From contig CAYSWA010000007.1 in NCBI GenBank assembly GCA_964434535.1, positions 8,321 through 72,320 of the forward strand: a stretch of DNA of 64,000 nt. The letters run 5' to 3'. This DNA comes from an uncultured candidatus Brocadiaceae bacterium (GTDB lineage: Bacteria > Planctomycetota > Brocadiia > SM23-32). Shown piece by piece: positions 1 through 64,000 of this stretch. Numbering within the stretch: the stretch's first letter is position 1; the number at the start of each line of letters is the position of its first letter. The position numbers and the translations under genes are program-made. The notes beneath the pieces are model-generated. The model was not told where the DNA came from, did no database searches, and saw nothing but the letters and a program-made list of their open reading frames with translations.

Positions 1-597
1 GAACCGGCCGTGCATCATCTGCGCCGTGAGGGCGCCCAGGTCGTTGCCGGCGCGTATCTCCTCGCTCGGGCGGTCGCCCACCAGCAGCACCTCGCCGCCC
101 CGCAGCCGGTGTTTCTCCAGCAGGTAGCGCAGGCACTCGCTGAGCAGCACGCCGCGGTCGGCGTCGTTGATCATGACCTCGTCGAAGGCGTCGCACAGCC
201 CGAGCTTCTCGATCTTGGTCGATTGGCGCCGGTGCAGGCCGCTGCTCAGCAGCAGGCAGAGCACCCCCTGGCTGCGCAGGAACTCCAGCGTGGGCAGCAC
301 GTCGGGGAAGAGGCTGATCTCGCCGACCTCGTCGCTCTGATAGGCGCGGTAAGCGGCGTCGATCGCGTCGTTGTCGAGCCCGTACTGCCGGGCGATCTCG
401 TCGAAGACCAGGAAGTGGGGCCCGTGCTCCTCGGCCAGGTCGCGCTGGAGGCGCAGGGCCTCCTCCTCGCCCATGGGCAGGCCGGCCTCCGCCAGCACCC
501 GCGCCGCCCGGCGGCGCGAGGCCTCGATCAGCGTGCCCGTGCAGTCATACAGGCTATCGTCCAGGTCGAAGACGACCGCCTTGATCGGTCCTGCCAC
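1..597 (-). CDS. HAD-family hydrolase (haloacid dehalogenase-like), 3' end beyond window
   Basis: Reverse-strand translation from GTG at 597 gives MAGPIKAVVFDLDDSLYDC... (HAD motif I, DxDxT-like) and a later LVGDRPSEEIRAGNDLG (motif III). GGAGGA lies upstream of the GTG. There is no stop before position 1. The + strand ORF 10..663 is its antisense shadow. Confidence 0.6.
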   Translation of the reverse strand, partial: MAGPIKAVVFDLDDSLYDCTGTLIEASRRRAARVLAEAGLPMGEEEALRLQRDLAEEHGPHFLVFDEIARQYGLDNDAIDAAYRAYQSDEVGEISLFPDVLPTLEFLRSQGVLCLLLSSGLHRRQSTKIEKLGLCDAFDEVMINDADRGVLLSECLRYLLEKHRLRGGEVLLVGDRPSEEIRAGNDLGALTAQMMHGRF

Positions 598-734
598 CTT
601 GCTCCTCCGCTTGCCGGGGGCATCGCTCGGTGCCAGTATAACACGACGCGCCGCCCCACCTAAAGGACCGCCCGCCGCCCGCCTGCGTGGCTCAAGCGCC
701 CGAGACCGCAGACCCGAGAGCCCCCGCCGCCCGG

Positions 735-762
735 TTGCATTCGATGCCCCGGCTGCTATCAT
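735..762 (+). promoter_or_regulatory. putative sigma-70-type promoter TTGCAT-N16-TATCAT upstream of pfkB-family kinase
   Basis: Hexamers TTGCAT (735-740) and TATCAT (757-762) lie 40 nt before the start at 802. This is a pattern match only. Confidence 0.3.
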
Positions 763-801
763 ACGGCGCTCGCTGCCGCGCCCTTCGGAAGGGGATCAAG
801 G

Positions 802-1734
802 TTGGAGAAGGCATACGACGTGATCGGCGTCGGCTGCTGCGCCTTCGACCTGGTCATCGAGGTCGACCGCTACCCCGGCGCCGACGACAAGATCATCGTG
901 GACCAGATCCGCACCCAGGGCGGCGGGCTGACCGCCACGGCGCTTGTGGCGGTGGCCCGGCTCGGCGGGCGCTGCGCCTACCTCGGCGCGCTCGGCGACG
1001 ACTACTTCTCGCAGTTCTGCCTGGACGAGTTCGCCCGGGAGGGGGTCGAGGCGCAGACGGTCCGCCGCGTGCCCGGCGCATCGGTCGTGACCGCCCTCAT
1101 CGTCGCCTGCCCCGCGCAGGGCACGCGCATGATCCTGGCCTCCCGTGCGAAGGCCCCGCCGTCGCTCGCCGCCGACGTGCCGGAGGAGGTCGTGCGGGCC
1201 TCGCGGGTCGTTCACGTCGACAACTTCGGCGCCGAGGGGGCCGTCCACGCCGCCCGGCTGGCCCGCGCCTGCGGCGTGCCCGTGACGATGGACCTGGAGC
1301 CGGGCGGGGGCGGCCCCGTCGAGGAGCTGATGGAGCTCGGCGACTACGTCATCGTTCCGGTCGCCTTCGCCCGCGGGCGCTACGGCACCGAGACGGCCGA
1401 GGAGGGCGCCCGTGCGCTGTTCGAAGAGGTGCAGGCCAACGGGGGCGTGGCGGGTGTCGTGACGGCCGGGGCGGAGGGCTCGCACGCCGTCTATGAGGGC
1501 GGGCAGATGAGCCAGCCCGCCTACCGGGCGTCCGTCGTCGACACGACGGGCTGCGGCGACGTCTTCCACGGTGCCTTCGCGCTCGGCCTGGCGCGCGGCT
1601 GGCCGCTGCGCCGAATACTGCCCTACGCGGCGGCGGTCGCCGCCCTCAAGTGCCGGGCCCACGGCGGCCGCGCCGGCATACCCACCGAGGACGAGGTGCA
1701 GGAGTTCCTCGGCGAGGCGGAGCCTTTGACCTGA
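802..1734 (+). CDS. PfkB-family carbohydrate kinase (ribokinase/fructokinase-like)
   Basis: N-terminal VIGVGCCAFDLV glycine-rich motif. C-terminal DTTGCGDVFHGAF is the PfkB signature 2. TTG start with AAGGGGA upstream. Confidence 0.8.
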   Translation: MEKAYDVIGVGCCAFDLVIEVDRYPGADDKIIVDQIRTQGGGLTATALVAVARLGGRCAYLGALGDDYFSQFCLDEFAREGVEAQTVRRVPGASVVTALIVACPAQGTRMILASRAKAPPSLAADVPEEVVRASRVVHVDNFGAEGAVHAARLARACGVPVTMDLEPGGGGPVEELMELGDYVIVPVAFARGRYGTETAEEGARALFEEVQANGGVAGVVTAGAEGSHAVYEGGQMSQPAYRASVVDTTGCGDVFHGAFALGLARGWPLRRILPYAAAVAALKCRAHGGRAGIPTEDEVQEFLGEAEPLT

Positions 1735-1760
1735 CTCCAGGGCGGGGGGACACGGAGAGC

Positions 1761-3140
1761 GTGGCCAGAGAGCGCGTCAGCTACGTCTGCGGCGAGTGCG
1801 AGGCGAGCTTCCCCCGCTGGAGCGGGCGCTGCCCGAACTGCCAGGAGTGGGACACCCTCCAGGAGGTCCGCGAGCGGCCCCAGGGCAAGGGCTCCTTCGG
1901 GAAGCCCGCCGCGCGCGCGGGCGTCGCCGCCACGCCGCTGGCCCAGGTCGAGGCCCGGCGGCTAAGCCGCCTCGGCTCCGACATACCCGAGCTGGACCGG
2001 GTGCTCGGCGGCGGCGTGCTGCCCGGCAGCAGCATCCTGCTCGGGGGCGAGCCGGGCATCGGCAAGTCCACGATCCTGCTCCAGGCGCTCGGCAGGATGG
2101 CCGCGCGCGGGGTGCCGTGCCTCTACGTGAGCTGCGAGGAATCGCTGGGCCAGCTCAAGCTGAGGGCCGAGCGGCTGGGCTTGAAGGACTCGGCGCTGCC
2201 CGTGGCTGCCCAGAGCGACCTGGCGAGCATCCTGGGGCTGATCGCCGCCGGCGAGCTGCGCGTCCTCGTGGTCGACTCGATCCAGCGCGTGCACGCCGCC
2301 GAGCTCGACTCGGCCACCGGCAGCCTGCGGCAGGTGAGCACCTGCGCCACCGGGCTGACCGAGACGTGCAAGGAGCGCGCGATCGCCCTTTTCCTTGTGG
2401 GGCACGTCACCAAGCGCGGGCTGATCGCCGGCCCGCGCGCCCTGGAGCACCTGGTGGACACCGTGCTCTACTTCGAGGGCGAGACGGCCGGCGGCGCGGC
2501 GCTGCGCGTGCTGCGGGCCGTGAAGAACCGCTTCGGCCCGGTCAACGAGATCGGCGTCTTCGAGATGCACAGCGAGGGCCTGCGGGAAGTGAGCAACCCC
2601 AGCGCGCTGTTCCTGGCCGAGCGCGACGCCGACGCCGCCGGCTCCGTGGTCACCGCCACGATGGAGGGCAGCCGCGCGCTGCTGGTCGAGGTGCAGGCGC
2701 TGGTCGGGCCCGGCGCCTACGGCACCCCGGAGCGGAAGGCGAGCGGGATCGACTACCGCCGCTTCAGCATGATGCTCTCGGTGCTGGAGCGCCAGGCGGG
2801 CCTCGAGCTGGGCCGCTGCGACGCCTTCGTGAACGTGGCCGGCGGCGTGCGCGTCTACGAGCCGGCGGCCGACCTGCCGCTGCTTCTCGCGCTGGCCTCC
2901 AGCTTCCGCGAGGCCCCGTTCTTCGCCGACGGCGTGGCCGTAGGCGAGGTCGGCCTCGGAGGGGAGGTGCGCGCCGTCGGCCGCATCGAGGACCGGCTGA
3001 GGGAGGCGCGCAAGCTCGGCTTCGAGCGGGCCGTCGTTCCGGTCGGCAACGCCCCGGCCGCGCGGCGCCTGATGGCCGAGGTCCACGCCGTGCGCAGACT
3101 CACAGACGCACTGAGACTTCTCGGGACGCAAGGCCAGTGA
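1761..3140 (+). CDS. radA: DNA repair protein RadA/Sms
   Basis: YVCGECEASFPRWSGRCPNCQEWDT zinc ribbon, Walker A GEPGIGKST, KNRFG motif, and C-terminal Lon-like domain. GTG at 1761 preceded by GGAGAG. The track ORF start at 1650 is an upstream extension. Confidence 0.85.
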   Translation: MARERVSYVCGECEASFPRWSGRCPNCQEWDTLQEVRERPQGKGSFGKPAARAGVAATPLAQVEARRLSRLGSDIPELDRVLGGGVLPGSSILLGGEPGIGKSTILLQALGRMAARGVPCLYVSCEESLGQLKLRAERLGLKDSALPVAAQSDLASILGLIAAGELRVLVVDSIQRVHAAELDSATGSLRQVSTCATGLTETCKERAIALFLVGHVTKRGLIAGPRALEHLVDTVLYFEGETAGGAALRVLRAVKNRFGPVNEIGVFEMHSEGLREVSNPSALFLAERDADAAGSVVTATMEGSRALLVEVQALVGPGAYGTPERKASGIDYRRFSMMLSVLERQAGLELGRCDAFVNVAGGVRVYEPAADLPLLLALASSFREAPFFADGVAVGEVGLGGEVRAVGRIEDRLREARKLGFERAVVPVGNAPAARRLMAEVHAVRRLTDALRLLGTQGQ

Positions 3141-3251
3141 GGGCGTGCAATCGCCGCCCGCCGTTCGCCGTCGCCGTTGTGCCCGTCCTGTCGTCGTGGT
3201 CAGCACTGCCGGTCTCCGTGTCTGCGTGGTGATTCTCCCGCCGCCGCAAGG

Positions 3252-3279
3252 TTGACTTCGGGCGCCTTTCCGGTATCCT
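3252..3279 (+). promoter_or_regulatory. putative promoter TTGACT-N16-TATCCT upstream of lysA
   Basis: Hexamer match in the radA-lysA intergenic region, 36 nt before the TTG start at 3315. Confidence 0.3.
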
Positions 3280-3314
3280 GGGGCCGTTTCGCCGCCCACC
3301 TTTCGGGGGCCATC

Positions 3315-4625
3315 TTGACGGCTGAGAGCCCATTCACGTATCGCGACGGGGAGCTCCACTGCGAGGAGGTGGCGGCCCGCCTGGTGGCGGAGCGCCACGG
3401 CACGCCGTGCTACGTCTACAGCGCGGCCTCGCTGGTGGGCCGCTACCGGCGCATCCGCGACGCCTTCGCCGCCTGGGAACCGCTGGTCTGCTTCTCCGTG
3501 AAGTCCTGCGCCAATCTCTCGGTGCTGCGGCTGCTGGCGGGGGAGGGGAGCGGCTTCGACGTGGTCAGCGGCGGGGAGCTGTACCGCGCCCTGCTCGCGG
3601 GGGCCGACCCCCGGAAGATCGTCTTCGCCGGGGCCGGCAAGACCGAGGCGGAGATCGAGCAGGCCCTCGATGCGGGGATCCTGATGTTCAACGTCGAGTC
3701 GGCGCCCGAGCTGGCGGCGATCGACCGGGCCGCCCGCCGACGCGGCGAGCGGGCGCGGGTGGCGCTGCGCATCAACCCGGACGTGGACCCCGGCACGCAT
3801 GAGAAGACGACGACTGGCAAAGGGGGTACGAAGTTTGGTATAGGTGTGCAGCAGGCCGAGAGGCTGGCGCGCGAGGCCGCCGCGTGGCCGGGCGTCGAGG
3901 TGCGCGGGCTGCACTTCCACCTCGGCTCGCCCATCTACTCGGCGGAGCCCTACGAGCGCGCGCTCCAGGTTCTGCTGCCGCTCGTGGAGCGGCTGCGGGC
4001 GGCCGGGCTCGCCCCGGACACGCTGAACCTGGGCGGCGGCTGGTGCATAAGCTACACCGGCGAGGACGTGCCGGGCCCGGAGCGCTACGCCGAGGCGTTG
4101 CGATCTGGTCTTGAAAAATCGGCCTGTCCGGTTATCATCATTGAGCCGGGCAGGTACATAGCTGGTAACAGCGCCATACTGCTGACGAGGGTCGTTTACC
4201 GCAAGGAATCGCAGTTTGGGAAAACGTTTCTGATCTGCGACGCGGCAATGAACGATCTGATCCGGCCGACGCTTTACGGGGCCTTCCACCGCGTATGGCC
4301 CGTGGAGAGCCCCGACGGCATGCCGGCGGTCATCCAGCCCGAGCGGCAGGCGTTCGAGGGCCGGCAGACCGAGCCGGTCGACGTGGTCGGGCCGGTCTGC
4401 GAGACGGGCGACTTCCTGGCCCGGGGCCGTCCGGTGCCCCGCGTGGAGGCAGGCGGCCTGCTGGCGGTCTTGGACGCCGGGGCGTACGGATTTGTGATGA
4501 GCTCTAACTACAACGGCCGCCCGCGCGCGGCCGAGGTGATGGTGGACGGGGCGCAGTGCCGCCTGATCCGCCGACGCGAGACGTACGACGAGCTCGTTGC
4601 GCCCGAACAGGACCTGCCGGACTGA
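3315..4625 (+). CDS. lysA: diaminopimelate decarboxylase
   Basis: PLP-dependent Orn/DAP/Arg decarboxylase fold: CFSVKSC...FDVVSGGEL, HFHLGS, EPGRYIAGNS, CETGD. A TTG start at 3315 is preferred (GGGGG SD 6 nt upstream). The long upstream extension is implausible. Confidence 0.85.
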   Translation: MTAESPFTYRDGELHCEEVAARLVAERHGTPCYVYSAASLVGRYRRIRDAFAAWEPLVCFSVKSCANLSVLRLLAGEGSGFDVVSGGELYRALLAGADPRKIVFAGAGKTEAEIEQALDAGILMFNVESAPELAAIDRAARRRGERARVALRINPDVDPGTHEKTTTGKGGTKFGIGVQQAERLAREAAAWPGVEVRGLHFHLGSPIYSAEPYERALQVLLPLVERLRAAGLAPDTLNLGGGWCISYTGEDVPGPERYAEALRSGLEKSACPVIIIEPGRYIAGNSAILLTRVVYRKESQFGKTFLICDAAMNDLIRPTLYGAFHRVWPVESPDGMPAVIQPERQAFEGRQTEPVDVVGPVCETGDFLARGRPVPRVEAGGLLAVLDAGAYGFVMSSNYNGRPRAAEVMVDGAQCRLIRRRETYDELVAPEQDLPD

Positions 4626-4719
4626 GCGCCCGGCAGGAGCAGCGGCGTGGCGGGCTGCGGCGCTCGACATGAAGCCGCGAGACTCGCAGAGACGCCAACC
4701 ATACCGTAAGGAGTCACTC

Positions 4720-6966
4720 ATGTGCGGATTCGCTAAGCGGTTGGGGATTGCGCTGGCGCTGACAATGATCTTCCTCGGCGGCGTGGTCGGGCTCGCGAGC
4801 GCCGATCAACAGCAGGAGATCCTCAATGCCTTCAAGCAGGGCATCACGCTCTACAAGGTGGGCGACTTCGCCGGCGCCCGGGAGCGGTTTGACCGGGTGC
4901 TGGCCATGGACCCGGGCATGCAGACCGCGTTGAAGATGCGCGACATGGCCGAGTTCGGCCAGTTCGCCGAGATGAAGGACACCGAGGAGCTCGGCGAGGT
5001 GGCCGAGAAGGTGCTCGACCTGATGACGCGCGCCACCCGCCAGCGGAAGCGCACTCTGGAGGACCCCGCCGCGCTGATCGAGGACTTCGAGTCGCAGGAC
5101 CTGGCCACCTACGGCAAGGCGCGCATCGCGCTGACCGGCCACGGGCCCTACGCCGTGCCGTATGTCGTGCCCCTGCTGGCGCTCGACGTCGAGGAGAGCC
5201 AGACCGTCGTCGCGCGAGCCGTCAGCCTGCTGGCCGATCTCCATCCCGACGCCGTCATGCCCCTGATCGTGGCGCTGGAGAACGCCGGGGACAGCCTGCT
5301 GAAGGCGCGGATCGCCGACGTGCTCGGCCAGATAGGCGACGAGCGGGCGGTGCCCGCCCTGATGATGCTCGCCGGCGATGAAGCCGCCCTTCAGGACGCC
5401 CGCACGGCCGCAATGGAGGCCGTGCGCAGCATCACCGCCAGCGGCCCCGGCCAGCGCGGCTCTGCCACGGCGCAGTACATCGCCCTGGCCGACGCCTACC
5501 TGCGGGAGGACAAGGACAAGGTCGGCTACACCTACGGCCTGACCGCCGAGGTCTGGGACTGGAACCCCGACGGCGAGGAGCTTCCCGACCGGATCGTCTA
5601 CGAACAGGTGCCCAACTACCTCTACTTCCAGCGCATGGCCACGGAGGTGGCCCTGGGCGGGCTCGCCGCCGACCCGGGCGCGACCGAGCTTCAGGCGCTG
5701 CTGGCGGCCTCGCTGGTGCGGCAGCTGGCGCTGTGCGAGTTCTTCAAGTCCGCCGAGGTCCGCCTCGGCGGGCGCGAGATCGAGCAGCAGGTCCGCCAGG
5801 AGGCCGCGCAGCGCGCTGAGGAGCTCTGTGTCCAGGTGCCCGTTGCGCTGCACATGCTCGCCACCCCCGTGGTCGGCCGTGCGCTCCAGCTCACGCTGGA
5901 GCTGGGCGACGGGTCGGCCAGCCTCTACCTGGTCAAGGCCATCGACGCCAAGCTCGCGGCGGCGGGGCCCGGCGCCCTGGACGAACTGACGGCTCAGGCC
6001 CTGGTCTCCGCCCTCGGCTCGGGCGACAAGGACGTGCGCTACAACGCGTCGGTCGTCCTGGTCAGCGCCGCTCCCGACGGCGAAGGGCTGCCGGCCGAGG
6101 AAGTGATGCAGGTCATGGGCGCGGCGCTGAAGGCGGCCTCTGATCGGACGGCGCTGGTGGCGATGGACAACTTCCAGATGCGCAACAAGCTCGTCCACGT
6201 CCTGCGCGGCGCGGGCGTGGCCACCAGCGAGTCAAAGGTGGTCGACGTGCTCATCGAGCACACGCTCTCGATCGAGCCGTCGGTCGACATCGTCTTCCTG
6301 TCCGGCAACCTGCCCGAGCAGAAGTTCGCGCGCATCGTCGCGCTGCTGAAGGGCGACCCGCGCACGAAGGCGGCGCCGCTTTACGTCGTGGTCGACCCGA
6401 CCGAGGAGGCGCCGGAGATGGCCGCGTTCGACCAGATCGAGCAGGTGCTCCGCCCCGACGCGCTCCGCGCCGAGGCCCTCGCGCCGATCCTGCAGGAGCA
6501 GGTCTTCGCCCGGAGCCGCTCGGCCTTCACCGACGAGGAGCAGGCCCTGGTGCTGAAGGCCGCCGAGGCGCTCGACGAGGTCGACCCGCTGGCCACCGCA
6601 TACCCGCTGGTCATGGTCGAGCCGGCGCTGGTCAAGGCGCTCAGGGGCTACGGTGAAGAAGTCTCCGCCGCCGCCGCCGAGGCGTTGGCCGGGTTCGGCT
6701 CGCCGGGCAGCGCCGCGCCGCTGGCGGGGCTGGTCGCGTCCGACGCTTCACAGGACCTGCGCGTGGCCGCCTGCAAGGCGCTCGCGGCCGTTCTGAAGCG
6801 GAGCGATGCGCCGGCCGGCGAGGACGTGGTGGCCGTGCTGAAGGCCGGGCTCGACGCGGACGCGCAGCCTCTGAGGCAGGTCGCCGCCGAGGCGCTGGGC
6901 GCGGCCGGGCTCGGCGCCGAGGCGCAGATGACGCTGCTGCGCACGAAGGCGCTCGGGCTGGAGTAG
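4720..6966 (+). CDS. secreted HEAT/PBS-lyase-like repeat protein
   Basis: ATG at 4720 with a perfect AAGGAG SD. Signal peptide MCGFAKRLGIALALTMIFLGGVVGLASA. Repeated ...ALG.IGD.RAVP.L..LL.D.. and DVRYNASVVL HEAT-like units. Confidence 0.65.
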   Translation: MCGFAKRLGIALALTMIFLGGVVGLASADQQQEILNAFKQGITLYKVGDFAGARERFDRVLAMDPGMQTALKMRDMAEFGQFAEMKDTEELGEVAEKVLDLMTRATRQRKRTLEDPAALIEDFESQDLATYGKARIALTGHGPYAVPYVVPLLALDVEESQTVVARAVSLLADLHPDAVMPLIVALENAGDSLLKARIADVLGQIGDERAVPALMMLAGDEAALQDARTAAMEAVRSITASGPGQRGSATAQYIALADAYLREDKDKVGYTYGLTAEVWDWNPDGEELPDRIVYEQVPNYLYFQRMATEVALGGLAADPGATELQALLAASLVRQLALCEFFKSAEVRLGGREIEQQVRQEAAQRAEELCVQVPVALHMLATPVVGRALQLTLELGDGSASLYLVKAIDAKLAAAGPGALDELTAQALVSALGSGDKDVRYNASVVLVSAAPDGEGLPAEEVMQVMGAALKAASDRTALVAMDNFQMRNKLVHVLRGAGVATSESKVVDVLIEHTLSIEPSVDIVFLSGNLPEQKFARIVALLKGDPRTKAAPLYVVVDPTEEAPEMAAFDQIEQVLRPDALRAEALAPILQEQVFARSRSAFTDEEQALVLKAAEALDEVDPLATAYPLVMVEPALVKALRGYGEEVSAAAAEALAGFGSPGSAAPLAGLVASDASQDLRVAACKALAAVLKRSDAPAGEDVVAVLKAGLDADAQPLRQVAAEALGAAGLGAEAQMTLLRTKALGLE

Positions 6967-7045
6967 GCAAGCCGGACCGGGCTTTCTCGGGGCGGCCGGA
7001 GTCGCCTGGCTCCGCGCCGCCCTTTCTTCATCGCGGGGGCTCGTC

Positions 7046-7897
7046 ATGCTGAAGTCATTGAGCATCTGGTGCCTGCCGGACAACGAGACGCGGCCGGCCG
7101 GGGAGATGTTCGACCAGGTGCGGGAGCGCGGGTTCGACGCCGTCGAGCTGGCCATCGGAGAGGCCGGCCTCGTCACCCTCCAGAGCACCGAGGAGGAGTG
7201 CCGCGCCCTCGGGCAGCTCGCCGCAGAGCGCGGCCTCCAGACGCCGACCGTGGCCAGCGGGCTCGGCTGGAAGTATCCGCTCACGGCCGACGAGCCCGAG
7301 GCCCGCGACCACGCGGCCGAGGTAATCCGCCGCAGCCTCCGCGCCGCCTCGTGGCTCGGCGCCGAGGTGCTGCTGGTCGTGCCGGGGACGCTGGCGCCTC
7401 CGGGGGCCGACTCCGCGTTCCACGTGCCTTACGACGTGGCCTACGAGCGCATGCGGGAGGGCGTCGGCCGGCTCGTCCCCACGGCCGAGGAGACCGGCGT
7501 CGCGATGGGCATCGAGAACGTGTGGAACCGCGTGCTGCTCTCGCCGCTGGAGATGCGCGACTTCATCGACTCGTTCGGCTCCGACGCGGTGGGGGCCTAC
7601 TTCGACGCGGGCAACGTGATCGTGACCGGCTACGCGGAGGACTGGGTGCGGATACTGGGCGCGCGCATCGGCGCCGTGCACTTCAAGGACTTCCGCCGCG
7701 CCGTCGGCACCTTGGAGGGCTTCTGCGACCTGCTCGAAGGCGACGTGGACTACCCCGCCGTGATGACCGCCCTCCGCGAAGCGGGCTATGACGGGGCGTG
7801 CACGGCGGAGTACTTTGGACTGGGCGAGGCGGCCCTGGCGAAGCTGAGCGCGGCCATGGATCGCATCCTCGCCATGCAGGACGCCGCCGGTCAGTAG
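7046..7897 (+). CDS. sugar phosphate isomerase/epimerase (xylose isomerase-like TIM barrel)
   Basis: FDAVELA, GLQTPTV, NVIVTGYAEDWVR and HFKDF motifs typical of the AP-endonuclease-2 / xylose-isomerase-like family. Confidence 0.75.
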   Translation: MLKSLSIWCLPDNETRPAGEMFDQVRERGFDAVELAIGEAGLVTLQSTEEECRALGQLAAERGLQTPTVASGLGWKYPLTADEPEARDHAAEVIRRSLRAASWLGAEVLLVVPGTLAPPGADSAFHVPYDVAYERMREGVGRLVPTAEETGVAMGIENVWNRVLLSPLEMRDFIDSFGSDAVGAYFDAGNVIVTGYAEDWVRILGARIGAVHFKDFRRAVGTLEGFCDLLEGDVDYPAVMTALREAGYDGACTAEYFGLGEAALAKLSAAMDRILAMQDAAGQ

Positions 7898-9051
7898 CGC
7901 AAGAGCGCGGCGACATCGTAGCCGTCGCCGGGCATCTCTTCCTGCTCCACGGCGTAGACCGCGCCCCTGTGCACGAGGACCTGCGCGGCGGCCTGGTCGA
8001 GCAGGTCCTCGTCGCCGACCTCCCCCTCCGCGTGCTCGGTCACCGCGTCCGAATCCGCGTCGTAGCTGCCCCAGCGGTGGACCCCGAGCGCCACGAAGAG
8101 GGTGTCGACGCGCCCGTGGTGGGCCGCCGGGACGGCTTGCTTCAGCTCCGTGGAGGCGCGCTCCGTCCCGAGCGCGGCCTCGAGGAACCCGGCCGCCTCG
8201 CGCTGGGCCTGCATGAAGACCGGCTCGACGATCGGCCAGGCCCTGTCGTGCAGCTCCTGCTCATTGAGCCTATCGGGATTGCCGCGGACGGCGTGCTCGA
8301 CCAGGTGCGGGTAGGAGTTCGCCTTCCGGTAGATCGGCAGCATGCTCTCGGCGCCGGCGAGCACAAGCGGCGCCTGCTGCCCGCCGAGTGCTTCGTGCAG
8401 GGCGGCGTCGATCTGGCGGAAGTACTCGCGGATGCGGTCCTGCTCGTCGTCCTTGGGCACGCCCTGCCCGTGGAAGATGGCGGCGCCCGTGCCGCCGCCG
8501 CGGGTCTGGCCGGTCCCCGTGTGGAACTGCAAGTGCTTCTCGCGCACGTCGAAGCGGAGCGCCTCGGCGAGGCTGGCGGGCATGCCGCGCACGTCCAGGT
8601 GCCGCACGCTCCAGTGCGTGCCCTCCAGCACGCGCACGGCGTTCTGGCTCAGCGCCAGGATGTAGAAGCGGCCGTCCCGGCTGAAGAACGGCAGCAGCGG
8701 CTTGATGTGGAAGTGCTCGCCGACCGCCGATAGCTGCTCGACCTCCAGGGGGAGGCGGTAGCTGGAGAACAGGCCGGGCGCCACGAAGGCCGCCAGCCCG
8801 TCCGCCTGCTGCTGCCAGAAGTCGGAGTCCTCCAGCAGCTCCCGGGCCGGCGCGAGGAACTGCTCCACCTCGCGGCGCTGCATGCCCCGCCCCTCCAGGG
8901 CGTCGCGGGCGGCGTAGAGCGCGTTTTTGAACCGGATCGGGTTCTGGCGCGTCTGGCTGCCCGCCCGCTCGGTGGGGATGTAGAGCGAGACGCACAGTCC
9001 CCCGTGCGCGTCGATGAGTTTCTCCAGCGCTTCCCCGGTCAGCAGTGCCAT
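7891..9051 (-). CDS. conserved hypothetical protein (possible eRF1-fold / Vms1-like family)
   Basis: 386-aa ORF with good coding composition. The N-terminus LCVSLYIPTERAG...NPIRFKNALYAARDAL resembles bacterial eRF1-like (baeRF/Vms1-like) proteins, but this is recalled by eye only. Confidence 0.5.
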   Translation of the reverse strand: MALLTGEALEKLIDAHGGLCVSLYIPTERAGSQTRQNPIRFKNALYAARDALEGRGMQRREVEQFLAPARELLEDSDFWQQQADGLAAFVAPGLFSSYRLPLEVEQLSAVGEHFHIKPLLPFFSRDGRFYILALSQNAVRVLEGTHWSVRHLDVRGMPASLAEALRFDVREKHLQFHTGTGQTRGGGTGAAIFHGQGVPKDDEQDRIREYFRQIDAALHEALGGQQAPLVLAGAESMLPIYRKANSYPHLVEHAVRGNPDRLNEQELHDRAWPIVEPVFMQAQREAAGFLEAALGTERASTELKQAVPAAHHGRVDTLFVALGVHRWGSYDADSDAVTEHAEGEVGDEDLLDQAAAQVLVHRGAVYAVEQEEMPGDGYDVAALLRY

Positions 9052-9182
9052 CGTTGCGCGTCCCCTCAGCTCGTGTGGATCGGAATCCGGCGGCCGGTGC
9101 CCCCATGGGCCGCCTGCCTTCTATCCTGCATACTACCCGACAACGGTTCTGCTGTCATCAGGACGCCCACGGAAGGCGCGCC

Positions 9183-9211
9183 TTGACGGCCGGGCGCCGC
9201 CGTGGTAGAAG
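9183..9211 (+). promoter_or_regulatory. promoter TTGACG-N17-TAGAAG driving the riboswitch leader
   Basis: TTGACG 9183-9188, 17-nt spacer, TAGAAG 9206-9211. It lies immediately 5' of the riboswitch P1 stem. The same architecture recurs at other promoters in this window. Confidence 0.45.
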
Positions 9212-9392
9212 GGAGGTGTCGGCGGGTGGCCCGAAGGGGCCACGGGAAAACGGTGAGAATCCGTTGCGGACCCGCCGCTGTAACCGGTAGCCGGAGCCCG
9301 TCAGCAAGGCCACTGTCCCCCGCGCCGGGGGATGGGAAGGCGGGGCGAGCGGCGACGACCGGGAGCCAGAAGACCGACCCGCCGACGATGAG
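9212..9392 (+). promoter_or_regulatory. cobalamin (AdoCbl) riboswitch
   Basis: Conserved blocks GGTGAGAATCCG (9252-9263), B12-box GCCACTG (9309-9315), GGGAAGGCGGGG (9334-9345) and GAGCCAGAAGACC (9363-9375). P1 pairs GTCGGCGGG (9218-9226) with CCCGCCGAC (9378-9386). Confidence 0.85.
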
Positions 9393-9584
9393 TGCTGCGG
9401 ACCTTCGGGCTTGAGCGAAGCGGCACGCGAGACGGCGGAAGTCTGCCTGTCGACCGTGGCCCGCGCCCGATCTCTGCGGCGTCGGGCCGCGTTGCTGTAC
9501 GGCGCCGGCGCCCGGAGGGAGGCGGCGGTGCGGTCAGAGCGCATCGTCTCGGCGTGCCCGCACACGATGCAGGAGGGCCGGACG

Positions 9585-10328
9585 ATGCGGCGTCGCAGGG
9601 CTTTCACGCTCGTCGAACTGCTTGTCGTGATGGCGATCCTGGCCATCTTAAGCGGCCTGATCATGCCGGCCGTCAACGAGGCGCGCCTCGAGGCCAGGGC
9701 CACGAGCTGCCGCAACCGACTGCGGCAGATCGGGTTCGCCACCGAGATGCACACCACCGACCACGGCGGACACCTGCCCGACGCCGGCGACTACACCGGG
9801 CGCCAGTTCTTCGGCCATTACGGCGGGCCCGCCGAGTACGTGGACTTCGGGGAGGGGTTCCTCTCCTCCTACGTCGGCAACGACCGGGATGTCTGGCAGT
9901 GCCCGTCCTTCACGGACTTCTTCCCCCGCGCCCTCGGCCCCTGCACCGGCTACGGCTACAACTACCACTACCTGACGGAGCTGGTCGAGGAGGGCAACTG
10001 GTGGGACCCCGACTACAAGTACTGGTGGAAGGGCCTGCCGGAGGGGAGAATCCGCAAGACCACAAGAACGGTGCTGTTCGGCGACTCCGCCCGCAACTGG
10101 ATGGGGCCGCTTGAGGAGAACTGGTTCTGGACGCCGCCGTCGCAGGCGCTCGCCTGGCCCGGATGGGAGACCGCCTACGCCCACTTCCGCCACCGGCTGA
10201 AGCTGAACGTCGTCTGGGCCGACGGGCACGTCAGCACGCTGCGTCCGGATCCCATCTTCCCGCTCGACCATGACCTGCTCGGCTACATCTGCGACACCTC
10301 GGACGTCTACTTCGATCCGGAGCAGTAG
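9585..10328 (+). CDS. DUF1559 / prepilin-type N-terminal cleavage-methylation domain protein (type II pseudopilin-like)
   Basis: ATG 9585 with AGGAGG 9 nt upstream. N-terminus [22 protein letters not shown] is a class III signal / pilin N-methylation motif. C-terminal WADGHVS is the DUF1559 H-X9-G-type motif. Confidence 0.8.
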
Positions 10329-10350
10329 CGAGCGTCCCGAACTGCGTTGG

Positions 10351-10437
10351 TGGTCCCTGACACTTGAGATTATGGGCCGTGGTTCGGTGGCACGGGCTTC
10401 CAGCCCGTGAATCATGGCCAGGATGGCCATGCCACAC
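10351..10437 (+). repeat. structured dispersed repeat, copy A (three-way hairpin element)
   Basis: A 51-nt block TGGTCCCTGACACTTGAGATTATGGGCCGTGGTTCGGTGGCACGGGCTTCC and a terminal GGCCATGCCACACT are shared, in inverted orientation, with 52066-52160. Internal hairpins are CACGGGCT/AGCCCGTG and CATGGCCA/TGGCCATG. Confidence 0.7.
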
Positions 10438-10490
10438 TAAGACGGCCACCGGTAGAATCAAAACTCACAGGTCACCAGGAGGGCTCGGCC

Positions 10491-10901
10491 GTGGCCTATC
10501 GCCGCAGGAAGGTCGTCGCCGTCGTGCTGTTCGCCGGGGCGGCGCTGGGGCTGGCCGGCTTCGGCTTGCTGCGCGGGGGACGCTACGAACAGAGGGGCGC
10601 CGGGCCCGCATCGGAACAAGCGCGGGCCGCCCTGGAGGTGATCCACGCGCTGGCCCGAGAGCCCGAGAGCGTCGCCGACCATCTGCACCCGACCGCCACG
10701 CGGCTGGCGCAGGGAGCCGTAGAGAAGGCCGCCGAGCTGCTCCACAAGGCCGAATCCTACCGCCTGAAAGACGCTGAGTGGTTCGGCGAGTACCTGCGCG
10801 TCGGCGTTCTCTGCGTCCTGAAAGACGGGCGCGAGATGGAACGCTACTTCCTGTTCAGGGAGGAGGGCGGACAGCTCCTCGTCACCGGCCTCCAGCAGTA
10901 G
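10491..10901 (+). CDS. hypothetical membrane-anchored (periplasmic) protein
   Basis: GTG 10491 preceded by AGGAGG and a TAGAAT -10-like hexamer (10452-10457). Hydrophobic N-terminal helix VVAVVLFAGAALGLAGFGLL. No recognisable domain. Confidence 0.5.
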   Translation: MAYRRRKVVAVVLFAGAALGLAGFGLLRGGRYEQRGAGPASEQARAALEVIHALAREPESVADHLHPTATRLAQGAVEKAAELLHKAESYRLKDAEWFGEYLRVGVLCVLKDGREMERYFLFREEGGQLLVTGLQQ

Positions 10902-10936
10902 GGCCGTCCCCTGCTTCCACCGAAACGGGCTTGCAC

Positions 10937-11860
10937 GTGAGCGACGCAGCCGCCAAAGCGCTGATCGCAGCGGTCGCGTTCGCCGTCGGTCTCGGCCTGT
11001 CGATGTGGCTGCTGCGTCTGCCGATGCCGGGCGCCGGTGAGGGCCCGAGCGCGAGCTCGGGGGGCTATCGCTACGGGCGGGTCATCTGCATGTCGCCCGC
11101 CACCGCCGAGATCGCCTTCGCCCTCGGGGCCGGCGGGCGCGTGGTGGGCGTCAGCGAGTACACGCAGTACCCGCCCGAGGCGCTCCAGAAGCCGACCTGC
11201 GGAGGGTTCTTCAACCCCAACTACGAGCTGATCCTCGCCCTGCGGCCGGACCTGCTGCTCACCCAGGGCCGCGCGGCGGAGCTGGAGCGCTTCGCCCGCG
11301 AGAACGGGCTCGCCTTCGGCTCGGTCGAACTGACCGACCTCTCGTCCATCTTCGCCGCCGTCGAGCGGATCGGCGCGCTATTGGAGGCGCAGGAACGGGC
11401 GGCCGACCTCGTCGCCCACATGGGCGAGCGGCTGGCGGCGGTGCGGGCGCGCGTGGCGGGCCGGCAGCCGGCCTCCGTCCTGCTGGTCAGCGGTCGTGAG
11501 CCCGGCTCGCTGACCGGGGTCCACGCGGTCGGGCCGGGCACCTTCCTGCACGACCTGGTCGGCGTCGCGGGCGGGCGGAACGTCTTCGGCGACATGGAGC
11601 GCTCCTACGCGGCCGTCAGCAAGGAGGCGATCCTGGAACGGGCGCCCAAAGTCGTCATCGAGCTGCACGGCGAGGGAGGCGACGCGCGCGAGCTGAACCG
11701 GCGCGTGCGGGCGCTCTGGGGCGCAATGCAGCCGCTGCCGGCGGTGCAGGCCGGCCGCGTCCACGCCATCGAGGCCACCTACGCGATGGTGCCCGGCCCG
11801 CGGGTCGTGCGGCTGGCGGAGCGCCTGGGCGAGCTGCTGCATCCGGAGGCCGGGCCATGA
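10937..11860 (+). CDS. btuF: ABC transporter periplasmic substrate-binding protein, BtuF/FecB (cluster A-II) family
   Basis: RVICMSPATAEIAFALGAGGRVVGVSEYTQYPPEA...LRPDLLL matches the BtuF N-lobe pattern. It lies downstream of the cobalamin riboswitch. Confidence 0.75.
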   Translation: MSDAAAKALIAAVAFAVGLGLSMWLLRLPMPGAGEGPSASSGGYRYGRVICMSPATAEIAFALGAGGRVVGVSEYTQYPPEALQKPTCGGFFNPNYELILALRPDLLLTQGRAAELERFARENGLAFGSVELTDLSSIFAAVERIGALLEAQERAADLVAHMGERLAAVRARVAGRQPASVLLVSGREPGSLTGVHAVGPGTFLHDLVGVAGGRNVFGDMERSYAAVSKEAILERAPKVVIELHGEGGDARELNRRVRALWGAMQPLPAVQAGRVHAIEATYAMVPGPRVVRLAERLGELLHPEAGP

Positions 11861-12663
11861 CCGAGCCGCTGCTGGCGCTGCGCGACTGCCGCTTCCGCTA
11901 CGAGGAGGCCGGCTTCAGGCTGCGCGACGTCTCGCTGGAGGTCGGGGCCGGCAGCGTCGTCGGAGTGGTCGGCCCGAACGGGTCGGGCAAGAGCACGCTG
12001 CTGCGGCTGGCGGCCGGGCTGCTCCGCCCGGACGCGGGCGAGGCGCTCATCGGGGGCCATCGGGCCCACGAGCTGGGGCGGCGGCGGGTGGCGCGGATGC
12101 TCGCCTTCCTGCCCCAGCAGACGCGGGCGGCCTTCGGCTTCACCGCCCGGCAGGTCGTCGAGATGGGCCGCTTCCCCCACCAGCGGGGGCTCGGTTTCAT
12201 GGGCGCCGCCGACGTGCGCGCCGTGCGCACTGCGCTGGAGCGCACGGGGTCGGGCGGGCTCGCCGACCGGCGGTTCTCCACGCTCTCAGGCGGCGAGAAG
12301 CAGCGGGTGCTCATTGCCAGCATCCTGGCCCAGGAGCCGTCGGTGATGCTGCTGGACGAGCCGGCCGCCGCCCTCGACGTGCACCACCAGGCCGAGGTGC
12401 TCGACCTGCTGTGGGACCTCTCGCGCACCGGCATCGCCGTGCTGCTGGTCACGCATGACCTCAACGCGGCGGCCCGCTTCTGCGAGCGGCTCGTCCTGCT
12501 CTGCGAGGGGGCCGTGGCCCGCGCCGGGACGCCGGACCAGGTGCTGGAGCAGGAGCTGCTCGCGGAGGTCTACGGGGCCGACGTGCGCGTCTGCCGCAAC
12601 CCCGTCACGGGCACGCCGATGGTCACCGTGCCCGGAAGGAGGGCCCATGCCGCGCGCGAGTGA
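11857..12663 (+). CDS. btuD: ABC transporter ATP-binding protein (BtuD/FecE-like)
   Basis: Walker A GPNGSGKST, signature LSGGEKQRV, Walker B MLLDEPAAALD. Overlaps the upstream gene by 4 nt. Confidence 0.85.
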   Translation: MTEPLLALRDCRFRYEEAGFRLRDVSLEVGAGSVVGVVGPNGSGKSTLLRLAAGLLRPDAGEALIGGHRAHELGRRRVARMLAFLPQQTRAAFGFTARQVVEMGRFPHQRGLGFMGAADVRAVRTALERTGSGGLADRRFSTLSGGEKQRVLIASILAQEPSVMLLDEPAAALDVHHQAEVLDLLWDLSRTGIAVLLVTHDLNAAARFCERLVLLCEGAVARAGTPDQVLEQELLAEVYGADVRVCRNPVTGTPMVTVPGRRAHAARE

Positions 12664-13672
12664 GCACCTGACGCCGGTGCGCTTCGGGGGCACGGTCGGC
12701 CTGGCGGCGCTCGCCTGGGCAGCGGCGGGGCTGGTATGCCTCTTCTACGGTCAGGCCGACGTGCCGGCGGCGCGCATCCTATCGGTCCTCTCCGGCGCGG
12801 GGGGCGGCCCGCAGGAGGCCAACATCGTGCTGATGCAGCGGCTGCCGCGCGTGCTGCTGGCACTGCTGGCCGGCGGCGGGCTGGCGATGACGGGCGCGGT
12901 CTTCCAGGCGATGCTGCGCAATCCCCTCGCCACTCCGCACATCCTCGGTGTCTCGGCCGGCGGGGCGCTCGGGGCGGTCCTGGCCATATCGGCCGGCCTC
13001 GCCGGGCCGGGGCTCGGGCCGTTCCGGCCGGTGCAGCTCTTCGCGCTGGCGGGTGCTCTGGCGAACGTGACCGTCATCTACCTGCTGGCGCGGCGGCGGG
13101 AGGTCTTCTCGCCTCTGAAGCTGCTGCTGGCCGGCGTGACGCTCGGGCTGATCTGCTCGGCGCTGATCATGTTCGTGCGGTTCGTCTCCGAGCCGACGAA
13201 GCTGGTGATGGTCGACCGCTGGCTGATGGGCGGGCTCGACGTGCACGGGTTCCGCAGCGTGGCGGCGGTGCTGCCGCTGCTGCTGCCGGCGGGGGCGCTG
13301 CTGATGAGCGAGGCCGGCGCGCTGAACCAGCTCGCGTTGGGGGAGGAGCTGGCGGCCGGCCGGGGCGTGAACGTGGCCGGGGTGCAGGTCGAGGCGTTCG
13401 TTGCGGGCTCGGTGCTGACGGCCGTGGTGGTCTCGGTGGCCGGGCCGATCGGGTTCGTCGGGCTGATCGTGCCGCACGCGCTGCGGGGCATCTTCGGCCC
13501 CGACCACCGGCTGCTTCTGCCGCTGAGCTTCTTCGGGGGCGGTGCGTTCCTGGCGGCGGCGGACACGGTGGCGCGTTCGGCCTTCGCCCCTTCCGAGCTG
13601 CCGGTGGGGGTGCTGACGGCGATGCTCGGCGGCCCGTTCTTCCTGGCGCTGCTGGTCACGCGCGCCCGGTAG
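12647..13672 (+). CDS. btuC: ABC transporter permease, FecCD/BtuC family
   Basis: ATG 12647 with GGAAGGAGG upstream. About 10 TM helices with FecCD-family motifs (ILGVSAGGALGAVLAI, GPIGFVGLIVPH). Confidence 0.8.
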   Translation: MPRASEHLTPVRFGGTVGLAALAWAAAGLVCLFYGQADVPAARILSVLSGAGGGPQEANIVLMQRLPRVLLALLAGGGLAMTGAVFQAMLRNPLATPHILGVSAGGALGAVLAISAGLAGPGLGPFRPVQLFALAGALANVTVIYLLARRREVFSPLKLLLAGVTLGLICSALIMFVRFVSEPTKLVMVDRWLMGGLDVHGFRSVAAVLPLLLPAGALLMSEAGALNQLALGEELAAGRGVNVAGVQVEAFVAGSVLTAVVVSVAGPIGFVGLIVPHALRGIFGPDHRLLLPLSFFGGGAFLAAADTVARSAFAPSELPVGVLTAMLGGPFFLALLVTRAR

Positions 13673-13677
13673 CGGCT

Positions 13678-15288
<1,611 letters not shown>

Positions 15289-15330
15289 GGAATCAGTGCA
15301 AGAGTGAAGGGAGGATCGCCCACGGCGCGC

Positions 15331-15360
15331 ATTCTACGGCCGGCAACCGGGCCGCGCAAG
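15331..15360 (-). promoter_or_regulatory. putative promoter TTGCGC-N18-TAGAAT for pyrG
   Basis: On the minus strand, TTGCGC (15360-15355) and TAGAAT (15336-15331) lie about 45 nt upstream of the pyrG start. Confidence 0.35.
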
Positions 15361-15497
15361 CGGGGGCTTCCGGGCCGCAAGGAGCGGGTCCACCGGGGGC
15401 TGGCGGCCACGCAGCGGGCGGCATAACGGCGCGATCTGCCCGAACCCGCGCCGGGCGCCTCACGAGCAACGAGGAGCACGCCACGCCGTGCGCCGCC

Positions 15498-16277
15498 CTA
15501 CCATTCCAGCCGCACCGGCACGCCGGCCTCGGCCAGCTCGCGCTTGATGCCCTCGATGGTGTGCGTGCCGAAGTGGACCATCGAGGCGATCAGGGCGGCG
15601 TCGGCCTTGCCCCGGGTGAGCACCTCGCGCAGGTGCCGGGGCTCGCCCGCGCCGCCGCTGGCGATGACGGGTATGCCGACGGCCTCGCTGATCAGGCGGG
15701 TCACCTCCACGTCGTAGCCCTCGCGGGTGCCGTCGGCGTCGATGGAGTTGACGCAGATCTCGCCCGCGCCGCACGACTCGGCCTCCCTGGCCCAGTAGAC
15801 GGCGTCGAGCCCGGTGGCGAGGCGGGCGCCCTCGACGTAGACCTCGAAGCCGCTGGGCACCTCGTCGGTCCTGTCCACGCGGCGGGTCTGCACGCCGAGC
15901 ACGATGCACTGGCTGCCGAAGCGGGCTGCGCCGTCCACGATGAGGGAGGGGTTGCGCACGGCGGCGGTGTCGATGCTCACCTTGTCGGCGCCGGCCAGCA
16001 GCGCGCGGCGCATGTCCTCGCTGGTGCGCAGGCCGCCCCCGACGGCGAAGGGGATCGAGATGCGCCGGGCCACGGCCTCGACGACGTCGATCATGATGTC
16101 CTTGTGGCGGGGCGAGGCGCCGATGTCGTAGAAGACCAGCTCGTCGACGCCGCCCTCGTAGTAGCGCCCGGCCATCTCGACCGGGTCGCCCACGTCCACG
16201 TTGCCCTGGAACTGCACGCCCTTGGTCGTCTTGCCGTCGCGCACGTCCAGGCAGACGATGACGCGTTTCTTCAGCAT
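15498..16277 (-). CDS. hisF: imidazole glycerol phosphate synthase cyclase subunit
   Basis: [15 protein letters not shown]...GGGLRT, GADKVSI and ASGGAG motifs. Confidence 0.9.
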
Positions 16278-16278
16278 G

Positions 16279-16896
16279 CTACGGGCTCCAGTCCAGGAAG
16301 TTCTCCAGCAGGCGCAGCCCGACCCGGCCGCTGCGCTCGGGGTGGAACTGCGTCGCGACGACGTTGCCCTGCGCCAGCGCGCTGACGAACGGACCGTGGT
16401 AATCGGTCGTGCCGAGGATGGACTCGGGATCGGCGGGGGAGGGGGCGAAGCTGTGCACGAAGTAGAAGCATGCGCCGTCGCCGACCCCCCTCCACAGGGG
16501 GTGGGGCAGGTGCTGCTCCACCTCGTTCCAGCCCATGTGCGGCACCTTGGCGCCCTCGGGCACGGCGAGCCGCTCCACGCCGCCGCGCACGAGGCCCAGG
16601 CACTCGGCCTCGTCCTCCTCGCTGCACTGCAGGATGATCTGCGCGCCGAGGCAGATGCCGAGCATCGGGCGGCCGGAGGCGGCGTAGTGGCGGACGGCCT
16701 CGTCCAGCCCCAGCGAGCGGAGCGTGGCCATGGCGGCCCCCGCGGCGCCGACGCCGGGGAAGATCAGCCGCCCGGCCGCCTGCACCTCGTCGGGGTTGCT
16801 GCTGACCACGGCCGCCCGGCCGAGCTTCTCGACGGCGAGCCGCACGCTGGTCAGGTTGCCCGCGTGGTAGTCCACGATGGTGATCACGTCCGGCAT
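16279..16896 (-). CDS. hisH: imidazole glycerol phosphate synthase glutamine amidotransferase subunit
   Basis: MPDVITIVDYHAGNLTSV...GICLGAQ...QFHPERS. Its stop abuts the hisF start. Confidence 0.85.
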   Translation of the reverse strand: MPDVITIVDYHAGNLTSVRLAVEKLGRAAVVSSNPDEVQAAGRLIFPGVGAAGAAMATLRSLGLDEAVRHYAASGRPMLGICLGAQIILQCSEEDEAECLGLVRGGVERLAVPEGAKVPHMGWNEVEQHLPHPLWRGVGDGACFYFVHSFAPSPADPESILGTTDYHGPFVSALAQGNVVATQFHPERSGRVGLRLLENFLDWSP

Positions 16897-17017
16897 GGCC
16901 CCCATGCTAACGCACCGGGGGCGGCGCTGCCATGGAAGGGCTTGGGGCGGCGCCGCTTTGATTCGGCGGCGCGCGTGCCGTAACCTGGGTTCCCTGTCCA
17001 TAGAGGAGGATGCACGC

Positions 17018-17365
17018 GTGAAACACGTCCACTACGAGCAGGTCGAGCTGGAGCCGGTCGAGGCCGAGGGCGCCGCGAAGGCCGGCGTGCGCCGGCTGAT
17101 CTGCGAGGAAGACGGCGCGCCCAACTTCTGCATGCGCCGCTTCGAGCTGGAGCCCGGCGGCGCCACGCCGTTCCACGAGCATCCCTGGGAGCACGAGGTC
17201 TTCGTGCTGGAGGGCAAGGGAACGCTGCGCGGCGAGGAGGGCGACGAACCGTTCCGCGCGGGCGACGTCGTGCTGATCCGTCCGGGCGAGCGGCACGGCT
17301 TCTGCGCGGAGAAGGGCGTGCCGGTCGCGTTCCTCTGCCTGATCCCGCGGGAAGGCAAGCGTTGA
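17018..17365 (+). CDS. cupin domain protein
   Basis: GTG 17018 with GAGGAGGA 7 nt upstream. Two-His cupin motifs PFHEHPWEHEVFVLEG and GERHGF. Confidence 0.65.
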   Translation: MKHVHYEQVELEPVEAEGAAKAGVRRLICEEDGAPNFCMRRFELEPGGATPFHEHPWEHEVFVLEGKGTLRGEEGDEPFRAGDVVLIRPGERHGFCAEKGVPVAFLCLIPREGKR

Positions 17366-18375
17366 GGCTGCTCGGCGTAGAGACTTCATGCGACGAGACG
17401 GCGGCCGCCGTGGTCGAGGACGGCGCGCGCGTGCGCTCCAGCGTCGTCGCCCGCCAGCACGAGCTGCACGAGCGGTTCGGCGGCATCGTGCCCGAGGTGG
17501 CCTGCCGGGCGCACGTGGAGAGCATCCTGCCGGTGATCGCGCAGGCGCTTGAGGAGTGCGGCGTCGCGCTCGGCGAACTGGACGGCGTCGCCGTGACGAC
17601 CACGCCGGGGCTGATCGGGGCGCTGCTGGTGGGCGTGACGGCGGCGAAGGCCCTGAGCTGGGCATTCGAGCTGCCGCTGGTGGCGGTCGATCACCTGCAC
17701 GCGCACCTCTACGCCGTCTGGCTGGCCGGGCAGGAGCCGGCGCTGCCGGCGATCGGCCTGGTGGCCAGCGGCGGCCACACGAGCCTGTTCCTGGTGGAGG
17801 ACCCGATCGAGCCGGCGCCGCTCGGGGGCACGGTGGACGACGCGGCCGGCGAGGCGTTCGACAAGGTGGCCAACATCCTGCGCCTGGGCTACCCCGGCGG
17901 ACCCGAGATCGAGCGCGCCGCCCGCCAGGGCGACCGGCGCGCGGTGGACTTCCCCCGCAGCCTGATGGGGGCCGAGAGCGACGATTTCAGCTTCAGCGGC
18001 CTCAAGACCGCAGTCCTCTACCACTGCCTCGGCCCGAACGCCTCGTGGGAGGACATACAGGGCGCACGCTACGATCCGCACTTCGTGGCCGACGTGGCGG
18101 CGAGCTTCCAGGAGGCCGTCGTCGACGTGCTGGTGGCGAAGGCGTTCGGCGCGGCGGAGCGCCGCTTCGCGCGCAGCGTGATCGTCGGGGGCGGGGTGGC
18201 CGCCAACGGGCGGCTGCGCGAACGGCTGCGGGCCGAGGCACAGGCGCGCGGCCTGGCCCTGCACCTTGCGCCCCGCGAGCTGTGCACGGATAATGCGGCC
18301 ATGACCGCCGGCATCGGCTGCCGGCTGCTGGAGCGCGGCCGCACGGCGCCGCTCAGCGTCCAGGCCCGGCCTTAG
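17362..18375 (+). CDS. tsaD: tRNA N6-adenosine threonylcarbamoyltransferase TsaD (Kae1/Gcp family)
   Basis: [27 protein letters not shown] and GGVAAN motifs. Start overlaps the cupin stop. Confidence 0.85.
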
Positions 18376-18386
18376 GGGAGCTCGCG

Positions 18387-19154
18387 GTGGACCGGGACAC
18401 GATCAGGGGCATGCTCGAGCAGGTCGCCGCGGGCAAGCTGAGCCCGGAGGAGGCGCTCGAGTCGATCCGCCGCCTCCCCTTCGAGGACATCGGCTTCGCC
18501 AAGGTCGACCACCACCGCACCCTGCGCTGCGGCGCGCCGGAGGTGATCCTCTGCCAGGGCAAGAGCCCCGAGCAGGTGGCCGCCATCGCCGAGCGCATCG
18601 TGGAGGCCGGCAGCGACCTGCTCGCCACCCGCGCCGAGCCGGCGCACTACGAGGCCGTGCGCGCCGTCTGCCCGGAGGCTGAATACCATCGCACCGGCCG
18701 CTGCATTGCCCTGCGCCGCGAGGCGTCCGAGGCCCGGGGCCTGGTGCTGGTGGTGACGGCCGGCACGAGCGACCTGCCCGTGGCCGAGGAAGCGGTCATC
18801 ACCGCCGAGATGCTCGGCGCCAGGACGCAGCTGATCAGCGACGTCGGCGTCGCCGGCCTCCATCGCCTGCTGGCCTACCGGTCCGAGCTGGACGCGGCCA
18901 ACGTCATCGTCACCGTCGCCGGCATGGAAGGCGCGCTGGCCAGCGTGATCGGCGGCCTGGTGGCGAAGCCCGTCATCGGCGTGCCGACCAGCGTCGGCTA
19001 CGGGGCGAGCTTCGGGGGCGTCACGCCGCTGATGACCATGCTCAACAGTTGCGCGGCGGGCGTCGTCGTGGTGAACATCGACAACGGGTTCGGGGCCGGT
19101 TACGCCGCCGCCCTGATCAACGCCCTGATCACCGAGGGCCCGCCGGAGGAGTGA
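18387..19154 (+). CDS. larB: nickel-pincer cofactor biosynthesis protein LarB (PurE-like carboxylase/hydrolase)
   Basis: N-terminal [21 protein letters not shown] is LarB-specific. C-terminal PurE-like fold [13 protein letters not shown]...[14 protein letters not shown]. Confidence 0.7.
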
Positions 19155-19159
19155 CCTTC

Positions 19160-20110
19160 ATGGCCGCAGAGCGCCTGGTCACGCTGCCGTCGCTGCCGCC
19201 GCGGGAGCGCAACGCGCACAAGGGGGACTTCGGCCGGGTGCTTGTCGTGGCCGGCTCGCCGGGCATGACCGGCGCCGGCTGCATGGCCGCCAACGCCGCC
19301 CAGCGGTCCGGCGCGGGCCTGGTCACGCTCGCCCTGCCGGCCGGCCTGCACGCCATCGCGGAGGTGAAGCTGACCAGCGCCATGACCCGCGCGCTGCCCG
19401 AGCCCGGCGAGCCGGTCATCGGCGAGGCGGCCGCCGAGCGGGTGCTGGAGTGGAGCGAGGAGTTCGACGCGGCGGCCATCGGGCCCGGGGTGGGGCGCGC
19501 GCCGGCGACTGGGGCGGCGATGCGGCGGCTCGCCGCCGCGCTGCCCCTGCCGACTGTGATCGACGCCGACGGGCTGAACGCCCTGGCCGGCGACCTGGCG
19601 CCGCTGTCGCAGGCGGCCGGGCCGCGCCTACTCACCCCGCATCCGGGTGAGATGGCCCGGCTGCTCGGCGCGGTCGGCCCTGCCGAGGTGCAGGCGGATC
19701 GCGAAGAGATCGCGCGACAGTTCGCGGCCCAGCACGGCGTGGTGCTGGCGCTGAAGGGCGCGGGCACCGTGGTGAGCGACGGCGAGCGCGTCTACGTCAA
19801 CCCGACCGGCAACCCGGGCATGGCCACGGGGGGCACGGGCGACGTGCTGACCGGGCTCGCGCTGGGCCTGCTCTGCCAGGGGCTCGATCCGTTCGAGGCG
19901 CTGGTGCTGGCCGTCTTCGTGCACGGGCTGGCGGGCGACCTCTCGGCCCAGGTCGGCGGGGAGCTGTCGTTGATGGCCGAGGACGTGCTCAACAGCGTGC
20001 CCCAGGCCTTCCAGGTGGTGGCCAGCGCCGGCCGGGGGGTGGAAGCCGAACGGCTGGCGCAGGTGGTGCGGCGCTCGGGGCAGGGCCACGAGGGCCTGGG
20101 CGGGCCCTGA
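19160..20110 (+). CDS. nnrD: ADP-dependent NAD(P)H-hydrate dehydratase (YjeF C-terminal / Nnr2 family)
   Basis: HKGDFGRVLVVAGSPGMTGAG...TPHPGE...GNPGMATGGTGDVLTG carbohydrate-kinase-like motifs. ATG 19160 with a GGAGGA SD. Confidence 0.8.
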   Translation: MAAERLVTLPSLPPRERNAHKGDFGRVLVVAGSPGMTGAGCMAANAAQRSGAGLVTLALPAGLHAIAEVKLTSAMTRALPEPGEPVIGEAAAERVLEWSEEFDAAAIGPGVGRAPATGAAMRRLAAALPLPTVIDADGLNALAGDLAPLSQAAGPRLLTPHPGEMARLLGAVGPAEVQADREEIARQFAAQHGVVLALKGAGTVVSDGERVYVNPTGNPGMATGGTGDVLTGLALGLLCQGLDPFEALVLAVFVHGLAGDLSAQVGGELSLMAEDVLNSVPQAFQVVASAGRGVEAERLAQVVRRSGQGHEGLGGP

Positions 20111-20114
20111 GCCT

Positions 20115-22430
20115 TCAGCCGCCGGCCGGCCGGGCGGGTGCCTGGTGCCGGGCGATCCGGGCGCTCGCGATCAGCTTGAGCGCGCGCTGGAGCGAGCGGG
20201 CCTGCTCGGGCGTCAGTTCGTAGCCGCCGAAGCGCACGCGGTAGTAGAGCTCGGTGACCAGCTCGACGGCCGCCTCCACCTGCCGCTCCTCGCCCCTCTC
20301 GACGCTGAGGCGGGCCAGGACCGAGCGAGCGAACTCCCTGGGCGTGGCGTGGTCGGGCCGGGGCAGCCCCTTGCGCCGCATCAAGGAGAGGAACTGGCGG
20401 TAGAAGGGCAGCGTTCTGTCAGCGCCGCGCCGGCTGAGGGCGGGTGCCAGCCGGGCCTGGAGCCACTGCGCGCCGAGGTAGACGCCCATGCTCAACGAGG
20501 TCAGCAGCACGATCAGCAGTCCCACCTGGAGCAGGCCGAAGGACGGCATGCCGGGCCAGAGCGCGCGGAAGATGGACGTCGCCTGCTCGGCCAGGTTGGC
20601 GGCGGCCCCGTGCAGCCCCTCGATCAGTTGCCGCTGCCTGCGCTTGGTGTAGCCGACGACGTTGGCGCCCCAGGCCGCCTCGGCCGAGAAATAGAGCCGG
20701 CGCAGTGCGTACTTGACGCCGTCCAGCAGGCTGTCCACGTCGCCGGCGATGCCTTCATCCTGGGCCCCGCCGACCTCGATGCCCGGTGTGGGGTCGAACT
20801 CCACCCAGCCCAGCTCATTGAAGTAGACCTCCACCCACGCGTGGGCGTTGCTGTCGCGGATGGTGAAGGTCTGGCTTACGGGGCTGTACTGGCCGCCCTT
20901 GTAGCCGATCGCCAGGCGTGTGGGGATGCCCCAGACGCGCAGGATCAGGGCCATCGCCGTCGAGAACTGCTCGCAACTGCCGCTGCGGGTCTCGGTCAGG
21001 AAGGCGCTGACTGGATCCATGTCGCCGAAGTCGGGGAGCTGGAAGGTGTACTCGAAACGCCCGCCCTCCAGCAGGTAGCTCTCGACGGCCTTGACGCGGT
21101 CGTAGTCGCTGCGGCGCGCGCGCTCGGGATAGAGCCGCTCGATCTCGGCGGCGCGCTCCTCCAGCACGTCGCGTATGCCGGGGGGGACGTCCCAGAAGAA
21201 GGGGGTCCACTGGCCGGCGCTCTCGGGCGTGCCGGCCTCGCGCAACTGCTGGTCAGTGAACAGCGGCACCAGCGAGACCACCTCGTAGGTCTCCCCCGGC
21301 CGGGCGGGATTGGGCGCGATGATGTGGTGGGACGGGAAGTCGACCATGGTCCTGTAGGCGGGGACCCCTTCGACCACGATCGGCCGGTAGAGCGCAAAGC
21401 GGGTGCGGACGGGCCGCGCCGTCACGGTGACCTGCTGGCGTATCCGGCGCCGCTCCACCAAGGCGTCTTCCAGCACGTAGACGCTGCGCGAGGTGAAGTC
21501 GGCCTGCTGCCCTTGCTGGCGCTCCACGCGCTGGCCGTCTCGCATGTGGCGGAAGGCGGCCTTGGTCTCGAACCATTGTCCCCGGCGATAGACGGGCAGC
21601 GAGAGGCCGCGCAGCAGCAGGCGCGGCGGCATGATGGGCGGGTCGCCCGGCTCTTCGTTGTCGAGGAACTTGACGCGCAGCACCACGTCCTCGCTGGTGC
21701 GCATCCGGCCGACTTCGCGCAACGAGACGTTCTCCGAGAATCCCGTTACCCGGATGGGCACGGCGTAGCGGGCCCTGCCCTCGTAGGTGCGGTGGCGCGG
21801 CAGCGCCACAAACGCCAGGGCCATCGCCACGAAGACCATCCCGGCCGGCGGCCAGAGGCTGGCCGCCAGGCCCCGCCAGAGCCCCGGCCCCGCCGGCGCC
21901 GGGGGCGCCTCGGGCCTGCCCTCCCCCTCGCAGGCGGCCAGGAGGGCCGAGTTGGCCATCAGCGCGAGCACCAGCACGATGAACAGGGGCAGGTAGACGA
22001 CGCTCATCGCCCAGATCCCGGCCACCATCGTTTGGAAGATGGCCGCCACCTGGATCAGGCGCTGGTCGCGCGCCCTATGGGGGCTGTATAGCTTGATGAA
22101 CTGGATGGCCAGCAGGAAGTGCGCCAGGGCGAAACTCAGATGCACGCTGGTGAACTGGGCCTGGAACAGGCCGAAGCCCAGCGCGGCCAGCGCCAGCGCC
22201 TTGCTCGCCGTGGCCGAGAGGGGCGGCCTGCCGCCGGGGCCGACGATCAGCGCGTGCCCCCCGCAGAGCAGCAGGGCCATCAGGGCATAGAGCATGGTCT
22301 GCTCCGAGACGGCCATCAGCATCACCGCGCTGATGATCATCACGTACGTGGTGACCAGCAGCGGCCAGCCGCCCTGCACAGCCTCGGGGCCGGGACCGAT
22401 CCGCTCGTCAATAGCTGAATATCTCATCGA
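20115..22430 (-). CDS. transglutaminase-like membrane protein (DUF3488 + TGase core)
   Basis: N-terminal polytopic membrane domain. C-terminal catalytic Cys motif GSCEQFSTAMALILRVWGIPTRLAIGY...HAWVEV. Confidence 0.75.
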   Translation of the reverse strand, partial: SMRYSAIDERIGPGPEAVQGGWPLLVTTYVMIISAVMLMAVSEQTMLYALMALLLCGGHALIVGPGGRPPLSATASKALALAALGFGLFQAQFTSVHLSFALAHFLLAIQFIKLYSPHRARDQRLIQVAAIFQTMVAGIWAMSVVYLPLFIVLVLALMANSALLAACEGEGRPEAPPAPAGPGLWRGLAASLWPPAGMVFVAMALAFVALPRHRTYEGRARYAVPIRVTGFSENVSLREVGRMRTSEDVVLRVKFLDNEEPGDPPIMPPRLLLRGLSLPVYRRGQWFETKAAFRHMRDGQRVERQQGQQADFTSRSVYVLEDALVERRRIRQQVTVTARPVRTRFALYRPIVVEGVPAYRTMVDFPSHHIIAPNPARPGETYEVVSLVPLFTDQQLREAGTPESAGQWTPFFWDVPPGIRDVLEERAAEIERLYPERARRSDYDRVKAVESYLLEGGRFEYTFQLPDFGDMDPVSAFLTETRSGSCEQFSTAMALILRVWGIPTRLAIGYKGGQYSPVSQTFTIRDSNAHAWVEVYFNELGWVEFDPTPGIEVGGAQDEGIAGDVDSLLDGVKYALRRLYFSAEAAWGANVVGYTKRRQRQLIEGLHGAAANLAEQATSIFRALWPGMPSFGLLQVGLLIVLLTSLSMGVYLGAQWLQARLAPALSRRGADRTLPFYRQFLSLMRRKGLPRPDHATPREFARSVLARLSVERGEERQVEAAVELVTELYYRVRFGGYELTPEQARSLQRALKLIASARIARHQAPARPAGG

Positions 22431-23757
22431 ACGTGGCGTCCGCGACGTCAACACAGGCGCAATTCTGGCCCAGCGGGCCGAGGGCGGCCGCGCGCTCGGC
22501 ACGCGGCAGCGGCCCGGCACTGATCAGGCAAGCTCCACCGGCCGTGACCTCCCGGAAGCTGAGCGCGTGCAGCAGGTCTGCGGGGCGGTGCTCCTCGGTG
22601 GGGCGAGCCAGCGCGAGCGCCTCCAGCACGGAGAACAGATGCCCCGGCCCCATGTCGTAGGGCAGGGAGACCTGCTCTGGGCAGAACGAGGCGAAGGCGT
22701 AGAAGACCTCCCGCCGCGTCAGCGTCTCGGCGAGGGTGGCCGCGAAGCTGACCGCCATCTCGAAGCGGGCGCGCCATGGCGCAGGGGCGGCGCGCTGGGC
22801 CGGCGCAATGTAGGCGTCCAGCAGCACCAGCACGCTCTGGATCTCCTGCTTCTCGAACTCCCGCACGAAGAGCTTCTTCATCCGGGCGCTGGTCGGCCAG
22901 TGGATGCGGCGCGGGTTGTCGCCGTGCTTGTACTCGCGCAGCGAGCGGAACTCCCCCTGCGGCGCGGGGCGGCGCAGCCGGCTCAGCCACCTGGCCTCGC
23001 CCCTCTGTCGGCGATGCAGGAGCTCGCCGTCGATACGCCCCAGACGCGGCAAGACCATCACCCGCTCGCCCTGATGCGTGAGCATGGTTGTGTCCACAAC
23101 GCCGAAGGGGAAGGACGTGCTGACGGCGACCGGGCGCAGCCTGCGCAGGCCGCGCTCGGGCATGTAGTGGGTCAGCGTCGCCGTCCGCTCCTCGCCGGGC
23201 GCGAGCTGCAGGATGTGCCGCCGCTCGCCCAGGCCGACCCCGTCCCCGCCGGCGGCGCTCACCGCCAGGCCGAAGGCGCTCAGCAGGCGGCGTTCGTTGC
23301 GCAGGACCACCTCCAGGGGGAACGTCTTGCCAGCGAAGACGTGCGCCGGCGCGTGGCAGCGCGCCTGCGTTCGGGCCAGGCTCAGCCTGGGGAAGAGGGC
23401 GGCGCAGAGCCCGCCCGCCAGCAGGAAGGCGGCCGTCAGGTAGATCAGGTTCACCCCCCAGTGCCAGGCGATGGTGACGAACGTGGCGGCGATGGCGCCG
23501 TAGACCACGCCCCAGCCGGTGAGCCGGTAGCGGAACGAGCGGCGGTGCCCGGCCCGGCGCAGCAGCGCCCACGAGGTGACGGCCGCCAGCCCCTGCCACA
23601 CGATCAGCAGCAGGATCAGCAGCAGGATCACGCCGTAGGCCTTCAGCACCGACGCCACCGGCAGCACCAGCCCCGCCGCAATCCATGAGACGAAGCCCAC
23701 GGACCGGGCGGCAGCGGCGACGCGGACGGCCGGGCTCTGTGGGTTCTGTTCGTTCAT
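22408..23757 (-). CDS. DUF58 (vWA-like) domain protein
   Basis: Two N-terminal TM helices, then the REYKHGDNPRRIHWPTSARMKKLFVREFE DUF58 signature. Flanked by MoxR upstream and the transglutaminase downstream. Confidence 0.8.
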   Translation of the reverse strand: MNEQNPQSPAVRVAAAARSVGFVSWIAAGLVLPVASVLKAYGVILLLILLLIVWQGLAAVTSWALLRRAGHRRSFRYRLTGWGVVYGAIAATFVTIAWHWGVNLIYLTAAFLLAGGLCAALFPRLSLARTQARCHAPAHVFAGKTFPLEVVLRNERRLLSAFGLAVSAAGGDGVGLGERRHILQLAPGEERTATLTHYMPERGLRRLRPVAVSTSFPFGVVDTTMLTHQGERVMVLPRLGRIDGELLHRRQRGEARWLSRLRRPAPQGEFRSLREYKHGDNPRRIHWPTSARMKKLFVREFEKQEIQSVLVLLDAYIAPAQRAAPAPWRARFEMAVSFAATLAETLTRREVFYAFASFCPEQVSLPYDMGPGHLFSVLEALALARPTEEHRPADLLHALSFREVTAGGACLISAGPLPRAERAAALGPLGQNCACVDVADATFDEIFSY

Positions 23758-23796
23758 CCGACCTTCTGCCCCCCGGGCCGGCGAAGCGCGCCCACC

Positions 23797-24768
23797 CTAC
23801 AGCGTAACCGGCACCTGCTGGAGGATCTCGCGGATCACGCGGGCCGCCTCCTCGAAGCTGCTCGTCTCCGTTCCCGACGTGCGGTAGAAGCGTATGCGGT
23901 GCGAGAGCACGGGCGCGGCGAGCTCCTTGACGTCGTCCGGCTCCACGTAGTCACGCCCGCCGAGCAGGGCCAGCGCCTGGGCCGCCCGGTAGAGGTGCAC
24001 GGCGCCGCGCGGGCTGACCCCGGTGGCGACCGCCTCGTGGCGGCGCGTGGCCTCGATCAGGCGCAGTATGTAGTCGAGCACCTGCTCGGAGACGTTGACC
24101 CGGCGCACCAGCGCCTGGAGCTCTACCACCTCGGGCGCCCGCAGCACCGGCTCGACGTCCTCCAGCGGGTGATAGAGCCGCTGGTCGCGCACGATGCGCT
24201 TGCCCTCTTCGGTGGTGGGATAGCCGAGGTTCATGCGCAGGAAGAACCGGTCAAGCTGCGACTCCGGCAGCGGGTAAGTGCCCTCGAACTCGAACGGGTT
24301 CTGAGTGGCCAGCACGCAGAAGGGGCGGGGCAGGGGGTGCACCACGCCGTCGACGGTGATCTGGTACTCGTCCATCGCCTCCAGCAGGCAGCTCTGCGTC
24401 TTGGGGGTGGTGCGGTTGATCTCGTCGGCCAGCACGATATTGGCGAAGAGGGGCCCGCGTTTGAAGACGAAGCGCGACTGGCTCTCGTCGTAGATGTTCA
24501 CGCCCAGCAGGTCGCCCGGCAGCAGGTCGGGGGTGAACTGGATGCGTCGGAACTCGCAGTCCAGCGCGCTGGCGATCGTGTTGGCCAGCACGGTCTTGCC
24601 CACGCCGGGCACGTCCTCGATGATCAGGTGCCCGCCGGCCAGCATGGCGACCAGGGCCAGCTCCACGCGGTCGCGCTTGCCCACGTACACCTTCTCGATC
24701 TCGGCGATCAACGCCTCGATCGAGCCGCTCGGTATGGTGAGCCTCTCCGTCCCCGTATCTGCCGTCAT
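23797..24768 (-). CDS. MoxR-family AAA+ ATPase
   Basis: Walker A EDVPGVGKT, Walker B LADEINR, sensor motifs. ATG 24768 preceded by AAGGAG. The 1084-aa track ORF is an artificial upstream extension. Confidence 0.9.
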   Translation of the reverse strand: MTADTGTERLTIPSGSIEALIAEIEKVYVGKRDRVELALVAMLAGGHLIIEDVPGVGKTVLANTIASALDCEFRRIQFTPDLLPGDLLGVNIYDESQSRFVFKRGPLFANIVLADEINRTTPKTQSCLLEAMDEYQITVDGVVHPLPRPFCVLATQNPFEFEGTYPLPESQLDRFFLRMNLGYPTTEEGKRIVRDQRLYHPLEDVEPVLRAPEVVELQALVRRVNVSEQVLDYILRLIEATRRHEAVATGVSPRGAVHLYRAAQALALLGGRDYVEPDDVKELAAPVLSHRIRFYRTSGTETSSFEEAARVIREILQQVPVTL

Positions 24769-24894
24769 GCGCGCTCCTTGCGCTCTGTGAGGGCTGATTT
24801 CGAGTATAGGGCAGCCGCCTCGGAAAAGCAAAGACACCGCCCGCCAGGAGGCCACGCCCCGCCCGCCGGGCGTGCCCGCGAGGCGCCCGGGATG

Positions 24895-24923
24895 CTTGCA
24901 TTGCCCGTCGCTTTGCCCAATAA
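24895..24923 (+). promoter_or_regulatory. putative promoter TTGCAT-N17-AATAAT for GH42 gene
   Basis: Hexamer match in the 230-nt divergent region between the MoxR gene and the beta-galactosidase gene. Confidence 0.3.
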
Positions 24924-24999
24924 TGCCCCGGAGCTTGCCCTGCCTCCAGCCGGCGCGTTCCGGCCAGGGGCATGGAGCGCACCCCACACGGAGATGCAG

Positions 25000-26976
25000 A
25001 TGAGGATCGGCGTCGCCTACTACCCCGAGCACTGGCCGCGCGAGCTCTGGCCCGAAGACGCGCGCCGCATGGCGCAGGCCGGCGTGGACGTGGTGCGCCT
25101 GGGCGAGGCGGCATGGAGCCGGCTGGAGCCCAAGCGCGGCCAGTTCGACATGGATTGGCTGGGGGAGGCGATCGAGGTGCTCGCCGCCGAGGGGTTGGAG
25201 CTGATCCTCTGCACGCCGACGGCGACCCCGCCGCCGTGGCTCTTCCACCGACATCCCAGCATGGTCCCCCAGGACGCCTGCGGGCGGCACTGGCACCCCG
25301 GAAGCCGCCGGCACGTCTGCCTCAACAGCCGCCCCTATCGCCGCTACGTCCTGCGCGTCGTGCGCGAGATGGCCCGCACGTTCGGCGAGAGGCCCGAGGT
25401 GATCGCCTGGCAGGTCGACAGCGAGCTGGCCAGCTACGGCAGCGCCGAGTGCTACTGCGACGACTGCGAACAGGCATTCCGCGAGTGGCTCAAGCGTCGC
25501 TACGGCATGATCGACCGCCTCAACAAGCTCTGGGGCAGCGTGTTCTGGAGCCAGCAGTTCACCGACTGGCACGAGGTGCGTGCCCCCCGGCGCACGCCCG
25601 GCGGCCCGCACCCCTCGCTTCTGCTCGACTACCGGCGCTTCACCTCCGCTACCGTGCGCGACTTCGTGGCCGAGCAGCGCGACCTGATCGCGCAGTACTC
25701 CGCCGGCCGGCCGAAGCCCGTCACCACCAACGTCGGCGACGGCGGCGCCGGGGTGGTCAACTGGTTCTCCCTGGCGGGCTCGCAGGACGTGGCCGGCATG
25801 AGCGGCTGCCCCGCCGAGGGCGGCGATCCGGACGCCACCGCCATGCGCCTGGACCTGGCCCGGAGCGCCGGCGGAGGCGCTTTCTGGCTCAGCGAGCAGC
25901 AGGCCGGCGCGGACGCCGCCGGCCTCCGTCCCCGACCCGGGCGGCTCCGCCTCTGGTCCTTCCAGGCCGCCGCGCGCGGCGCCAGCCTGGTGAGCTACCT
26001 GCGCTGGCGCACCGCCCCCTTCGGCCACCAGATGCGCCGCGAGGGCATGCTGGACGCCTGGGGCTCTGCCGGACGTCGCTTCGATGAGCTGACGCAGACC
26101 GTCGCCGAGCTGAAGGGCCACGCCGACCGCTGGCAGAGCAGGGCGCCTGCGGCCCGCGTCGCCCTCGTGCTGGACTACCAGGCGCACTGGGCCCTGGAGG
26201 CCGACGACCTGGGCACCGGCCTGGACTGTCTGGCCCACGTTCGGGTCCTCTACGGGCTGCTGCGCCGCCGGGGCATCGGCGTCCGCCTCATCGCGCCCGA
26301 GGCCGATCCGGCGGGCCATGACCTGCTGGTGCTGCCGATGCCCGTGATCGGGCGCGAGGCCGATGCCCGCCTGTACGGCGATTTCGCCGCCGCCGGCGGC
26401 AGCGTGCTGGTGACGGCGCCGGCGGGCATCCGCACCGAGACGAACACCTGGCCGGCCGTCGCGCCGCCGGGGCCGCTGACGGAACTGCTCGGCGCGCGGA
26501 TCGTCGAGCACGCCGCGCCGCGCCCTGAAGAGGGGGTCGAGGTCAGGTTCGGCGACGCGCGGTTCCCGGTCCGGGCATTCTGCTGCGAGCTTCAGTTGAG
26601 GGGAGCTGAGCCGCTCGGCGAGTACGGGGGGCCGTGGTACGCGGGCAGCCCGGCCGCCTGCGTGCACCCGGTGGGGGAGGGGAGCGTGCGCTTCCTCTCG
26701 GCGGCGGGCGGGCCGCAGCTCTACGAGCACATGCTCGACGCCTCCCTCTCGGGCGCCGGGATCGAGGCCCACCCCTGGAGCGCGGAGCGTGTCGAGGTCG
26801 TGCCGCTCAGCACCCCCGAGGGGGAGGCGCCGCTCACCTTCGTGCTGAACCACGGGGCCGAGGAGGCCCGCCTGCCCCTGCAGGAAGGGGCCGCCGTCAC
26901 CGACCTGCTGACCGGCGAGGAGCACGAGGACGAAGTGCGGCTCGAGGGCTGCGGCGTGGCGCTCATCCGGGGTTGA
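25000..26976 (+). CDS. beta-galactosidase, glycoside hydrolase family 42
   Basis: MRIGVAYYPEHWPRELWPEDARRMAQAGVDVVRLGEAAWSRLEP...FDMDWLGEAIEVL is the GH42 N-terminal TIM-barrel pattern. Length 658 aa. Confidence 0.8.
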   Translation: MRIGVAYYPEHWPRELWPEDARRMAQAGVDVVRLGEAAWSRLEPKRGQFDMDWLGEAIEVLAAEGLELILCTPTATPPPWLFHRHPSMVPQDACGRHWHPGSRRHVCLNSRPYRRYVLRVVREMARTFGERPEVIAWQVDSELASYGSAECYCDDCEQAFREWLKRRYGMIDRLNKLWGSVFWSQQFTDWHEVRAPRRTPGGPHPSLLLDYRRFTSATVRDFVAEQRDLIAQYSAGRPKPVTTNVGDGGAGVVNWFSLAGSQDVAGMSGCPAEGGDPDATAMRLDLARSAGGGAFWLSEQQAGADAAGLRPRPGRLRLWSFQAAARGASLVSYLRWRTAPFGHQMRREGMLDAWGSAGRRFDELTQTVAELKGHADRWQSRAPAARVALVLDYQAHWALEADDLGTGLDCLAHVRVLYGLLRRRGIGVRLIAPEADPAGHDLLVLPMPVIGREADARLYGDFAAAGGSVLVTAPAGIRTETNTWPAVAPPGPLTELLGARIVEHAAPRPEEGVEVRFGDARFPVRAFCCELQLRGAEPLGEYGGPWYAGSPAACVHPVGEGSVRFLSAAGGPQLYEHMLDASLSGAGIEAHPWSAERVEVVPLSTPEGEAPLTFVLNHGAEEARLPLQEGAAVTDLLTGEEHEDEVRLEGCGVALIRG

Positions 26977-27010
26977 CGTGTCCCCACTGCTCGAACCTTG
27001 CCGTGCAGCC

Positions 27011-27799
27011 ATGGACGCAGGAACCGAGTTTTCGCGCCTGCTCCAGATCATGCGCCGGCTGCGCCGCGAGTGCCCCTGGGACCGCAGCCAGGACCACGAC
27101 TCCCTGCGCCCGTACCTGCTGGAGGAGACCTACGAGGTGCTCCACCTGCTCGACGAGGCCGCCTACGACGAGCTGCGGGAGGAGCTCGGCGACCTGCTGC
27201 TCCAGATCGTCTTTCACGCCGAGATCGCCGAGGAAGCCGGCCGCTTCGACATGGCCGACGTCCTCCACGCCATCAACGAGAAGCTCGTGCGGCGCCACCC
27301 GCACGTCTTCGGCGACCGGGAGGCCCGCACCCCGTCCGACGTCAGCCGCCGTTGGGAGACGATCAAGGCGGAGCAGGAGCAGAAGGAGTCGGCGCTCGGC
27401 GGCGTGCCGCAGGCCCTGCCCGCCCTGGTGAAGGCCGCCCGGGTGCTGTCGAAGATGCGCCAGTGCGGCTGTGACCCTTTCCGCTGCGCCGACCCCGCCG
27501 GGGAGGCGCGCCGCGAGCTGGAGCGGCTCGAACGCGCCGCGGGCGAAGGGGAGGGCGAGGGCCGGGGGGCCGACGAGGCCCTCGCGATGCTGTTGCTCGG
27601 CGTGGCCGGCCTCAGCGACCGGCTCGGCACGGGCCCCGAGGAGGCGCTGCGCGGGGGCGTGCGCCGCCTCAGCGAGGCATTCCGCCGCGAGGAGTCGGCG
27701 CTGAAAGGCAGCGGACGCACCTTCGCCGAGCTGGCCCCCGCCGAGCTCGACGCGGCGGCCGAGCGGATCCTGAGCGCCGTCAGGGGGCCGAAGACGTGA
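27011..27799 (+). CDS. mazG: nucleoside triphosphate pyrophosphohydrolase MazG
   Basis: LRRECPWDRSQDHDSLRPYLLEETYEV...EELGDLLLQIVFHA...EKLVRRHPHVFGD are the MazG EExxE motifs. Confidence 0.8.
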   Translation: MDAGTEFSRLLQIMRRLRRECPWDRSQDHDSLRPYLLEETYEVLHLLDEAAYDELREELGDLLLQIVFHAEIAEEAGRFDMADVLHAINEKLVRRHPHVFGDREARTPSDVSRRWETIKAEQEQKESALGGVPQALPALVKAARVLSKMRQCGCDPFRCADPAGEARRELERLERAAGEGEGEGRGADEALAMLLLGVAGLSDRLGTGPEEALRGGVRRLSEAFRREESALKGSGRTFAELAPAELDAAAERILSAVRGPKT

Positions 27800-28554
27800 A
27801 CGCGATATTGCTGGCGGCCGGCTACGGGATGCGCCTCTACCCGCTGACCAGGGACCGGCCCAAGCCCCTCCTGCGCGTCGGCGGCCGCCCCATACTGGAC
27901 CACCTGCTGGACCGGCTGGAGGCCGCGCCCGAGGTCGAACGGCTCGTGCTGGTGAGCAACGACAGGTTCGCCGACGACTTCGCCCGCTGGGCCGAGCGGC
28001 GCCGGCCCGAGAAGCCGTTGACGCTCTTGAATGACGGATCGACCTGCAACGAGGACCGCCGCGGCGCCGTGGCCGACATCCGGTTCGCCGTCGAGGAGGC
28101 CGGGCTGCGCGGCGCGCCGGCCTACGTGCTGGCCACCGACAACCTGCCCCGCTTCGACCTGCGCGCGATCATCGGCCTCTGCCGCGAGAAGGGCGCCTCG
28201 GCCGTCTTCGCCTGCCGCGTGGCCGAGCGCCGTCGGCTGCGGCGCATGGGCGTGGCCCGGCTCGACGAGGAGGGCCGCATCGTCGCCTTCGAGGAGAAGC
28301 CGTCCGAGCCGCAGGGCAACCTGCGCGTGCCGCCTTTCTACCTCTACACCCCCGAGGCCGTCGACGCGGTCGGCGATTTCCTTCGCCAGGGCCGCGAAGC
28401 CGACGCGCCGGGCCACCTGCTGGCGTGGCTGGTCGGCCGCCTGCCCGTCTACGCCCTGCGCCGCGACGAAGGCACCCACGACATCGGCACGCTCGAGAGC
28501 TACCGCGCCGTCTGCGCGGAGTTCGACGCCGCTGCCCACGGACCGGCGAAGTAA
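27796..28554 (+). CDS. sugar-phosphate nucleotidyltransferase (NTP_transferase family)
   Basis: MNAILLAAGYGMRLYPLTRDRPKPLL is the G-x-G-x-R-L nucleotidyltransferase signature. Confidence 0.7.
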   Translation: MNAILLAAGYGMRLYPLTRDRPKPLLRVGGRPILDHLLDRLEAAPEVERLVLVSNDRFADDFARWAERRRPEKPLTLLNDGSTCNEDRRGAVADIRFAVEEAGLRGAPAYVLATDNLPRFDLRAIIGLCREKGASAVFACRVAERRRLRRMGVARLDEEGRIVAFEEKPSEPQGNLRVPPFYLYTPEAVDAVGDFLRQGREADAPGHLLAWLVGRLPVYALRRDEGTHDIGTLESYRAVCAEFDAAAHGPAK

Positions 28555-28576
28555 CCGCTAACCGGAGAGCGAACAG

Positions 28577-29386
28577 ATGATCGAACGCACGATCGGCTTC
28601 ATCGGCACCGGCACGATGGCCACGGCGCTCGCCGGGGGCATGCTCAATGCCGGCGTCGCCGCGCAGGAACGCATCCTCGGCGCCGACCCTGACCCCGTGC
28701 GCCGCGAGGGGTTCGCCGGCCTGGGGGCGACCGTCTTCGACGACAACCGGCTGCTGCTCCAGCGCTGCGAGGCCGTGGTGCTGAGCGTCAAGCCGAACGT
28801 CGTGCCCGCCGTTGCGCGGGAGATCGCGCCTTACGTCACGGAGCAGATGCTGGTCGTCTCGATCGCCGCCGGGGTCACGCTCGGCGCGCTGGAGAAGATG
28901 CTCGGCACCGAGCGGCTGGTGCGCGTCATGCCCAACACGCCGGCGCGGGTGGGGCAGGGCGCCTCGGCTTACTGCACCGGCGAGGGCGCGACGGACGAGG
29001 ACGCCGCGCTCGTGCAGCAGATGCTCGGCTCGGTCGGCCTCTGCGTCCGCGTGAAGGAGGAGCAGATGGACGCCGTCACGGGGCTGAGCGGCAGCGGGCC
29101 GGCCTACCTCTACCTGGTGATCGAGGCGCTGGCCGACGGCGGGGTCAAGCTCGGGATGCCGCGCGACATCGCCCTGCGGCTGGCGGCGCAGACGGCGAGG
29201 GGCGCGGCGCAGATGGTGCTGGAGACCGGCAGCCCGCCGGCGCAGCTGCGCGAGCAGGTCACCACCCCCGGCGGAACGACGCTCGAGGGACTCGGCGTGC
29301 TGGAGGAGGCGGGCATGCATCGGGCGTTCGTCGAGGCGGTGGAGGCGGCGGCGCGCAAGTCGGCGCGGCTCTCGAAGCAGGACTGA
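28577..29386 (+). CDS. proC: pyrroline-5-carboxylate reductase
   Basis: IGFIGTGTMATAL Rossmann motif...VMPNTPA...GSGPAY...TPGGTT, the canonical ProC motifs. Confidence 0.85.
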   Translation: MIERTIGFIGTGTMATALAGGMLNAGVAAQERILGADPDPVRREGFAGLGATVFDDNRLLLQRCEAVVLSVKPNVVPAVAREIAPYVTEQMLVVSIAAGVTLGALEKMLGTERLVRVMPNTPARVGQGASAYCTGEGATDEDAALVQQMLGSVGLCVRVKEEQMDAVTGLSGSGPAYLYLVIEALADGGVKLGMPRDIALRLAAQTARGAAQMVLETGSPPAQLREQVTTPGGTTLEGLGVLEEAGMHRAFVEAVEAAARKSARLSKQD

Positions 29387-29408
29387 TCCCCCGCTGTGGG
29401 GCGCTGCC

Positions 29409-29906
29409 TCAGGGCCGGAAGTCGCTCTGCTTGACCTCGTCCATCAGGACGACGGCGTGCACCTCGATCGCCTGGCCCTTGCCGACGGCGCCGAGTCCCT
29501 CGGCGGTGCGGGCCTTGACGCTGACGCTCTCCAGCGGCACGGACAGGATGGCGGCCAGTTGCGCGCACATGCCCTTCTTCATGCCGCTGAGGCGGGGTCG
29601 CTCGGCGATGACGTTCACGTCGACGTTGGCCACGGCGAGCCCGCGCTCGCGCGCCGCCAGCAGGGCGGCCTTCGAGAGGATGCGGGCGCTGTCGGCGTCC
29701 TTCCACTCGTCGGAATCGTCGGGGAAGTGCTCGCCGATGTCGCCCAGGCCAGCGGCGCCGAGGATGGCGTCGGCCACGGCGTGCAGGACGGGGTCGGCGT
29801 CGCTGTGGCCGGTCAGCGCCGGCAGGCCGGGGAACTTGACCCCCCCGAGCACCAGCTCGCCGGCCGTGCCGAACCTGTGCACGTCGTAGCCGATCCCGAC
29901 ACGCAT
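29409..29906 (-). CDS. ispF: 2-C-methyl-D-erythritol 2,4-cyclodiphosphate synthase
   Basis: MRVGIGYDVHRF...GHSDADPVLHA...DIG. ATG 29906 with GGGAGG upstream. Confidence 0.85.
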   Translation of the reverse strand: MRVGIGYDVHRFGTAGELVLGGVKFPGLPALTGHSDADPVLHAVADAILGAAGLGDIGEHFPDDSDEWKDADSARILSKAALLAARERGLAVANVDVNVIAERPRLSGMKKGMCAQLAAILSVPLESVSVKARTAEGLGAVGKGQAIEVHAVVLMDEVKQSDFRP

Positions 29907-30041
29907 TGAGCGGCCTCCCTGCTCGCCACGCCGCATTCTACCGAGCGGGCGAGGCCCAACACAAGGCGGCCCTCCCGCTCCGTGGCGCGACGGGCTCCGC
30001 AGGGCTTAGAATGGTCCGGATCGGCACTTCGAGGATCCCCC

Positions 30042-32762
30042 ATGCCCGACGCACAAGCCGGCCCGCCATCGACCGGGCGCTCCGACGAGGAGCTGTGGGA
30101 GCGGTTCGTCGGCGGCGACGCCGCCGCGCTCGCCGAGCTGAGAGCCCGCCACACGGGCCCGCTCTACCGCTACCTGCTGCTGAGCACCGGCCGCCCCGAC
30201 GAGGCCGGCCGGCACGTGGTCGGCACGTGGAGCCTGCTGGCCTGCTACCGGGAGCGCTTCCAGGGCTTCGCCTCGTTCCGCGCCTGGCTCTACGCCGTGG
30301 CCACCCAGAGGTGGATGCCGCCGACGCACCCCGAGCAGTTCGGCCTGACCGACCTGATGGACGATCTGCGCCGCGGCCGGCCGAGCTCGCGCGAGGGACG
30401 CATCTTCTTCCGCGTCAACGACATGCATCGCTCCGTGCGGCAGCCGTTCCTGCTGGAGGCGCTGGCGGGCCTCGGGCCCGACGAGATCGCCGCCGCCTGC
30501 CGCTTCACGCCCGAGCGCGTCCGCAAGGCTCTCGCGACGGCCTACCGGCGCCTCGCCCGCAGCGGGCTCTTCGGCCCGGGCGAGGGGGCGGACGCGGAGT
30601 CGCGCGCGGCCATCGCCGAGCAGGTCCGGCAGGCCGCCGACGTCTCGCTGCCGGAAGAGATGGCGGAGCTCGTCGAGCGCGGGGTGGCGGAGGCGACTGA
30701 GAGCGGGGAGGTGCTCCGCACTGCCCCGGCCGATTGGAGGCCCGAGCGTTCGGGCCGGCAGCGGGCGGCCCTCGTGGTGGCGTCCATCGTCCTGTTCGTG
30801 GTCGGGTCGGCCGGGCTTCTCGCTCTGCTGGGAGGCCGGGGGGAGCCCGTGCCGCCGGTCGCCGAAGCGGCCTCTCTATCAGGCCGCGCCGAGGTGCGGC
30901 CCCCGGGCGTCAGCGTGTGGCGCGAGATGGGCCGGCGGGAGTCCCTGCCGCCCGGCGCGCAGGTGCGCACCGGGCCGCAGGCCTACCTGGTGCTGCGGGG
31001 GGAGGGGGTCGAGTGGTGGCTGCCGCCCGTCACGGTCGTGGCGCTGCCCGAGCCCCGGACGGCTGAGCTGCTGGCAGGGAGGCTGTATGCGCGCGTGGAA
31101 ACCGGCGAAGCCCCGGGACGCGTGACCTCCGAGAACGGAAGCGTGGCCTGCCCGGAGGGGGAGTTCGTCGCCCGGGTGACCTCCCGGCGCTTCATCGCCG
31201 GCTGCGTGGGCGGAGACGCGGCTGTCGAGGCGGGCGAGGCGAGCGCGCAGCTCGGCCCCGGGGAGCTGACCATGGCCACCCGGGGCGAGCATGTCGGGCC
31301 GGTGCGGCCCGTCCGCCCCGCGCAGCTCACGCACTGGCTGGGTGAGTTCGCGCGCTACGAGGGGCGCCACATCGAGCCGCGGCAGCTCGCCGGCGTGCCC
31401 CTCGCGCCCGCGGCGCCCGCGCTGCCGCGCGGCGTGCGCATGGAGCGGCTCGCGCTGGAGCTCACCGTGCGCGGCCCCCTTGCGCTCGTCGAAGTGCGGG
31501 CGGCGCTGAGCAACGAAGGCGATGCGCAGTGGCAGGGGACGCTGGACCTCGGCGCGGCCGTCCTTCCCCCGCCCCTGGCGATCACCTCGGACGGGCCGCT
31601 TCGGCTGGCGCCCGGCGAGGGGGGCGAGGCCCGGCTGGCCGGGCTCTGCCTCATGCGCGACCGGCGCGGGCACTACGCCCTCGGCATCGACCCGGGCGCC
31701 TGGAGCGGCGGGACAATCGGCCGTCTGGACGTGCAGGTGAGCTCTGACGCGCAGGGCGGCATCGGCCGCTTCGCCTGCCCCACGCTCGGGGCGCGCTTGA
31801 GGCCGCGGGGGGCGCTGGACTGGACGGCGCGGCGCCGGGATTTCGCTGCGGAGACGCCGCTCGTCTTCGAGTTCGAGTTCGGCAAACCCGAGGGCATCGC
31901 GTGCCTGACGGGCTCCACCGACGGCGCGCGGGCGGCCCTGGTCGCCTGGCGGCCTCCCGCCGTGAAGCAGGAGTGGATCGCGAAGGAGCGCAACGTCTTC
32001 ATCGCTTTCGACGCCACGGCCGACTTCGGCCCGGGCGGCCGTTTCGCTGCCCAGGAGGCGCTGGAGGGCCTGATCCAGGCGCTGCCGCCGGGCTGCTCGA
32101 CGGCCTTGCTCGCCTACGACGGCCGGCTGCGGCTTGACCCCGACCGCCTGGCGCTGCACCATCCCGACCGGGTGGAGTCGATGCTCTCCGGGCTCTGGCA
32201 GCTCCAGGTGGAGGGCGCGGAGGAGGAGGCCGCGCCCGGCGCCTTCCTGGCGGCCGCCGTCGAGCTGGCCGTGGGGGCCGAAGGGGAGGGGTTGCTCGTG
32301 TTCGTCACCGGGCGCGAGGCGCCCGTGGAGCTGCCGGAGGCCAGGCCGGACGGCGGCCTGCGCGTCTGCGTCATCCAGGTCGGCGCGGAGGCGCCCGCCG
32401 CGGCGTATGCGGCCCTGTGTGCGGGCACGGGCGGCGTGGCGCTGGCCGTGCCGCCGACGGCGGCGCCGGACCTGGCCGTGATCGACTTCCTGGTGAACCT
32501 GGACGTGGCGGCGCTGCGCGAGGTCGCGCTCGATGCGCCGGGCGCCGGCGCGGCGGCCGTGCTGCGGGGGGAGGCGCGCTTCAGCAGCCAGCCGGTTGTC
32601 GGGCTGCTCGCCCTGCCGGGGGCGGGGGGTTCGGTGGCCGGCCGCTTTCGGGCGCGCGCCGGGGGACGCGCATTGGAGCGGCACTTCGCCCTCGAAGCGA
32701 CGCCGGTCGACTCCCTGCCGCCCGCGCTCGTCCGGGTGCTGGGGCAGCGCCACCTGCGGTGA
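30042..32762 (+). CDS. fusion protein: ECF sigma-70 factor + transmembrane FecR-like anti-sigma domain + C-terminal vWA-like domain
   Basis: Sigma region 2 (LYRYLLLSTGRPDEAGRHVVGTWSLLACYRERFQGFASFRAWLYAVA) and region 4 HTH (PDEIAAACRFTPERVRKALATAYRRL). One TM helix (LVVASIVLFVVGSAGLLALL). FecR-like block (SVWREMGRRESLPPGAQVRTGPQAYLVLRGEGVEWW). vWA-like VFIAFDATADFGPGG near the C-terminus. A TAGAAT -10 lies at 30007-30012. Confidence 0.7.
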   Translation: MPDAQAGPPSTGRSDEELWERFVGGDAAALAELRARHTGPLYRYLLLSTGRPDEAGRHVVGTWSLLACYRERFQGFASFRAWLYAVATQRWMPPTHPEQFGLTDLMDDLRRGRPSSREGRIFFRVNDMHRSVRQPFLLEALAGLGPDEIAAACRFTPERVRKALATAYRRLARSGLFGPGEGADAESRAAIAEQVRQAADVSLPEEMAELVERGVAEATESGEVLRTAPADWRPERSGRQRAALVVASIVLFVVGSAGLLALLGGRGEPVPPVAEAASLSGRAEVRPPGVSVWREMGRRESLPPGAQVRTGPQAYLVLRGEGVEWWLPPVTVVALPEPRTAELLAGRLYARVETGEAPGRVTSENGSVACPEGEFVARVTSRRFIAGCVGGDAAVEAGEASAQLGPGELTMATRGEHVGPVRPVRPAQLTHWLGEFARYEGRHIEPRQLAGVPLAPAAPALPRGVRMERLALELTVRGPLALVEVRAALSNEGDAQWQGTLDLGAAVLPPPLAITSDGPLRLAPGEGGEARLAGLCLMRDRRGHYALGIDPGAWSGGTIGRLDVQVSSDAQGGIGRFACPTLGARLRPRGALDWTARRRDFAAETPLVFEFEFGKPEGIACLTGSTDGARAALVAWRPPAVKQEWIAKERNVFIAFDATADFGPGGRFAAQEALEGLIQALPPGCSTALLAYDGRLRLDPDRLALHHPDRVESMLSGLWQLQVEGAEEEAAPGAFLAAAVELAVGAEGEGLLVFVTGREAPVELPEARPDGGLRVCVIQVGAEAPAAAYAALCAGTGGVALAVPPTAAPDLAVIDFLVNLDVAALREVALDAPGAGAAAVLRGEARFSSQPVVGLLALPGAGGSVAGRFRARAGGRALERHFALEATPVDSLPPALVRVLGQRHLR

Positions 32763-32784
32763 GGCCGCGCGTCGTGCGTTCCGC

Positions 32785-32812
32785 TTGACGCGGCTCGGGG
32801 TTCGTGTAGAAT
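32785..32812 (+). promoter_or_regulatory. strong sigma-70-like promoter TTGACG-N16-TAGAAT
   Basis: TTGACG 32785-32790, TAGAAT 32807-32812. It lies 58 nt upstream of the ATG at 32870. Confidence 0.5.
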
Positions 32813-32834
32813 GGAACTGACTGGTCAGTTCCAT
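32811..32834. promoter_or_regulatory. perfect 24-bp palindrome ATGGAACTGAC-TG-GTCAGTTCCAT (putative operator)
   Basis: 11-bp arms with a 2-bp spacer, overlapping the -10/+1 region of the preceding promoter. This is typical operator placement for a dimeric repressor. Confidence 0.5.
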
Positions 32835-32869
32835 GCGGGGGCACGCAACCGGTTTCCGAAGGCAAGTGG

Positions 32870-33781
32870 ATGGCATCCCTGATAGAGAGAAGCAATCCTG
32901 CGCCCGAGCCGCCGTACGCTGAGGTGCGCGGCGAGGGCTCGGACAACGCGCTGAGGGAGCTCCAGCACGAGCCCCCGGAGGAGCTCGCCCGCATCATCGC
33001 CGAGCGCCTGGAGCCGGGGGAGCGGCTGATCCTGTCCTTCCCGGTGGACATGAACCTGCTGGGCCGCTACGCGCAGGAATGGCTCATCCTCACCGATCGG
33101 CGCTGCTACGTCTACGAGGGGCTGGACTCGGGCTACGAGCTGCGGCTGCCCGAGCGGAAGGTCTGCCCCACGTGCGGTCGGATCATCCGCCCCCGTATCG
33201 GCACCTGCCTCGCCTGCATGAGCAAGCGGCGGATACTGCTGCGGCTGCTGCGGTTCGTGCGGCCGCACGCCGGCCTGATGGCGGTGGCGCTCTGCCTGCT
33301 GCTGGTGGCGACGGCGATCAGCATGGCGCCGCCCCTGATCTCGAAGGCGGTCTTCAACCTGGCGATCGTGCCGACGGCGGGGGAGGCGGCGGCGCCGGCG
33401 GAGAACTTCTGGTACCGGTTCGCCGAGCCGGAGTCGGTCGAGCTCCTGCTGGTGCTTGGCGGCGCGCTCCTGCTGGCGTTCGCCGTGCCTGCGGTGCTGG
33501 ACGGGGTGCGCCAGTTCGTGATGGGGCGGGTCGGCATGCACGTGGTGGTGGACCTGAGCAACACCGCTTTCTCGCACATGATGCGCCTGAGCCTTTCGTT
33601 CTACCATCGCGAGCAGACCGACCGTGGCCCGCGCCGCATCGAGCTGAAGAGCAGCCACGACGCCGACCGCCTGCCCGGCGGGCGCATCTACGTGCGCGAC
33701 GCCGAGGGGAACGCCTACCTGATCCCCGACTACCGCGCGTTGGACCCCGCCAGCCGCGACATGATCGACCTGTTCATGTAG
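32870..33781 (+). CDS. membrane protein with N-terminal zinc-ribbon/PH-like domain and ABC-exporter-type TMD fragment (truncated; possible pseudogene/remnant)
   Basis: CPTCGRIIRPRIGTCLAC zinc ribbon. RILLRLLRFVRPHAGLMAVALCLLLVATAISMAPPLISKAVFN and FSHMMRLSLSFYHREQT match TM1-3 of ABC exporter TMDs. The ORF stops after about 3 helices and no NBD follows in any frame. Confidence 0.4.
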   Translation: MASLIERSNPAPEPPYAEVRGEGSDNALRELQHEPPEELARIIAERLEPGERLILSFPVDMNLLGRYAQEWLILTDRRCYVYEGLDSGYELRLPERKVCPTCGRIIRPRIGTCLACMSKRRILLRLLRFVRPHAGLMAVALCLLLVATAISMAPPLISKAVFNLAIVPTAGEAAAPAENFWYRFAEPESVELLLVLGGALLLAFAVPAVLDGVRQFVMGRVGMHVVVDLSNTAFSHMMRLSLSFYHREQTDRGPRRIELKSSHDADRLPGGRIYVRDAEGNAYLIPDYRALDPASRDMIDLFM

Positions 33782-33878
33782 CCGCTGCGGGCGCCTCGCC
33801 GGTGACACGGGCCGGGCGTTCTGGTACAATGTTTGGCGAGGCGCGCGTGCGCCCTTTGCAGGGCTCCTGGAGCGGCCG

Positions 33879-34874
33879 ATGCTGGGTTGGAGAGACATTC
33901 TCCTCCTCTCGATGCTGTTGCTCGGCGCGGCGGTCGTGATCGCCGGCGGTGCGGGGGCGATGGAGGTCTGGACGCCGCAGGCCGGAGAGGTGGAGCTGGA
34001 GGAGATGCCGCGCGACGACGTGGAGTCCCGCCGTCGGCACGCGATCGCCCTGATCGGCGCCGGGCAGTGGGCGGGCGGCATGGCCGAGCTGCGGGGCCTG
34101 CTGAAGGATCATCCTGACGCTTCGTGGGTGCCGGAGGCCCGCATGGCCCTGGCCCGCGGCTGGCTGGCGCAGCAGAAGCCACGGAAGGCGTTCGAGGAGC
34201 TGGCCGGGCTGCTGGCCGAGTGGCCGGAGACGGAGCTGAGGCCGCATGCGCGGGCCGCGCAGTTCACATGCGCACGCATGGCCGGCCAGGAGGATGTGGG
34301 GCGCGGCGTCGCCCTCTACGAGCGGATCATCGAGACGTCGCAGGACCGCGACGAGGCGGCGCTCGCGCAGGTCAGGATGGCCGACCTTCTCTTCGAGGCG
34401 CGACGTTACCTGGACGCGGAGACGGAGTACCTGGCGCTGGTCAGCTTCTACCCGGACAGCGAGTGGGTGCCTTACGCCTGGTATCGCGCCGCCGCGTGCC
34501 AGAAGGGCCTGGCCGAGTGGCTGGAGCTGGGGCTGGAGAACGTGGAGACGGCCGAGGCACACCTGAGGGACTACCTGCAGCGCTACCCGGGGCACGCGCA
34601 GTCCGACCAGGCGCGCCAGGCGCTAAAGGAGGTGCGGCGGCGCGAGGCGGAGCTGAACCTGGAGATCGCCCGCTTCTACGCCGAGGCGGAGGGCCGCCCC
34701 TGGGCGGCGGTTTGTTACCTGGAGCACGTCGTGGAACGGTTCCCGGGCACTCCCGAGGCCGACGAGGCCGGCGCCGAGCTGGCGCGCATCCGGGGCCGGA
34801 TGCGCGCGCCCCTGCCGGGCGAGGTGAGGGAGTTGAACGTGCCCGGCGTCGTGCGGCAAGGAGCAAGCGAGTGA
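33879..34874 (+). CDS. TPR-repeat outer-membrane lipoprotein, BamD/YfiO-like
   Basis: N-terminal signal/anchor. Multiple TPR-like units (ALARGWLAQQKPRKAFEELAGLLAEWP..., AQFTCARMAGQ..., YLALVSFYPDSEWVPYAWYRAAAC) resemble BamD. Confidence 0.6.
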   Translation: MLGWRDILLLSMLLLGAAVVIAGGAGAMEVWTPQAGEVELEEMPRDDVESRRRHAIALIGAGQWAGGMAELRGLLKDHPDASWVPEARMALARGWLAQQKPRKAFEELAGLLAEWPETELRPHARAAQFTCARMAGQEDVGRGVALYERIIETSQDRDEAALAQVRMADLLFEARRYLDAETEYLALVSFYPDSEWVPYAWYRAAACQKGLAEWLELGLENVETAEAHLRDYLQRYPGHAQSDQARQALKEVRRREAELNLEIARFYAEAEGRPWAAVCYLEHVVERFPGTPEADEAGAELARIRGRMRAPLPGEVRELNVPGVVRQGASE

Positions 34875-35365
34875 GAAGCGCACGGGTCACGAAGGCGATC
34901 GGCGCCGTGCTGGCGCTGGCGGCCCTGGCGGGCTGCTTCGGTTACCGGGCCGAGAGCCTGTTCCGCCCGGACATACGGACCGTCTACGTGGAGGCGTTCG
35001 ACAACGGGACGTTCCGGCGCGGGCTGGAGGTGCCGCTTACGCGGGCGGTGGCGGACGAGATCCGCCTGCGCACGCCGCTGGTGCTGGCGCCGCGCGAGGA
35101 GGCCGACAGCGTGCTCAGCGGCGAGCTGGTCGAGTTCAGCGAGAGCACGCAGGTCAAGACGGAGGACGACCGGATACTGCTGAACCGGGTGACGGCCGAG
35201 GTCCGCTTCCGCTGGCGCGACCGCTTGACCGGGCGGGACATCGTGCCCGAGCAGACCGTCCAGGAATCGGTGCGCATCGCCGAGTCGCTGGAGGAGACGT
35301 TGTTCGGGCTCGTTTTTGAGGAGACGGCTCAACGCATCGTCGAACGGATGCAGGAGCCCTGGTGA
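34871..35365 (+). CDS. lipoprotein (LptE-like)
   Basis: GTG 34871 overlaps the upstream stop (GTGA). Lipobox LALAALAGC followed by an LptE-like pattern (TVYVEAFDN...LVLAPREEADSVLSGEL). Confidence 0.5.
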   Translation: MRSARVTKAIGAVLALAALAGCFGYRAESLFRPDIRTVYVEAFDNGTFRRGLEVPLTRAVADEIRLRTPLVLAPREEADSVLSGELVEFSESTQVKTEDDRILLNRVTAEVRFRWRDRLTGRDIVPEQTVQESVRIAESLEETLFGLVFEETAQRIVERMQEPW

Positions 35366-35371
35366 CGGACA

Positions 35372-37402
35372 ATGGCGAGAGACGACGAGAGGCGCAGGAT
35401 GCGCGAGGCGGGGCCCGAGGAGCCCTTTGACGACGACGGCCCGCAGCGTCCCCGCGTGGGGCGGCAGTTGCTGATATGGGCCGTCTTCATCGGGGCCGTG
35501 CTGGTGGCCTTCTTCCTGTATCAGCGCATGAAGCACTCGACCGAGCGGGACATCACCATCGGCGAGCTCCAGGTCCTGATGGCGCAGGGCCGCGTCACGG
35601 AACTGCGCGTCGAGGGGACCAACGCACGCGGCTCGCTGAAGGCCGAGGGCGGGCAGAGCGCGCCGTTTCGCGTGACGCTCAGCGAGGGCTACATCGACGA
35701 TCACCTGGACGAATGGGCGCGCCACCTGCCGAAGGACGCGCTGAGCATCAAGGAGCCGGCCGGGATGGTGCCGATGCTGCTGCTGCAGATGGCGCCGTTC
35801 CTGCTGCTGCTGGTGCTGATGGTCTACTTCTTCAACCGGCAGATGCGCGCGGTCGGCTCGCGCGACGGGTTCTCGCCCTTCCTCGGCTCCAGCACGAACG
35901 CCGCGCGCAAGGAACGGCCGGAGGTGACCTTCAACGACGTGGCGGGCGTCGAGGAGGCCAAGGAGGAGGTGCAGGAGATCGTGGAGTTTCTGAAGAGCCC
36001 CGAGAAGTTCCAGCGCGTCGGCGGGCGCATCCCCCGCGGCGTGCTGCTGGTCGGGGCGCCGGGCACGGGCAAGACGCTGCTGGCCAAGGCGATCGCCGGC
36101 GAGGCGGACGTGCCGTTCTTCAGCCTCTGCGGCTCGGACTTCGTGGAGCTTTTCGTCGGCGTCGGCGCCTCGCGCGTGCGGGACCTGTTCCGCAAGGCGC
36201 GCCAGAACCAGCCGGCGATCATCTTCCTGGACGAGATCGACGCCGTCGGCCGCAAGCGCGGCACCGGCCTGGGCGGGGGGCACGACGAGCGGGAGCAGAC
36301 GCTCAACGCGATCCTGAGCGAGATGGACGGGTTCAGCCGGGACGAGGGCGTCATCGTGATCGCCGCGACGAACCGGCCGGACGTGCTGGATCCGGCGCTG
36401 CTGCGCCCGGGCCGTTTCGACCGCGAGATCGTGGTGGACATGCCGGACGTGCGGGGCCGGGAGGAGATCCTGAAGGTGCACGCCCGCAAGGTGAACATGG
36501 CGCCGGAGGTGGGCCTGAGCGAGATCGCGCGCGGCTCCCCCGGCTTCACCGGCGCCGACCTGGAGGCGCTGGTCAACGAGGCGGCTATCCAGGCGGCCGT
36601 CAAGGGCCGCGAGGAAGTCCGCCAGGAGGACCTGGAGGAGGCGCGCGACAAGGTGCGCTTCGGCCGCCAGAAGAAGCGCAGCCGTGTGATGAGCGACGAG
36701 GACCGCCGCATGACGGCCTATCACGAGGCCGGCCACGCCCTGGTGGCGAAGCTGCACGAGGACGTGGAGCCGCTGCATAAGGTGACGATCATCCCGCGCG
36801 GCGTCGCCCTGGGCATGACCATGGTGCTACCGGAGAAGGACAAGTACGGCATGCGCATGCGGGAATGCCTCGGGGCGATCACGATGAACATGGCGGGGCG
36901 CGTCTCGGAGGAGATGTTCTGCGGCGACATATCTTCCGGCGCCGAGAACGACATCCGCGCCGCCACCAACCTGGCCCGCAAGATGGTCACCCAGTGGGGC
37001 ATGAGCGAGGCCCTGGGGCCGATCAGCTACAGCGACGACGAGCAGCACGTCTTCCTCGGCAACGAGATCACCAAGGCCAAGCAGCACAGCGAGCGCATGG
37101 CCGAGCAGATCGACCAGGAGATCTGCGACATCCTCATGCGCTGCTACGAGGCGGCCAAGAGCACCTGCAAGGAGCACTCGGCCGAGCTCCAGGCCGTGGC
37201 CGAGGTGCTGCTGGAGCTGGAGACGCTGACCGGCGAGGACGTGGACTGGATCTTCGAAGGCGCGACCGTCGAACAACTGGTGGCCGCCCGCCGCGAGAGC
37301 GAGCGCGAGAAGGAGCGCGCCGAGGCCGAGCGCAAGCAGCGGCGGGAGCGCACCGATGAGTCGCCCGGCGGCTACCCCGCCCCGGCCGGCAGCCCGGCCT
37401 GA
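35372..37402 (+). CDS. ftsH: ATP-dependent zinc metalloprotease FtsH
   Basis: Walker [12 protein letters not shown] second region of homology, HEAGH zinc motif, two N-terminal TM helices. Confidence 0.9.
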
Positions 37403-37454
37403 GCGCGCAGTCAGAGCGATCCTCCTCGCGTCCATCCGCGGAGCCTCCCCACCC

Positions 37455-37898
37455 ATGAGCGGCGACCGAACAGCGGCCTCGAACAAGAAGATCGCCCCGT
37501 GGTACGCCGGGGGGCTGCGCTTCACCTGCGCGCGCTGCGGGCGCTGCTGCGGCGGGGCGCCGGGCTACGTCTGGGTGGAGCAGGCCGAGATCGCGCCCAT
37601 GGCGGCCCACCTGGCGATGGAGACGCGCGAGTTCAGGAAGCGGTTCTGCCGCAACGTCTGGTGGCGCGTGAGCCTGCGGGAGCGGCCGAACGGCGACTGC
37701 GTGATGCTGACACCCGGCGGGTGCAGCGTCTACGAGGCGCGGCCCGCCCAGTGCCGCACGTTCCCCTTCTGGGCGGACAACGTGCGGAGCGCGGAGGCGT
37801 GGGAGGCGCTCAAGCGGCGCTGCCCCGGCGCCGGGCAGGGCCGCCTCTACAGCGCCGAGCAGATCGAGCGGATCGCCGCCAGCGAGGGCGCCGTCTGA
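37455..37898 (+). CDS. YkgJ-family Fe-S/zinc cysteine-cluster protein (CxxCxxCC)
   Basis: FTCARCGRCCGGAPGYVWV...CVMLTPGGCSVYEARPAQCRTFPFW. Confidence 0.7.
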   Translation: MSGDRTAASNKKIAPWYAGGLRFTCARCGRCCGGAPGYVWVEQAEIAPMAAHLAMETREFRKRFCRNVWWRVSLRERPNGDCVMLTPGGCSVYEARPAQCRTFPFWADNVRSAEAWEALKRRCPGAGQGRLYSAEQIERIAASEGAV

Positions 37899-37910
37899 GG
37901 GCCTTTCCTG

Positions 37911-37965
37911 TTGCGCCTGAGCGAGGCCCTCTGCTACGATGTGCTGTTGAGTTCCCCGCGCGGGG
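37911..37965 (+). promoter_or_regulatory. putative promoter TTGCGC-N18-TACGAT plus palindromic hairpin CCCCGCGCGGGG
   Basis: Hexamers at 37911-16 and 37935-40. Perfect 12-bp palindrome at 37954-37965, just downstream of the ykgJ-like stop and upstream of the phosphoesterase gene. Confidence 0.3.
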
Positions 37966-38007
37966 AGTAGACCCCCCCGCGCCACCCCAGGGGCCGCAGC
38001 CGGGCCG

Positions 38008-38778
38008 ATGATAGCCGTCATCTCCGACGTCCACGGCAACCTCGAAGCCCTGACCGCCGTGCTGGGCGAGCTGGGCGATGCGGAGACGATCTACTGCGCC
38101 GGCGACATCATCGGCTACGGTCCGAACCCGAACGAGTGCTGCGATCTGATACGTGAACGGGGCATCAAGTGCGTGCAGGGCAACCATGACTTCGTCTGCG
38201 CCAACCTGGACCGCCTGGACGGGGACGACCCCTCGATGCCCGAGGAGGATCGCGAGCTCTGCCGCCGCATGTTCAACCAGAAGAACAGCGCCGCCCAGGC
38301 GTCCTCTATCTGGACCAACCAGGTGCTGACCGCGGCGAACAGGCGCATGATCCGCGGGCTGCCCTGCGAGATCAACGAGAACGCGCTGACCATCGTCCAC
38401 GGCAAGCCGGGCTCGAAGGCCGACATGCTCAACGAGTACATGCTGGCCGGACACACGCACGGCAACGTAACCGCCAACATCAAGGGCCGCATGCTCGTGG
38501 TGGGGCACAGCCACATCCCGATGCGCACCTCCCGGCTGGTCAACCCCGGCAGCGTCGGCCAGCCGCGCGACCGGAACTGGATGGCCAGCTTCGCCGTGCT
38601 GGAGGATGCGTGGTACCGGTTCTCCTACATCCGCGATGAGGACATGACCTTCCGCATCGTCAACCAGTTCGTCACGTTGCGGCGCACCCCCTACAACGTG
38701 AAGGCCACCATACGGAAGATCAAGGAGCAGGACGGCCTGCCGGACTCGCTCGGCGATCGGCTGACGGTCGGACTCTGA
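38008..38778 (+). CDS. metallophosphoesterase (calcineurin-like, YfcE-type)
   Basis: MIAVISDVHGNLEAL...GDIIGYGP...GNHD...GHSH are the canonical metallophosphatase motifs. Confidence 0.75.
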   Translation: MIAVISDVHGNLEALTAVLGELGDAETIYCAGDIIGYGPNPNECCDLIRERGIKCVQGNHDFVCANLDRLDGDDPSMPEEDRELCRRMFNQKNSAAQASSIWTNQVLTAANRRMIRGLPCEINENALTIVHGKPGSKADMLNEYMLAGHTHGNVTANIKGRMLVVGHSHIPMRTSRLVNPGSVGQPRDRNWMASFAVLEDAWYRFSYIRDEDMTFRIVNQFVTLRRTPYNVKATIRKIKEQDGLPDSLGDRLTVGL

Positions 38779-38812
38779 GACGACTCTCCCGCCGCACCCG
38801 CAGGAGGCCCCG

Positions 38813-39031
38813 ATGGCAGAACCGGACGAGAGGAGCGCCCAGGTGAACGAACTGATGGAGAACGCCGAAGGCTACATCAGCGACGCCGAGTTCCGCGATG
38901 ATCTCGATATGCGGCAGCTCAGGTACATGCAGGCGACCTGCGCCCTGCTGCGAGCCACGGCGATCCAGAACCAGATGATCCTCGAGATGCTCCGCGAGCA
39001 GCGCGACCTGGAGGCGCTGGCCGGCGGCTGA
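38813..39031 (+). CDS. small hypothetical protein (72 aa)
   Basis: ATG with AGGAGG upstream. Acidic helical protein with no recognisable family. Confidence 0.3.
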   Translation: MAEPDERSAQVNELMENAEGYISDAEFRDDLDMRQLRYMQATCALLRATAIQNQMILEMLREQRDLEALAGG

Positions 39032-39052
39032 CCGTCTGCGCGAACCGGGCCC

Positions 39053-40993
39053 TCAGGAGCCCTTCGACCGCGGCAAATCGCGGTCGGCCAGAGTGAAGAA
39101 GAACGCGCTGCCCCCGTCCGAGCCGCTCTCCACCCAGACCTCGCCGCCGTGCAACTCCACGAACTGCCGGGCGATCGGCAGGTTCAGCCCGATCCGGTCC
39201 TCGGGCGACCAGGGCAGGGGGGTGTAGGTCAGCGGCGGGTCGAAGACCGTCTCGGCCGCCTCGGGCTGGATGCCGGGCCCCTGGTCGCGCACGCCGATGA
39301 CGGTCGCGTCTTCCGACCGACCCACCGAGACGGTCACCGTGGTGCCCTGTCCGCCGTACTTGATCGCGTTCGACAGCAGCGCGTAAAGGACCTGCTTGAC
39401 CTTGGGGCCGTCGGCGACAACGCGGGTCTCGTCGGCCTCGGGCGGTATCCGCACGTCGGCCTCGTAGCGCTTCCTGATCGGTTCCAGAACCCGCAGGGCC
39501 GACCGCAGGCACTCGCCCAGGTTGAGCCGCTCCGGCTCCAGGCGCATGCGTCCGGCCTCGACCGTGCAGAGGTCGCGCAGGTCCTCCACGTAAGCGCTGA
39601 TCTCCGCGCAGGCCGAGGTGATCGCCTCCCGGCTCGCCTGTTCCTCGCCCGCGCTGCTGATGCGGTCGCCGAGGGCATCGATGCGGTCGCGCATGCCCTC
39701 GGCGATGCTCTGCATCTGGGCGGAGAAGGCGTCGCGCACCCGCTGGCGCTGCATGTCGCTCTGGCGCGTCTCGTCGGTGTGGCGCCGGATCTCGCGGCGC
39801 TGGTCCTGCTCGTGGCGCTGGAGGGCGGCCGCCATGCGGTTGAACTGATGGCCCACCTGCTCCAGCTCGTCGCCCTGGCCGACCTGCACCCGCACGTCGA
39901 GCCGCCCGGCGGCCACCTGCTGCGCCGCCCAGTGCAGCGCCCAGATCGGCTCGACCAGGTTCCGCTTCCAGTAGACGGCCAGCAGGAGCAGGCCGGCCAT
40001 CGGCAGCGCCAGCACCAGCGCGCTCCACCCGAGAACGCGGCGCGACGGCGCGTAGACATCGGCGGCCGGCTGTGTCACCACCACGAACCAGGGCCAGCCC
40101 TCCACGTGCGCCGGCCGTCCGCTCTGGCGCACCACGGCGAAGCCGACCACCTGGGGCTGCTCATTGCCCGTCGTGACCTGCCCGACGAACACACCGTCCG
40201 GCGCGCTGCGGATGGCCCGCATGGCCTCGGCGTTCAGGTCCATCAGCCCCGGCGCGTCCGCCGCTTTGAAGACAGTGCGCCCCTGGGAGTCGACCAGGTG
40301 TCCCTGGCCGCCGGCACCGATCTCCAGCGCCCTGACGGCCTGGAAGAGCGCGTCCACCTCGTGGGAGACTTTCAGGACGCCCAGCGCGCGGCCGGCCTCG
40401 TCCCGCACCGCCGTGACCACGTCCAGGGAGAAGACCTCCGCGCTCTTGTCGTAGGCGATCGGGCCGACGTAGGTCGCGCCGGCGCCCTCGTCATAGGCGC
40501 GCTGCCACCATGCCTCGTCGGCCTGGTAGTAGTCTGTGGTCACGTTCGTGGCGGCCACCAGGGCTCCGGCGGCGTCGGTCAGCATGATCTCGGCGTAGCG
40601 CGTCGGCGCGCTCTGCTGGAAGCGGCGCAGCTGGGCGGCGGTTTCATTGTTCAGCAGCGGCTCGGCCAGGGCCGCCCGGGCGGCCTCGTCGGCGTTGATC
40701 CAGGCGCGGTCGCGCTCCAGCAGGGCTTCGAGCCGCTCCCCGGCTGCCTGGTCACTGCCGGCCACGCGTTCGATCAATGGGCGTGAGCGGGCCAGTTGCT
40801 CCACCTGCTCGACGGTGCGCTGGAGCAGCAGCCCGACCTGCGCAGACTTGCCCGCGGCCGCCTGGCGCACGCGCTCGCGGCCGGCCTCCATAAGCTGCGA
40901 GCGATGGACGCCGAACAGGATGCCCGCCATCAACAGCAGCGGAAGGAAGGCCAGCACCACGAAGGTCAGGATGAGTTTGCTCAGGAGCTTCAT
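39053..40993 (-). CDS. sensor histidine kinase with periplasmic Cache-like sensor and HAMP domain
   Basis: ATG 40993 with GGGAGGGG upstream. Signal/TM MKLLSKLILTFVVLAFLPLLLMAGILF, a periplasmic domain of about 270 aa, a second TM, HAMP (LDVRVQVGQGDELEQVGHQFNRMAAALQ), phosphoacceptor His, and HATPase (NAIKYG...GPGI...GLNL). No adjacent response regulator. Confidence 0.85.
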   Translation of the reverse strand: MKLLSKLILTFVVLAFLPLLLMAGILFGVHRSQLMEAGRERVRQAAAGKSAQVGLLLQRTVEQVEQLARSRPLIERVAGSDQAAGERLEALLERDRAWINADEAARAALAEPLLNNETAAQLRRFQQSAPTRYAEIMLTDAAGALVAATNVTTDYYQADEAWWQRAYDEGAGATYVGPIAYDKSAEVFSLDVVTAVRDEAGRALGVLKVSHEVDALFQAVRALEIGAGGQGHLVDSQGRTVFKAADAPGLMDLNAEAMRAIRSAPDGVFVGQVTTGNEQPQVVGFAVVRQSGRPAHVEGWPWFVVVTQPAADVYAPSRRVLGWSALVLALPMAGLLLLAVYWKRNLVEPIWALHWAAQQVAAGRLDVRVQVGQGDELEQVGHQFNRMAAALQRHEQDQRREIRRHTDETRQSDMQRQRVRDAFSAQMQSIAEGMRDRIDALGDRISSAGEEQASREAITSACAEISAYVEDLRDLCTVEAGRMRLEPERLNLGECLRSALRVLEPIRKRYEADVRIPPEADETRVVADGPKVKQVLYALLSNAIKYGGQGTTVTVSVGRSEDATVIGVRDQGPGIQPEAAETVFDPPLTYTPLPWSPEDRIGLNLPIARQFVELHGGEVWVESGSDGGSAFFFTLADRDLPRSKGS

Positions 40994-41186
40994 CGGGACG
41001 CCCCTCCCCAATCCGGGAGCCCGCCGGCCCGAGCGCCGAGCCGCCGCGCGCTCATTATACAGCGGTCCGGCGGCAACTCCATCAGTTTTCTGCCGAGCGC
41101 CGGTGGCCCGGACCGAAAAAGGGTGGTAGCATCATCGCATGGAGGTCACGTGCCAACACTGGCCCTTGCCCGGAAGGAGGAGGCAG

Positions 41187-41573
41187 ATGCCGCAGCGTGT
41201 GCTACTTGCGGGCCGCCGCCCGCTTGCCCTGGCGCTGGTCGCATTGCTCTGTGCGGGATGCATCTACGTGAGCAAAAGCGATGTCACCACGAAGGGCGCC
41301 CCGCTCGAGAGCGGCTTCGTTGGGGCGATCAGGGACGGCGAGACGACCAGGGCCGAGGTAATCGCCGCCCTCGGCGAACCCCCGGAGGTCCACAAGCTGC
41401 CGGACGGCGGCGAGCGGCTGGTCTATCAGTCGATGACGCGCGAGGAGACGGAGAAGCGGGTCCTGTTCCTCATGCATTCCGAGGAGCAGCAGACGAGCAC
41501 CCGGCGGCTATACCTGACGGTCAACGAGCAGGGCGTGGTCACCGCCCACCGCGTGGAGGAGTTGCCGCGCTGA
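41187..41573 (+). CDS. small lipoprotein
   Basis: ATG 41187 preceded by GGAAGGAGGAGG. Lipobox LLCAGC. 128 aa. Confidence 0.55.
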   Translation: MPQRVLLAGRRPLALALVALLCAGCIYVSKSDVTTKGAPLESGFVGAIRDGETTRAEVIAALGEPPEVHKLPDGGERLVYQSMTREETEKRVLFLMHSEEQQTSTRRLYLTVNEQGVVTAHRVEELPR

Positions 41574-41623
41574 CAGGGGGGCGGCGGCGCCGAAGGGCGC
41601 GTGAGGCCCCCGGCGCCGGCGCT

Positions 41624-43213
41624 TCAGCCCTCCAGGACCGCCTGCGCCTGGTCCAGGCCGGCCTCCATGACGTAGGGGATGCCGGAGATCTCGGCCGCCT
41701 GGCGGGTCAGGGCGATCAGGTCGGCGCGGCCGATCGTGGAGACGCTGAAGTTGCGGCTGCCGGCCATGATCTGCTGGAGGCCGATGCTGAGCTTCTGCAC
41801 GAAGGTGTAGACGCCGATCGCCCCGAGGGGCATCTGCTGGACCTCGTCGCCGTACTTGTCCTTCAGCTCATCGTAGCAGTAGAAGATCTCCTCCACTGTG
41901 TCGCCGTGTTCGCTGACCGTGTTGGGCAGGTTGCCCTCGCGCAGCCATAGGCCGATGTTCTTGCCGACGAAGCCGGGGATCATCAGCGCGCGGCCCATGC
42001 AGACGGCCTTGGTCCACGGGGCGCCCATGGCGAGCGCCTTGAAGATGTGGTCCTCCTGGGAGAGCCCGCCGGCGATGGCGATGTCGGGCGGCTCGATGCC
42101 GCGCTCGGCGAGCGCCCGGCAGAACTGGCAGACGAGCGACTGGAGGTAGAAGGTGGGCACGCCCCACTCGTTCATCATGCGCCAGGGGCTCATGCCCGTG
42201 CCGCCCGGGGCGCCGTCGATCGTCAGCAGCGAGATGCCCGCCTCCGCCGACCAGCGCAGCGCCATGGCCAGCTCACGCGCGCCGTAGGCCCCGGTCTTGA
42301 GGCTGACGCGCCTGGCGCCCAGATCGCGCAGGCGCTGCACCTCGGCCATGAAGCCTTCCTTGTCGACGAAGCCGAGCCGGCTGTGGCGCTCGAAGGCCGT
42401 GATCTCGCCGTCCTGGAAGGCCTCCTCCACGTGCGGCAGGCTCGGGTCGGGCGTGACCAGGTAGCCGCGGCTCTGGAGATGGCGGGCGCGCTCGATGGTG
42501 TCGACCTTGATCTCGCCGCCGATGCACTTGGCCCCCTGGCCCCACTTCAGTTCGATGGTCTCGACGCCGAGCTCGCGCACGCAGTAATCGGCCACGCCCA
42601 GGCGCGTATCCTCGACGTTGAGCTGGACGACCAGGTCGCCGTAGCCCTCGTGGAACCTGCGCCACTGGCTGACGCGGCGGTCCATCTCCGGGCTCTTGGC
42701 GACCTTCCCGTCGGCGTCCAGCTCGAGCTCGGGGTCGACGCCGCAGACGTTCTCGCCGCAGACCAGCGTGATGCCGGCCAGGGCGGCGCCGACGGCGAAG
42801 CTGTCCCAGTTCTTCGCGGCGACGTCGGTCGAGCCGAGGGCGCCGGTGAAGACGGGAACGCGCAACTTCACCTTGCTCTGCCTGCCGTACTCGACCTCGG
42901 TCGAGACGTTCGGGAAGATGCAATCGTCGGGGGTGGCCTGCAGGTCGCCCGTCAGCCCCTCGGCGCCGAGGGCGTAGCCCTGGATGTTCACGTGCGAGTA
43001 GTCGACCGGGTAGTCCTTCTCGGCGCCGGCCGTGATCTCGCCGAAGGGCGAGGGATAGAGCAGTTCGCGCCCGCGGAAGGACGCCTGAAAGATCTCACAG
43101 TTCCCGCGGCATCCGTCCACGCAGCGGGCGCAGATGCCGCTGCTGGGCGTGATGTCCCGGCTGCGGTTGCGGCACTGGAGCGCCTCCGAACCGTTCGGTC
43201 TCATCAACGTCAT
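41624..43213 (-). CDS. FMN-binding glutamate synthase family protein (stand-alone GltB-domain-2-like) with N-terminal Cys cluster
   Basis: GAPGGTGMSPW and IAIAGGL motifs of the GltS FMN domain. N-terminal CARCVDGCRGNC (C-x2-C-x3-C-x3-C). ATG 43213 with a GGAGG SD. Confidence 0.8.
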   Translation of the reverse strand: MTLMRPNGSEALQCRNRSRDITPSSGICARCVDGCRGNCEIFQASFRGRELLYPSPFGEITAGAEKDYPVDYSHVNIQGYALGAEGLTGDLQATPDDCIFPNVSTEVEYGRQSKVKLRVPVFTGALGSTDVAAKNWDSFAVGAALAGITLVCGENVCGVDPELELDADGKVAKSPEMDRRVSQWRRFHEGYGDLVVQLNVEDTRLGVADYCVRELGVETIELKWGQGAKCIGGEIKVDTIERARHLQSRGYLVTPDPSLPHVEEAFQDGEITAFERHSRLGFVDKEGFMAEVQRLRDLGARRVSLKTGAYGARELAMALRWSAEAGISLLTIDGAPGGTGMSPWRMMNEWGVPTFYLQSLVCQFCRALAERGIEPPDIAIAGGLSQEDHIFKALAMGAPWTKAVCMGRALMIPGFVGKNIGLWLREGNLPNTVSEHGDTVEEIFYCYDELKDKYGDEVQQMPLGAIGVYTFVQKLSIGLQQIMAGSRNFSVSTIGRADLIALTRQAAEISGIPYVMEAGLDQAQAVLEG

Positions 43214-43460
43214 GGCCTCTGCTGCCTCCTGTCCTGAGGAAAGCGAATGCGATCCGGCTCTTCGGATCTGTCCACGGAATGCACAACACGTTCGGCTTGA
43301 CACGCGCCGGGGGTACTTACGCAAGGCGGATACCGCTCGGCCGTTCGTGGGTCGAAAACGGGGCAGGAGGCCCCTCGGGGCCGTCATCGTCGGGGCGGAG
43401 GCGTCGGGGGCATGGGCAGGGGCTGAGCGGTGCGCAAGACGTGCACATGCCCCGGCCGGC

Positions 43461-45797
43461 TCAGCCGCCGAGGCCGTAGGAGGCGATGCGGGCCCGCAGC
43501 GTGTTGCGGCTGATCCCGAGCTCGCGGGCCGTGCGGGTCTGCACGCCGCCGTTGGCCGCCAGCACGTGGGCGATGAGCGTCCGCTCGACCAGGCCGATCA
43601 CCTCGTCGTAGAGCTCGCCGTCGCTGCCGCGTCGCAGCTCGGCGATCAGGGGCAGCAGCGCCTCCCTGAGGTCGCGGGCCGGTTCGGGGCGAGGGCGCCG
43701 CCGGGGCGCGCAGATCGACTCGGGCAGCAGCTCGACCGTGATCGTGGCGGTCCGGGTCAGCACGATGGCCCGCTCGATGCAGTTCTCCAGCTCGCGGACG
43801 TTGCCGGGCCAGTCGTAGGCCGTCAGCATGTCCAGGGCCTCGCGGGAGAGCTTGTCGACCTGCTTGTCGTCTTCGCGGCTGAAGACGCCCATGAAGTGCT
43901 CGACCAGCAGGGGGATGTCCTCTCGCCGCTCGCGCAGCGGGGGCAGGCGGATGGGCAGGACGTTGAGCCGGTAGTAGAGGTCCTGGCGGAACCCGCCGGC
44001 GTTGACCCGGTCGGCCAGGTCCACATTCGTGGCCGCCACCACGCGGACGTCGACCCGGACGGCCTGCGAAGCGCCGACGCGCTCGAATTCCTTCTCCTGG
44101 AGCACCCGCAGGAGCTTGACCTGGAGCTGCGGGCTCATGCTGCTGACCTCGTCCAGGAAGACGGTGCCCCCGTCGGCGAGGGCGAACCGGCCGGCGCGAT
44201 CGCGCGTGGCGCCGGTGAAGGCGCCCTCGACGTGGCCGAACAGCTCGGACTCCAGCAGCGAGTCGGGCAGGGCGCCGCAGTTGACGGCCACGAACGGGCC
44301 GTCGGCCCGGGGGCTGTTGGCGTGGATGACGCGGGCGATCAGCTCCTTGCCCGTGCCCGTCTCGCCCTGGATCAGCACGGTGGCGTTGCTGTCGGCGACG
44401 GCCTCGGTCAGGGCGAGCACCTCCTGCATGGGCTGCGAAGCGCCGATGATGCTGCCCTGGTCGTAACGCGACTCGGCGTGCGCCTTTGCGCCGGCGCCCC
44501 GCAGCAGCTCCTCTTTCTCGATGGCGACCATGCGGTTGATCTTGATCGCCTGCGAGATCATGGAGCCGACGATCTGCAGCAGGCGCTGGTCCTTCTCGAG
44601 CGTCTCGGCGTCGACGAACTCGCGGTCCGCGCTCAAGGCGCCGATCACCTGCTCCTCCAGGCGCAGCGGGATGCAGACGAAGGAGACGGGGGCGGCGCGC
44701 ATGTCCCGCCGGCGGGCGCCGGTGCGGTCCAGGAAGCGCGGGTCGCGCCGGATGTCGGGCACGGCCACCGCCGTCCCGCTCTCGACCACTGCGCCGGTGA
44801 CGCCCTCGCCGGGCTGGTAGACGCCCCGCGACATCTCCTCGCGGCTCAGCCCGTGGGCGGCGGCGATGCGCAGCGTGCCGCTGGCCCGGTCCTCCAGCAC
44901 CAGCGTGCCGCGTTTCATCTTCAGCCCGCGCGCCAGCACGGACATGATGGTTTCGAAGACGACGTCCAGGTCGAGGCTGCTGCCCAGGGCGCGGCTGATC
45001 TCCCTGAGCAGGCGCACCTCGAGCTCCTCGCGTCGCCGGGGCACCGGCTCGGGCCGGCCGTCGACCGACTCGAAGTAGTGCGGCGCCCCGATGCGGCAGG
45101 CGGGCCGGTCCTCCGCCTTGCGCACGATCAGCTCGATGCCGCCGCTGCCGACGCCGAGCTCCAGGACGACCTGGGTGACGTGCAGCAGCTTGGCCAGGAA
45201 GCTCGGAGAATGCGCGTGCTTCTCGGTGATCCAGTAGGCGACGGTCGACAGGTCGTAGAGCTTCGGGCAGAGGTGGCTGAAGAACTTCAGCACCTGCTCC
45301 TCGCCGCCCCACAGCTCCAGCATGGCGGTGGGGCTGTCGAAGACGTAGCGCCCGCGCGCGCCGGCGCGCTCGGCGAGCTCGCTCATGATCCCGCGCAGCC
45401 GGTCCGCGTCCGCCGGCTGCGGCACGCGGGTCACCGTCAGCCCGTCCGGGCCCGCCTCCCGGTAGAAGTCGGTGAAGAAGGCGTCGTCCTTGCCGAAGCC
45501 CGAGGTGAACGCATCGACCAGGTGGAAGCGCGGCAGCAACTCGTCGGTGACGTAGCGGTTGAGGATCGACTGGGGCGAGTGGCTGAAGCTGACGAAGAAG
45601 ATGCGGCTCTCGTCGCGGGCGGCCGTGGAAAGGAAGCTGCGGATGAAGAACTCCACCGGGGCGCCCGAATCGACCTGCCAGACCAGGTTGTCCCCGGCGC
45701 ACAGGCCGCTCAGTATGCGGTCCAGATACTCGACGCCGCTGCTGATGTGGTGAGCTTCCATCGGTGCTTGGTTCCCCTGAGTGGTTACGAAGTGCAC
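43461..45797 (-). CDS. sigma-54-dependent transcriptional activator, NifA-like (degenerate KaiC-like domain + GAF + AAA+ + Fis HTH)
   Basis: AAA+ block [15 protein letters not shown]...[15 protein letters not shown] (GAFTGA motif). GAF block ([12 protein letters not shown]). C-terminal HTH ([17 protein letters not shown]). The N-terminal roughly 250 aa resemble a KaiC/RecA-like fold lacking the P-loop. The start could be GTG 45797 or ATG 45763. Confidence 0.85.
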
Positions 45798-45937
45798 AGC
45801 CCTTGGCGCACCCCAGGAGGCCGTCCGACCGGATCGGGGGCGCCTCCAGGGCGGCAGCGACGCCCCATTATAGCCGCAGAGCGGCGCCTGCTCAATCTCC
45901 GAACATCCGGGGACGGCCGCCGCGCCGGGCCGGGAGG

Positions 45938-45966
45938 TTGACGCGGGGCGGGCCTTCCGCTACGCT
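45938..45966 (+). promoter_or_regulatory. putative promoter TTGACG-N17-TACGCT for purF
   Basis: Hexamer match about 70 nt upstream of the purF start. Confidence 0.35.
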
Positions 45967-46035
45967 TGCGGGTGGAGTGGGCGAGTGACGGGGGGCCGGC
46001 CATTGAAGGCCTACTGCGGGAGGTGTGAGTCCACG

Positions 46036-47466
46036 GTGTCGCGCGCGCAGGGGTGCCTCGTCCCTTACGAGGGACCGCGCGAGGAGTGCGGGATCATCGG
46101 CCTCTACGGGGTCGAGCACGCCGCGCGGCAGGCGCACCTCGGCCTGTATGCGCTCCAGCACCGGGGGCAGGAGTCGGCGGGCATCGTCGCCTCCGACGGC
46201 GAGGGCATCCAGAGCGCGAAGGGCCTCGGCCTGCTGGCCGAAGCGATCGAGGCGTCGGCGCTGGCCGACCTGCCGGGGCACATCGCCATCGGCCACGTGC
46301 GCTACTCCACCACGGGCGCCAGGCGGGTGCAGAACATCCAGCCGCTGGTCATCGAGTACGCCGGCGGCATCGTGGCCGTGGCCCACAACGGGAACCTGAC
46401 CAACGCCCGCGCCCTGCGGCGGCGCTATGAGCAGAAGGGCTCGATCTTCCAGACCTCGACCGACAGCGAGGTCTTCGTCCACCTTCTCGCTGACCCCGAG
46501 CACCTCGGCGCCCCGGACCCGCTCAAGGAGGTGCTCCGGCACGTGCGCGGCGCCTACTCGCTGGTGCTTCTGACGGCCACCCAGCTCATCGCCGCCCGCG
46601 ACCCCCATGGGTTCCGCCCGCTCTGCCTGGGGCGGCTCGACGGCGGCTACGTCGTCGCCAGCGAGACCTGCGCGCTCGACCTGCTCGGGGCCCGCTTCGA
46701 GCGCGAGGTGCAGCCGGGCGAGGTCATCTTCGTCGACGAGGGCGGCCTGCGCGTCGAGACGTTCGCCGAGCCCCGGCGCGGCGCCCGGTGCGTCTTCGAA
46801 TACATCTACTTTGCCCGGCCGGACAGCGTCATCTTCGGCGAGACGGTCCACAACGTCCGCGTGCGCCTGGGGGAGAACCTGGCCAAGGGGGCGCCGGCGG
46901 ACGGGGACATCGTGGTCTCGGTGCCGGACTCGGGCAACTCGGCCGCGCTCGGCTACTCCCGCCGCTCGGGCATCCCGCTCGACATCGGCTTCGTGCGCAA
47001 CCACTACATCGGACGCACCTTCATCACCCCGGCCGAGGAGGCCCGCGCCAGCAGCGTGCGCATCAAGCTCAACGTCGTGCGCGACGTGGTGCGCGGCAAG
47101 CGCCTGGTGGTGGTGGACGACTCGATCGTGCGCGGCACCACATCCCGCGCGCGCATGGCGACGCTGCGGGAGGCCGGCGCCCGCGAGGTGCACCTGCGCG
47201 TCAGCGCGCCGCCGATCCGGCGCCCTTGCTTCTACGGCATCGACTTTCAGCACCCCGACGAGCTGATCGCCCGCGACCACAGCGTCGAGGAGATCGCCCG
47301 CTTCATCGGCGTCGACACCCTCGGCTACCAGAGCATCGAGGGGCTGATCGACGCCGTGCCGGGCGGCCCGGAGGACTACTGCTGCGCCTGCTTCACCGGC
47401 GAGTACCCGGTCGAGCTGACCGAGGCGATGGCCAAGGACGACCTGGAGCCCGGCCGCCGCCGCTGA
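46036..47466 (+). CDS. purF: amidophosphoribosyltransferase
   Basis: Catalytic CGIIGLYG N-terminal nucleophile after a short propeptide, PRTase motif VVVDDSIVRGTT, and C-terminal Cys cluster (CFYGID...CCACFTGEYP). The GTG start at 46036 is inferred and could lie elsewhere. Confidence 0.85.
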   Translation: MSRAQGCLVPYEGPREECGIIGLYGVEHAARQAHLGLYALQHRGQESAGIVASDGEGIQSAKGLGLLAEAIEASALADLPGHIAIGHVRYSTTGARRVQNIQPLVIEYAGGIVAVAHNGNLTNARALRRRYEQKGSIFQTSTDSEVFVHLLADPEHLGAPDPLKEVLRHVRGAYSLVLLTATQLIAARDPHGFRPLCLGRLDGGYVVASETCALDLLGARFEREVQPGEVIFVDEGGLRVETFAEPRRGARCVFEYIYFARPDSVIFGETVHNVRVRLGENLAKGAPADGDIVVSVPDSGNSAALGYSRRSGIPLDIGFVRNHYIGRTFITPAEEARASSVRIKLNVVRDVVRGKRLVVVDDSIVRGTTSRARMATLREAGAREVHLRVSAPPIRRPCFYGIDFQHPDELIARDHSVEEIARFIGVDTLGYQSIEGLIDAVPGGPEDYCCACFTGEYPVELTEAMAKDDLEPGRRR

Positions 47467-47580
47467 GCCCCGGCGCTCGGCAGACCCTGGGAAGTATCTG
47501 GCCTGGCGCCTGGACCCACGGAATGGTAGGATAGGCGCAGAACCTACGGCTCTGTATGTTGCATCGGCAGGAGCGCGGCC

Positions 47581-49134
<1,554 letters not shown>

Positions 49135-49224
49135 GATCGGACCGCCGAACCTACCACCATGTCGGCGCCGGGCCGGCCGGCTCGCCACCTCACCAGCGTA
49201 TCCCTGCCTGTCGTATCCTCCTGC

Positions 49225-49239
49225 TGGCAAACCGTTTGC
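49225..49239 (+). promoter_or_regulatory. sigma-54 (-24/-12) promoter TGGCAA-N5-TTGCG upstream of porin-amt-glnK
   Basis: CTGGCAAACCGTTTGCG has GG and GC separated by 10 nt. It lies about 110 nt upstream of the porin start. Confidence 0.5.
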
Positions 49240-49347
49240 GCAGGACATGGCGTCTCCGCCCCCGCGTTGGCACGCGGCTCGCCTATGCGGAGGTCGAAGC
49301 GGGGCCCCGTCGCGGGCCGCGCAGCCCTGGAGAGCGGGAGGTGAGAG

Positions 49348-50124
49348 ATGCGTGGAAAGCTGATTGCTGTTCTGGTCGCAACGTGCTGCGCCGTGGGGCC
49401 GGCCGCCCGGCGGGCCGACGGCGAGGAGAAGGACTGGTCGATCGAACTGGACGCCGCGCTGAACAGCAAGTACGTCTGGCGCGGCATCAACCTGGTCGAC
49501 GACTGGGTCTTTCAGCCCTCCGTCACCGGCGCCTACCGCGGCCTCTCGCTCAACGTCTGGGGCAACATGGAGCTGTCGAACGAGAACGTCTACCCCGGCC
49601 ACGGCGACGCGGCGGGCGACTTCACCGAGATCGACTACACCCTCGACTACTCGTGGGCCTGGCGGAGGCTGAACTTCTCGCTCGGCACCATCTACTACGA
49701 CTTCCCCAACACGGGCCTCGCCTCCACGCTGGAGCTCTACGGCGCCGTGGGGCTCGATGCGCCGCTGGCCCCGACGTTGACCGTCTACCAGGACGTCAAG
49801 GAGGCCGACGGCACCTACGCGGCCCTCTCGGTGAGCCATGCCTTCGAGGACGTATGGTCTCCTGCGGAGGGCGTGGCCGTCTCGCTCGACCTCGGCGCCT
49901 CGGTGGCGGCCGGCTCGTCCAACTTCAACAAGTTCTACTACGGGGTCGACGACGAGGGCCTGGCGGACCTGCTGCTCTCGGTGGGGCTGCCGGTGCGGCT
50001 CGGCGAGCGGTGGACGCTGAGGCCGTCCGCCAGCTTCTCGACGCTGCTGGACGACGATATTCGCTCATCGGTCAGTGACGCGAGCAACGCCTGGTACGGC
50101 GTCTCGCTGGGCTGTGCGTTCTGA
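49348..50124 (+). CDS. outer-membrane beta-barrel porin (amt-associated family)
   Basis: Signal peptide MRGKLIAVLVATCCAVGPAA. Alternating amphipathic beta-strands with aromatic girdle residues, ending in a C-terminal aromatic F. RBS GGGAGG. Immediately upstream of amt. Confidence 0.6.
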   Translation: MRGKLIAVLVATCCAVGPAARRADGEEKDWSIELDAALNSKYVWRGINLVDDWVFQPSVTGAYRGLSLNVWGNMELSNENVYPGHGDAAGDFTEIDYTLDYSWAWRRLNFSLGTIYYDFPNTGLASTLELYGAVGLDAPLAPTLTVYQDVKEADGTYAALSVSHAFEDVWSPAEGVAVSLDLGASVAAGSSNFNKFYYGVDDEGLADLLLSVGLPVRLGERWTLRPSASFSTLLDDDIRSSVSDASNAWYGVSLGCAF

Positions 50125-50151
50125 ATGCCTTCTACGGCAGGAGAGAAGAAG

Positions 50152-51501
50152 ATGAGGCGCACACTAAGGGGGTTGGGTCTGGTGGCACTGGCCCTCGGCA
50201 TCTGCGGCTCGCTGGCTTTTGCGCAGGAGACGGGGCCGCCGGAGGGCGACGTGGCCGAGTCGCTGGCGACGCTCCAGACGAACCTGAACGTGGTCTGGAC
50301 GGCCGTGGCGGCGTTCCTGGTCTTCTTCATGCAGGCCGGGTTCGCCATGGTGGAGACGGGGTTCACGCGGGCCAAGAACGCCTGCAACATCCTGATGAAG
50401 AACCTCATGGATTTCTCCATCGGGTCCATCATGTGGTTCCTGGTCGGTTTCGGGCTGATGTTCGGAGCCGGGGCGAGCGGCTGGGTGGGGATGAGCCACT
50501 TCGCCGCGACGGACTACAGCGCCAACGAGCTGAACTGGACGTTCTGGCTCTTCCAGTGCGTCTTCGCCGGCACGGCGGCCACCATCGTCTCGGGCGCGAT
50601 GGCCGGGCGCACGAAGTTCCACGGCTACCTGGCCTACAGCGCGGTGATCTGTGCGTTGATCTACCCGATCAGCGGCCACTGGGCCTGGGGCAGCCTGTTC
50701 GGTGTCGGGGAGGGCTGGCTGGAGGCGCGCGGTTTCGTGGACTTCGCCGGCTCGACCGTGGTCCACAGTTGCGGGGGCTGGCTCGCTCTGGCCGGGGCCG
50801 TTGTGCTCGGCCCGCGCACGGGCAAGTACGCCCCCGACGGCCGCTCCCGCGCCATCCCCGGCCACAACATCCCGCTGGCGGCGCTCGGGGTCTTCATCCT
50901 CTGGTTCGGCTGGTTCGGCTTCAACCCCGGCAGCACGACCGTGGGCGACCCGGCCCTGGGCTACGTGGCCATGACCACGAACCTGGCAGCCGCGGGCGGG
51001 GCCATCGGGGCCATGCTCGTCGCGTGGCTGCGGTTCCGCAAGCCCGACGTTTCGATGGCCCTCAACGGCGTGCTGGCCGGCCTGGTGGCCATCACTGCCG
51101 GCTGCGCCAACGTCAGCGTGCCCGGCGCCATGGTGATCGGCTTCCTGGCCGGCGTGCTCGTCGTGGTGTCCGTCGAGTTCATCGACAAGGTGCTCAAGGT
51201 CGACGATCCGGTCGGCGCGGTCAGCGTGCACGGCGTCTGCGGCGTCTTCGGCACCATCATGGCCGGGCTGCTGAACAGCCCGTCCGCCCCGGGCTACGCC
51301 GCGGGCGCGAGCGTCGGCACGCAACTGCTCGGCGTCGGCGTCATGTTCGCCTGGGCCTTTGGCACGGGCATGGCGCTGTTCACCCTGATCAAGCTCACCG
51401 TCGGCCTGCGCGCCTCACGCGACGAAGAGCTGCGCGGGCTGGACATCGGCGAGCACGGCATGGAGGCATATAGCGGCTTCCAGGTCTTCACCACCACCTG
51501 A
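50152..51501 (+). CDS. amt: ammonium transporter
   Basis: Amt/MEP signature regions ([39 protein letters not shown]), signal peptide, 11 TM helices. Confidence 0.9.
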
Positions 51502-51520
51502 GGGAAGGAGGGCTGCAGGC

Positions 51521-51862
51521 GTGAAACTGATCATCGCCTACATCCAGCCCGAGAAGCTCAGTGACGTCAAGCAGGAGCTCTACCGGGCCGAGGTCTTCAA
51601 GATGTCCGTCACCAACGCGCTCGGCTGCGGCCAGCAGAAGGGCTACACCGAGTCCTACCGCGGCGTTGAGATGGAGGTGAACCTGCTGAAGAAGGTCCGG
51701 CTGGAGATCGCGGTCAACGAGGACTTCGTCCGGCCGACGGTCGAGGCGATCATCGCGGGCGCGAAGACCGGCCAGATCGGCGACGGGAAGATCTTCGTGC
51801 TCGACCTGCACCAGTGCATCCGCATCCGCACCGGCGAGACGGGGAGCGGGGCCATCGGCTGA
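51521..51862 (+). CDS. glnK: nitrogen regulatory protein P-II (GlnK, amt-linked)
   Basis: [13 protein letters not shown]...T-loop YRGVEMEV...RIRTGETG. 19 nt downstream of amt. Confidence 0.9.
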
Positions 51863-51935
51863 ACGTCCGCCCGGAAAGAGGACGAAAGGAGGGTGCGCCC
51901 GTGAGACGATGGCCCAGAGCGGGCGGGGCGCGCCG

Positions 51936-51986
51936 AACCTACGTGAATGTGGGGAGGGGCACCTCGAACCTACGCGATAGTAGGTT
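51936..51986. promoter_or_regulatory. AACCTAC half-site (51936-51942) plus inverted repeat AACCTAC-GCGATA-GTAGGTT (51967-51986); candidate regulator binding sites upstream of glnA
   Basis: Perfect 7-bp arms with a 6-bp spacer. Related sites occur at 47526-47560 and 49131-49154. Confidence 0.4.
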
Positions 51987-52065
51987 GTTCACGGAAACGG
52001 TAAGCGGGCCTGAGATTGCGTAAGGCGTTGCAGATAAGTGATGCTTCGTGTCACTTGATTCTGGG

Positions 52066-52160
52066 AGTGTGGCATGGCCCTCCGGCCCAGAGGGGCCTCC
52101 GGCCCGGCGGGAAGCCCGTGCCACCGAACCGCGGCCCATAATCTCAAGTGTCAGGGACCA
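52066..52160 (-). repeat. structured dispersed repeat, copy B (inverted relative to copy A)
   Basis: Its reverse complement matches the 10351-10401 core at 50 of 51 nt and shares the terminal GGCCATGCCACACT. The centre differs, carrying a GGGCCGGAG direct repeat. Confidence 0.7.
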
Positions 52161-52186
52161 GTAGCTTACGGAAGGCCGAGGAGCAT

Positions 52187-52201
52187 TGGCACGGCCGTTG
52201 C
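52187..52201 (+). promoter_or_regulatory. sigma-54 promoter TGGCACG-GCCG-TTGCT for glnA
   Basis: Near-perfect match to TGGCACG-N4-TTGCW. The GG and GC are 10 nt apart. About 78 nt upstream of the glnA ATG. Confidence 0.65.
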
Positions 52202-52278
52202 TTAGGAGTTGGGCAACTGAATGGCGGGCGCCGCATCCGCCTGGGCGCCGCGGCAACCCGAAGGAGGGAGGACGGCAG

Positions 52279-53610
52279 ATGGAGATGAAAAACAGGGACT
52301 TCGTTCTGAAGGCCGTCAGCGACCACAAGGTGAAGTTCATCCGCCTCTGGTTCACCGACGTGCTCGGCTTCCTGAAGAGCTTCGCGATCACGGCCGAGGA
52401 GCTGGAGGAGGCGCTCGACGAGGGGATGGGCTTCGACGGGTCGTCGATCGAGGGCTTCGCGCGCATCCAGGAGAGCGACATGATCGCCCGGCCCGATCCG
52501 AGCACGTTCGCCATCCTGCCATGGCGTCCGACCGAGGACGGGGCGGTGGCGCGCATGTTCTGCGACGTGCTCCAGCCGGACGGCACGCCGTATGAGGGCG
52601 ATCCCCGGTGGGCCCTGAAGCGCAACCTGGAGAAGGCGGCGCAGATGGGCTACCGATTCTACGTCGGCCCGGAGCTGGAGTTCTTCTACTTCAAGGACGC
52701 CTCGACGGTGGCCACGCTCGATGCCGGCGGCTACTTCGACCTGACCCCGCTGGATGTGGCGAGCGACCTGCGGCGCGACTCGGTGCTCGCCCTGGAAAAG
52801 CTCGGCATCCACGTCGAGTACAGCCACCACGAGGTCGCACCGAGCCAGCACGAGATCGACCTGCGCTTCATGGACGCCCTCTCCATGGCCGATGCCGCGA
52901 TGACCTACCGGCTCACCGTCAAGGAGGTCGCCCTCCAGCACGGCGTCTACGCCACCTTCATGCCCAAGCCGATCGCCGGGGAGAACGGCAGCGGCATGCA
53001 CACGCACCAGTCGCTCTTCGCCGGGGAGGAGAACGCGTTCTTCAGCGCCGACGACGAGTTCCACCTCTCGAACGTGGGCAAGTCCTACATTGCCGGGCTG
53101 CTGACCCACGCGCGGGAGATCTGCTCGCTGGTCGCCCAGTGGGTCAACTCCTACAAGCGGCTGGTGCCGGGCTACGAGGCGCCGGTCTACGTCTCGTGGG
53201 CGCGCCGCAATCGCTCGGCGCTGGTGCGGGTGCCGATGTACAAGCCCGAGAAGGCGAAGGCGACCCGCGCCGAGTTCCGCTGCCCCGACCCGGCCTGCAA
53301 CCCCTACCTGGCCTTCGCCGTGATGCTGGCCGCCGGCCTGAAGGGCGTCGAGGAGGGCTACGAGCTGGCGGACCCGGTCGAAGAGGACATCTTCGAGATG
53401 ACCGAGGCCGAGCGGGAGGCGCGCGGCATCCTCTCCCTGCCGGGCAACCTGGCCGAGGCCATCGCCGAGACCGAACGGAGCGAACTGGTCCGCACAGCGC
53501 TCGGGGACCACATCTTCGAGAAGTTCATCGCCAACAAGAAGATCGAGTGGGACGGCTACAGGATGCACGTCAGCCGCTTCGAACTGGACAAGTACCTCCC
53601 TATCCTCTGA
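52279..53610 (+). CDS. glnA: glutamine synthetase, type I
   Basis: ATG 52279 with AAGGAGGGAGG upstream. GS beta-grasp and catalytic motifs (KFIRLWFTD, GSSIEGF, MPKPIAGENGSGMHTHQS, adenylylation-region NPY). Confidence 0.9.
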   Translation: MEMKNRDFVLKAVSDHKVKFIRLWFTDVLGFLKSFAITAEELEEALDEGMGFDGSSIEGFARIQESDMIARPDPSTFAILPWRPTEDGAVARMFCDVLQPDGTPYEGDPRWALKRNLEKAAQMGYRFYVGPELEFFYFKDASTVATLDAGGYFDLTPLDVASDLRRDSVLALEKLGIHVEYSHHEVAPSQHEIDLRFMDALSMADAAMTYRLTVKEVALQHGVYATFMPKPIAGENGSGMHTHQSLFAGEENAFFSADDEFHLSNVGKSYIAGLLTHAREICSLVAQWVNSYKRLVPGYEAPVYVSWARRNRSALVRVPMYKPEKAKATRAEFRCPDPACNPYLAFAVMLAAGLKGVEEGYELADPVEEDIFEMTEAEREARGILSLPGNLAEAIAETERSELVRTALGDHIFEKFIANKKIEWDGYRMHVSRFELDKYLPIL

Positions 53611-53696
53611 GCCACCGGGGCTCAGGAGGCACGCCCCGGGGACTCATCGCCCACTCCGAGTCCCCGGGGCAGTCTCGACCAGGCCGAGGATGGCGC

Positions 53697-56600
53697 ATGG
53701 GTGGCGAACGGGAACAGACGGACGACCCTCGCCAGGACGGCGATCCCGACCAGCGCCGGGGGGCGATGGACCGCGCGGGACGGCCGCGTGGCGGGGGGCT
53801 CTACGATCCGCGCTTCGAGCACGATGCCTGCGGGGTCGGCTTCCTGGCCCGACTCGACGGCGAGGCGCACCATCACGTCGTCGCCGACGCCGTGGAGGTG
53901 CTGGCCAACCTCGGGCACCGTGGCGCCGTCGGCGGCGACCAGGCCACGGGCGACGGCGCGGGCCTGCTGGTTCAGATGCCGGATGCGTTCATGCGCCGGG
54001 TCGCCGGCGAGTGCAGCGTCGATCTGCCCGGGCCGGGCCAGTACGCCGCCGGCATGGTCTTCCTGCCCGACGAGCCGGCCGCCGCCGAGCGCTGCATGAG
54101 CGCGCTGGAACGGGCGAGCCAGGCCGAGGGCTGCCTCCTGCTCGGCTGGCGCAAGGTGCCGACCTCGGGCGAGCACCTGGGCGAGCTTGCCCGCAGCACC
54201 CGGCCCGACATCCGCCAGGTCTTCGTCGCGCCCGGCCGCGTGCCGCCGGGCGGGTTCGAGCGCAAGCTCTACGTCCTGCGCCGGCGGGTCGAGAACGAAG
54301 TGGCCGGCTGGCGCGACGAGGCCACCGCGCAGTTCTACGTCGCCAGCCTCTCCAGCCGCACCGTCCTCTACAAAGGGATGCTCAGCGGCACGCAACTCGT
54401 GCGCTTCTACCCGGAGCTGGACGAGCGGGACTTCGCCTGCGCCTTCGTCGTCGTCCACCAGCGCTACAGCACGAATACCTTCCCCACCTGGCAGCTCGCA
54501 CAGCCCTTCCGCATGCTCGCGCACAACGGCGAGATCAACACCCTGCGCGGGAACGTGAGCCACATGCGCGCCCGCGAGGCCGAACTGGCCAGCGAGCTGT
54601 TCGGCGACGACATCGAGAAGGTCAAGCCCGTCATCGTGGAGGGCGGCAGCGACTCGGCGATGCTCGACAACGCGCTGGAGCTGCTGACCATGGCCGGCCG
54701 CTCGCTGCCGCACGCGGCCATGATGCTGGTGCCCGAGGCATGGGGCGGCAAGTTCCACATGAGCGAGGACCGGCGCGCCTTCTACGAATACCACGCCGCC
54801 ATCATGGAGCCGTGGGACGGCCCGGCGGCGCTGGTCTTCACCGACGGGCGCTACATCGGCGCCACGCTCGACCGCAACGGGCTGCGCCCCTGCCGCTTCA
54901 CCGTCACCGGCGACGGCTACGTCGTGCTCGCCTCCGAGACCGGCGTGCTCGACATCCCGCCGAGCCGCATCATCCGCCACGGCCGGCTCCAGCCGGGCAA
55001 GATGCTGCTGGTGGACATGGAGGAGAACCGGATCGTCTCCGACAACGAGATCAAGGCCCGCATGGGCCGCCAGCGGCCCTACCGGCGCTGGGTGCGGGAC
55101 AACCGCATCGAGCTGCGCGGCCTGTTCGCCCCGTCGGAGATCCCGCCCGAGGACCCCGAGGAGCTGCTGCGCAAGCAGCACGCGTTCGGCTACACCCGTG
55201 AGGAGCTCTCCATGGTCATCGGCCCCATGGCCTCGCAGGGCCAGGAGGCCGTCGGCTCGATGGGCAACGACGCGGCCCTGGCCGTCTTCTGCGACCGGCC
55301 GCAGCTCCTGTTCGCCTACTTCAAGCAGCTCTTCGCCCAGGTGACCAACCCGCCGATCGATCCGCTGCGCGAGCAGCTCGTCATGTCGCTGATGAGCTTC
55401 GTCGGGCGCGAGCGGAACTTGCTGGACGAGACCCCCGAGCACTGCCGGCGGCTCAAGATCCCGCATCCCGTCCTCACGCCGGAGGACACGGTGAGGCTCC
55501 GGGGCGCCGACCACCCCGACCTGGTCACGCGCGACGTGGACATCCTGTTCGAGGCGGGCGGCGACGGCAAGGCGCTCAAGGTCGGCCTGGAGCGCGTCTT
55601 CGCGAAGGCCGAAAAGGCGATCGCCGACGGGGCCAGCATCCTGATCCTGACCGACCGCCACATGGACGAGGACCACGCGCCGATCCCGGCGCTGCTCGCG
55701 GTGGCCGGGCTCCACCATCACCTGATCCGCAGGGGCCTGCGCACGCGGGCGGGCATTGTGGTGGAGAGCGGCGAGCCGCGCGAGGTCATGCACTTCGCGC
55801 TGCTGGTCGGCTACGGGGCGAACGCCGTCTGCCCGTACGTGGCCTTCGCCACGGTGCGGCAACTGGCGGAGGAGGGGCTGCTCGCGCGGGAGACCAGCCC
55901 GGCGCGGGCGGCCGACGCCTACATCACCGCCGTCAAGAAGGGGCTGCTCAAGACGTTTAGCCGCATGGGCATCTCGACGATCCGCAGCTACTTCGGCGCG
56001 CAGATATTTGAAGCCGTCGGGCTCTCGCGCGGGCTGGTGGACGAGTACTTCTGCGGCACGGCCTCCCGCGTGGAGGGGATCGGCCTGGAGGAGATCGCCG
56101 GCGAGGCGGCCCGGCGCCACCGCGCCGGCTTCCCTGCGGGCCGGGCGCCGGCGGCGCTGCTGGAGGCCGGCGGCGCCTACCACGTCCGCGTCGGCGGCGA
56201 GAGCCACCTCTGGACGCCCGAGGCGCTCCACACGCTTCAGCAGGCCACGCGCACCGACGACTACGGCCTGTTCCGCCGCTACACGGCGCTGATCGACGCG
56301 CAGTCCGAGCGGCGCGTCACGCTGCGGAGCCTGTTCCGGTTCCGCGAGACGGAGCCCGTGCCGCTGGAGGAGGTCGAGTCGGTCGAGTCGATCATGCGGC
56401 GGTTCTGCTCGGCGGCGATGTCCTTCGGCTCGATCAGCAAGGAGGCGCACGAGACGATCGCCACCGCCATGAACCGGCTCGGGGCGAAGAGCAACTCGGG
56501 CGAGGGCGGGGAGGACCGCGAGCGCTACCGCCCGCTGCCGAACGGGGATTCGCGCTGCTCGGCGATCAAGCAGGTCGCCTCGGGGCGGTTCGGCGTCACG

Positions 56601-58322
56601 ACCGAGTACCTGGTCAACGCCCGCGAGCTCCAGATCAAGATGGCCCAGGGGGCCAAGCCGGGCGAGGGCGGGCAACTGCCCGGCCACAAGGTCAGCAGGG
56701 ACATCGCCCGCGTGCGGCACACAACGGCCGGCGTGACGCTGATCTCGCCGCCGCCGCACCACGACATCTACTCCATCGAAGACCTGGCGCAGCTCATCTA
56801 CGACCTGAAGGCCGTCAACCGCGAGGCCCGCGTCTCGGTGAAGCTCGTCAGCGAGGTCGGCGTCGGCACCATCGCCGCCGGCGTGGCGAAGGGCAAGGCC
56901 GACATGGTGCTGATCGCCGGCCACGACGGCGGCACCGGCGCCAGCCCGCTGACCGCCATCCAGCACACCGGCCTGCCATGGGAGCTCGGCCTGGCCGAGA
57001 CGCAGCAGACGCTGGTGACCAACCGCCTGCGCGAGCGCATCCGCGTGCAGGTGGACGGCCAGCTCAAGACCGGGCGCGACCTGGCGGTGGCGGCGCTGCT
57101 CGGCGCCGAGGAGTTCGGCTTCGGCACAACCGTGCTGGTCACGCTCGGCTGCGTGATGATGCGCAAGTGCCACATGAACACCTGCCCGGTCGGCGTCGCC
57201 ACTCAGGACCCCGTGCTGCGGGCGCGCTTCGCCGGGAAGCCCGAGTACGTCGAGCGCTTCTTCCGCTTCATGGCGCAGGAGCTGCGCGAATGGATGGGCA
57301 AGCTCGGGTTTCGCACGCTCGACGATATGGTTGGCCGCGTCGAGATGCTCGACGTCGAGCCGGCCGTCGAGCACTACAAGGCCAGGGGGCTGGAGCTGGG
57401 CGCGCTGCTGGAGGCGCCGCAGGCGCCGGAAGGCACGTCCCTGCGCTGCACCGGCGGGCAGCAACCCACCGAGCTGGCCGAGCCCGAGCGTGAGCTGCTC
57501 CGAGTGGCGCGCCCGGCGTTGGAGGAGGGCCGCCCGGTGCGCGTCGAGCTGCCGATCCGCAACGTGCACCGCACCGTCTGTGCCACGCTGAGCGGCGAGG
57601 TGGCCCGGCGCTACGGGGCCGAAGGGCTGCCCGAGGGCACGGTCCGGGTCTGGCTGCAGGGTTCGGCCGGGCAGAGCCTGGCGGCGTTCCTGGCGCGGGG
57701 CGTGGAGGTGCGCCTGGAGGGCGAGGCGAACGACTACACGGCCAAGGGCATGTCCGGCGGGCGGCTGGTGGTGGTGCCGCCGCCGGACGCCGCCTTCCTG
57801 CCGCACGAGAACATCATCGTGGGCAACGTCGTGCTCTACGGGGCCACGGGGGGCGAGGCGTTCATCTGCGGCGTGGCGGGGGAGCGGTTCGCCGTGCGCA
57901 ACAGCGGCGCGACGGCCGTCGTCGAGGGCGTCGGCGACCACGCCTGCGAGTACATGACCGGCGGCGTGGTGGTCGTGCTCGGCTCGACCGGCTACAACTT
58001 CGCCGCCGGCATGAGCGGCGGCGTCGCCTACGTCTACGACGAGTCCGAGGCGTTCGGCACCCGCTGCAACCTGGACATGGTGGACCTGGAGAGCGTGCGC
58101 GGCGAGGAGGACCGCCGCCGGCTCCGGGCCCTCGTCGAGAAGCACCGGCGCCTGACCGGCAGCGCGCGGGCCGCCATGCTGCTGGAGAACTGGCAGGGTC
58201 AGCTTCCGCTCTTCGTCAAGGTGATGCCGCTCGAGTACCGCGAGGTCCTCCAGCGCATGCGCCTGGAGGAGCACCGCGACAGCGAGACCGTCTCGGCCAC
58301 CGAGGAGGTCTACCATGGGTAA
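53697..58322 (+). CDS. gltB: glutamate synthase large subunit
   Basis: N-terminal amidotransferase nucleophile in ...LYDPRFEHDACGVGF, FMN domain, 3Fe-4S Cys cluster, and C-terminal GXGXG beta-helix. 1541 aa. The start is ATG 53697 (GAGGA SD) or 53766. Confidence 0.9.
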   Translation: MGGEREQTDDPRQDGDPDQRRGAMDRAGRPRGGGLYDPRFEHDACGVGFLARLDGEAHHHVVADAVEVLANLGHRGAVGGDQATGDGAGLLVQMPDAFMRRVAGECSVDLPGPGQYAAGMVFLPDEPAAAERCMSALERASQAEGCLLLGWRKVPTSGEHLGELARSTRPDIRQVFVAPGRVPPGGFERKLYVLRRRVENEVAGWRDEATAQFYVASLSSRTVLYKGMLSGTQLVRFYPELDERDFACAFVVVHQRYSTNTFPTWQLAQPFRMLAHNGEINTLRGNVSHMRAREAELASELFGDDIEKVKPVIVEGGSDSAMLDNALELLTMAGRSLPHAAMMLVPEAWGGKFHMSEDRRAFYEYHAAIMEPWDGPAALVFTDGRYIGATLDRNGLRPCRFTVTGDGYVVLASETGVLDIPPSRIIRHGRLQPGKMLLVDMEENRIVSDNEIKARMGRQRPYRRWVRDNRIELRGLFAPSEIPPEDPEELLRKQHAFGYTREELSMVIGPMASQGQEAVGSMGNDAALAVFCDRPQLLFAYFKQLFAQVTNPPIDPLREQLVMSLMSFVGRERNLLDETPEHCRRLKIPHPVLTPEDTVRLRGADHPDLVTRDVDILFEAGGDGKALKVGLERVFAKAEKAIADGASILILTDRHMDEDHAPIPALLAVAGLHHHLIRRGLRTRAGIVVESGEPREVMHFALLVGYGANAVCPYVAFATVRQLAEEGLLARETSPARAADAYITAVKKGLLKTFSRMGISTIRSYFGAQIFEAVGLSRGLVDEYFCGTASRVEGIGLEEIAGEAARRHRAGFPAGRAPAALLEAGGAYHVRVGGESHLWTPEALHTLQQATRTDDYGLFRRYTALIDAQSERRVTLRSLFRFRETEPVPLEEVESVESIMRRFCSAAMSFGSISKEAHETIATAMNRLGAKSNSGEGGEDRERYRPLPNGDSRCSAIKQVASGRFGVTTEYLVNARELQIKMAQGAKPGEGGQLPGHKVSRDIARVRHTTAGVTLISPPPHHDIYSIEDLAQLIYDLKAVNREARVSVKLVSEVGVGTIAAGVAKGKADMVLIAGHDGGTGASPLTAIQHTGLPWELGLAETQQTLVTNRLRERIRVQVDGQLKTGRDLAVAALLGAEEFGFGTTVLVTLGCVMMRKCHMNTCPVGVATQDPVLRARFAGKPEYVERFFRFMAQELREWMGKLGFRTLDDMVGRVEMLDVEPAVEHYKARGLELGALLEAPQAPEGTSLRCTGGQQPTELAEPERELLRVARPALEEGRPVRVELPIRNVHRTVCATLSGEVARRYGAEGLPEGTVRVWLQGSAGQSLAAFLARGVEVRLEGEANDYTAKGMSGGRLVVVPPPDAAFLPHENIIVGNVVLYGATGGEAFICGVAGERFAVRNSGATAVVEGVGDHACEYMTGGVVVVLGSTGYNFAAGMSGGVAYVYDESEAFGTRCNLDMVDLESVRGEEDRRRLRALVEKHRRLTGSARAAMLLENWQGQLPLFVKVMPLEYREVLQRMRLEEHRDSETVSATEEVYHG

Positions 58323-59748
58323 GCCGACCGGTTTCCTGGAATACGGGCGCGTCGAGCCGCCGCAGCGGGAGGTGGAGGAGCGGGTGCGCGACTTCGCGGA
58401 GGTCGAGGAGCTGCTCAGCCCCGAGGAGCTCCGCCGCCAGGCGGCCCGCTGCATGGACTGCGGCATCCCGTTCTGCCACGCCTTCGGCTGCCCGCTGGCG
58501 AACGTGATCCCCGAGTGGAACGAGATGGCCTACCGGGGCAAGTGGCGCCGGGCGCTGGAGCTGCTCCACGCGACCAACAACTTCCCCGAGGTGACCGGGC
58601 GCATCTGCCCGGCCCCGTGCGAGCCGGCCTGCACGCTCGCCATCAATCAGGACGCGGTGACGATCCGGCACATCGAGCTTCAGATCGCCGAGCGCGGCTG
58701 GCGCGAGGGATGGATCGAGCCGCAGCCGCCCGCGCGCAGCTCCGACCGCAGCGTCGCCGTGATCGGCTCGGGGCCGGCGGCGCTCGCCGCCGCCCAGCAG
58801 CTCGCGCGCGCGGGTCACGAGACGACCGCCTTCGAGAAGTCCGACCGCGCCGGCGGCATCCTGCGCTACGGCATCCCCGACTTCAAGCTGGACAAGGCGG
58901 TCCTCGACCGCCGCCTGGAGCAGATGGGCCGCGAGGGCGTCTCGTTCGAGCTCGGCGTCGAGGTGGGGCGCGACGTCTCCGCCCGCTACCTGCTGCGCCA
59001 TTTCGACGCCGTGCTCGTCTGCACCGGCGCCGGCGCGCCCCGCGACCTCGACGCGCCGGGGCGCGACCTGGACGGCATCCACTTCGCCATGGACTTCCTT
59101 ACCGGGCAGAACCGCCGCAACATGGGCGAGGTCATTGCGCCCGACGAGCGGATCAGCGCCGAGGGCAAGCGCGTCGTCGTCATCGGCGGCGGCGACACCG
59201 GGGCCGACTGCGTCGGCACCAGCCGGCGGCAGGGCGCGCGCGAGATCGTGCAGGTCGAGCTGCTGCCCGAGCCGCCGAGGGAGCGGCCGGCGGACAACCC
59301 CTGGCCCACCTGGCCGCAGGTGCTGCGCTCCAGCACCTCGCACCAGGAGGGCTGCCGGCGCCTCTGGAGCGTGCTGACCAGGGAGGCGCTCGGGCGGGAG
59401 GGGTGCGTGCGGGCGCTGCGGTGCGTGAGGCTCGACTGGTCGGCGCCCGACGAGGGCGGGCGGCGTTCGTTCCGCGAGGTGCCGGGCGCGCAGTTCGATC
59501 TGCCCGCCGAGCTGGTGATCCTGGCGATGGGTTTCGTGCACACCGAACACGGTGGGTTGGTGGAGGAGCTCGACCTGGAGACCGACGCGCGCGGCAACCT
59601 GGCCACCGACGAGCGCGGGATGACGAGCGCGACCGGCGTCTTCGCGGCCGGCGACTCGGCCGTCGGCGCCTCGCTGGTCGTGCGGGCGATCGCGGCCGGC
59701 CGCCGCGTCGCGGCGTCGGTGGGCGATTACCTGGACCGGCTCGCTTGA
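58315..59748 (+). CDS. gltD: glutamate synthase small subunit (NADPH)
   Basis: Fe-S Cys cluster CMDCGIPFCH...CPAPCEPAC. FAD/NAD Rossmann motifs VAVIGSGPAALAAA and VVVIGGGDTGADC. Overlaps the gltB stop. Confidence 0.9.
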   Translation: MGKPTGFLEYGRVEPPQREVEERVRDFAEVEELLSPEELRRQAARCMDCGIPFCHAFGCPLANVIPEWNEMAYRGKWRRALELLHATNNFPEVTGRICPAPCEPACTLAINQDAVTIRHIELQIAERGWREGWIEPQPPARSSDRSVAVIGSGPAALAAAQQLARAGHETTAFEKSDRAGGILRYGIPDFKLDKAVLDRRLEQMGREGVSFELGVEVGRDVSARYLLRHFDAVLVCTGAGAPRDLDAPGRDLDGIHFAMDFLTGQNRRNMGEVIAPDERISAEGKRVVVIGGGDTGADCVGTSRRQGAREIVQVELLPEPPRERPADNPWPTWPQVLRSSTSHQEGCRRLWSVLTREALGREGCVRALRCVRLDWSAPDEGGRRSFREVPGAQFDLPAELVILAMGFVHTEHGGLVEELDLETDARGNLATDERGMTSATGVFAAGDSAVGASLVVRAIAAGRRVAASVGDYLDRLA

Positions 59749-59917
59749 CCGGGCGCGCGGCGGCCCGCATAATGGGGCGTGCCGCGTGACCTGAGCCGAT
59801 CCGCACGAGCGACGGCGGCACGGAAAGCGATCCGGGTCGGCACCCCCGAATGCCCGCGCGGAACGGGCACACCACGGGCCGCACTACGTACGCACGGCGA
59901 AGCCGACGAGGGGCTGC

Positions 59918-61015
59918 ATGAAGGGCCTGATCGCACTGGAAGACGGGCGGACCTTCGCGGGCGAGTCCTTCGGCGCCGAGGGCAAGCGAGCCGGGGAGGC
60001 CGTCTTCAACACCAGCATGACCGGCTACCAGGAGGCCCTTACCGACCCGTCCTACCGGGGGCAGATCGTCACGATGACCTATCCCCTGATCGGCAACTAC
60101 GGCACGAACCGGCGGGACGTGGAGTCCGAGCGCCCCCAGGTCGAGGGATTCGTAGTCCGCCAGTACTGCCCCTACCCGTCGAACCACGAGGCCGAGTGGA
60201 CGCTCGCCGAGTACCTGGTCCGCCACGGGGTGGTCGCCCTGAGCGAGGTGGACACGCGGGCCTTCACCCGGCACATCCGCCGCGCGGGGGCGATGCGCGC
60301 CGTGATCGCCTCCGGCGATCATGACCCCGACGCGCTGGTGGAGGAGGCCCGCAGCAGCCCCGGCCTGATCGGGCGCGACCTGGTACGCGAGGTGACCTGC
60401 GATGCGCCCTACGTCTTCGCCGAGGGCGAGCCGGGGGCGCTGCACGTGGTGGTCTACGACTTCGGCGTGAAGCGGAACATCCTGCGCTGCCTGGCCGGCA
60501 TGGGCTTCCGCGTCACCGTCGTGCCGGCCGGCACGAGCGCCGAGGAGGCGCTCTCCCAAGGGCCGGACGGGGTACTGCTCTCCAACGGACCGGGCGACCC
60601 CGAGGGCGTGCCCTACGCCGTCGAGGCGACCCGCGGCCTGATCGGCCGGGTGCCGCTGTTCGGTATCTGCCTGGGGCACGAGTTCCTCGGGCTCGCCCTC
60701 GGCGGCGAGATGCGCAAGCTGAAGTTCGGACACCGCGGCGCCAACCACCCCGTCAAGGACCTGCGCACCGGCGAGATCGACATCACCTGCCAGAACCACA
60801 GCTTCAACATCGAGATGGACTCGCTCGACCCCGGCGAGGTCGAGATCACGCACGTGAACCTGAACGACATGACCGCCGCCGGGCTGCGCCACCGCCGGCT
60901 GCCCGTCGCCTCGGTGCAGTACCACCCCGAGGCAAGCGCCGGCCCCCACGACGCCCGCCACCTCTTCGACCGCTTCCGCGAGATGATGCTCGCCGAGCGG
61001 GGGGGAGAGGAATGA
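59918..61015 (+). CDS. carA: carbamoyl-phosphate synthase small (glutaminase) subunit
   Basis: MKGLIALEDGRTFAGESFGAEG...TGYQEALTDPSY. GATase GICLGHEF...QYHPEAS. Confidence 0.9.
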   Translation: MKGLIALEDGRTFAGESFGAEGKRAGEAVFNTSMTGYQEALTDPSYRGQIVTMTYPLIGNYGTNRRDVESERPQVEGFVVRQYCPYPSNHEAEWTLAEYLVRHGVVALSEVDTRAFTRHIRRAGAMRAVIASGDHDPDALVEEARSSPGLIGRDLVREVTCDAPYVFAEGEPGALHVVVYDFGVKRNILRCLAGMGFRVTVVPAGTSAEEALSQGPDGVLLSNGPGDPEGVPYAVEATRGLIGRVPLFGICLGHEFLGLALGGEMRKLKFGHRGANHPVKDLRTGEIDITCQNHSFNIEMDSLDPGEVEITHVNLNDMTAAGLRHRRLPVASVQYHPEASAGPHDARHLFDRFREMMLAERGGEE

Positions 61016-61017
61016 AC

Positions 61018-61482
61018 CACCACGGAGACACCGAGGCACGGAGAACGGCGAAGAAGCGGGATGCCGGCCAGCAGGGCCTGGTGGGCGGAGACGCTGAGCG
61101 AGCAGGTGATCGGGGCGGCTATCGAGGTGCACAAAGCGCTGAGACCGGGCCTGCTCGAGTCCGTATACGAGGAGTGCCTTTGCCACGAGCTTCACTTGCG
61201 GGGCGTGGGTTTCCGCCGGCAGGTGAACCTTCCGGTGGCCTACAAGGGCATCAAGCTGACGAGCGGGCACCGGATGGACGTGGTCGTGGAAGAAACGCTT
61301 GTCGTGGAGGTCAAGGCCGTGCAGGAGCTATTGCCGGTGCACGAGGCTCAACTGCTCACCTACTTGCGCCTTTCGGGGTTTCCTGTCGGGTTGCTGATGA
61401 ACTTCAACGTTCCGGCGCTGAAAGAGGGGATCGTCCGAAAGGTGCTGTAATAATGAACGCCGTTCTCCGTGTCTCCGTGGTG
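61018..61482. mobile_element. 465-bp cassette with 13-bp perfect terminal inverted repeats (CACCACGGAGACA / TGTCTCCGTGGTG) flanked by 7-bp direct repeat AATGAAC; carries one GxxExxY gene
   Basis: TIR-L 61018-61030 and TIR-R 61470-61482. The extended IR includes CGGAGAACGGCG / CGCCGTTCTCCG. Target-site-duplication-like AATGAAC at 61011-61017 and 61483-61489. The interior GC content is lower. Confidence 0.55.
61061..61450 (+). CDS. GxxExxY protein (PD-(D/E)XK-like nuclease fold)
   Basis: [28 protein letters not shown] (GxxExxY motif)...[16 protein letters not shown], the hallmark of the family. 129 aa. Confidence 0.8.
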
Positions 61483-61502
61483 AATGAACCCCGGCAGAAC
61501 AG

Positions 61503-63059
61503 GTGGGGATGAGCCCGACCGAACATGAAGCCGTGGTGGTGCTCGACTTCGGGTCGCAGTACAACCAGCTCATCGCGCGGCGCGTGCGCCAGGCGGGGGT
61601 CTACTGCGAGATCGTGCCGCCCGAGACGAGCGCCGACGAGCTCGCCGCACGGAACCTGAAGGCGCTGATCCTCTCCGGCGGGCCGGCCTCGGCGACCGAT
61701 CCCGGCGCGCCCCGGCTCGATGAGGCGGCGCTGGAGCTCGGCGTGCCGGTCCTCGGCATCTGCTACGGGATGCAGCTCTTAGGGGCGATGCTCGGCGGGG
61801 AAGTGCTGAAGGCCGATTCGCGCGAGTACGGCCCGGCGCGCATCGAGATCGACGAGCCGGACGAGCTGTTCGCCGACCTGCCCGAGGCGCTGGACGTCTG
61901 GATGAGCCACGGCGACCAGGTCAGCCGCATGCCGGACGGTTTCGTGCGCCTCGCCCACACGTCGACCTGCCCGGTGGCCGCCATGGGCGACGCCGACCGC
62001 GGCATCTACGCCGTCCAGTTCCACCCCGAGGTGGTGCACACCCCACGCGGGCCGGACATCTTCCGCAACTTCCTCTACGGGATCGCCGGCTGCGCGGGCG
62101 ACTGGACCATGGCGAGCCTCGTGGAGGAAGCCGTGCGCCGCATCCGCCGGCAGGTCGGCTCCGAGCGGGTCATCTGCGCGCTTTCGGGCGGCGTGGACTC
62201 CACCGTGGTGGCGGCGCTGCTGAATGAAGCCGTCGGCGAGCAGGCCGTCTGCGTCTTCGTCGACAACGGGCTGCTGCGCGCGGGCGAGGCGGAGGAGATC
62301 CGCCGGTTCTTCCGGGACGAATACCCGGTCAACTTCCGGTTCGTCGCCGCCGCCGGCCGGTTCCTCCACGCCTTGGAGGGCGTGGTCGACCCGGAACAGA
62401 AGCGGAAGGTGATCGGGCAAGTCTTCATCGACGTCTTCCGGGAGGAGGCCGAGGAGATCGGCGAGGCCCGCTTCCTGGCCCAGGGGACGCTGTATCCGGA
62501 CGTGATCGAGAGCCGCTCCGCGCACGGCGGCCCGTCCGCCACCATCAAGAGCCACCACAACGTGGGGGGGCTGCCGGACGACCTGGAGTTCGAGCTGATC
62601 GAGCCGCTGCGCGAGCTGTTCAAGGACGAGGTCCGGGCGCTCGGTCGCGATCTCGGGCTGCCCGAGTCCGTCCTCACCCGCCAGCCCTTCCCCGGGCCGG
62701 GGCTGGCCGTGCGCATCGTCGGCGAGGTCACGCCGCAGCGCCTGCGCGTTCTGCGCCAGGCCGACCGGCGCGTCCAGGAGGAGGTCGAGCGCTGGGAGGG
62801 CTACGGCGCGGTCTGGCAGTCCTTCGCCGTGCTGCTGCCGGTGCGCAGCGTCGGCGTGATGGGCGACGAGCGGACGTATGCGAACGTGGTCGCGCTGCGC
62901 ATTGTCAGCAGCGTGGACGCAATGACGTCCGACTGGGTCCGGCTACCGCACGAGATCCTGGCCCGCATCTCCGGGCGCATCATCAACGAGGTGGAGGGCG
63001 TCAACCGCGTCGTCTACGACATCAGCCCCAAGCCGCCGAGCACGATCGAGTGGGAGTGA
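61503..63059 (+). CDS. guaA: GMP synthase (glutamine-hydrolysing)
   Basis: GATase ICYGMQ...QFHPEV. ATP-PPase SGGVDSTV. C-terminal dimerisation domain ending IEWE. Confidence 0.9.
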   Translation: MGMSPTEHEAVVVLDFGSQYNQLIARRVRQAGVYCEIVPPETSADELAARNLKALILSGGPASATDPGAPRLDEAALELGVPVLGICYGMQLLGAMLGGEVLKADSREYGPARIEIDEPDELFADLPEALDVWMSHGDQVSRMPDGFVRLAHTSTCPVAAMGDADRGIYAVQFHPEVVHTPRGPDIFRNFLYGIAGCAGDWTMASLVEEAVRRIRRQVGSERVICALSGGVDSTVVAALLNEAVGEQAVCVFVDNGLLRAGEAEEIRRFFRDEYPVNFRFVAAAGRFLHALEGVVDPEQKRKVIGQVFIDVFREEAEEIGEARFLAQGTLYPDVIESRSAHGGPSATIKSHHNVGGLPDDLEFELIEPLRELFKDEVRALGRDLGLPESVLTRQPFPGPGLAVRIVGEVTPQRLRVLRQADRRVQEEVERWEGYGAVWQSFAVLLPVRSVGVMGDERTYANVVALRIVSSVDAMTSDWVRLPHEILARISGRIINEVEGVNRVVYDISPKPPSTIEWE

Positions 63060-63125
63060 TTCGACAAAGGATTGCGGATTGGGGATTGAGCACACTGACC
63101 ACTGACCACTGGCCACCGCCGTAGA

Positions 63126-64000
63126 ATGCCCCGACGGGACGACATCCACAAGATACTGATCATCGGCTCGGGCCCGATCGTGATCGGCCAGGCCTGCGAG
63201 TTCGACTACTCCGGCACGCAGGCGTGCAAGGCGATCCGCGAGGAAGGCTACCAGATCGTGCTGCTGAACTCGAACCCGGCCACGATCATGACCGACCCGG
63301 CCGTCGCCGACCAGACCTACGTGGAGCCGATCACCGTCGAGACGCTCTCGCGCATCATCGCGCGCGAGGAGCCCGACGCGCTGCTGGCCACGCTCGGCGG
63401 GCAGACGGCGCTGAACGTGGCCGTGCAGGCGTGGCAGTCCGGCCTGCTGGAGGCACGGGGGGTCGAGATGATCGGGGCCAACTACGAGGCCATCCGCACG
63501 GCCGAGGACCGCGAGGTCTTCCGCGCCGCCCTCCAGCAGATCGGCATCGACCTGCCGCGCAGCGAGGCCGTCCACTGCCGCGCCGAGGCCGAGCGCGTCG
63601 CCGCCCGGATCGGCTTCCCCCTGGTGATCCGGCCCAGCTACACCCTGGGCGGCACCGGCGGCTCGATGGCCTACAACGCCGATGAGTTCCGCGACGCCGT
63701 CGCCATGGGCCTCGAGGCGAGCATGGTCAATGAAGTGCTGATCGAGGAGGCCGTGATCGGCTGGAAGGAGTTCGAGCTGGAGGTGATGCGCGACCGCAAG
63801 GACAATGTGGTCATCATCTGCTCGATCGAGAACCTGGACCCGATGGGCGTGCACACGGGCGACTCGATCACGGTCGCCCCGGCCCAGACGCTGACCGACC
63901 GGCAGTACCAGGCCATGCGCGACGCCGCCATCGCCATCATCCGCAGGGTCGGCGTCGAGACGGGCGGCTCCAACATCCAGTTCGCCGTGGACCCCGCGAC
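63126..64000 (+). CDS. carB: carbamoyl-phosphate synthase large subunit (5' part; continues beyond window)
   Basis: [36 protein letters not shown]...ATP-grasp motifs. No stop before the window end. Confidence 0.9.

Follow-up and report, generated by a model that had tools for sequence, protein, structure and literature searches.

The window, a stretch of 64,000 nucleotides analysed as a whole, carries a unit of five genes on the forward strand (9585–13672) that ends against a convergent pyrG gene and is preceded by a long intergenic leader. The genes are arranged as follows.

9585–10328, forward strand: gene 1, a pseudopilin-like DUF1559/H-X9-DG protein of 247 amino acids with a prepilin N-terminus
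10491–10901, forward strand: gene 2, a protein of 136 amino acids, the length also given in the NCBI annotation, with an NTF2-like domain behind a predicted membrane anchor
10937–11860, forward strand: gene 3, a BtuF-like periplasmic binding protein (PF01497, E 8.2e-26)
11857–12663, forward strand: gene 4, a BtuD-like ABC ATPase of the corrinoid/heme type (PF00005)
12647–13672, forward strand: gene 5, a permease of the FecCD/BtuC type (PF01032, E 7.1e-85)
13678–15288, reverse strand: pyrG, convergent, which bounds the operon

The intergenic gap upstream of gene 1 extends from 9052 to 9584, between a divergent gene on the reverse strand (7891–9051) and the first downstream start codon, the ATG at 9585, and its length of 533 nt is that given in an earlier note on this DNA. 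The divergent gene encodes a bacterial aeRF1-like (baeRF) protein, which NCBIfam names as a ribosome hibernation factor family with a score below the cut-off, and a sigma-70-like site, ATGACA-N17-TAGTAT, lies on the reverse strand at 9130–9158 in the shared intergenic region. The leader of the five-gene unit contains the following elements.

9183–9188, forward strand: −35 box TTGACG, read from the sequence, at a position conserved in relatives
9206–9211, forward strand: −10 box TAGAAG, separated from the −35 box by 17 nt and aligned with the TATAnn of relatives
9207–9396, forward strand: Cobalamin riboswitch aptamer, matching the full-length RF00174 model
9217–9227 with 9377–9387, forward strand: P1 helix of 11 pairs, 10 Watson-Crick and one G-U
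9252–9263, forward strand: core block GGTGAGAATCCG, read from the sequence
9271–9274, forward strand: L5, CCCG, within the aptamer
9309–9315, forward strand: B12 box GCCACTG, read from the sequence and aligned to GCCACUG of RF00174
9334–9345, forward strand: core block GGGAAGGCGGGG, read from the sequence
9363–9375, forward strand: core block GAGCCAGAAGACC, read from the sequence
9392–9426, forward strand: near-invariant hairpin directly 3′ of P1, kept in 13 of 13 leaders
9406–9409, forward strand: CGGG loop of that hairpin, candidate L13 and kissing partner of L5
9431–9438, forward strand: P1-alternative segment GACGGCGG (GGCGG type), a possible pairing partner of the P1 3′ strand
9455–9491, forward strand, with a degenerate U-tract to 9503: terminator-like hairpin (−26.4 kcal/mol, z −4.09)
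9540–9589, forward strand: hairpin over the AUG and Shine-Dalgarno (SD) region (−31.5 kcal/mol, z −3.37)

The identity of the aptamer was established by an Rfam cmscan run over the entire window, which placed RF00174 at 9207–9396 on the forward strand with 85.9 bits (E 8.8e-20) against a gathering score of 31.5 bits. The match covers model positions 1–189 of 189 and is thus not truncated. The earlier note had proposed a cobalamin riboswitch here from the letters alone, and the covariance model upholds that proposal, with P1 and the B12 box in place. The hallmark blocks that it quoted are all present, and GGUGAGAAUCC and GGGAAGGC align to their RF00174 consensus blocks in the cmscan alignment. 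RF00174 was the sole match, with no other Rfam family above its gathering score in the 64 kb, which agrees with the view that this is the only clear cis-regulatory RNA in the window. The P1 helix exists as described, except that it comprises 11 pairs and not 9 bp.

To place the leader among its relatives, we compared 13 distinct leaders found via orthologs of gene 1 that are 59–63% identical to the window protein. In this alignment 93.8% of the P1 cells are paired, compared with 36–50% when the partners are slid by 1–3 columns, and compensatory (two-sided) changes occur at 4 of the 11 pairs. Comparative sequence analysis thereby confirms that 9207–9396 is a genuine, textbook-type Cobalamin-family riboswitch with its own conserved promoter. 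By the same evidence it is an ordinary member of RF00174, an already-known kind of RNA. The full-length match includes the peripheral extension, which suggests to us that the aptamer is of the adenosylcobalamin (AdoCbl) type. Known Cobalamin riboswitches include the E. coli btuB leader and the AdoCbl riboswitch of Thermoanaerobacter tengcongensis. With the RF00174 riboswitches the window RNA shares the B12 box, the GGUGAGAAUCC loop (L4 by our reading of the consensus), P1 and a position 5′ of B12 import genes, but it differs from them in its long platform (~190 nt) with three successive conserved or stable hairpins, and in the loss of the terminator U-tract.

The promoter was compared among the 12 leaders that possess upstream DNA, anchored on P1. 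At the −35 position TTGAC or TTGAT (TTGCGC in one) is found at 12 of 12 related loci. The common layout consists of TTGAC/T, a spacer of 17–18 nt and a TATAnn box (TATAAG, TATAGT, TATACA and similar) ending 6–8 nt before P1, and the flanks are unconserved. The TAGAAG of the window aligns with the TATAAG of related loci L002, L038 and L047. A strict consensus promoter scan of the window did not list TTGACG-N17-TAGAAG, since the last T of the consensus is missing from the −10 box. Despite this miss, the promoter named in the earlier note lies at the same distance from P1 as in 12 of 12 relatives, and this phylogenetic footprint, a position kept across 12 loci, supports TTGACG-N17-TAGAAG as the predicted riboswitch promoter. 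From its position, transcription should start at approximately 9217–9219, the foot (first base) of P1.

Between the end of the RF00174 match and the ATG lie 188 nt, so the expression platform of ~190 nt described previously is right in length, but it is more structured than that description allowed, the terminator-like hairpin and the hairpin with the CGGG loop having been overlooked. Across the 13 aligned leaders the platform measures 171–272 nt (the start codon could not be placed in L006 and L034) and follows a common modular layout of hairpin, P1-alternative segment, terminator-like hairpin and AUG/SD hairpin. In the three aligned platform helices, 90.5% of the cells are paired compared with 38–55% for slid partners, and the covariation score of the platform was reached by 0 of 500 shuffles. 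The stability of the whole platform in its minimum free energy (MFE) fold showed no excess over shuffles (z −1.21). MFE folding of the whole leader was set aside as uninformative in this 71% GC RNA, where the full-leader MFE structure disrupts the aptamer.

The first module, the hairpin at 9392–9426, carries compensatory changes in its stem among the 13 leaders and has an ordinary stability (z −0.37), so that its conservation lies in sequence and not in stability. Its CGGG loop is complementary to the CCCG of L5 in 13 of 13 leaders and is a candidate L13 of an L5–L13 kissing loop, an architecture seen in characterised cobalamin riboswitches. Both partners are invariant, and for this reason covariation lends the pairing no support. 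The second module can form a P1-alternative helix that appears in the MFE fold of the window and in the consensus fold (helix 19–24/70–75). Its cells are paired in 86.5% of cases with no double-sided changes in the aligned register, and compensating variants in L006 and L034 are apparent by eye only.

The third module, the terminator-like hairpin, has stem homologues in the leader alignment with three pairs showing compensatory change. In most relatives the stem is followed by a U-tract of the UUUUUUGUUG type, and in related locus L038 the same hairpin was listed by the scan as a canonical terminator; the L037 and L038 leaders have the tract intact. In the window only 4 of the 12 nt of the tail, UUGCUGUACGGC, are U, and the intrinsic-terminator scan listed nothing at 9455–9503. 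By this comparison, the U-tract of the window is decayed relative to those of its relatives. A second copy of the terminator 5′ strand is located downstream, at 9511–9529 in the window, and likewise in L038 (~3306–3344), L039, L042 and L034, which gives the terminator 3′ strand an alternative downstream partner. An SD-like sequence, GGAGGGAGG, is also present at 9515–9523 of the window, and the two could be parts of a second, translational switch.

The last module encloses the start of gene 1. Folding pairs the AUG (9585–9587) with 9542–9544, with a probability of being unpaired of ~0, and the same hairpin pairs four G's of the SD region. The SD itself, AGGAGG, is located at 9571–9576, one base off the 9570–9575 given before. 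The earlier suggestion that an anti-SD helix might form here therefore holds for the AUG and the four G's, with the SD only partly buried. The hairpin folds with or without the aptamer in the RNA. Pyrimidine anti-SD tracts are visible by inspection in several relatives.

On this evidence, the leader is very probably a promoter-driven Cobalamin OFF switch that controls a five-gene corrinoid-acquisition operon. The transcript would start at about the foot of P1 from the sigma-70-type promoter. With B12 bound, P1 and the L5–L13 kissing loop (CCCG 9271–9274 with CGGG 9406–9409) would lock, and the 9455–9491 hairpin would form and attenuate transcription. Any read-through mRNA would be poorly translated, with the start codon and part of the SD hidden in the 9540–9589 hairpin. 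At low B12, 9431–9438 would capture the 3′ strand of P1, favouring read-through. Alternatively, the free CGGG loop could pair with the 5′ strand of the terminator, GCCCG, and so allow read-through. This 5′ strand resembles L5, and the 3′ strand, UCGGGC, resembles the CGGG loop.

Neither pairing was retained as a general antiterminator. For the terminator 5′ strand, the upstream segment that pairs best is the CGGG loop in only 8 of the 13 leaders, and this pairing is kept as a hypothesis only. The P1-alternative helix was dropped from this role because the consensus fold allows it to coexist with the terminator, and the thermodynamic model does not reveal how ligand binding would be coupled to termination. 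Since the U-tract has decayed in a genome of 71% GC, termination may be weak here and translational control dominant.

A purely translational switch, in which B12 governs access to the SD and AUG only and 9455–9491 is a structural spacer, would account for the missing U-tract in the window, for the strong hairpin that hides the AUG and part of the SD, and for the anti-SD tracts of relatives, such as CCUCCCC facing GGGGAGG in L003 and L004. We nevertheless consider it unlikely, as compensatory changes preserve the 9455–9491 hairpin and most relatives have a clear U-tract after it, the AUG/SD hairpin folds whatever the state of the aptamer, and no conserved ligand-dependent anti-anti-SD element was found in the leaders. 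The converse reading, purely transcriptional attenuation, holds that 9455–9491 terminates when B12 is bound and that the SD/AUG hairpin is a by-product of GC-rich sequence. Conservation of the terminator stem and of its U-tract in relatives fits this reading, as does the z of −4.09 for the window hairpin, yet UUGCUGUACGGC makes a poor U-tract, all leaders retain a further 80–150 nt with SD-pairing potential, and the SD/AUG hairpin itself reaches a z of −3.37; it is improbable that attenuation is the whole of the mechanism. A constitutive operon behind a decayed aptamer that no longer functions is hardly credible: the degenerate U-tract and the non-consensus −10 box are all that speak for it, against a full-length 85.9-bit match with all conserved blocks intact, a P1 maintained through compensatory change relative to the other leaders, and a promoter, aptamer and platform conserved across the 13 leaders, where gene 1 is 59–63% identical to that of the window. 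The OFF switch with both layers of control is accordingly the reading that we carry forward. The conserved leaders can also be read as a natural series, in which rising genomic GC is accompanied by loss of the U-tract from a terminator-type platform.

The three distal genes encode, by Pfam, the gene set of a BtuFCD importer together: Peripla_BP_2 (gene 3, whose start was taken from the gene called in related locus L083), an ABC ATPase (gene 4) and a FecCD permease (gene 5). Their best NCBIfam matches are B12/corrinoid models, all below the cut-offs, so that identity at the equivalog level was not reached for BtuF, BtuC or BtuD. Gene 3 scores 83.6 bits with the BtuF equivalog (cut-off 234), gene 4 scores 267.8 bits with the corrinoid ABC transporter ATPase, and gene 5 matches the BtuC models best. 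The B12 specificity of genes 3–5 is inferred because the riboswitch precedes the operon. No btuB-type receptor gene is present in the operon. With BtuF-, BtuD- and BtuC-like genes downstream on the same strand, the claim of the earlier note that the riboswitch defines a B12-responsive unit stands.

The unexpected part of the operon, on which the earlier note makes no comment, lies ahead of the importer, where the first two genes encode a pilin-like protein and a predicted membrane-anchored pocket protein. Gene 1 carries a prepilin motif (PF07963, 35.2 bits with a cut-off of 21.2; TIGR02532, 28.4 bits with a cut-off of 16.3) including the E+5 residue, and residues F7, T8, L9 and E11 are invariant across the orthologs. 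Position −1 is Ala in the window (RRRA|FTLVELL) and Gly or Ala across the family, with many Gly; efficient processing by a prepilin peptidase is not certain for gene 1 because Ala, not Gly, precedes the predicted cleavage site. The match to PF07596 (24.3 bits, cut-off 23.3) covers profile positions 2–35 of 268 only, and that to TIGR04294 (15.9 bits) is below the 19-bit cut-off, with the H-x9-DG motif visible in the alignment. The fold consists of a long N-terminal helix packed on a β-sheet head and qualifies as that of a pilin; ~110 of the 247 residues superpose on pilins, and the head is enlarged.

No Pfam or NCBIfam family was found for gene 2 (ORF2), and a search with the single sequence returned only itself, so that an alignment query was required to find relatives. 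Its hydrophobic N-terminal segment is interpreted from the sequence as a membrane anchor. The NTF2-like domain was modelled with confidence as an α+β cone with three helices on a curved antiparallel sheet, and according to this model gene 2 is a small membrane-anchored pocket protein of the NTF2-like type.

To assess how far genes 1 and 2 occur together, we examined the distribution of gene 1 and its neighbours. The search returned 6790 DUF1559 hits overall, indicating a very large paralogous family, within which the gene-1 subfamily forms 59 clusters at 249–558 bits, with the next matches, among generic DUF1559 proteins, at ≤169 bits. The subfamily alignment contains 35 invariant columns, many of them Trp; W104, W139, W180, W194, H200, H203, H215 and C236 are among the invariant residues. 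We classified 76 loci, 20 of the Planctomycetota/Brocadiia type, some of which are duplicates of each other, and 56 of the Verrucomicrobiota type. In the Planctomycetota/Brocadiia type, a Cobalamin riboswitch lies upstream at 16/16 loci with at least 450 nt of upstream DNA, gene 2 follows gene 1 at 16/16 loci, and btuF-btuD-btuC is found at 9/9. One such relative, L003, has cobU, cobT (DBI_PRT) and cobS inserted between ORF2 and btuF (6126–8486), and the same insertion in L004, L014 and L029 brings corrinoid salvage and remodelling genes into the riboswitch operon. In the Verrucomicrobiota type no riboswitch was found at any of the 56 loci, and ORF2 follows gene 1 at 50 of 53. There the pair is adjoined upstream by metH at ~49 loci and followed by DUF6580 (PF20221) at 48/48, as in the example locus L032 (6306–11788; metH, the gene-1/ORF2 pair, DUF6580). 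The gaps between metH and the pair range from a few to ~40 nt, and the genes sometimes overlap (L007–L028, L032, L045–L081). The product of metH is the B12-dependent methionine synthase. Genes 1 and 2 thus appear to be an invariant pair across the 76 classified loci where the DNA allows a judgement.

Because the pair occurs in two different B12 contexts in two phyla, we argue from gene neighbourhood that it acts in corrinoid acquisition or trafficking. These are two independent genomic signals that tie one DUF1559 subfamily to B12, namely the riboswitch with btuFDC and cob salvage genes on the one hand, and metH with DUF6580 on the other. As a tentative step beyond this, one which we hold to be possible but somewhat short of an even chance, the pair may constitute a previously unrecognised corrinoid-acquisition module, in which pilin-anchored or pseudopilus-borne B12 capture and hand-off would take place in the periplasm or outer envelope, feeding BtuFCD in Planctomycetota/Brocadiia and DUF6580, as a new B12 permease, in Verrucomicrobiota.

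The alternative is that genes 1 and 2 are passengers with an envelope function unrelated to B12, linked to btuFDC only through a common transcript. Pfam, NCBIfam and structure comparison revealed neither a B12-binding motif nor homology to a known binder in either, and DUF1559 has very many paralogs (6790 hits), both of which would sit well with passengers. We nonetheless regard such a role as unlikely, given that an invariant pair is tied to B12 genes in two phyla via different partners: the riboswitch (16/16) and btuFDC (9/9), with or without cobUTS, in one, as against metH (49) and DUF6580 (48/48) in the other. A divergent gene-1 paralog that likewise lies behind a Cobalamin riboswitch also counts against it.

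This paralog is a DUF1559/H-X9-DG protein of 41% identity at locus L082 (357–1284), with a Cobalamin riboswitch (90.1 bits, a local match) ~40 nt upstream, which points to B12 regulation in more than one lineage of DUF1559. The same locus has a tRNA gene at 86–170 on the opposite strand.

The proposed module has a functional parallel in BtuG and BtuH of Bacteroides. These accessory proteins, which are not transporters, are encoded in B12 uptake loci under riboswitch control and capture corrinoids beyond the inner membrane. By analogy, genes 1 and 2 may have the same role. They differ from BtuG/BtuH in that no relationship of sequence or fold was found, gene 1 having a pilin fold and gene 2 an NTF2-like one, and in that the operon is without btuB. 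Compared with type II secretion system (T2SS) pseudopilins, type IV pilins and the DUF1559/H-X9-DG family of Planctomycetota, Verrucomicrobiota and relatives, gene 1 stands apart as a member of a distinct, tightly conserved subfamily, and its locus is a B12 operon, not one for secretion or pili. Its pilin-type N-terminus, in a product encoded alongside an ABC importer, has a precedent in the Sulfolobus bindosome, where ABC importers are served by substrate-binding proteins (SBPs) bearing class III pilin-type signal peptides (PMC3047682). That system is archaeal and uses classical SBP folds, whereas in the window the SBP is a separate BtuF-like protein and gene 1 is without an SBP fold.

The riboswitch alone would be routine annotation, and the value of the locus lies in the functional label that it places on an uncharacterised pilin-like/NTF2-like pair. 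It provides a concrete ligand hypothesis for the pair that is approachable with purified domains. In Planctomycetota and Verrucomicrobiota few paralogous families are as large as that of the DUF1559/H-X9-DG pilin-like proteins, and we know of no member to which a function has been assigned; if the hypothesis is true, corrinoids would, to our knowledge, be the first ligand for this very large family. A full-text literature search of incomplete coverage returned no link of DUF1559, pseudopilins, H-X9-DG or DUF6580 to cobalamin, and the B12 link of the pilin-like pair appears to be unreported in the literature searched.

The neighbourhood also nominates DUF6580, an uncharacterised membrane protein, as a candidate B12 permease in the abundant marine Verrucomicrobiota, because it follows the pair in 48/48 loci. 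No sequence relative of DUF6580 was found in the PDB with either a single sequence or a profile; it has no NCBIfam name, and it is absent from the supplements of the S-component-fold paper. It might be BtuM-like.

Upstream of the operon, the neighbourhood is partly syntenic between the window (~2000–9051) and two distant relatives, L034 (1–9425) and L036 (4987–9556). An Orn/DAP decarboxylase and a HEAT-repeat protein are shared with both, and a xylose-isomerase-like TIM barrel is found in L036. This partial synteny with distant relatives indicates that the operon is probably chromosomal and vertically inherited, and not mobile.

Follow-up and report, generated by a model that had tools for sequence, protein, structure and literature searches.

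The stretch of DNA studied here (64,000 nt, referred to below as the window) contains two copies of a short repeat, A and B. Copy A belongs to an apparent operon (window 9207-13672) headed by a cobalamin riboswitch (9207-9396, 85.9 bits). The order within this operon is an N_methyl/DUF1559 pseudopilin-like gene (ending at 10328), copy A, a 136-aa orphan gene and BtuF/BtuD/BtuC-like ABC transporter genes; copy A occupies the intergenic space that separates the first two genes and lies 0 nt from the ribosome-binding site (RBS) of the second. The original prediction had placed copy A between a DUF1559 gene and a TAGAAT −10 hexamer, and both landmarks are there: the protein encoded upstream is of the N_methyl/DUF1559 type, and a sigma-70-like site, ATGCCA-18-TAGAAT, agrees with the consensus at 9 of 12 positions (TAGAAT at 10453-10458). 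As this site is present in copy A only, it was ruled out as a promoter borne by the element. Copy B lies between the P-II gene (51521-51862) and glnA (52279-53610). No transposase of any kind is encoded among the 44 genes of the window, and a tblastn search of the window with a PVC Y1_Tnp protein (from a Verrucomicrobiota locus) gave no match. Some neighbouring genes deserve a mention in their own right. The control of a DUF1559 protein by a B12 riboswitch is unusual; immediately before the riboswitch, the other strand carries a baeRF (bacterial archaeo-eukaryotic release-factor-like) gene (7891-9051, minus strand); and a 926-aa ORF with high GC3 (29982-32762, plus strand) had no Pfam match. 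The parts of the two copies, and the glnA upstream features next to copy B, are the following.

10351-10386, plus strand: 5' module of copy A, TGGTCCCTGACACTTGAGATTATGGGCCGTGGTTCG, 36 nt, 35/36 identical to that of copy B
10387-10409, plus strand: REP hairpin H1 of copy A, with a GTGG tag, an 8-bp stem CACGGGCT/AGCCCGTG and a TCC loop
10410-10412, plus strand: AAT, the 3-nt spacer between the tail-to-tail hairpins
10413-10435, minus strand: REP hairpin H2 of copy A, reading GTGG-CATGGCCA-TCC-TGGCCATG on the minus strand
10436-10438, plus strand: ACT, the final bases common to copies A and B
10439-10477, plus strand: putative and weakly supported 3' arm of copy A, partially complementary to the 5' module
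52066-52160, minus strand: part of copy B shared with copy A
52125-52160, minus strand: 5' module of copy B
52121-52124, minus strand: GTGG tag of copy B
52073-52120, minus strand: centre of copy B, GC-rich and rearranged, without perfect hairpins and with a GGGCCGGAGG duplication
52069-52072, minus strand: CCAC tag of copy B, followed by ACT
52038-52065, minus strand: 3' arm of copy B, CCCAGAATCAAGTGACACGAAGCATCAC, an imperfect inverted repeat of the 5' module (TGTCACTTGATTCTGGG versus TGACACTTGAGATTATGGG)
52020-52170, plus strand: target of copy B, the dyad GTAAGG (52020-52025) and CTTACG (52165-52170), split by the element
52187-52201, plus strand: sigma-54-type glnA promoter TGGCACGGCCGTTGC, 26 nt downstream of the element end and conserved in relatives

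The 51-nt core of the repeat is found at 10351-10401 on the plus strand (0 mismatches) and at 52110-52160 on the minus strand (1 mismatch, i.e., 50/51 identical), and a 14-nt block is exact (14/14) at 10425-10438 (+) and 52066-52079 (−). Not one of 100 shuffled sequences contained a match to the core. The inverted recurrence of both blocks in the glnK-glnA spacer, as originally predicted, is therefore well founded. The predicted span of copy A holds at its start, 10351, and has to be extended by one base at its end, since the exact 14-nt block finishes at 10438 and not at 10437. Copy A is thus an 88-nt shared unit (10351-10438, plus strand) and its counterpart in copy B (52066-52160, minus strand) measures 95 nt; 41 nt separate the 51-nt and 14-nt blocks in A versus 48 nt in B, and gaps are needed to align them. 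In a search for repeats over the whole window, this pair (repeat I5) was the sole short near-identical (96%) inverted repeat. The other stretches recovered (I1-I4 and I6) belong to paralogous GAF/sigma-54-activator/HTH_8 genes at 43461-45797 (−) and 47581-49134 (+), which face each other on either side of a class-II glutamine amidotransferase gene (45985-47466) and are 72-83% identical in DNA. Copies A and B are both intergenic, at two unlinked sites, and the duplication is near-exact. The 36-nt 5' module is relatively AT-rich in a genome of 71% GC.

Two perfect hairpins, each with an 8-bp stem and a 3-nt loop, occupy the middle of copy A: CACGGGCT-TCC-AGCCCGTG (10391-10409) and CATGGCCA-GGA-TGGCCATG (10413-10431). 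Both had been predicted. The outer helix GTGGCA...TGCCAC that was thought to enclose them does not stand, because its CA and TG belong to the hairpin stems; what is left is GTGG (10387-10390) paired with CCAC (10432-10435), in other words two tags facing each other. GTGG sits 0 nt 5' of the stem in both hairpins, each on its own strand. [quoted passage not shown] Their stems and loops also fall within the REP range (fully paired basal stem of 7-20 bp, loop of 2-5 nt). Copy B retains the two tags (52121-52124 and 52069-52072) and its centre forms no perfect hairpin. Simple decay is not the explanation for copy B, in which the perfect hairpins are lost and the flanks are 98-100% identical to A. 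With its tags pointing outward, copy A is a tail-to-tail heterodimer whose hairpins are 3 nt apart, and both the extragenic location and the inverted arrangement are those of REPs, which often form head-to-head or tail-to-tail dimers. H1 and H2 are identical at 17 of 23 positions, and all six differences form three compensatory pairs. The pair is not a REPIN, in which two near-identical inverted REPs make up one long hairpin: here 6 of 23 positions differ and the hairpins are separate. No GTGG-tagged hairpin besides those of the repeat pair was found in the 64-kb window, nor was any found in about 63 kb from the closest relatives. REP families run to tens to thousands of copies per genome; here two elements are seen in 64 kb. 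A RAYT (Y1_Tnp) gene, usually with REPs on either side of it, is also typical of REP-bearing genomes, and none is present among the 44 genes of the window.

We then asked what the site of copy B looks like in related genomes. The amtB-glnK-glnA regions of four relatives (L008/L009, L010, L011 and L119; GlnA identity 82-85%) were compared with the window; a relative with 94% GlnA identity stands outside the comparison of the spacer, as its contig begins past it. The glnK-glnA spacer measures 416 nt in the window versus 198-274 nt in the relatives. In all four, constant distances separate the landmarks upstream of glnA, which are, in order, an AACCTAC-type palindrome, a GTAAGG-N16-CTTACG dyad and a TGGCAC-N5-TTGC sigma-54 promoter. 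Measured from start to start, the successive landmarks are 51-53, 22 and 21-22 nt apart in L008/L009, L010 and L011, versus 53, 145 and 22 nt in the window, so that the two halves of the dyad, 22 nt apart in every relative that keeps the motifs, are 145 nt apart here. In L119, which was read by eye, the dyad is degenerate (GTAGG...CTTTAC), with about 22 + 22 nt to TGGCAT. The extra bases in the window number exactly 123 (52038-52160), of which 95 nt are common with copy A and 28 nt form the 3' arm. Since the window matches the layout of its relatives except for these 123 bases inside the dyad, copy B is an insertion in an otherwise conserved glnA upstream region, a filled site set against empty ones in relatives, as expected of MITE-type elements. 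The regions aligned are window 51936-52201, L008 8621-8730, L010 2895-3004, L011 9771-9882 and L119 5342-5500; two AACCTAC-N-GTAGG palindromes lie upstream of glnA in the window.

Both the GlnA identities and the gltB-gltD-carA-guaA synteny group the window with L008/L119 and not outside all relatives, and a gain in the lineage of the window is therefore the parsimonious reading. For copy A an orthologous empty site is not obtainable, as the 136-aa protein encoded downstream had itself as its sole database match. The inverted arrangement of the two copies also brought to mind a 41.8-kb composite transposon; this was rejected, because the amtB-glnK-glnA-gltB-gltD-carA-guaA synteny crosses copy B as in L008, and also because the flanks show no duplication. 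Within the same syntenic block, a gene for a 129-aa PD-(D/E)XK nuclease (PDDEXK_3, 61061-61450) lies between carA and guaA; these two are adjacent in L008, and the nuclease gene therefore looks like a second small insertion.

The two parts of the element have very different distributions in other genomes. Scanning the genome collection with an 18-mer across the junction of the 5' module and H1 gave 101 loci, mostly chance or coding matches, among which a subset from PVC-type metagenome-assembled genomes (MAGs) carries H1. The full H1-spacer-H2 pair is present at four loci in Planctomycetota MAGs (L014, Pirellulales; L031 and L069, Planctomycetota; L034, Sedimentisphaerales) with GC contents of 46-63%, and a scan of the viral collection (IMG/VR) with H1 alone added the contigs L114, with two pairs, and L115. 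The hairpin pair is thus dispersed in other Planctomycetota. In 19 related loci, GTGG is by a wide margin the commonest tetranucleotide 5' of perfect hairpins (27/170 versus 5 for the next), and it tags other stems there as well. In L114 each of the two pairs follows a stop codon and precedes the RBS of another gene, as copy A does, and one of the spacers holds an extra hairpin; these pairs parallel the position of copy A and the variable centre of copy B. The 36-nt 5' module was not found in the genome collection (185,579 species genomes), gave zero matches in each of the viral, plasmid and phage collections, and had seven matches in the metagenome collection, all by chance and with unrelated flanks. 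It occurs nowhere else in the window or in the glnA regions of relatives and is part of no described REP; a literature search with the sequence of the element returned only unrelated papers. The copies looked for in related genomes were thus found as far as the hairpin pair is concerned and not found for the 36-nt module of the 51-nt core.

Some further loci came out of these scans. Larger composite palindromes with H1 as their outer arms are found in Tepidisphaerales loci. The GTGG-CACGGGC hairpin makes up the outer inverted arms of composites of about 100-150 nt in L106 (1260-1410 and 3365-3515), L085 (2440-2545) and L105 (1230-1350). L085 and L106 are of the Tepidisphaerales type, and the composites of L106 add a second hairpin (e.g., TGCCGCGGTACTCCGCGGCA) and a CCCTCTCCCTCCGGGAGAGGG centre. 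In the Verrucomicrobiota MAGs L016 (470-1105, 1100-1190 and 1719-1785) and L037 (1913-2545), a Y1_Tnp (RAYT-like) gene is flanked by hairpins of the GGCGGTTTGTAAACCGCC type, and a GTAG-CCACGGCCC REP pair lies near these genes, an incidental example of a REP/RAYT association in the PVC group. Finally, the sole Logan contig for the copy A region (L113; SRR7048218, 1570 nt) begins inside the element, its positions 1-60 being window 10434-10493, which could be due to graph branching at the repeat or to a drop in coverage at the hairpins.

Altogether, these results point to a palindromic repeat, about 123-127 nt long, non-coding and non-autonomous, which probably belongs to the REP-dimer/BIME/REPIN class, with MITE-like features, and has probably been mobile in this lineage. 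In the best explanation that we can offer, its core is the tail-to-tail pair of GTGG-tagged REP hairpins, which in this genome comes with a 36-nt 5' module specific to the lineage and with a 3' arm of loose complementarity. Among the possibilities raised by the original prediction, the REP/MITE-like one is supported: the GTGG-tagged pairs fit the REP definition, Planctomycetota elsewhere carry the pair, and four relatives lack the 123 nt that were inserted as copy B.

The ends of the element bear on a somewhat different reading, namely a classical MITE, i.e., a deletion derivative of a DDE-type IS mobilised through terminal inverted repeats, with the REP-like hairpins as internal cargo. The size of the element and its absence of coding capacity would suit such an origin. 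The 28-nt arm of copy B aligns with the 5' module over 17 positions with 15 matches and a 2-nt gap (compared with random segments of the window, p about 0.002), this imperfect inverted repeat falls within the 123-nt insertion, and a degenerate pair, GTAGCTT / GTGATGCTT, is at most what could be taken for a target duplication around B. Inverted repeats also flank the hairpin pair in L115 (p 0.004) and L031 (p 0.034), two of six instances tested outside this genome; of seven pairs elsewhere, four have none. However, TGGTCCC, the outermost 7 nt common to both copies, falls outside the inverted repeat, and copy A has neither a target duplication nor a significant terminal repeat. Its arm (to 10477), which includes AGAATCAA-N4-CAC and the TAGAAT hexamer and stops at the RBS of the next gene, shows loose complementarity to the 5' module (p 0.11 by alignment, second test p 0.75; duplex energy p 0.03-0.07; nhmmer match to its own reverse complement, E 3.6e-4; DNA fold of the whole element, z −3.6). 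For the element overall, arm duplex energies are marginal (p 0.03-0.2), and the 3' arms of A and B have little in common beyond AGAATCAA-N4-CAC. Folded as DNA, the whole element pairs from end to end with z between −3.1 and −4.1 in three of four folds (both strands of A and the element strand of B; the other strand of B gave −1.3), and much of this signal comes from the central hairpins. No IS with these ends was found. On balance a classical MITE is rather unlikely.

The element could also be thought of as a structured small RNA, or a cis-regulatory RNA, present in two copies. As RNA, copy A folds at −37.9 kcal/mol (z = −2.1), a value that 5 of 200 shuffled sequences equalled; copy A lies within an operon transcript, the 51-nt block is almost perfectly conserved and the differences between the hairpins are compensatory, all of which would suit an RNA. 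However, copy B is unremarkable (z = −0.6, 43/200 shuffles) and has not kept either perfect hairpin, and in the hairpin pairs aligned from elsewhere, three of four H2 variants disrupt base pairing instead of compensating. The two copies are oppositely oriented relative to local transcription, a promoter-like site exists in A only and a terminator in neither, and copy B is a recent insertion into a promoter region, missing from relatives. Nothing in either copy reached the gathering score of an Rfam 15 covariance model, and only noise appeared at E values up to 10, including a tRNA-Sec match at the element (E 0.95). We therefore consider the RNA option of the original prediction very improbable. 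Two other candidates were discarded on inspection. A small ORF with an ATG at 10372 is 12 codons long in A, runs on into a long tail of unrelated sequence in B, and is not a gene; a sigma-54 promoter within the element (TGGCACGGGCTTCC) lacks the −12 TTGC, the true promoter being at 52187-52201.

A related idea is that the 36-nt 5' module is the binding site of a regulator or of a nucleoid protein such as IHF, and that selection keeps the two loci identical. E. coli BIMEs can carry IHF sites. That the module is 35/36 identical and AT-rich in a 71% GC genome, next to a diverged centre, would agree with this idea, as would the AATCAA-N4-CAC of both 3' arms, which is similar to one half of the IHF consensus in E. 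coli. Yet the IHF-like match is partial (6/9 core positions), chance-expected and not significant; the module is absent from the rest of the window, from the glnA regions of relatives, from the 185,579 species genomes and from metagenome contigs; and no regulatory logic common to a B12 uptake operon and glnA is obvious. A conserved protein site thus seems slightly less credible still than an RNA. The last possibility, a terminator-like insulator between neighbouring transcription units, has in its favour that both copies lie downstream of a stop codon and contain GC-rich hairpins and that a separation of glnK from glnA is plausible, but it is the least probable of all, because the search for intrinsic terminators (a GC-rich hairpin followed by a T-run) gave 0 sites on either strand of either copy, the glnK-glnA junction of relatives works without the element, and copy A is inside an apparent operon, immediately next to an RBS.

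How might such a REP-type element have spread? We propose that a transposase, its gene lying in another part of the genome, would act in trans to copy the element to new sites. An HUH-Y1 (RAYT or IS200-like) enzyme would be the likeliest mover, recognising the GTGG-tagged hairpins in single-stranded DNA, and such a mechanism would fit the absence of a clear target duplication. Once inserted, the element would be mostly a passenger. Copy A could nevertheless serve as a barrier at an mRNA 3' end or as an attenuator, by analogy with E. coli REPs. With copy B, the distance from the upstream palindromes to the sigma-54 promoter would grow by 123 bp, or about 11.7 helical turns, and the conserved dyad would be split. 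It is from what is published on REPs and from general background that we infer the type of transposase, the possible effect of copy A on mRNA stability or attenuation and the possible effect of copy B on the control of glnA.

The insertion is of some interest for glnA itself. Copy B has naturally placed 123 bp between the sigma-54 promoter and the palindromes upstream of it, in the middle of a dyad that four relatives conserve; should glnA control still be normal in the organism, the insertion informs us about the tolerance of this promoter geometry. For annotation, the REP-type reading accounts for an odd, structured-looking repeat and cautions against calling it a small RNA or a terminator. 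One may speculate further, with low confidence, that the H1-H2 pair, nearly identical across Planctomycetota genomes of 46-71% GC and two contigs of the viral collection, is a phylum-wide unit recognised by a protein, captured here into an element of about 125 nt whose insertions rewire expression at both sites. If that were true, the insertion of copy B would both extend and interrupt the region between the enhancer and the sigma-54 promoter of glnA, and that of copy A would give the B12 transporter genes a riboswitch-independent promoter (ATGCCA-18-TAGAAT).

Several known systems resemble the element in part. In E. coli, REPs and BIMEs are bound and cut as single-stranded DNA by a Y1 (RAYT) enzyme. 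They share with the present element tagged palindromes in alternating orientation together with extra conserved non-REP motifs, and a location in transcribed intergenic regions downstream of genes; unlike them, the element has an unrelated sequence and forms no clusters or arrays in the window, the genes of which include no RAYT. The ERIC/IRU and Correia-type MITEs, which can alter promoters or mRNA processing, are likewise imperfect palindromes; they measure about 100-155 nt and sit in intergenic DNA that is often transcribed. However, the terminal repeats of those elements are well defined, and Correia elements have a TA target duplication, whereas here the ends are poorly defined, no duplication is clear and there is no sequence similarity. 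The REPINs of Pseudomonas (Bertels and Rainey 2011, PMC3116915) are, as may be the case here, mobile units of about 100 nt made of two inverted REPs, non-autonomous and intergenic; their halves are near-identical and form one long hairpin, whereas the halves described here differ at 6 of 23 positions and fold separately.

The closest parallel is found in the PVC superphylum, where Di Nocera et al. (2013, PMC3733652) described GTAG-type REPs, the tag of which has mutated into GTGG in Opitutus terrae. The copy number of the O. terrae family, GTAG-19, is very high, whereas two elements are seen here in 64 kb, and nothing in that family corresponds to the 36-nt 5' module or to the 3' arm. In both cases GTGG lies directly 5' of a short GC-rich hairpin and the elements are mostly intergenic. 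GTAG-19 inserts in O. terrae encode the peptides HGRHARAT and GTGVPPV (PMC3733652 supplement). To the extent that two peptides define a DNA sequence, they back-translate to GTGG-CACGGGCG-TGC-CGCCCGTG, which would share with H1 the tag, 7 of 8 stem pairs and the stem CACGGGC; judging from the same peptides, the closing pair and loop would be G-TGC-C in O. terrae, unlike the T-TCC-A of the element. GTAG-19 elements are mostly tail-to-tail dimers, 1-2 bp apart, and heterodimers are common (PMC3733652). The pair described here likewise forms a tail-to-tail dimer with a spacer of a few bases, the partners differing by compensatory changes in the stem. REP-type hairpin pairs, known from Opitutus and Rhodopirellula, are thus found in uncultured Planctomycetota as well.

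Follow-up and report, generated by a model that had tools for sequence, protein, structure and literature searches.

P0001, a 906-aa protein encoded at 30042–32762 of the window (the whole 64,000-nt stretch of DNA that was analysed; all coordinates refer to its forward strand), is probably a membrane-tethered ECF-type sigma factor that arose through an in-frame deletion fusion and is released by proteolysis in the manner of IutY. A single polypeptide composed of an ECF-type sigma domain, one transmembrane (TM) helix, a FecR-like domain, and a vWA-containing extension had been proposed in a preliminary description, and this composition is borne out by the ORF, family profiles, an AF2 model (pLDDT 92.4, pTM 0.76), and Foldseek. 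Pfam alone misses the architecture almost wholly: of the proposed sigma regions, only region 4 appears there, below threshold, and the FecR and VWA domains not at all, and it is the family profiles and the pLDDT-92 model that establish them. What the preliminary description overlooked is that the system normally consists of two genes, the fusion being derived in the lineage of P0001.

The family is small and was defined as 54 cluster representatives at E ≤ 1e-30, in Planctomycetota, of which the 38 full-length ones were used for the counts of fused and split members. A word-indexed protein search, run with P0001 singly or with a 43-sequence profile, returned only P0001 itself and one homologue; words rich in Ala, Gly, and Arg probably swamp the prefilter of such a search. 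Genome and metagenome scans with a 2-sequence alignment gave no match; for designing patterns, the 43-sequence alignment proved too divergent, and one of 10 sequences worked. An earlier AlphaFold model of P0001, built from 2 sequences, had reached a pLDDT of only 36.

Gene start and upstream region

The gene is one continuous ORF entered at 29982 or 30042 and ending at 32762, and the ATG at 30042 gives 906 aa followed by a stop codon. Direct reading of the sequence places a –10-like hexamer, TAGAAT, upstream of this ATG at 30007–30012, exactly where it had been reported, and its position relative to the conserved DEELW codons is the same in the two nearest loci, where L003 has TAGAAT and L001 has TAAAAT. 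The ATG at 30042 is favoured as the start because the GTG at 29982, the other candidate start, lies upstream of the hexamer; a putative Shine–Dalgarno-like GAGGA (30031–30035) lies 6 nt before it. No –35 partner for TAGAAT was found in a consensus scan, and an ECF-type autoregulated promoter was rejected since the upstream element resembles a housekeeping –10 box. The divergent ispF gene is served by the same hexamer.

A divergent ECF sigma domain

Judged from profile matches and conserved motifs, the N-terminal domain of P0001 is a divergent ECF sigma factor consisting of sigma2 and sigma4 (aa 13–176). Region 2 occupies 30078–30326 (aa ~13–95) and is recognized by a PRK12513 match, profile A5, and a conserved motif, while region 4 occupies 30384–30569 (aa ~115–176) and is recognized by a sub-threshold Sigma70_r4_2 match and profile A5. 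The spacer between them is only ~20 residues, and neither a sigma3 nor a sigma1 region is present. P0001 does not reach the thresholds of the curated sigma models (Pfam Sigma70_r2 and r4_2, NCBIfam TIGR02937): PRK12513 (NCBIfam) matches aa 13–90 with an E value of 4e-14 and 53 bits where the cut-off is 206, Sigma70_r4_2 (Pfam) matches aa 132–171 with an E value of 0.007 and 16.3 bits against a cut-off of 25.7, and TIGR02937 gives 11.8 bits against a cut-off of 42.9. Pfam Sigma70_r2 matches 0 of 43 family members at E < 0.01, P0001 included, and phmmer of P0001 against PDB sequences gave no match. Profile A5, a 13-sequence profile of the N-terminal domain run against PDB sequences, matches solved ECF sigmas, including 7qh5 (6e-13) and E. 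coli sigmaE 1or7 (9e-11), with separate sigma2 and sigma4 stretches; the former align to sigmaE 1or7, AlgU 6in7, SigW, and 7qh5 (E 6e-13 to 6e-9), and the latter (profile positions 115–173) match 1or7, 6jbq, 2o8x, and CnrH. The L3-loop/2.4 motif GF.SFR.WLYAVATQ is conserved in the family, as is the sigma4 helix-turn-helix, and the region 2.2 motif is degenerate, reading RHVVGTW in P0001 vs D..QE.F. Binding of RNA polymerase by this domain is putative because the sigma is divergent, is missed by Sigma70_r2, and carries RHVVGTW in region 2.2.

The same features could be taken to mean that the domain is not a working sigma but a sigma-like module (a PhyR-type mimic), or else a sigma acting while tethered and without proteolysis; the protein would in that case be a one-component TM regulator of some other kind. 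Such readings draw on the lack of any family member reaching Sigma70_r2, the degenerate core-binding motif, and weak PhyR matches (PF22233, E 4e-5, for the L001 protein; PDB 2lfw, 2e-4), yet they are judged improbable, as true ECF sigmas far outscore PhyR with both domains matched and the L3 loop, region 2.4 motif, and sigma4 helix-turn-helix are conserved. Moreover, split relatives pair the sigma with a typical zinc-finger (ZAS) anti-sigma that matches RslA and RsiW, zf-HC2 being found in 11 members, and such a partner implies a real sigma target.

Fusion junction and loss of the zinc finger

The fusion junction and the remnant of a class I anti-sigma domain lie at 30591–30704, comprising a helix III remnant (aa 185–198) and helix IV (aa 205–221). 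P0001 aa 13–183 span the entire 173-aa sigma of L001, and P0002 from its aa 39 aligns with P0001 aa 184 onward. Alignments, including one of the linker, and the AF2 helices leave helices I–II and their HxxxCxxC without a counterpart, so that, of the four helices of a class I (ZAS) domain, P0001 retains no more than helix IV and a remnant of helix III. The preliminary description had spoken of a covalently tethered sigma/anti-sigma pair; this needs amending, since the Zn-finger half (helices I–II, HxxxCxxC), which 30 of 30 split relatives possess, is deleted in P0001. The junction corresponds to the in-frame removal of ~38 codons together with the stop codon. A DNA alignment of the junction against L001 was uninformative at such divergence.

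Joining of two genes by an assembly or sequencing error, for which the origin of the sequence from a metagenome-assembled genome might speak, is very improbable. The identical protein was recovered by protein search from the NCBI assembly and from the Logan assembly of SRR7048218, in which an 8.8-kb contig is 100% identical to 27184–35974 of the window, the two thus agreeing base for base over 8.8 kb, although possibly from the same reads. A frameshift artefact, named beforehand as what could undo the finding, does not describe the junction, which involves ~38 codons and a stop codon removed in frame rather than a 1-nt shift; no HxxxCxxC or remnant of the anti-sigma N-terminus occurs in the six reading frames of 29900–31000, and a hidden frameshifted ZAS segment was rejected. 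GC3 is of coding type across the whole ORF, at 0.89–0.97 per 90-codon window with the junction included. Similarity flanking the junction amounts to a few bases, far under assembler k-mer sizes, and analogous fusions occur in independent datasets.

The remnant is followed by a cytoplasmic juxtamembrane proline motif (30723–30752) with the consensus PPAxPxPE(R), which reads APADWRPERS in P0001; P229 is conserved in 35/38 members, A230 in 36/38, P232 in 33/38 (W in P0001), and P234 in 34/38. The single TM helix (30753–30830) spans aa 238–263 in the AF2 model, with a hydropathy maximum at aa 244–262, and not aa 255–277 as first placed.

Periplasmic ectodomain

Behind the TM helix lies a FecR-like periplasmic beta domain (30855–31316, aa ~272–425), as had been expected. 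It is identified in P0001 through the family profile, which matches the PupR CCSSD 6ovk (E 7e-7), MtxA (8e-4), and 4m0h (0.024), and through its fold, which Foldseek superposes on 4m0h with an rmsd of 2.2 Å over 139 columns and also matches to 6ovk. Pfam FecR (PF04773) matches 9 of the 43 members, P0001 itself being without a Pfam match. Three weaker family matches, P0081, P0082, and P0098, are zf-HC2 and FecR proteins.

The C-terminal ~450 aa have inter-alpha-trypsin-inhibitor heavy chain 1 (ITIH1, 6fpy) as their best Foldseek match (E 1.4e-18, 550 columns of 600 target residues). Their first part is an all-beta sandwich in the AF2 model (31419–31961, aa ~460–640), which is termed VIT-like on the coverage of ITIH1 (550/600, given without residue ranges), and Pfam VIT matches none of the 43 members. 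Next comes a vWA-like alpha/beta domain (31989–32501), whose fold is supported by Foldseek and the high-confidence model, with beta/alpha alternation over aa 651–817 and further matches to 4fx5, ArnB, integrin beta I-like domains, the Sec23/24 trunk, and bacterial and archaeal vWA proteins; Pfam VWA is found in 1 of 43 members (E 1.4e-4). In the register suggested by the sequence and the secondary structure of the model, the MIDAS is non-canonical, with D657-A-T-A-D661 and T756-G757 vs DxSxS and TDG; D or E occupies position 661 in 27/38 family members, and G occupies position 757 in 33/38. A canonical MIDAS or metal sensor was rejected on this DATAD/TG motif, family-wide, and the earlier suggestion of a metal ligand as the signal is left unsupported. 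The extension was said to end in a vWA-like fold; the vWA domain is there, but it probably forms part of an ITIH-like VIT-vWA unit and is followed by a beta domain of ~80 aa with a terminal helix (32514–32762, aa ~825–906; strands within 826–885 and helix 894–905 in the AF2 model), which is kept across the family.

Origin and recurrence of the fusion

The locus has a conserved order of proC, ispF (on the opposite strand), sigma, anti-sigma, bamD, lptE, and ftsH, and in 7 of 7 related loci (L001, L003–L008) the sigma gene is followed by an overlapping gene, in another frame, for an anti-sigma with HxxxCxxC. The neighbours of P0001 are proC, ispF, an ABC/DUF1854 remnant, bamD, lptE, and ftsH; the remnant, ORF303, is the next ORF downstream and derives by deletion from an ABC exporter gene plus a DUF1854 gene. 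No TonB-dependent receptor was found at this locus or in any related locus examined, and no site-1 or site-2 protease gene was identified in the annotated parts of the window.

Among the 38 full-length representatives, 30 are split and eight are fused. All 30 split relatives carry HxxxCxxC, as do three of the eight fused ones, so that ZAS loss is found in 5/8 fused vs 0/30 split members (Fisher p 1e-4, with kinship of the sequences ignored). The four lineages without ZAS have four different junction structures, and at least four separate fusion events have taken place in the family. One of the other fused proteins without ZAS, P0014, is represented by four distinct 931-aa sequences from three independent datasets (ENA, NCBI, JGI) in the same bamD-lptE-ftsH setting; these genes differ by ≤6 substitutions, and dN/dS is uninformative. 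Another two, P0031 and P0044, are only 35% identical. The repeated association of fusion with Zn-finger loss is an observed property of the family.

In the tree, P0001 clusters with L001 and L003, both of them split loci, at 99% bootstrap support. A single ancestral fusion shared by the ABC-DUF1854 loci was rejected, the grouping of the window with L014 and L016 having 0% bootstrap vs 99% for that with L001 and L003. On tree and locus comparison, the two-gene state is ancestral and the fusion in P0001 is derived and lineage-specific. No other protein more than 50% identical to P0001 is on record, which makes its fusion a singleton.

The fusion in P0001 may be an allele of recent origin that is neutral or deleterious, because the ORF303 remnant shows that this lineage accumulates deletions here. 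On such an account, the deletion would simply have impaired the anti-sigma and left a sigma without regulatory design, either locked off and stuck at the membrane or deregulated, neutral or mildly deleterious and heading for loss, and the account gains from the nearest relatives L001 and L003 being split, from the deletions tolerated at the adjacent ORF303, and from the conservation of the lost Zn finger and helices I–II in 30/30 split relatives. It is nevertheless considered unlikely, for the frame of 906 codons is unbroken and has coding-type GC3 along its entire length, and conserved positions are nearly all retained: P0001 deviates in one of the 54 such columns of the periplasmic part, where the family median is 6.5, and in one of the 39 of the sigma part. 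The architecture also persists elsewhere, in P0014 and in the divergent P0031 and P0044, and IutY shows that such hybrids work.

Proposed model of activation and implications

Helix 4 of class I anti-sigma domains covers the RNA polymerase-binding surface of sigma2. In these domains, the contact with sigma4 is made by helix 1 and that with sigma2 regions 2.1–2.2 by helix 4 (PMC7406223). In the preferred reading of P0001 as a tethered sigma, an in-frame deletion would have joined an ancestral sigma gene to the gene that overlapped it downstream and encoded its Zn-finger (ZAS, class I) anti-sigma, with loss of the sigma stop codon and of anti-sigma helices I–II with HxxxCxxC and with retention of the helix III remnant, helix IV, proline motif, TM helix, and whole periplasmic sensor. 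At rest, the covalent tether would hold the sigma domain at the inner membrane, helix IV would probably mask sigma2 in cis, and the peptide linkage at the end of sigma4 may substitute for anchoring by helix I. [quoted passage not shown] We infer the proteolytic release, the masking of sigma2 in cis, and what kind of signal is sensed; proteolysis, which the preliminary description had already put forward, offers the best analogy for the activation of P0001, given IutY, a sigma/anti-sigma hybrid of Pseudomonas putida that is activated by Prc and RseP (PMC5411451; PMC8999054).

A broader and more tentative proposal is that the family forms a natural series from a two-protein switch to a one-protein tethered sigma, with at least four fusions, possibly in an envelope-integrity (sigmaE-like) pathway. 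In this series, helix IV and the proline motif are always kept and helices I–II are lost repeatedly, implying that the covalent link replaces the anchoring of sigma4. The order of events suggested by the sequences is fusion first and Zn-finger loss afterwards, because the fused sister pairs P0008/P0031 and P0072/P0071 each mix a Zn-finger-bearing and a Zn-finger-less member. A sigmaE-like pathway is possible because of the ITIH-like VIT-vWA ectodomain and the fixed place beside bamD-lptE-ftsH.

To our knowledge, IutY is the only hybrid sigma/anti-sigma protein to have been dissected, and the origin of such hybrids is undocumented. Here, orthologues at one and the same locus include both split and fused forms, the fusions arose independently, and the dispensable piece of the anti-sigma is the same each time, which offers a testable rule for engineering and annotation, namely, that tethering can take the place of helices I–II and the zinc site, with helix IV being kept. 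The family also defines a rare sensor type, FecR with ITIH-like VIT-vWA, that is unrecognized by domain databases and now labelled "hypothetical." Should the association with bamD-lptE prove functional, it would indicate an envelope-stress pathway in Planctomycetota, a phylum for which we know of none characterized.

Relation to known systems

The split relatives resemble the pairs RsiW-SigW, RslA-SigL, and ChrR-SigE in having an HxxxCxxC domain, one TM helix, and an anti-sigma gene overlapping directly downstream of the sigma gene, whereas P0001 differs from class I (ZAS) pairs in that helices I–II and the Zn ligands are gone and the remainder is covalently joined to the sigma. FecR/PupR anti-sigmas have a periplasmic beta domain similar to that of P0001 by profile (6ovk, E 7e-7) and fold, but the P0001 locus has no TonB-dependent transducer, its cytoplasmic domain is ZAS-derived, and it bears a large extra ectodomain. 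Anti-sigmas associated with ECF289 carry an extracytoplasmic vWA and DUF3520 (PMC7826278) and are thus like P0001 in the vWA of their extracytoplasmic part; P0001 has no DUF3520 match and belongs to another sigma clade, and theirs are unfused, a distinction drawn from the description in that paper. ITIH1 6fpy is the best fold match for P0001 aa ~460–890 at an identity of only 12%, and P0001 differs from ITIH and bacterial VIT-vWA proteins in its unconserved MIDAS (DATAD, TG) and in its context as a bacterial periplasmic sensor.

The closest architectural parallel is IutY, an ECF243 clade sigma/anti-sigma hybrid of P. putida (PMC5411451; PMC8999054). Like P0001, it has an N-terminal ECF sigma, a single TM helix, and a periplasmic FecR-type domain in one ORF, lacks a full cytoplasmic anti-sigma domain between sigma and TM, and has two-gene relatives. 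However, IutY is a FecI-like, proteobacterial protein of 374 aa paired with the TonB-dependent transducer IutA, whereas P0001 is 906 aa long, with a divergent sigma, descent from a ZAS-type anti-sigma, no transducer gene nearby, and an extra 450-aa module of probable VIT-vWA type; processing by Prc and RseP has been demonstrated for IutY and would apply to P0001 by analogy. The actinobacterial ECF48, ECF52, and ECF53 are sigmas with fused ZAS and TM extensions, such as SCO4117 (PMC8999054; PMC5826349). They share with P0001 a C-terminal, anti-sigma-like, membrane-spanning extension and an extracytoplasmic sensor, and proteolytic activation has been proposed for them. In these groups, which belong to another phylum and have other sensor domains, the zinc finger is kept and fusion is the rule, while in P0001 the Zn finger is lost and the fusion is sporadic and derived within a mostly split family. 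Sigma/anti-sigma hybrids are thus already known from IutY and ECF48/52/53, and the novelty of P0001 is a fusion from which the Zn-finger piece has been removed.

Reading frame and start codon

The fused sigma/anti-sigma gene is a single plus-strand ORF that extends from GTG 29982 or ATG 30042 to 32762, in a window with a G+C content of approximately 72%. The ATG form encodes 906 amino acids and is recorded in both the NCBI assembly and the Logan assembly of run SRR7048218, in which an 8.8-kb contig is identical to window positions 27184-35974. ATG 30042 is favoured as the start because a TAGAAT hexamer lies downstream of GTG 29982 and a GAGGA, read from the plus strand, is found 6 nt 5' of the ATG. 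In-frame GC3 is 0.89-0.97 for all 90-codon windows along the whole ORF, also where the two ancestral genes meet; the ORF is therefore one coding frame and not two frames bridged by an error, and the single polypeptide claimed at 30042-32762 in the preliminary description is confirmed as a continuous frame of coding type.

Domain composition and structure model

An exhaustive HMMER search over 1.84 billion cluster representatives uncovered a family of small size, with 358 matches at E<=1e-3, of which 54 reach E<=1e-30, the members being named hypothetical proteins or left unnamed in the sources examined, with domains mostly missed by Pfam. The whole-family alignment A3, with 43 sequences, raised the AlphaFold pLDDT of the model from 36 to 92.4 (pTM 0.76). 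The sole Pfam match of the window protein is a sub-threshold Sigma70_r4_2 (aa 132-171, E 0.007), and NCBIfam gave sub-threshold ECF matches to aa 13-90; neither scan matched FecR or VWA, and a PDB sequence search with the window protein returned no matches. The Pfam check proposed for sigma-70, FecR and VWA domains thus gave a sub-threshold match for the sigma part and none for the other two; the domains are supplied by family profiles and fold matches.

The domains, all encoded on the plus strand, begin with a sigma domain at aa ~13-176, for which profile A5 of the N-terminal domain matches solved ECF sigmas via separate sigma2 and sigma4 stretches, as expected of the ECF sigma N-terminus described previously. 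Its best matches are 7qh5 (6e-13) and E. coli sigmaE 1or7 (9e-11), together with AlgU, SigW, CnrH, SigL, and SigH; Pfam identifies the weaker family matches of 180-205 aa as true ECF sigmas. A single TM helix is present as claimed, but AF2 places it at aa 238-263 (hydropathy core 244-262) and not at ~255-277.

The FecR-like domain (aa ~272-425), also proposed from the sequence, was recovered by the family profile, which matched PupR (6ovk, E 7e-7), MtxA, and 4m0h in the PDB, and by Foldseek, which matched 4m0h with an rmsd of 2.2 A over 139 columns as well as 6ovk. Pfam FecR was matched in 9 of 43 family members, and three weaker relatives (P0081, P0082, and P0098) are zf-HC2 + FecR + HEAT anti-sigma proteins.

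In the Foldseek comparison, the C-terminal module (aa ~460-890) fits best on inter-alpha-inhibitor heavy chain 1 (6fpy; E 1.4e-18, with 550 columns aligned out of a 600-residue chain), ahead of vWA proteins from bacteria and archaea, integrin beta chains, and Sec23/24. The extension is therefore read as an ITIH-like module, in which a VIT-like sandwich is followed by a vWA fold and then by a C-terminal beta domain; the vWA-like fold claimed for the C-terminus is retained, but it neither stands alone nor ends the protein. The MIDAS positions, placed by secondary-structure register, are D657-A-T-A-D661 and T756-G757; position 661 is Asp or Glu in 27 of 38 members, and the position of the 'TDG' aspartate is Gly in 33 of 38. 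Judged from these residues, the canonical metal site appears not to be conserved across the 38 members, and the metal ligand suggested earlier for the tail is not upheld.

Split relatives and origin of the fusion

The closest homologue, P0002 (42% identity), is without a sigma part and has an N-terminal Zn-finger class I anti-sigma domain (ZAS, motif HxxxCxxC) including HLQGCAAC. In its locus, L001, the sigma (173 aa) is encoded by a gene of its own, which shares 11 nt with the start of the anti-sigma gene. Window aa 13-183 align along the entire L001 sigma, aa 184 onward align with P0002 starting at residue 39, and nothing corresponds to P0002 residues 1-38, which comprise helices I-II and the Zn ligands. 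Neither HxxxCxxC nor a significant match to 30 anti-sigma N-termini was found in six frames around the junction. Since the first 38 anti-sigma residues lack a counterpart and have left no remnant in any frame, the fusion is best read as an in-frame deletion; a frameshift joining two genes, looked for as an artefact, is not supported.

Six further loci from species-representative genomes, all Planctomycetota MAGs, are split, and all six have the ZAS motif. The gene order proC, ispF (opposite strand), sigma, anti-sigma, bamD, lptE, ftsH is conserved, and a bootstrapped NJ tree (ProC, IspF, and the periplasmic domain; 979 columns) unites the window and two split loci, L001 and L003, with 99% support. 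Scored against the consensus solely over the columns that it occupies, the window protein differed in one of 54 strongly conserved TM/periplasmic columns (against a family median of 6.5) and one of 39 conserved sigma columns. So few deviations would argue against long-standing relaxed constraint, but the event may be very recent.

Recurrent fusion and loss of the zinc finger

The 38 full-length representatives comprise 30 stand-alone anti-sigma factors, all with HxxxCxxC at residues ~14-29, and eight proteins that also have a sigma domain. Three fused proteins (P0006, P0008, and P0072) carry the ZAS motif, and five (the window protein, P0014, P0031, P0044, and P0071) are without it, i.e., 5/8 fused vs 0/30 split (Fisher p 1e-4, kinship ignored). 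The ZAS-less proteins show four junction forms: all is lost up to mid-helix III in the window protein, 'HL' is kept and CxxC is absent in P0014, P0031 and P0044 have one common third form, and P0071 has a fourth. Helix IV and the juxtamembrane PPAxPxPE(R) motif are retained in all of them.

P0014 is represented by four distinct 931-aa sequences in ENA, NCBI (MCD6416167.1), and JGI data, and its locus adjoins the same bamD-lptE-ftsH block; the four genes differ by <=6 nt, which makes dN/dS uninformative. The occurrence of P0014 in three datasets, and of P0031 and P0044 as ZAS-less fusions at 35% identity, shows that the fused form in other lineages is not an artefact. The divergence of the latter pair would imply long persistence of the fused form, if the event is common to both.

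The P0008 and P0031 loci group together (83%), away from the window, and {window, L014, L016} receives 0% in the NJ bootstrap. For this reason, at least four fusion events are provisionally proposed (the window, the P0008/P0031 clade, P0014, and P0071/P0072), together with at least four putative ZAS losses; the counts are provisional because the trees are NJ and the terminal branches long. The sister pairs P0008/P0031 and P0072/P0071 each combine one ZAS-bearing and one ZAS-less fused form, which suggests that fusion came first and ZAS loss later.

The proline-rich juxtamembrane motif, cytoplasmic and directly before the TM helix (aa 228-237, window 30723-30752), is among the most conserved parts of the family (P229 35/38, A230 36/38, P232 33/38, P234 34/38). 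It is present in all fused forms, with W at the P232 position in the window, and is a possible recognition site for a protease or an adaptor. A 286-aa JGI protein from outside the window, P0055, found on two contigs and named sigma-24 family protein in its source, has a sigma domain, a ZAS-less linker, one TM helix, and ~37 periplasmic residues; a membrane-anchored sigma lacking the sensor and a truncated gene are the two candidate readings.

Promoter elements and gene neighbourhood

The TAGAAT claimed at 30007-30012 (plus strand) was found at exactly that position, which is conserved in L003 (TAGAAT) and L001 (TAAAAT); at loci further removed, TTGACA ... (G/T)ACAAT stands in its place. A consensus promoter scan did not call the window site and found no -35 match. 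A minus-strand copy (29940-29935) precedes the likely ispF start by 29 nt, and because the hexamer is shared with ispF, TAGAAT looks like a general -10 element and not an ECF-type promoter. The likely true ispF start is ATG 29906 (29904-29906, MRVGIGYD, the Logan contig call), not the mechanically listed ATG 29936. The ATTCTACC block is conserved in several related loci.

Directly 3' of the fused gene, a 303-aa ORF (32870-33781, plus strand) is a deletion remnant preceded by a good promoter-like site (TTGACG-16-TAGAAT, 32785-32812). Its residues 16-257 correspond to aa 36-349, the N-terminal third, of an ABC exporter of 816 aa, as present in the related locus L010. At an HRE(Q/E)T / (D/G)R microhomology the match passes over to the neighbouring DUF1854 gene, of which the final ~55 residues follow (14/16 identical over QTDRGPRRIELKSSHD); ~1.8 kb is missing and the frame is preserved. 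In all four loci where the ABC exporter and DUF1854 pair, or its remnant, lies between anti-sigma and bamD (L010, L014, L016, and the window), the sigma/anti-sigma gene is fused, and these loci do not form one clade in the NJ tree; the pair occurs in 0/5 split loci with known downstream sequence, and P0014 is fused without it. The association could be coincidence, repeated loss of an ancestral pair, or a functional link.

Directly upstream of bamD is a strong promoter-like site of sigma-70 type (GTGACA-17-TACAAT, extended-10 TG; 33802-33830, plus strand); bamD-lptE and the sigma/anti-sigma gene need not share a transcript. Elsewhere in the window, a minus-strand cluster (20115-24800) encodes a MoxR-type AAA+ ATPase, a DUF58 protein, and a TgpA-like transglutaminase. 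In the mechanical ORF list, the MoxR gene is absorbed into a minus-strand ORF of 1084 aa, which overlaps the N-terminal extension of a GH42 beta-galactosidase ORF (23899-26976, plus strand); gene starts in this part of the high-GC DNA call for caution.

Proposed mechanism

Anti-sigma factors of the membrane are as a rule cleared by two successive cleavages, first at site 1 and then at site 2 (RseP). The IutY hybrid is freed via site-1/site-2 proteolysis as an N-terminal fragment of ~23 kDa (PMC5411451, PMC8999054). Class I anti-sigma domains contain a bundle of helices 1-3, of which helix 1 touches sigma4; their helix 4 masks sigma2 regions 2.1-2.2, the surface that binds the clamp helices of RNA polymerase (PMC7406223). 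In the window protein, the tether would hold the sigma domain at the membrane, the peptide bond at the end of sigma4 would make anchoring by helix I and the Zn site dispensable, and the helix IV that is kept may mask sigma2 in cis. A periplasmic signal on the FecR/VIT-vWA ectodomain would then lead to proteolysis and free sigma. The constant bamD-lptE-ftsH neighbourhood is suggestive of envelope monitoring; this link is kept as a hypothesis because these are all syntenic housekeeping genes and bamD is preceded by a promoter-like site of its own.

Comparison with known systems

ECF sigmas fused to a membrane-spanning anti-sigma-like sensor are likewise found in IutY, ECF48/52/53, and some ECF36 members, and the ECF289 anti-sigma factors likewise have a vWA domain; sigma-anti-sigma sensor fusions and vWA-bearing anti-sigma factors are therefore of a kind already known. 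What is new is the family itself, the combination of a FecR with an ITIH-like sensor, and the occurrence of split and fused orthologues side by side, with the same anti-sigma sub-domain repeatedly lost.

Follow-up and report, generated by a model that had tools for sequence, protein, structure and literature searches.

TetR-family efflux repressors of the QacR, AcrR, TtgR and CecR type act at a palindromic operator that overlaps the promoter. Among transporters, the closest described system is a gene pair encoding an ABC transporter and a protein of the DUF1854 family, named in NCBIfam "cyanophycin metabolism-associated ABC transporter" (NF052233) and "DUF1854 family protein" (NF052234). In two beta-proteobacteria, DUF1854 was found to be cofit with the adjacent ABC transporter and with two cphA-like genes, and the ABC-DUF1854 pair was proposed to export an amino-acid polymer (Price et al., bioRxiv 10.1101/072470). 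The same work cites natural full-length fusions of the two proteins, which had been noted by Pfam curators. These fitness data from two beta-proteobacteria were the only functional evidence for a DUF1854-associated exporter in the literature that we searched.

The locus examined here lies in a 64-kb stretch of DNA, the whole of which we refer to as the window, and consists of a promoter, a 24-bp palindrome and an open reading frame of 303 codons (Table 1). We hold it likely, from comparison with related sequences, that it is what remains of a two-gene ABC-DUF1854 exporter operon, reduced by about 2.0 kb through two in-frame deletions and still standing behind an intact TetR-type operator. The loci used for comparison were the contigs of two database matches and of four full-length ABC orthologues. 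In L001 and L083 the genes follow in the order proC, ispF (on the opposite strand), an ECF-sigma-like gene, a gene for an anti-sigma-like protein of ~750 aa, the ABC gene (790 aa), the DUF1854 gene (181-188 aa), bamD/yfiO, lptE, ftsH and a CxxCxxCC gene. Exactly the same order is found at positions 28577-37898 of the window. It recurs in L002, a noisier assembly in which the ABC and ftsH genes were called in pieces and lptE was not called. In relatives the operon encodes an ABC exporter of ~790 aa, made up of a PH-like domain, a zinc ribbon, a six-helix membrane domain and an ATPase domain, followed by a DUF1854 protein of ~180 aa. The N-terminal PH-like domain and the CxxC...CxxC zinc ribbon are shared by the 24 close orthologues of our alignment A1.

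These intact operons both resemble and depart from the described pair. The L001 orthologues match NF052233 and NF052234 over their full length, and their genes are adjacent, with an overlap of 4 nt that has also been described for the known pair; their scores nevertheless stay below the equivalog cut-offs of the two models (643.8 vs 880 and 107 vs 150, respectively). Unlike the cphA-linked pair, they have bamD, lptE and ftsH as neighbors wherever the gene order of the window is shared, and in the four Planctomycetota-like loci with gene tables none of the called genes is cphA. The window differs in turn from the natural ABC-DUF1854 fusions. Like them it holds both sequences in a single polypeptide, but in the natural fusions transporter and DUF1854 are complete, whereas the fusion in the window stems from an internal deletion of 1.8 kb and lacks the ATPase domain and four membrane helices.

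Table 1. Positions of the promoter, palindrome and coding features of the locus, numbered from the first base of the window.
Feature	Position	Strand	Basis
-35 hexamer TTGACG	32785..32790	+	Consensus scan; TTGACA or TTGACG at the same place in L001, L002 and L083
-10 hexamer TAGAAT	32807..32812	+	Consensus scan; TA[G/C]AAT invariant across six orthologous promoters
Palindrome ATGGAACTGAC-TG-GTCAGTTCCAT, putative TetR-family operator	32811..32834	.	Perfect 11-bp arms; unique in the window
18-bp core of the putative operator, GAACTGACTGGTCAGTTC	32814..32831	.	Exact matches in at least 120 metagenome stretches
Chimeric ORF of 303 aa, ABC exporter remnant fused in frame to the 3' end of DUF1854	32870..33781	+	
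Residues 1-90, N-terminal leader and first PH-like strands	32870..33139	+	tblastn (L001 ABC residues 14-93 on 32909-33148); AlphaFold model of the orthologous domain
Junction of deletion 1, codons E90-L93; 71 codons (213 bp) missing	33137..33148	+	MAFFT gap; overlap of tblastn segments
Zinc ribbon CPTC...CLAC (C99, C102, C113, C116)	33164..33217	+	Cysteine columns invariant among orthologues; weak Pfam hits
Transmembrane helices 1 and 2 of the ABC membrane domain (residues ~132-162 and ~187-218)	33263..33523	+	PF00664 profile; hydropathy
Junction of deletion 2, GAG CAG ACC, E248-T250; ~1.8 kb lost	33611..33619	+	Codon comparison with L001; ends of tblastn matches
C-terminal ~55 codons of the former DUF1854 gene, with stop	33617..33781	+	PF08909; identity to L001
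Promoter-like site GTGACA-17-TACAAT before the BamD/YfiO-like gene	33802..33830	+	Consensus scan

We determined the composition of the 303-codon frame, which is preceded by a plausible ribosome-binding site (GAAGG, 7 nt 5' of the ATG). The initial annotation had described a zinc-ribbon/PH-like N-terminal domain, the first three helices of an ABC-exporter membrane domain, an unrelated ending and no nucleotide-binding domain. The CxxC...CxxC zinc ribbon and the start of the membrane domain were recovered. All four zinc-ribbon cysteines are kept, and residues 95-251 align with positions 138-287 of the 766-position NF052233 model (58.4 bits against an equivalog cut-off of 880). The ABC membrane profile PF00664 scores 27.3 bits, just under its cut-off of 28, and aligns with the frame over no more than positions 2-95 of its 274, which falls short of a six-helix domain. 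Together with hydropathy, which marks two hydrophobic segments (residues ~129-162 and ~187-218), this sets the number of retained helices at two and not three. We take the amphipathic stretch RRILLRLLRF before the helices to be a putative elbow helix. The lack of an ATPase domain was confirmed, as PF00005 has no match in the frame and tblastn with the L001 ABC protein finds nothing past residue 328 at the locus. The ending, on the other hand, proved to be related after all: residues ~247-303 match positions 75-129 of the 130-position PF08909 model above its cut-off (E 1.8e-11, 44.5 vs 26.8), and the tail is 75% identical to residues 134-188 of the L001 DUF1854 protein. The NCBIfam model NF052234 aligns with residues ~249-303 over positions 97-152 of 152 but stays below its cut-off (37.3 vs 150). 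Hence what the frame holds is not a separate full-length DUF1854 gene of ~130 positions but the last 55 of them fused to an ABC fragment. Of the ABC protein and of DUF1854 alike, about 30% is left.

Alignment with full-length homologues placed the truncation at the second junction of Table 1 and brought to light another, internal deletion at the first. With the L001 proteins as queries (tblastn/BLASTP), ABC residues 14-93 fell on 32909-33148, ABC residues 161-328 on 33137-33640 and DUF1854 residues 134-188 on 33614-33778. The 71-residue block missing at deletion 1 is present in all 31 aligned orthologues (771-816 aa; MAFFT), a set that includes relatives of ~45% identity from Halanaerobiales-like genomes. 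Deletion 1 removes more than half of the PH-like domain. This domain has no Pfam match, and its fold in the family is supported by an AlphaFold model covering the first 195 residues of an intact orthologue (mean pLDDT 82), in which seven strands are followed by a helix. The best structural matches of the modelled domain in the PDB are PH domains, including those of GRK2 and Brag2 and the bacterial DUF1696 structure 3dcx. While the modelled domain of the intact exporter thus resembles bacterial PH-like domains such as 3dcx in its seven strands and C-terminal helix, the copy in the window lacks part of strand 4, strands 5-7, the helix and 12 invariant residues. The PH-like assignment is supported for the family; the incomplete domain of the window, judging from the model, cannot fold as it does in relatives.

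Deletion 2 runs from just past transmembrane helix 2 to DUF1854 codon ~134, and joins ABC codon ~321 (...SFYHRE) in frame to that codon (TDRGPRR...). The corresponding parental sites in L001 read CGC GAG GAG ACG GGC in the ABC gene and GTC GAG ACC GAC CGC in the DUF1854 gene and share GAGAC. This is consistent with a deletion at a short repeat (microhomology), as far as relatives that are ~58% identical can tell. Overall, 912 bp in the window correspond to 2,936 bp in L001, a total loss of about 2.0 kb; with it went the DNA that encoded about 470 residues of the ABC protein and about 133 of DUF1854. No ATPase-domain coding sequence was found in any frame at the locus, where the bamD-like gene follows the stop codon after only 97 nt, and for these reasons no frameshift correction can restore a full-length exporter. 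A sequencing frameshift in an intact gene, which would have overturned the initial annotation, is thereby excluded. The bamD-like gene has a promoter-like site of its own (Table 1), so the downstream genes need not depend on the promoter upstream of the chimeric frame.

How far decay has proceeded can be judged from conserved positions. The 26 close orthologues have 216 invariant residues in common; the remnant retains alignable positions for only 36 of them, and 34 of these 36 are unchanged, consistent with recent deletions followed by little later decay. Two independent junctions would both be in frame by chance in about 1 of 9 cases, so some selection for keeping the frame is conceivable. 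A search among 5.8 billion protein clusters returned the 303-aa product itself as the sole full-length match, besides DUF1854 proteins 70-75% identical to its tail. Lacking four of six membrane helices, the ATPase domain and most of DUF1854, the predicted chimera cannot work as an exporter.

The deletions might belong to the assembly rather than to the genome, either as an artefact of metagenome assembly or binning or as a minority structural variant chosen by the assembler, with the true operon intact. We regard this as unlikely, even though the window appears to come from a metagenome-assembled contig and the related assembly L002 has obvious frameshift noise in the same gene. Homology to the parental genes at the junctions amounts to at most ~5-7 nt; as this is far shorter than assembler k-mers, repeat collapse is unlikely. 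Moreover, both junctions are clean, in frame and free of ambiguous bases, and NCBI and Logan assemblies both contain the 303-aa product in identical form.

In front of the remnant, the promoter and the perfect palindrome reported by the initial annotation were both verified. The hexamers TTGACG and TAGAAT with their 16-nt spacer match the sigma-70 consensus at 10 of 12 positions, and 0.0 such sites occurred in shuffles of the region. The palindrome (11-2-11) has a single copy in the window even when 3 mismatches are allowed and was matched in none of 100 shuffles. This inverted repeat lies across the core promoter: it begins with the last two bases of the -10 box TAGAAT and extends over the predicted transcription start (about 32819-32821). 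Both elements are conserved before the orthologous operon in five further Planctomycetota-like loci. Across the window, L001, L002, L083, L084 and L085, the sequence TA[G/C]AAT-[G/A]G[A/T]ACTGACTGGTCAGTTC forms an invariant island 5' of the ABC gene, whereas the DNA around it has diverged to ~60% identity. In L084 and L085 the neighboring genes are wholly unlike those of the window and yet the -10/palindrome island is kept, which indicates that the control region travels with the operon. We conclude that promoter and palindrome are the intact ancestral control region of the operon. Its distribution is bounded, since the palindrome is absent 5' of the ABC gene in the orthologue L086 and in all distant relatives. 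A profile search of genome contigs with the ABC alignment returned, among the matches listed, only such distant relatives (at most 48% identity), none of which carries the palindrome 5' of the ABC gene; these matches arose from generic ATPase-domain patterns and come from Latescibacterota, Poribacteria, Bacillota and other groups, and no second intact copy from the organism of the window was among them.

The palindrome is not confined to this operon, as a scan of metagenomes found its 18-bp core in at least 120 stretches of widely differing GC content. Its uniqueness, which would have spoken against a regulatory site, is thus limited to the window. We clustered the open reading frames around 85 of these sites. 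The commonest neighbor, at 34/85 sites, is a protein of ~200 aa with the helix-turn-helix motif GVGKGTIYRYF, which belongs to the TetR family (TetR_N, PF00440, 54 bits) and whose gene starts within ~150 nt of the core, co-directionally or divergently. No curated TetR equivalog scored above its cut-off against this subfamily (the best, Bacillus-type FadR, reached 54-69 bits vs 200), and its sole matches in the PDB were TetR-family regulators with weak E-values (7e-12 or weaker). The subfamily is abundant, and many of its members retrieved by profile search are named Planctomycetota or Phycisphaerae. Genes for HlyD-type adaptors, RND pumps and ABC exporters are found nearby, commonly 3' of the TetR gene. 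In a second group of ~20 sites, the core precedes an operon of an ABC ATPase and a YhgE/Pip-like membrane protein. The layout of TTGACA, -10 box and GAAC seen in the window also occurs in several TetR loci, and at positions 1-6 on either side of the 18-mer, 39-58% of sites show complementary bases as against 25% by chance.

Given a TetR gene within ~150 nt at 34 of 85 sites, usually beside efflux genes, the palindrome is very probably the operator of a widespread subfamily of TetR-family repressors. The same sequence standing next to the genes of the regulator family is what autoregulation would produce. Several traits are shared with repressors of the QacR, AcrR, TtgR and CecR type, namely an inverted repeat over the -10 box and start site, a regulator gene that usually adjoins the operator and is presumably autoregulated, and HlyD-type adaptor, RND or ABC efflux neighbors. 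On the other hand, no curated TetR equivalog is matched, and the ABC-DUF1854 loci need a regulator in trans. CecR (E. coli ybiH) was considered as a candidate and rejected: the palindrome upstream of E. coli cecR, TCTTAATCAATCATTTGATTAAGA, differs from that of the window, and the region contains no match to the 18-mer within 3 mismatches. We found no description of the operator sequence in the literature searched.

As the initial annotation had noted, no cognate repressor is encoded nearby; by tblastn and HMM searches, this holds for TetR proteins of the operator-associated subfamily throughout the 64-kb window, and likewise within 7-8 kb of any intact ABC-DUF1854 operon. In this clade, repressor and operator are therefore linked by operator identity alone, and the cognate regulator of the ABC-DUF1854 loci, if correctly predicted from that identity, must act in trans.

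It is this absence of an adjoining TetR gene from every ABC-DUF1854 operon that leaves space for a different reading of the palindrome, as the site of a non-TetR regulator in this Planctomycetota clade or as an RNA or DNA hairpin, be it a terminator of the anti-sigma gene or a stabilizing 5' stem-loop. The position of the palindrome, 49 nt past the stop codon of the upstream anti-sigma gene, and the asymmetric central TG dinucleotide, invariant across the six orthologous promoters, would fit such readings as well. We nevertheless find them quite improbable. As the -10 box ends at 32812, transcription is predicted to start inside the palindrome, which would leave its left arm untranscribed. The arms are invariant without covariation, and a change in L001 (GTAC paired with GTTC) is left uncompensated. 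Finally, the identical 18-mer occupies the same promoter-relative place before TetR genes, and a Planctomycetes name is attached to at least one of these, the L116 gene (P0142). Two RNA-level readings were examined separately and rejected: for a terminator, there is no T-run after the palindrome and no terminator-like site in the scan; for a riboswitch or leader RNA, there is no Rfam match at 32500-34000 and the transcribed 5' UTR has no folding advantage over shuffled sequence (z = 0.55).

Returning to the TetR-controlled operon remnant, events may be pictured as follows. Two deletions in an ABC-DUF1854 operon left a single chimeric frame of 303 aa. A TetR-family repressor, acting in trans from outside the 64-kb window, would bind the palindrome, and one or more repressor dimers may occlude RNA polymerase at the -10 box and start site until released by a ligand. 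The initial annotation had left open whether the gene is a repressor-controlled decayed gene or a new short membrane protein derived from an ABC exporter. Decay is favored, as the product stands as a singleton against 31 aligned relatives that all have full length. A functional small membrane protein under TetR control, built from a PH fragment, a zinc ribbon, two helices and a DUF1854 tail, is in our view highly improbable: the reading frame was kept through both deletions, promoter, operator and ribosome-binding site are intact and the invariant residues are largely retained, but such retention is equally expected after recent deletion, no second protein of this architecture was found among the 5.8 billion clusters, deletion 1 takes away much of the PH-like fold including 12 invariant residues, and only 55 of about 130 DUF1854 positions are left.

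The gene remnant is ordinary gene decay, while the regulatory site before it is, to judge by the literature searched, previously undescribed. In annotation, the label of a short ABC-like membrane protein should accordingly be avoided for the frame at 32870-33781 in favor of that of a deletion remnant (a pseudogene-like fusion). What is transferable is the exact sequence of the probable operator of a large, uncharacterized TetR subfamily, linked in one Planctomycetota clade to the DUF1854-associated exporter, together with a first sketch of putative targets: HlyD/RND/ABC efflux operons, operons of an ABC ATPase and a YhgE/Pip-like protein, and the ABC-DUF1854 operon. More tentatively, GAACTGACTGGTCAGTTC and its TetR subfamily might form a conserved efflux-control module that spans very different GC contents and probably several phyla, and that recruited the PH/zinc-ribbon ABC-DUF1854 exporter beside bamD/lptE in one Planctomycetota clade; in its extreme form, the chimera of 303 aa would still be expressed and have a function of its own. 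We consider this possible but rather doubtful. If true, it would make the ABC-DUF1854 exporter a ligand-induced envelope or efflux function. Through the operator, the regulation of the DUF1854-associated exporter, and possibly its inducer, becomes accessible to experiment.

Immediately upstream of the exporter remnant, the window carries one long open reading frame of 926 codons where L083 and L001, two loci with the same gene order and an intact operon, have two separate, overlapping genes. Residues 21-197 align with the 191-aa ECF-sigma-like product of L083 at 51% identity, and residues 205-912 with its 768-aa anti-sigma-like product at 32%. The single frame is either a natural sigma/anti-sigma fusion or the result of a small indel, and it may be a further sign of local rearrangement in the window genome. 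On the other side of the remnant, just 5' of the BamD/YfiO-like gene, GTGACA-17-TACAAT forms a second strong sigma-70-like promoter that has an extended -10 TG, and transcription of bamD, lptE and ftsH is therefore probably independent of the operator-controlled promoter. At L002, an orthologous locus from an ENA assembly, two frameshifts close to transmembrane helix 1 interrupt the ABC gene, and ftsH is called as a fragment; both defects look like assembly noise, not biology.

Features located in the window and in two further loci
Feature	Sequence	Position	Strand
926-aa single ORF	window	29982-32762	+
Sigma-70-like promoter	window	33802-33830	+
BamD/YfiO-like gene	window	33879-34874	
Interrupted ABC gene	L002	8001-10387	
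Exact 18-bp operator core, copy 1	L132	1911-1928	-
Exact 18-bp operator core, copy 2	L132	2093-2110	-

Two paralogous PH/zinc-ribbon ABC exporters are encoded in a single Candidatus Brocadiia MAG (JAWODG01), at loci L085 and L015, with 62% and 42% identity to the query respectively. The operator is present at L085, and scanning for exact matches to the palindrome core gave none at any point of the L015 locus.

Among the metagenome loci carrying the exact 18-mer, one group from GC-rich genomes (L088, L105, L109, L113, L122, L150, L152, L156 and similar loci) has it 5' of an operon in which a degenerate ABC ATPase is encoded together with a YhgE/Pip-like (ABC-2) membrane protein. In a subgroup, for example L109, L113 and L156, a gene identified by eye as pyridine-nucleotide-disulfide-oxidoreductase-like sits across the 18-mer from the ATPase operon. 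No member of the profiled TetR subfamily was found within 2 kb of the 18-mer in this group, hence the regulator of these loci may be encoded farther away or be more divergent. At another metagenome locus, L132, two operator cores 182 bp apart flank the start of one TetR gene, an arrangement which suggests that some loci would carry two operators.
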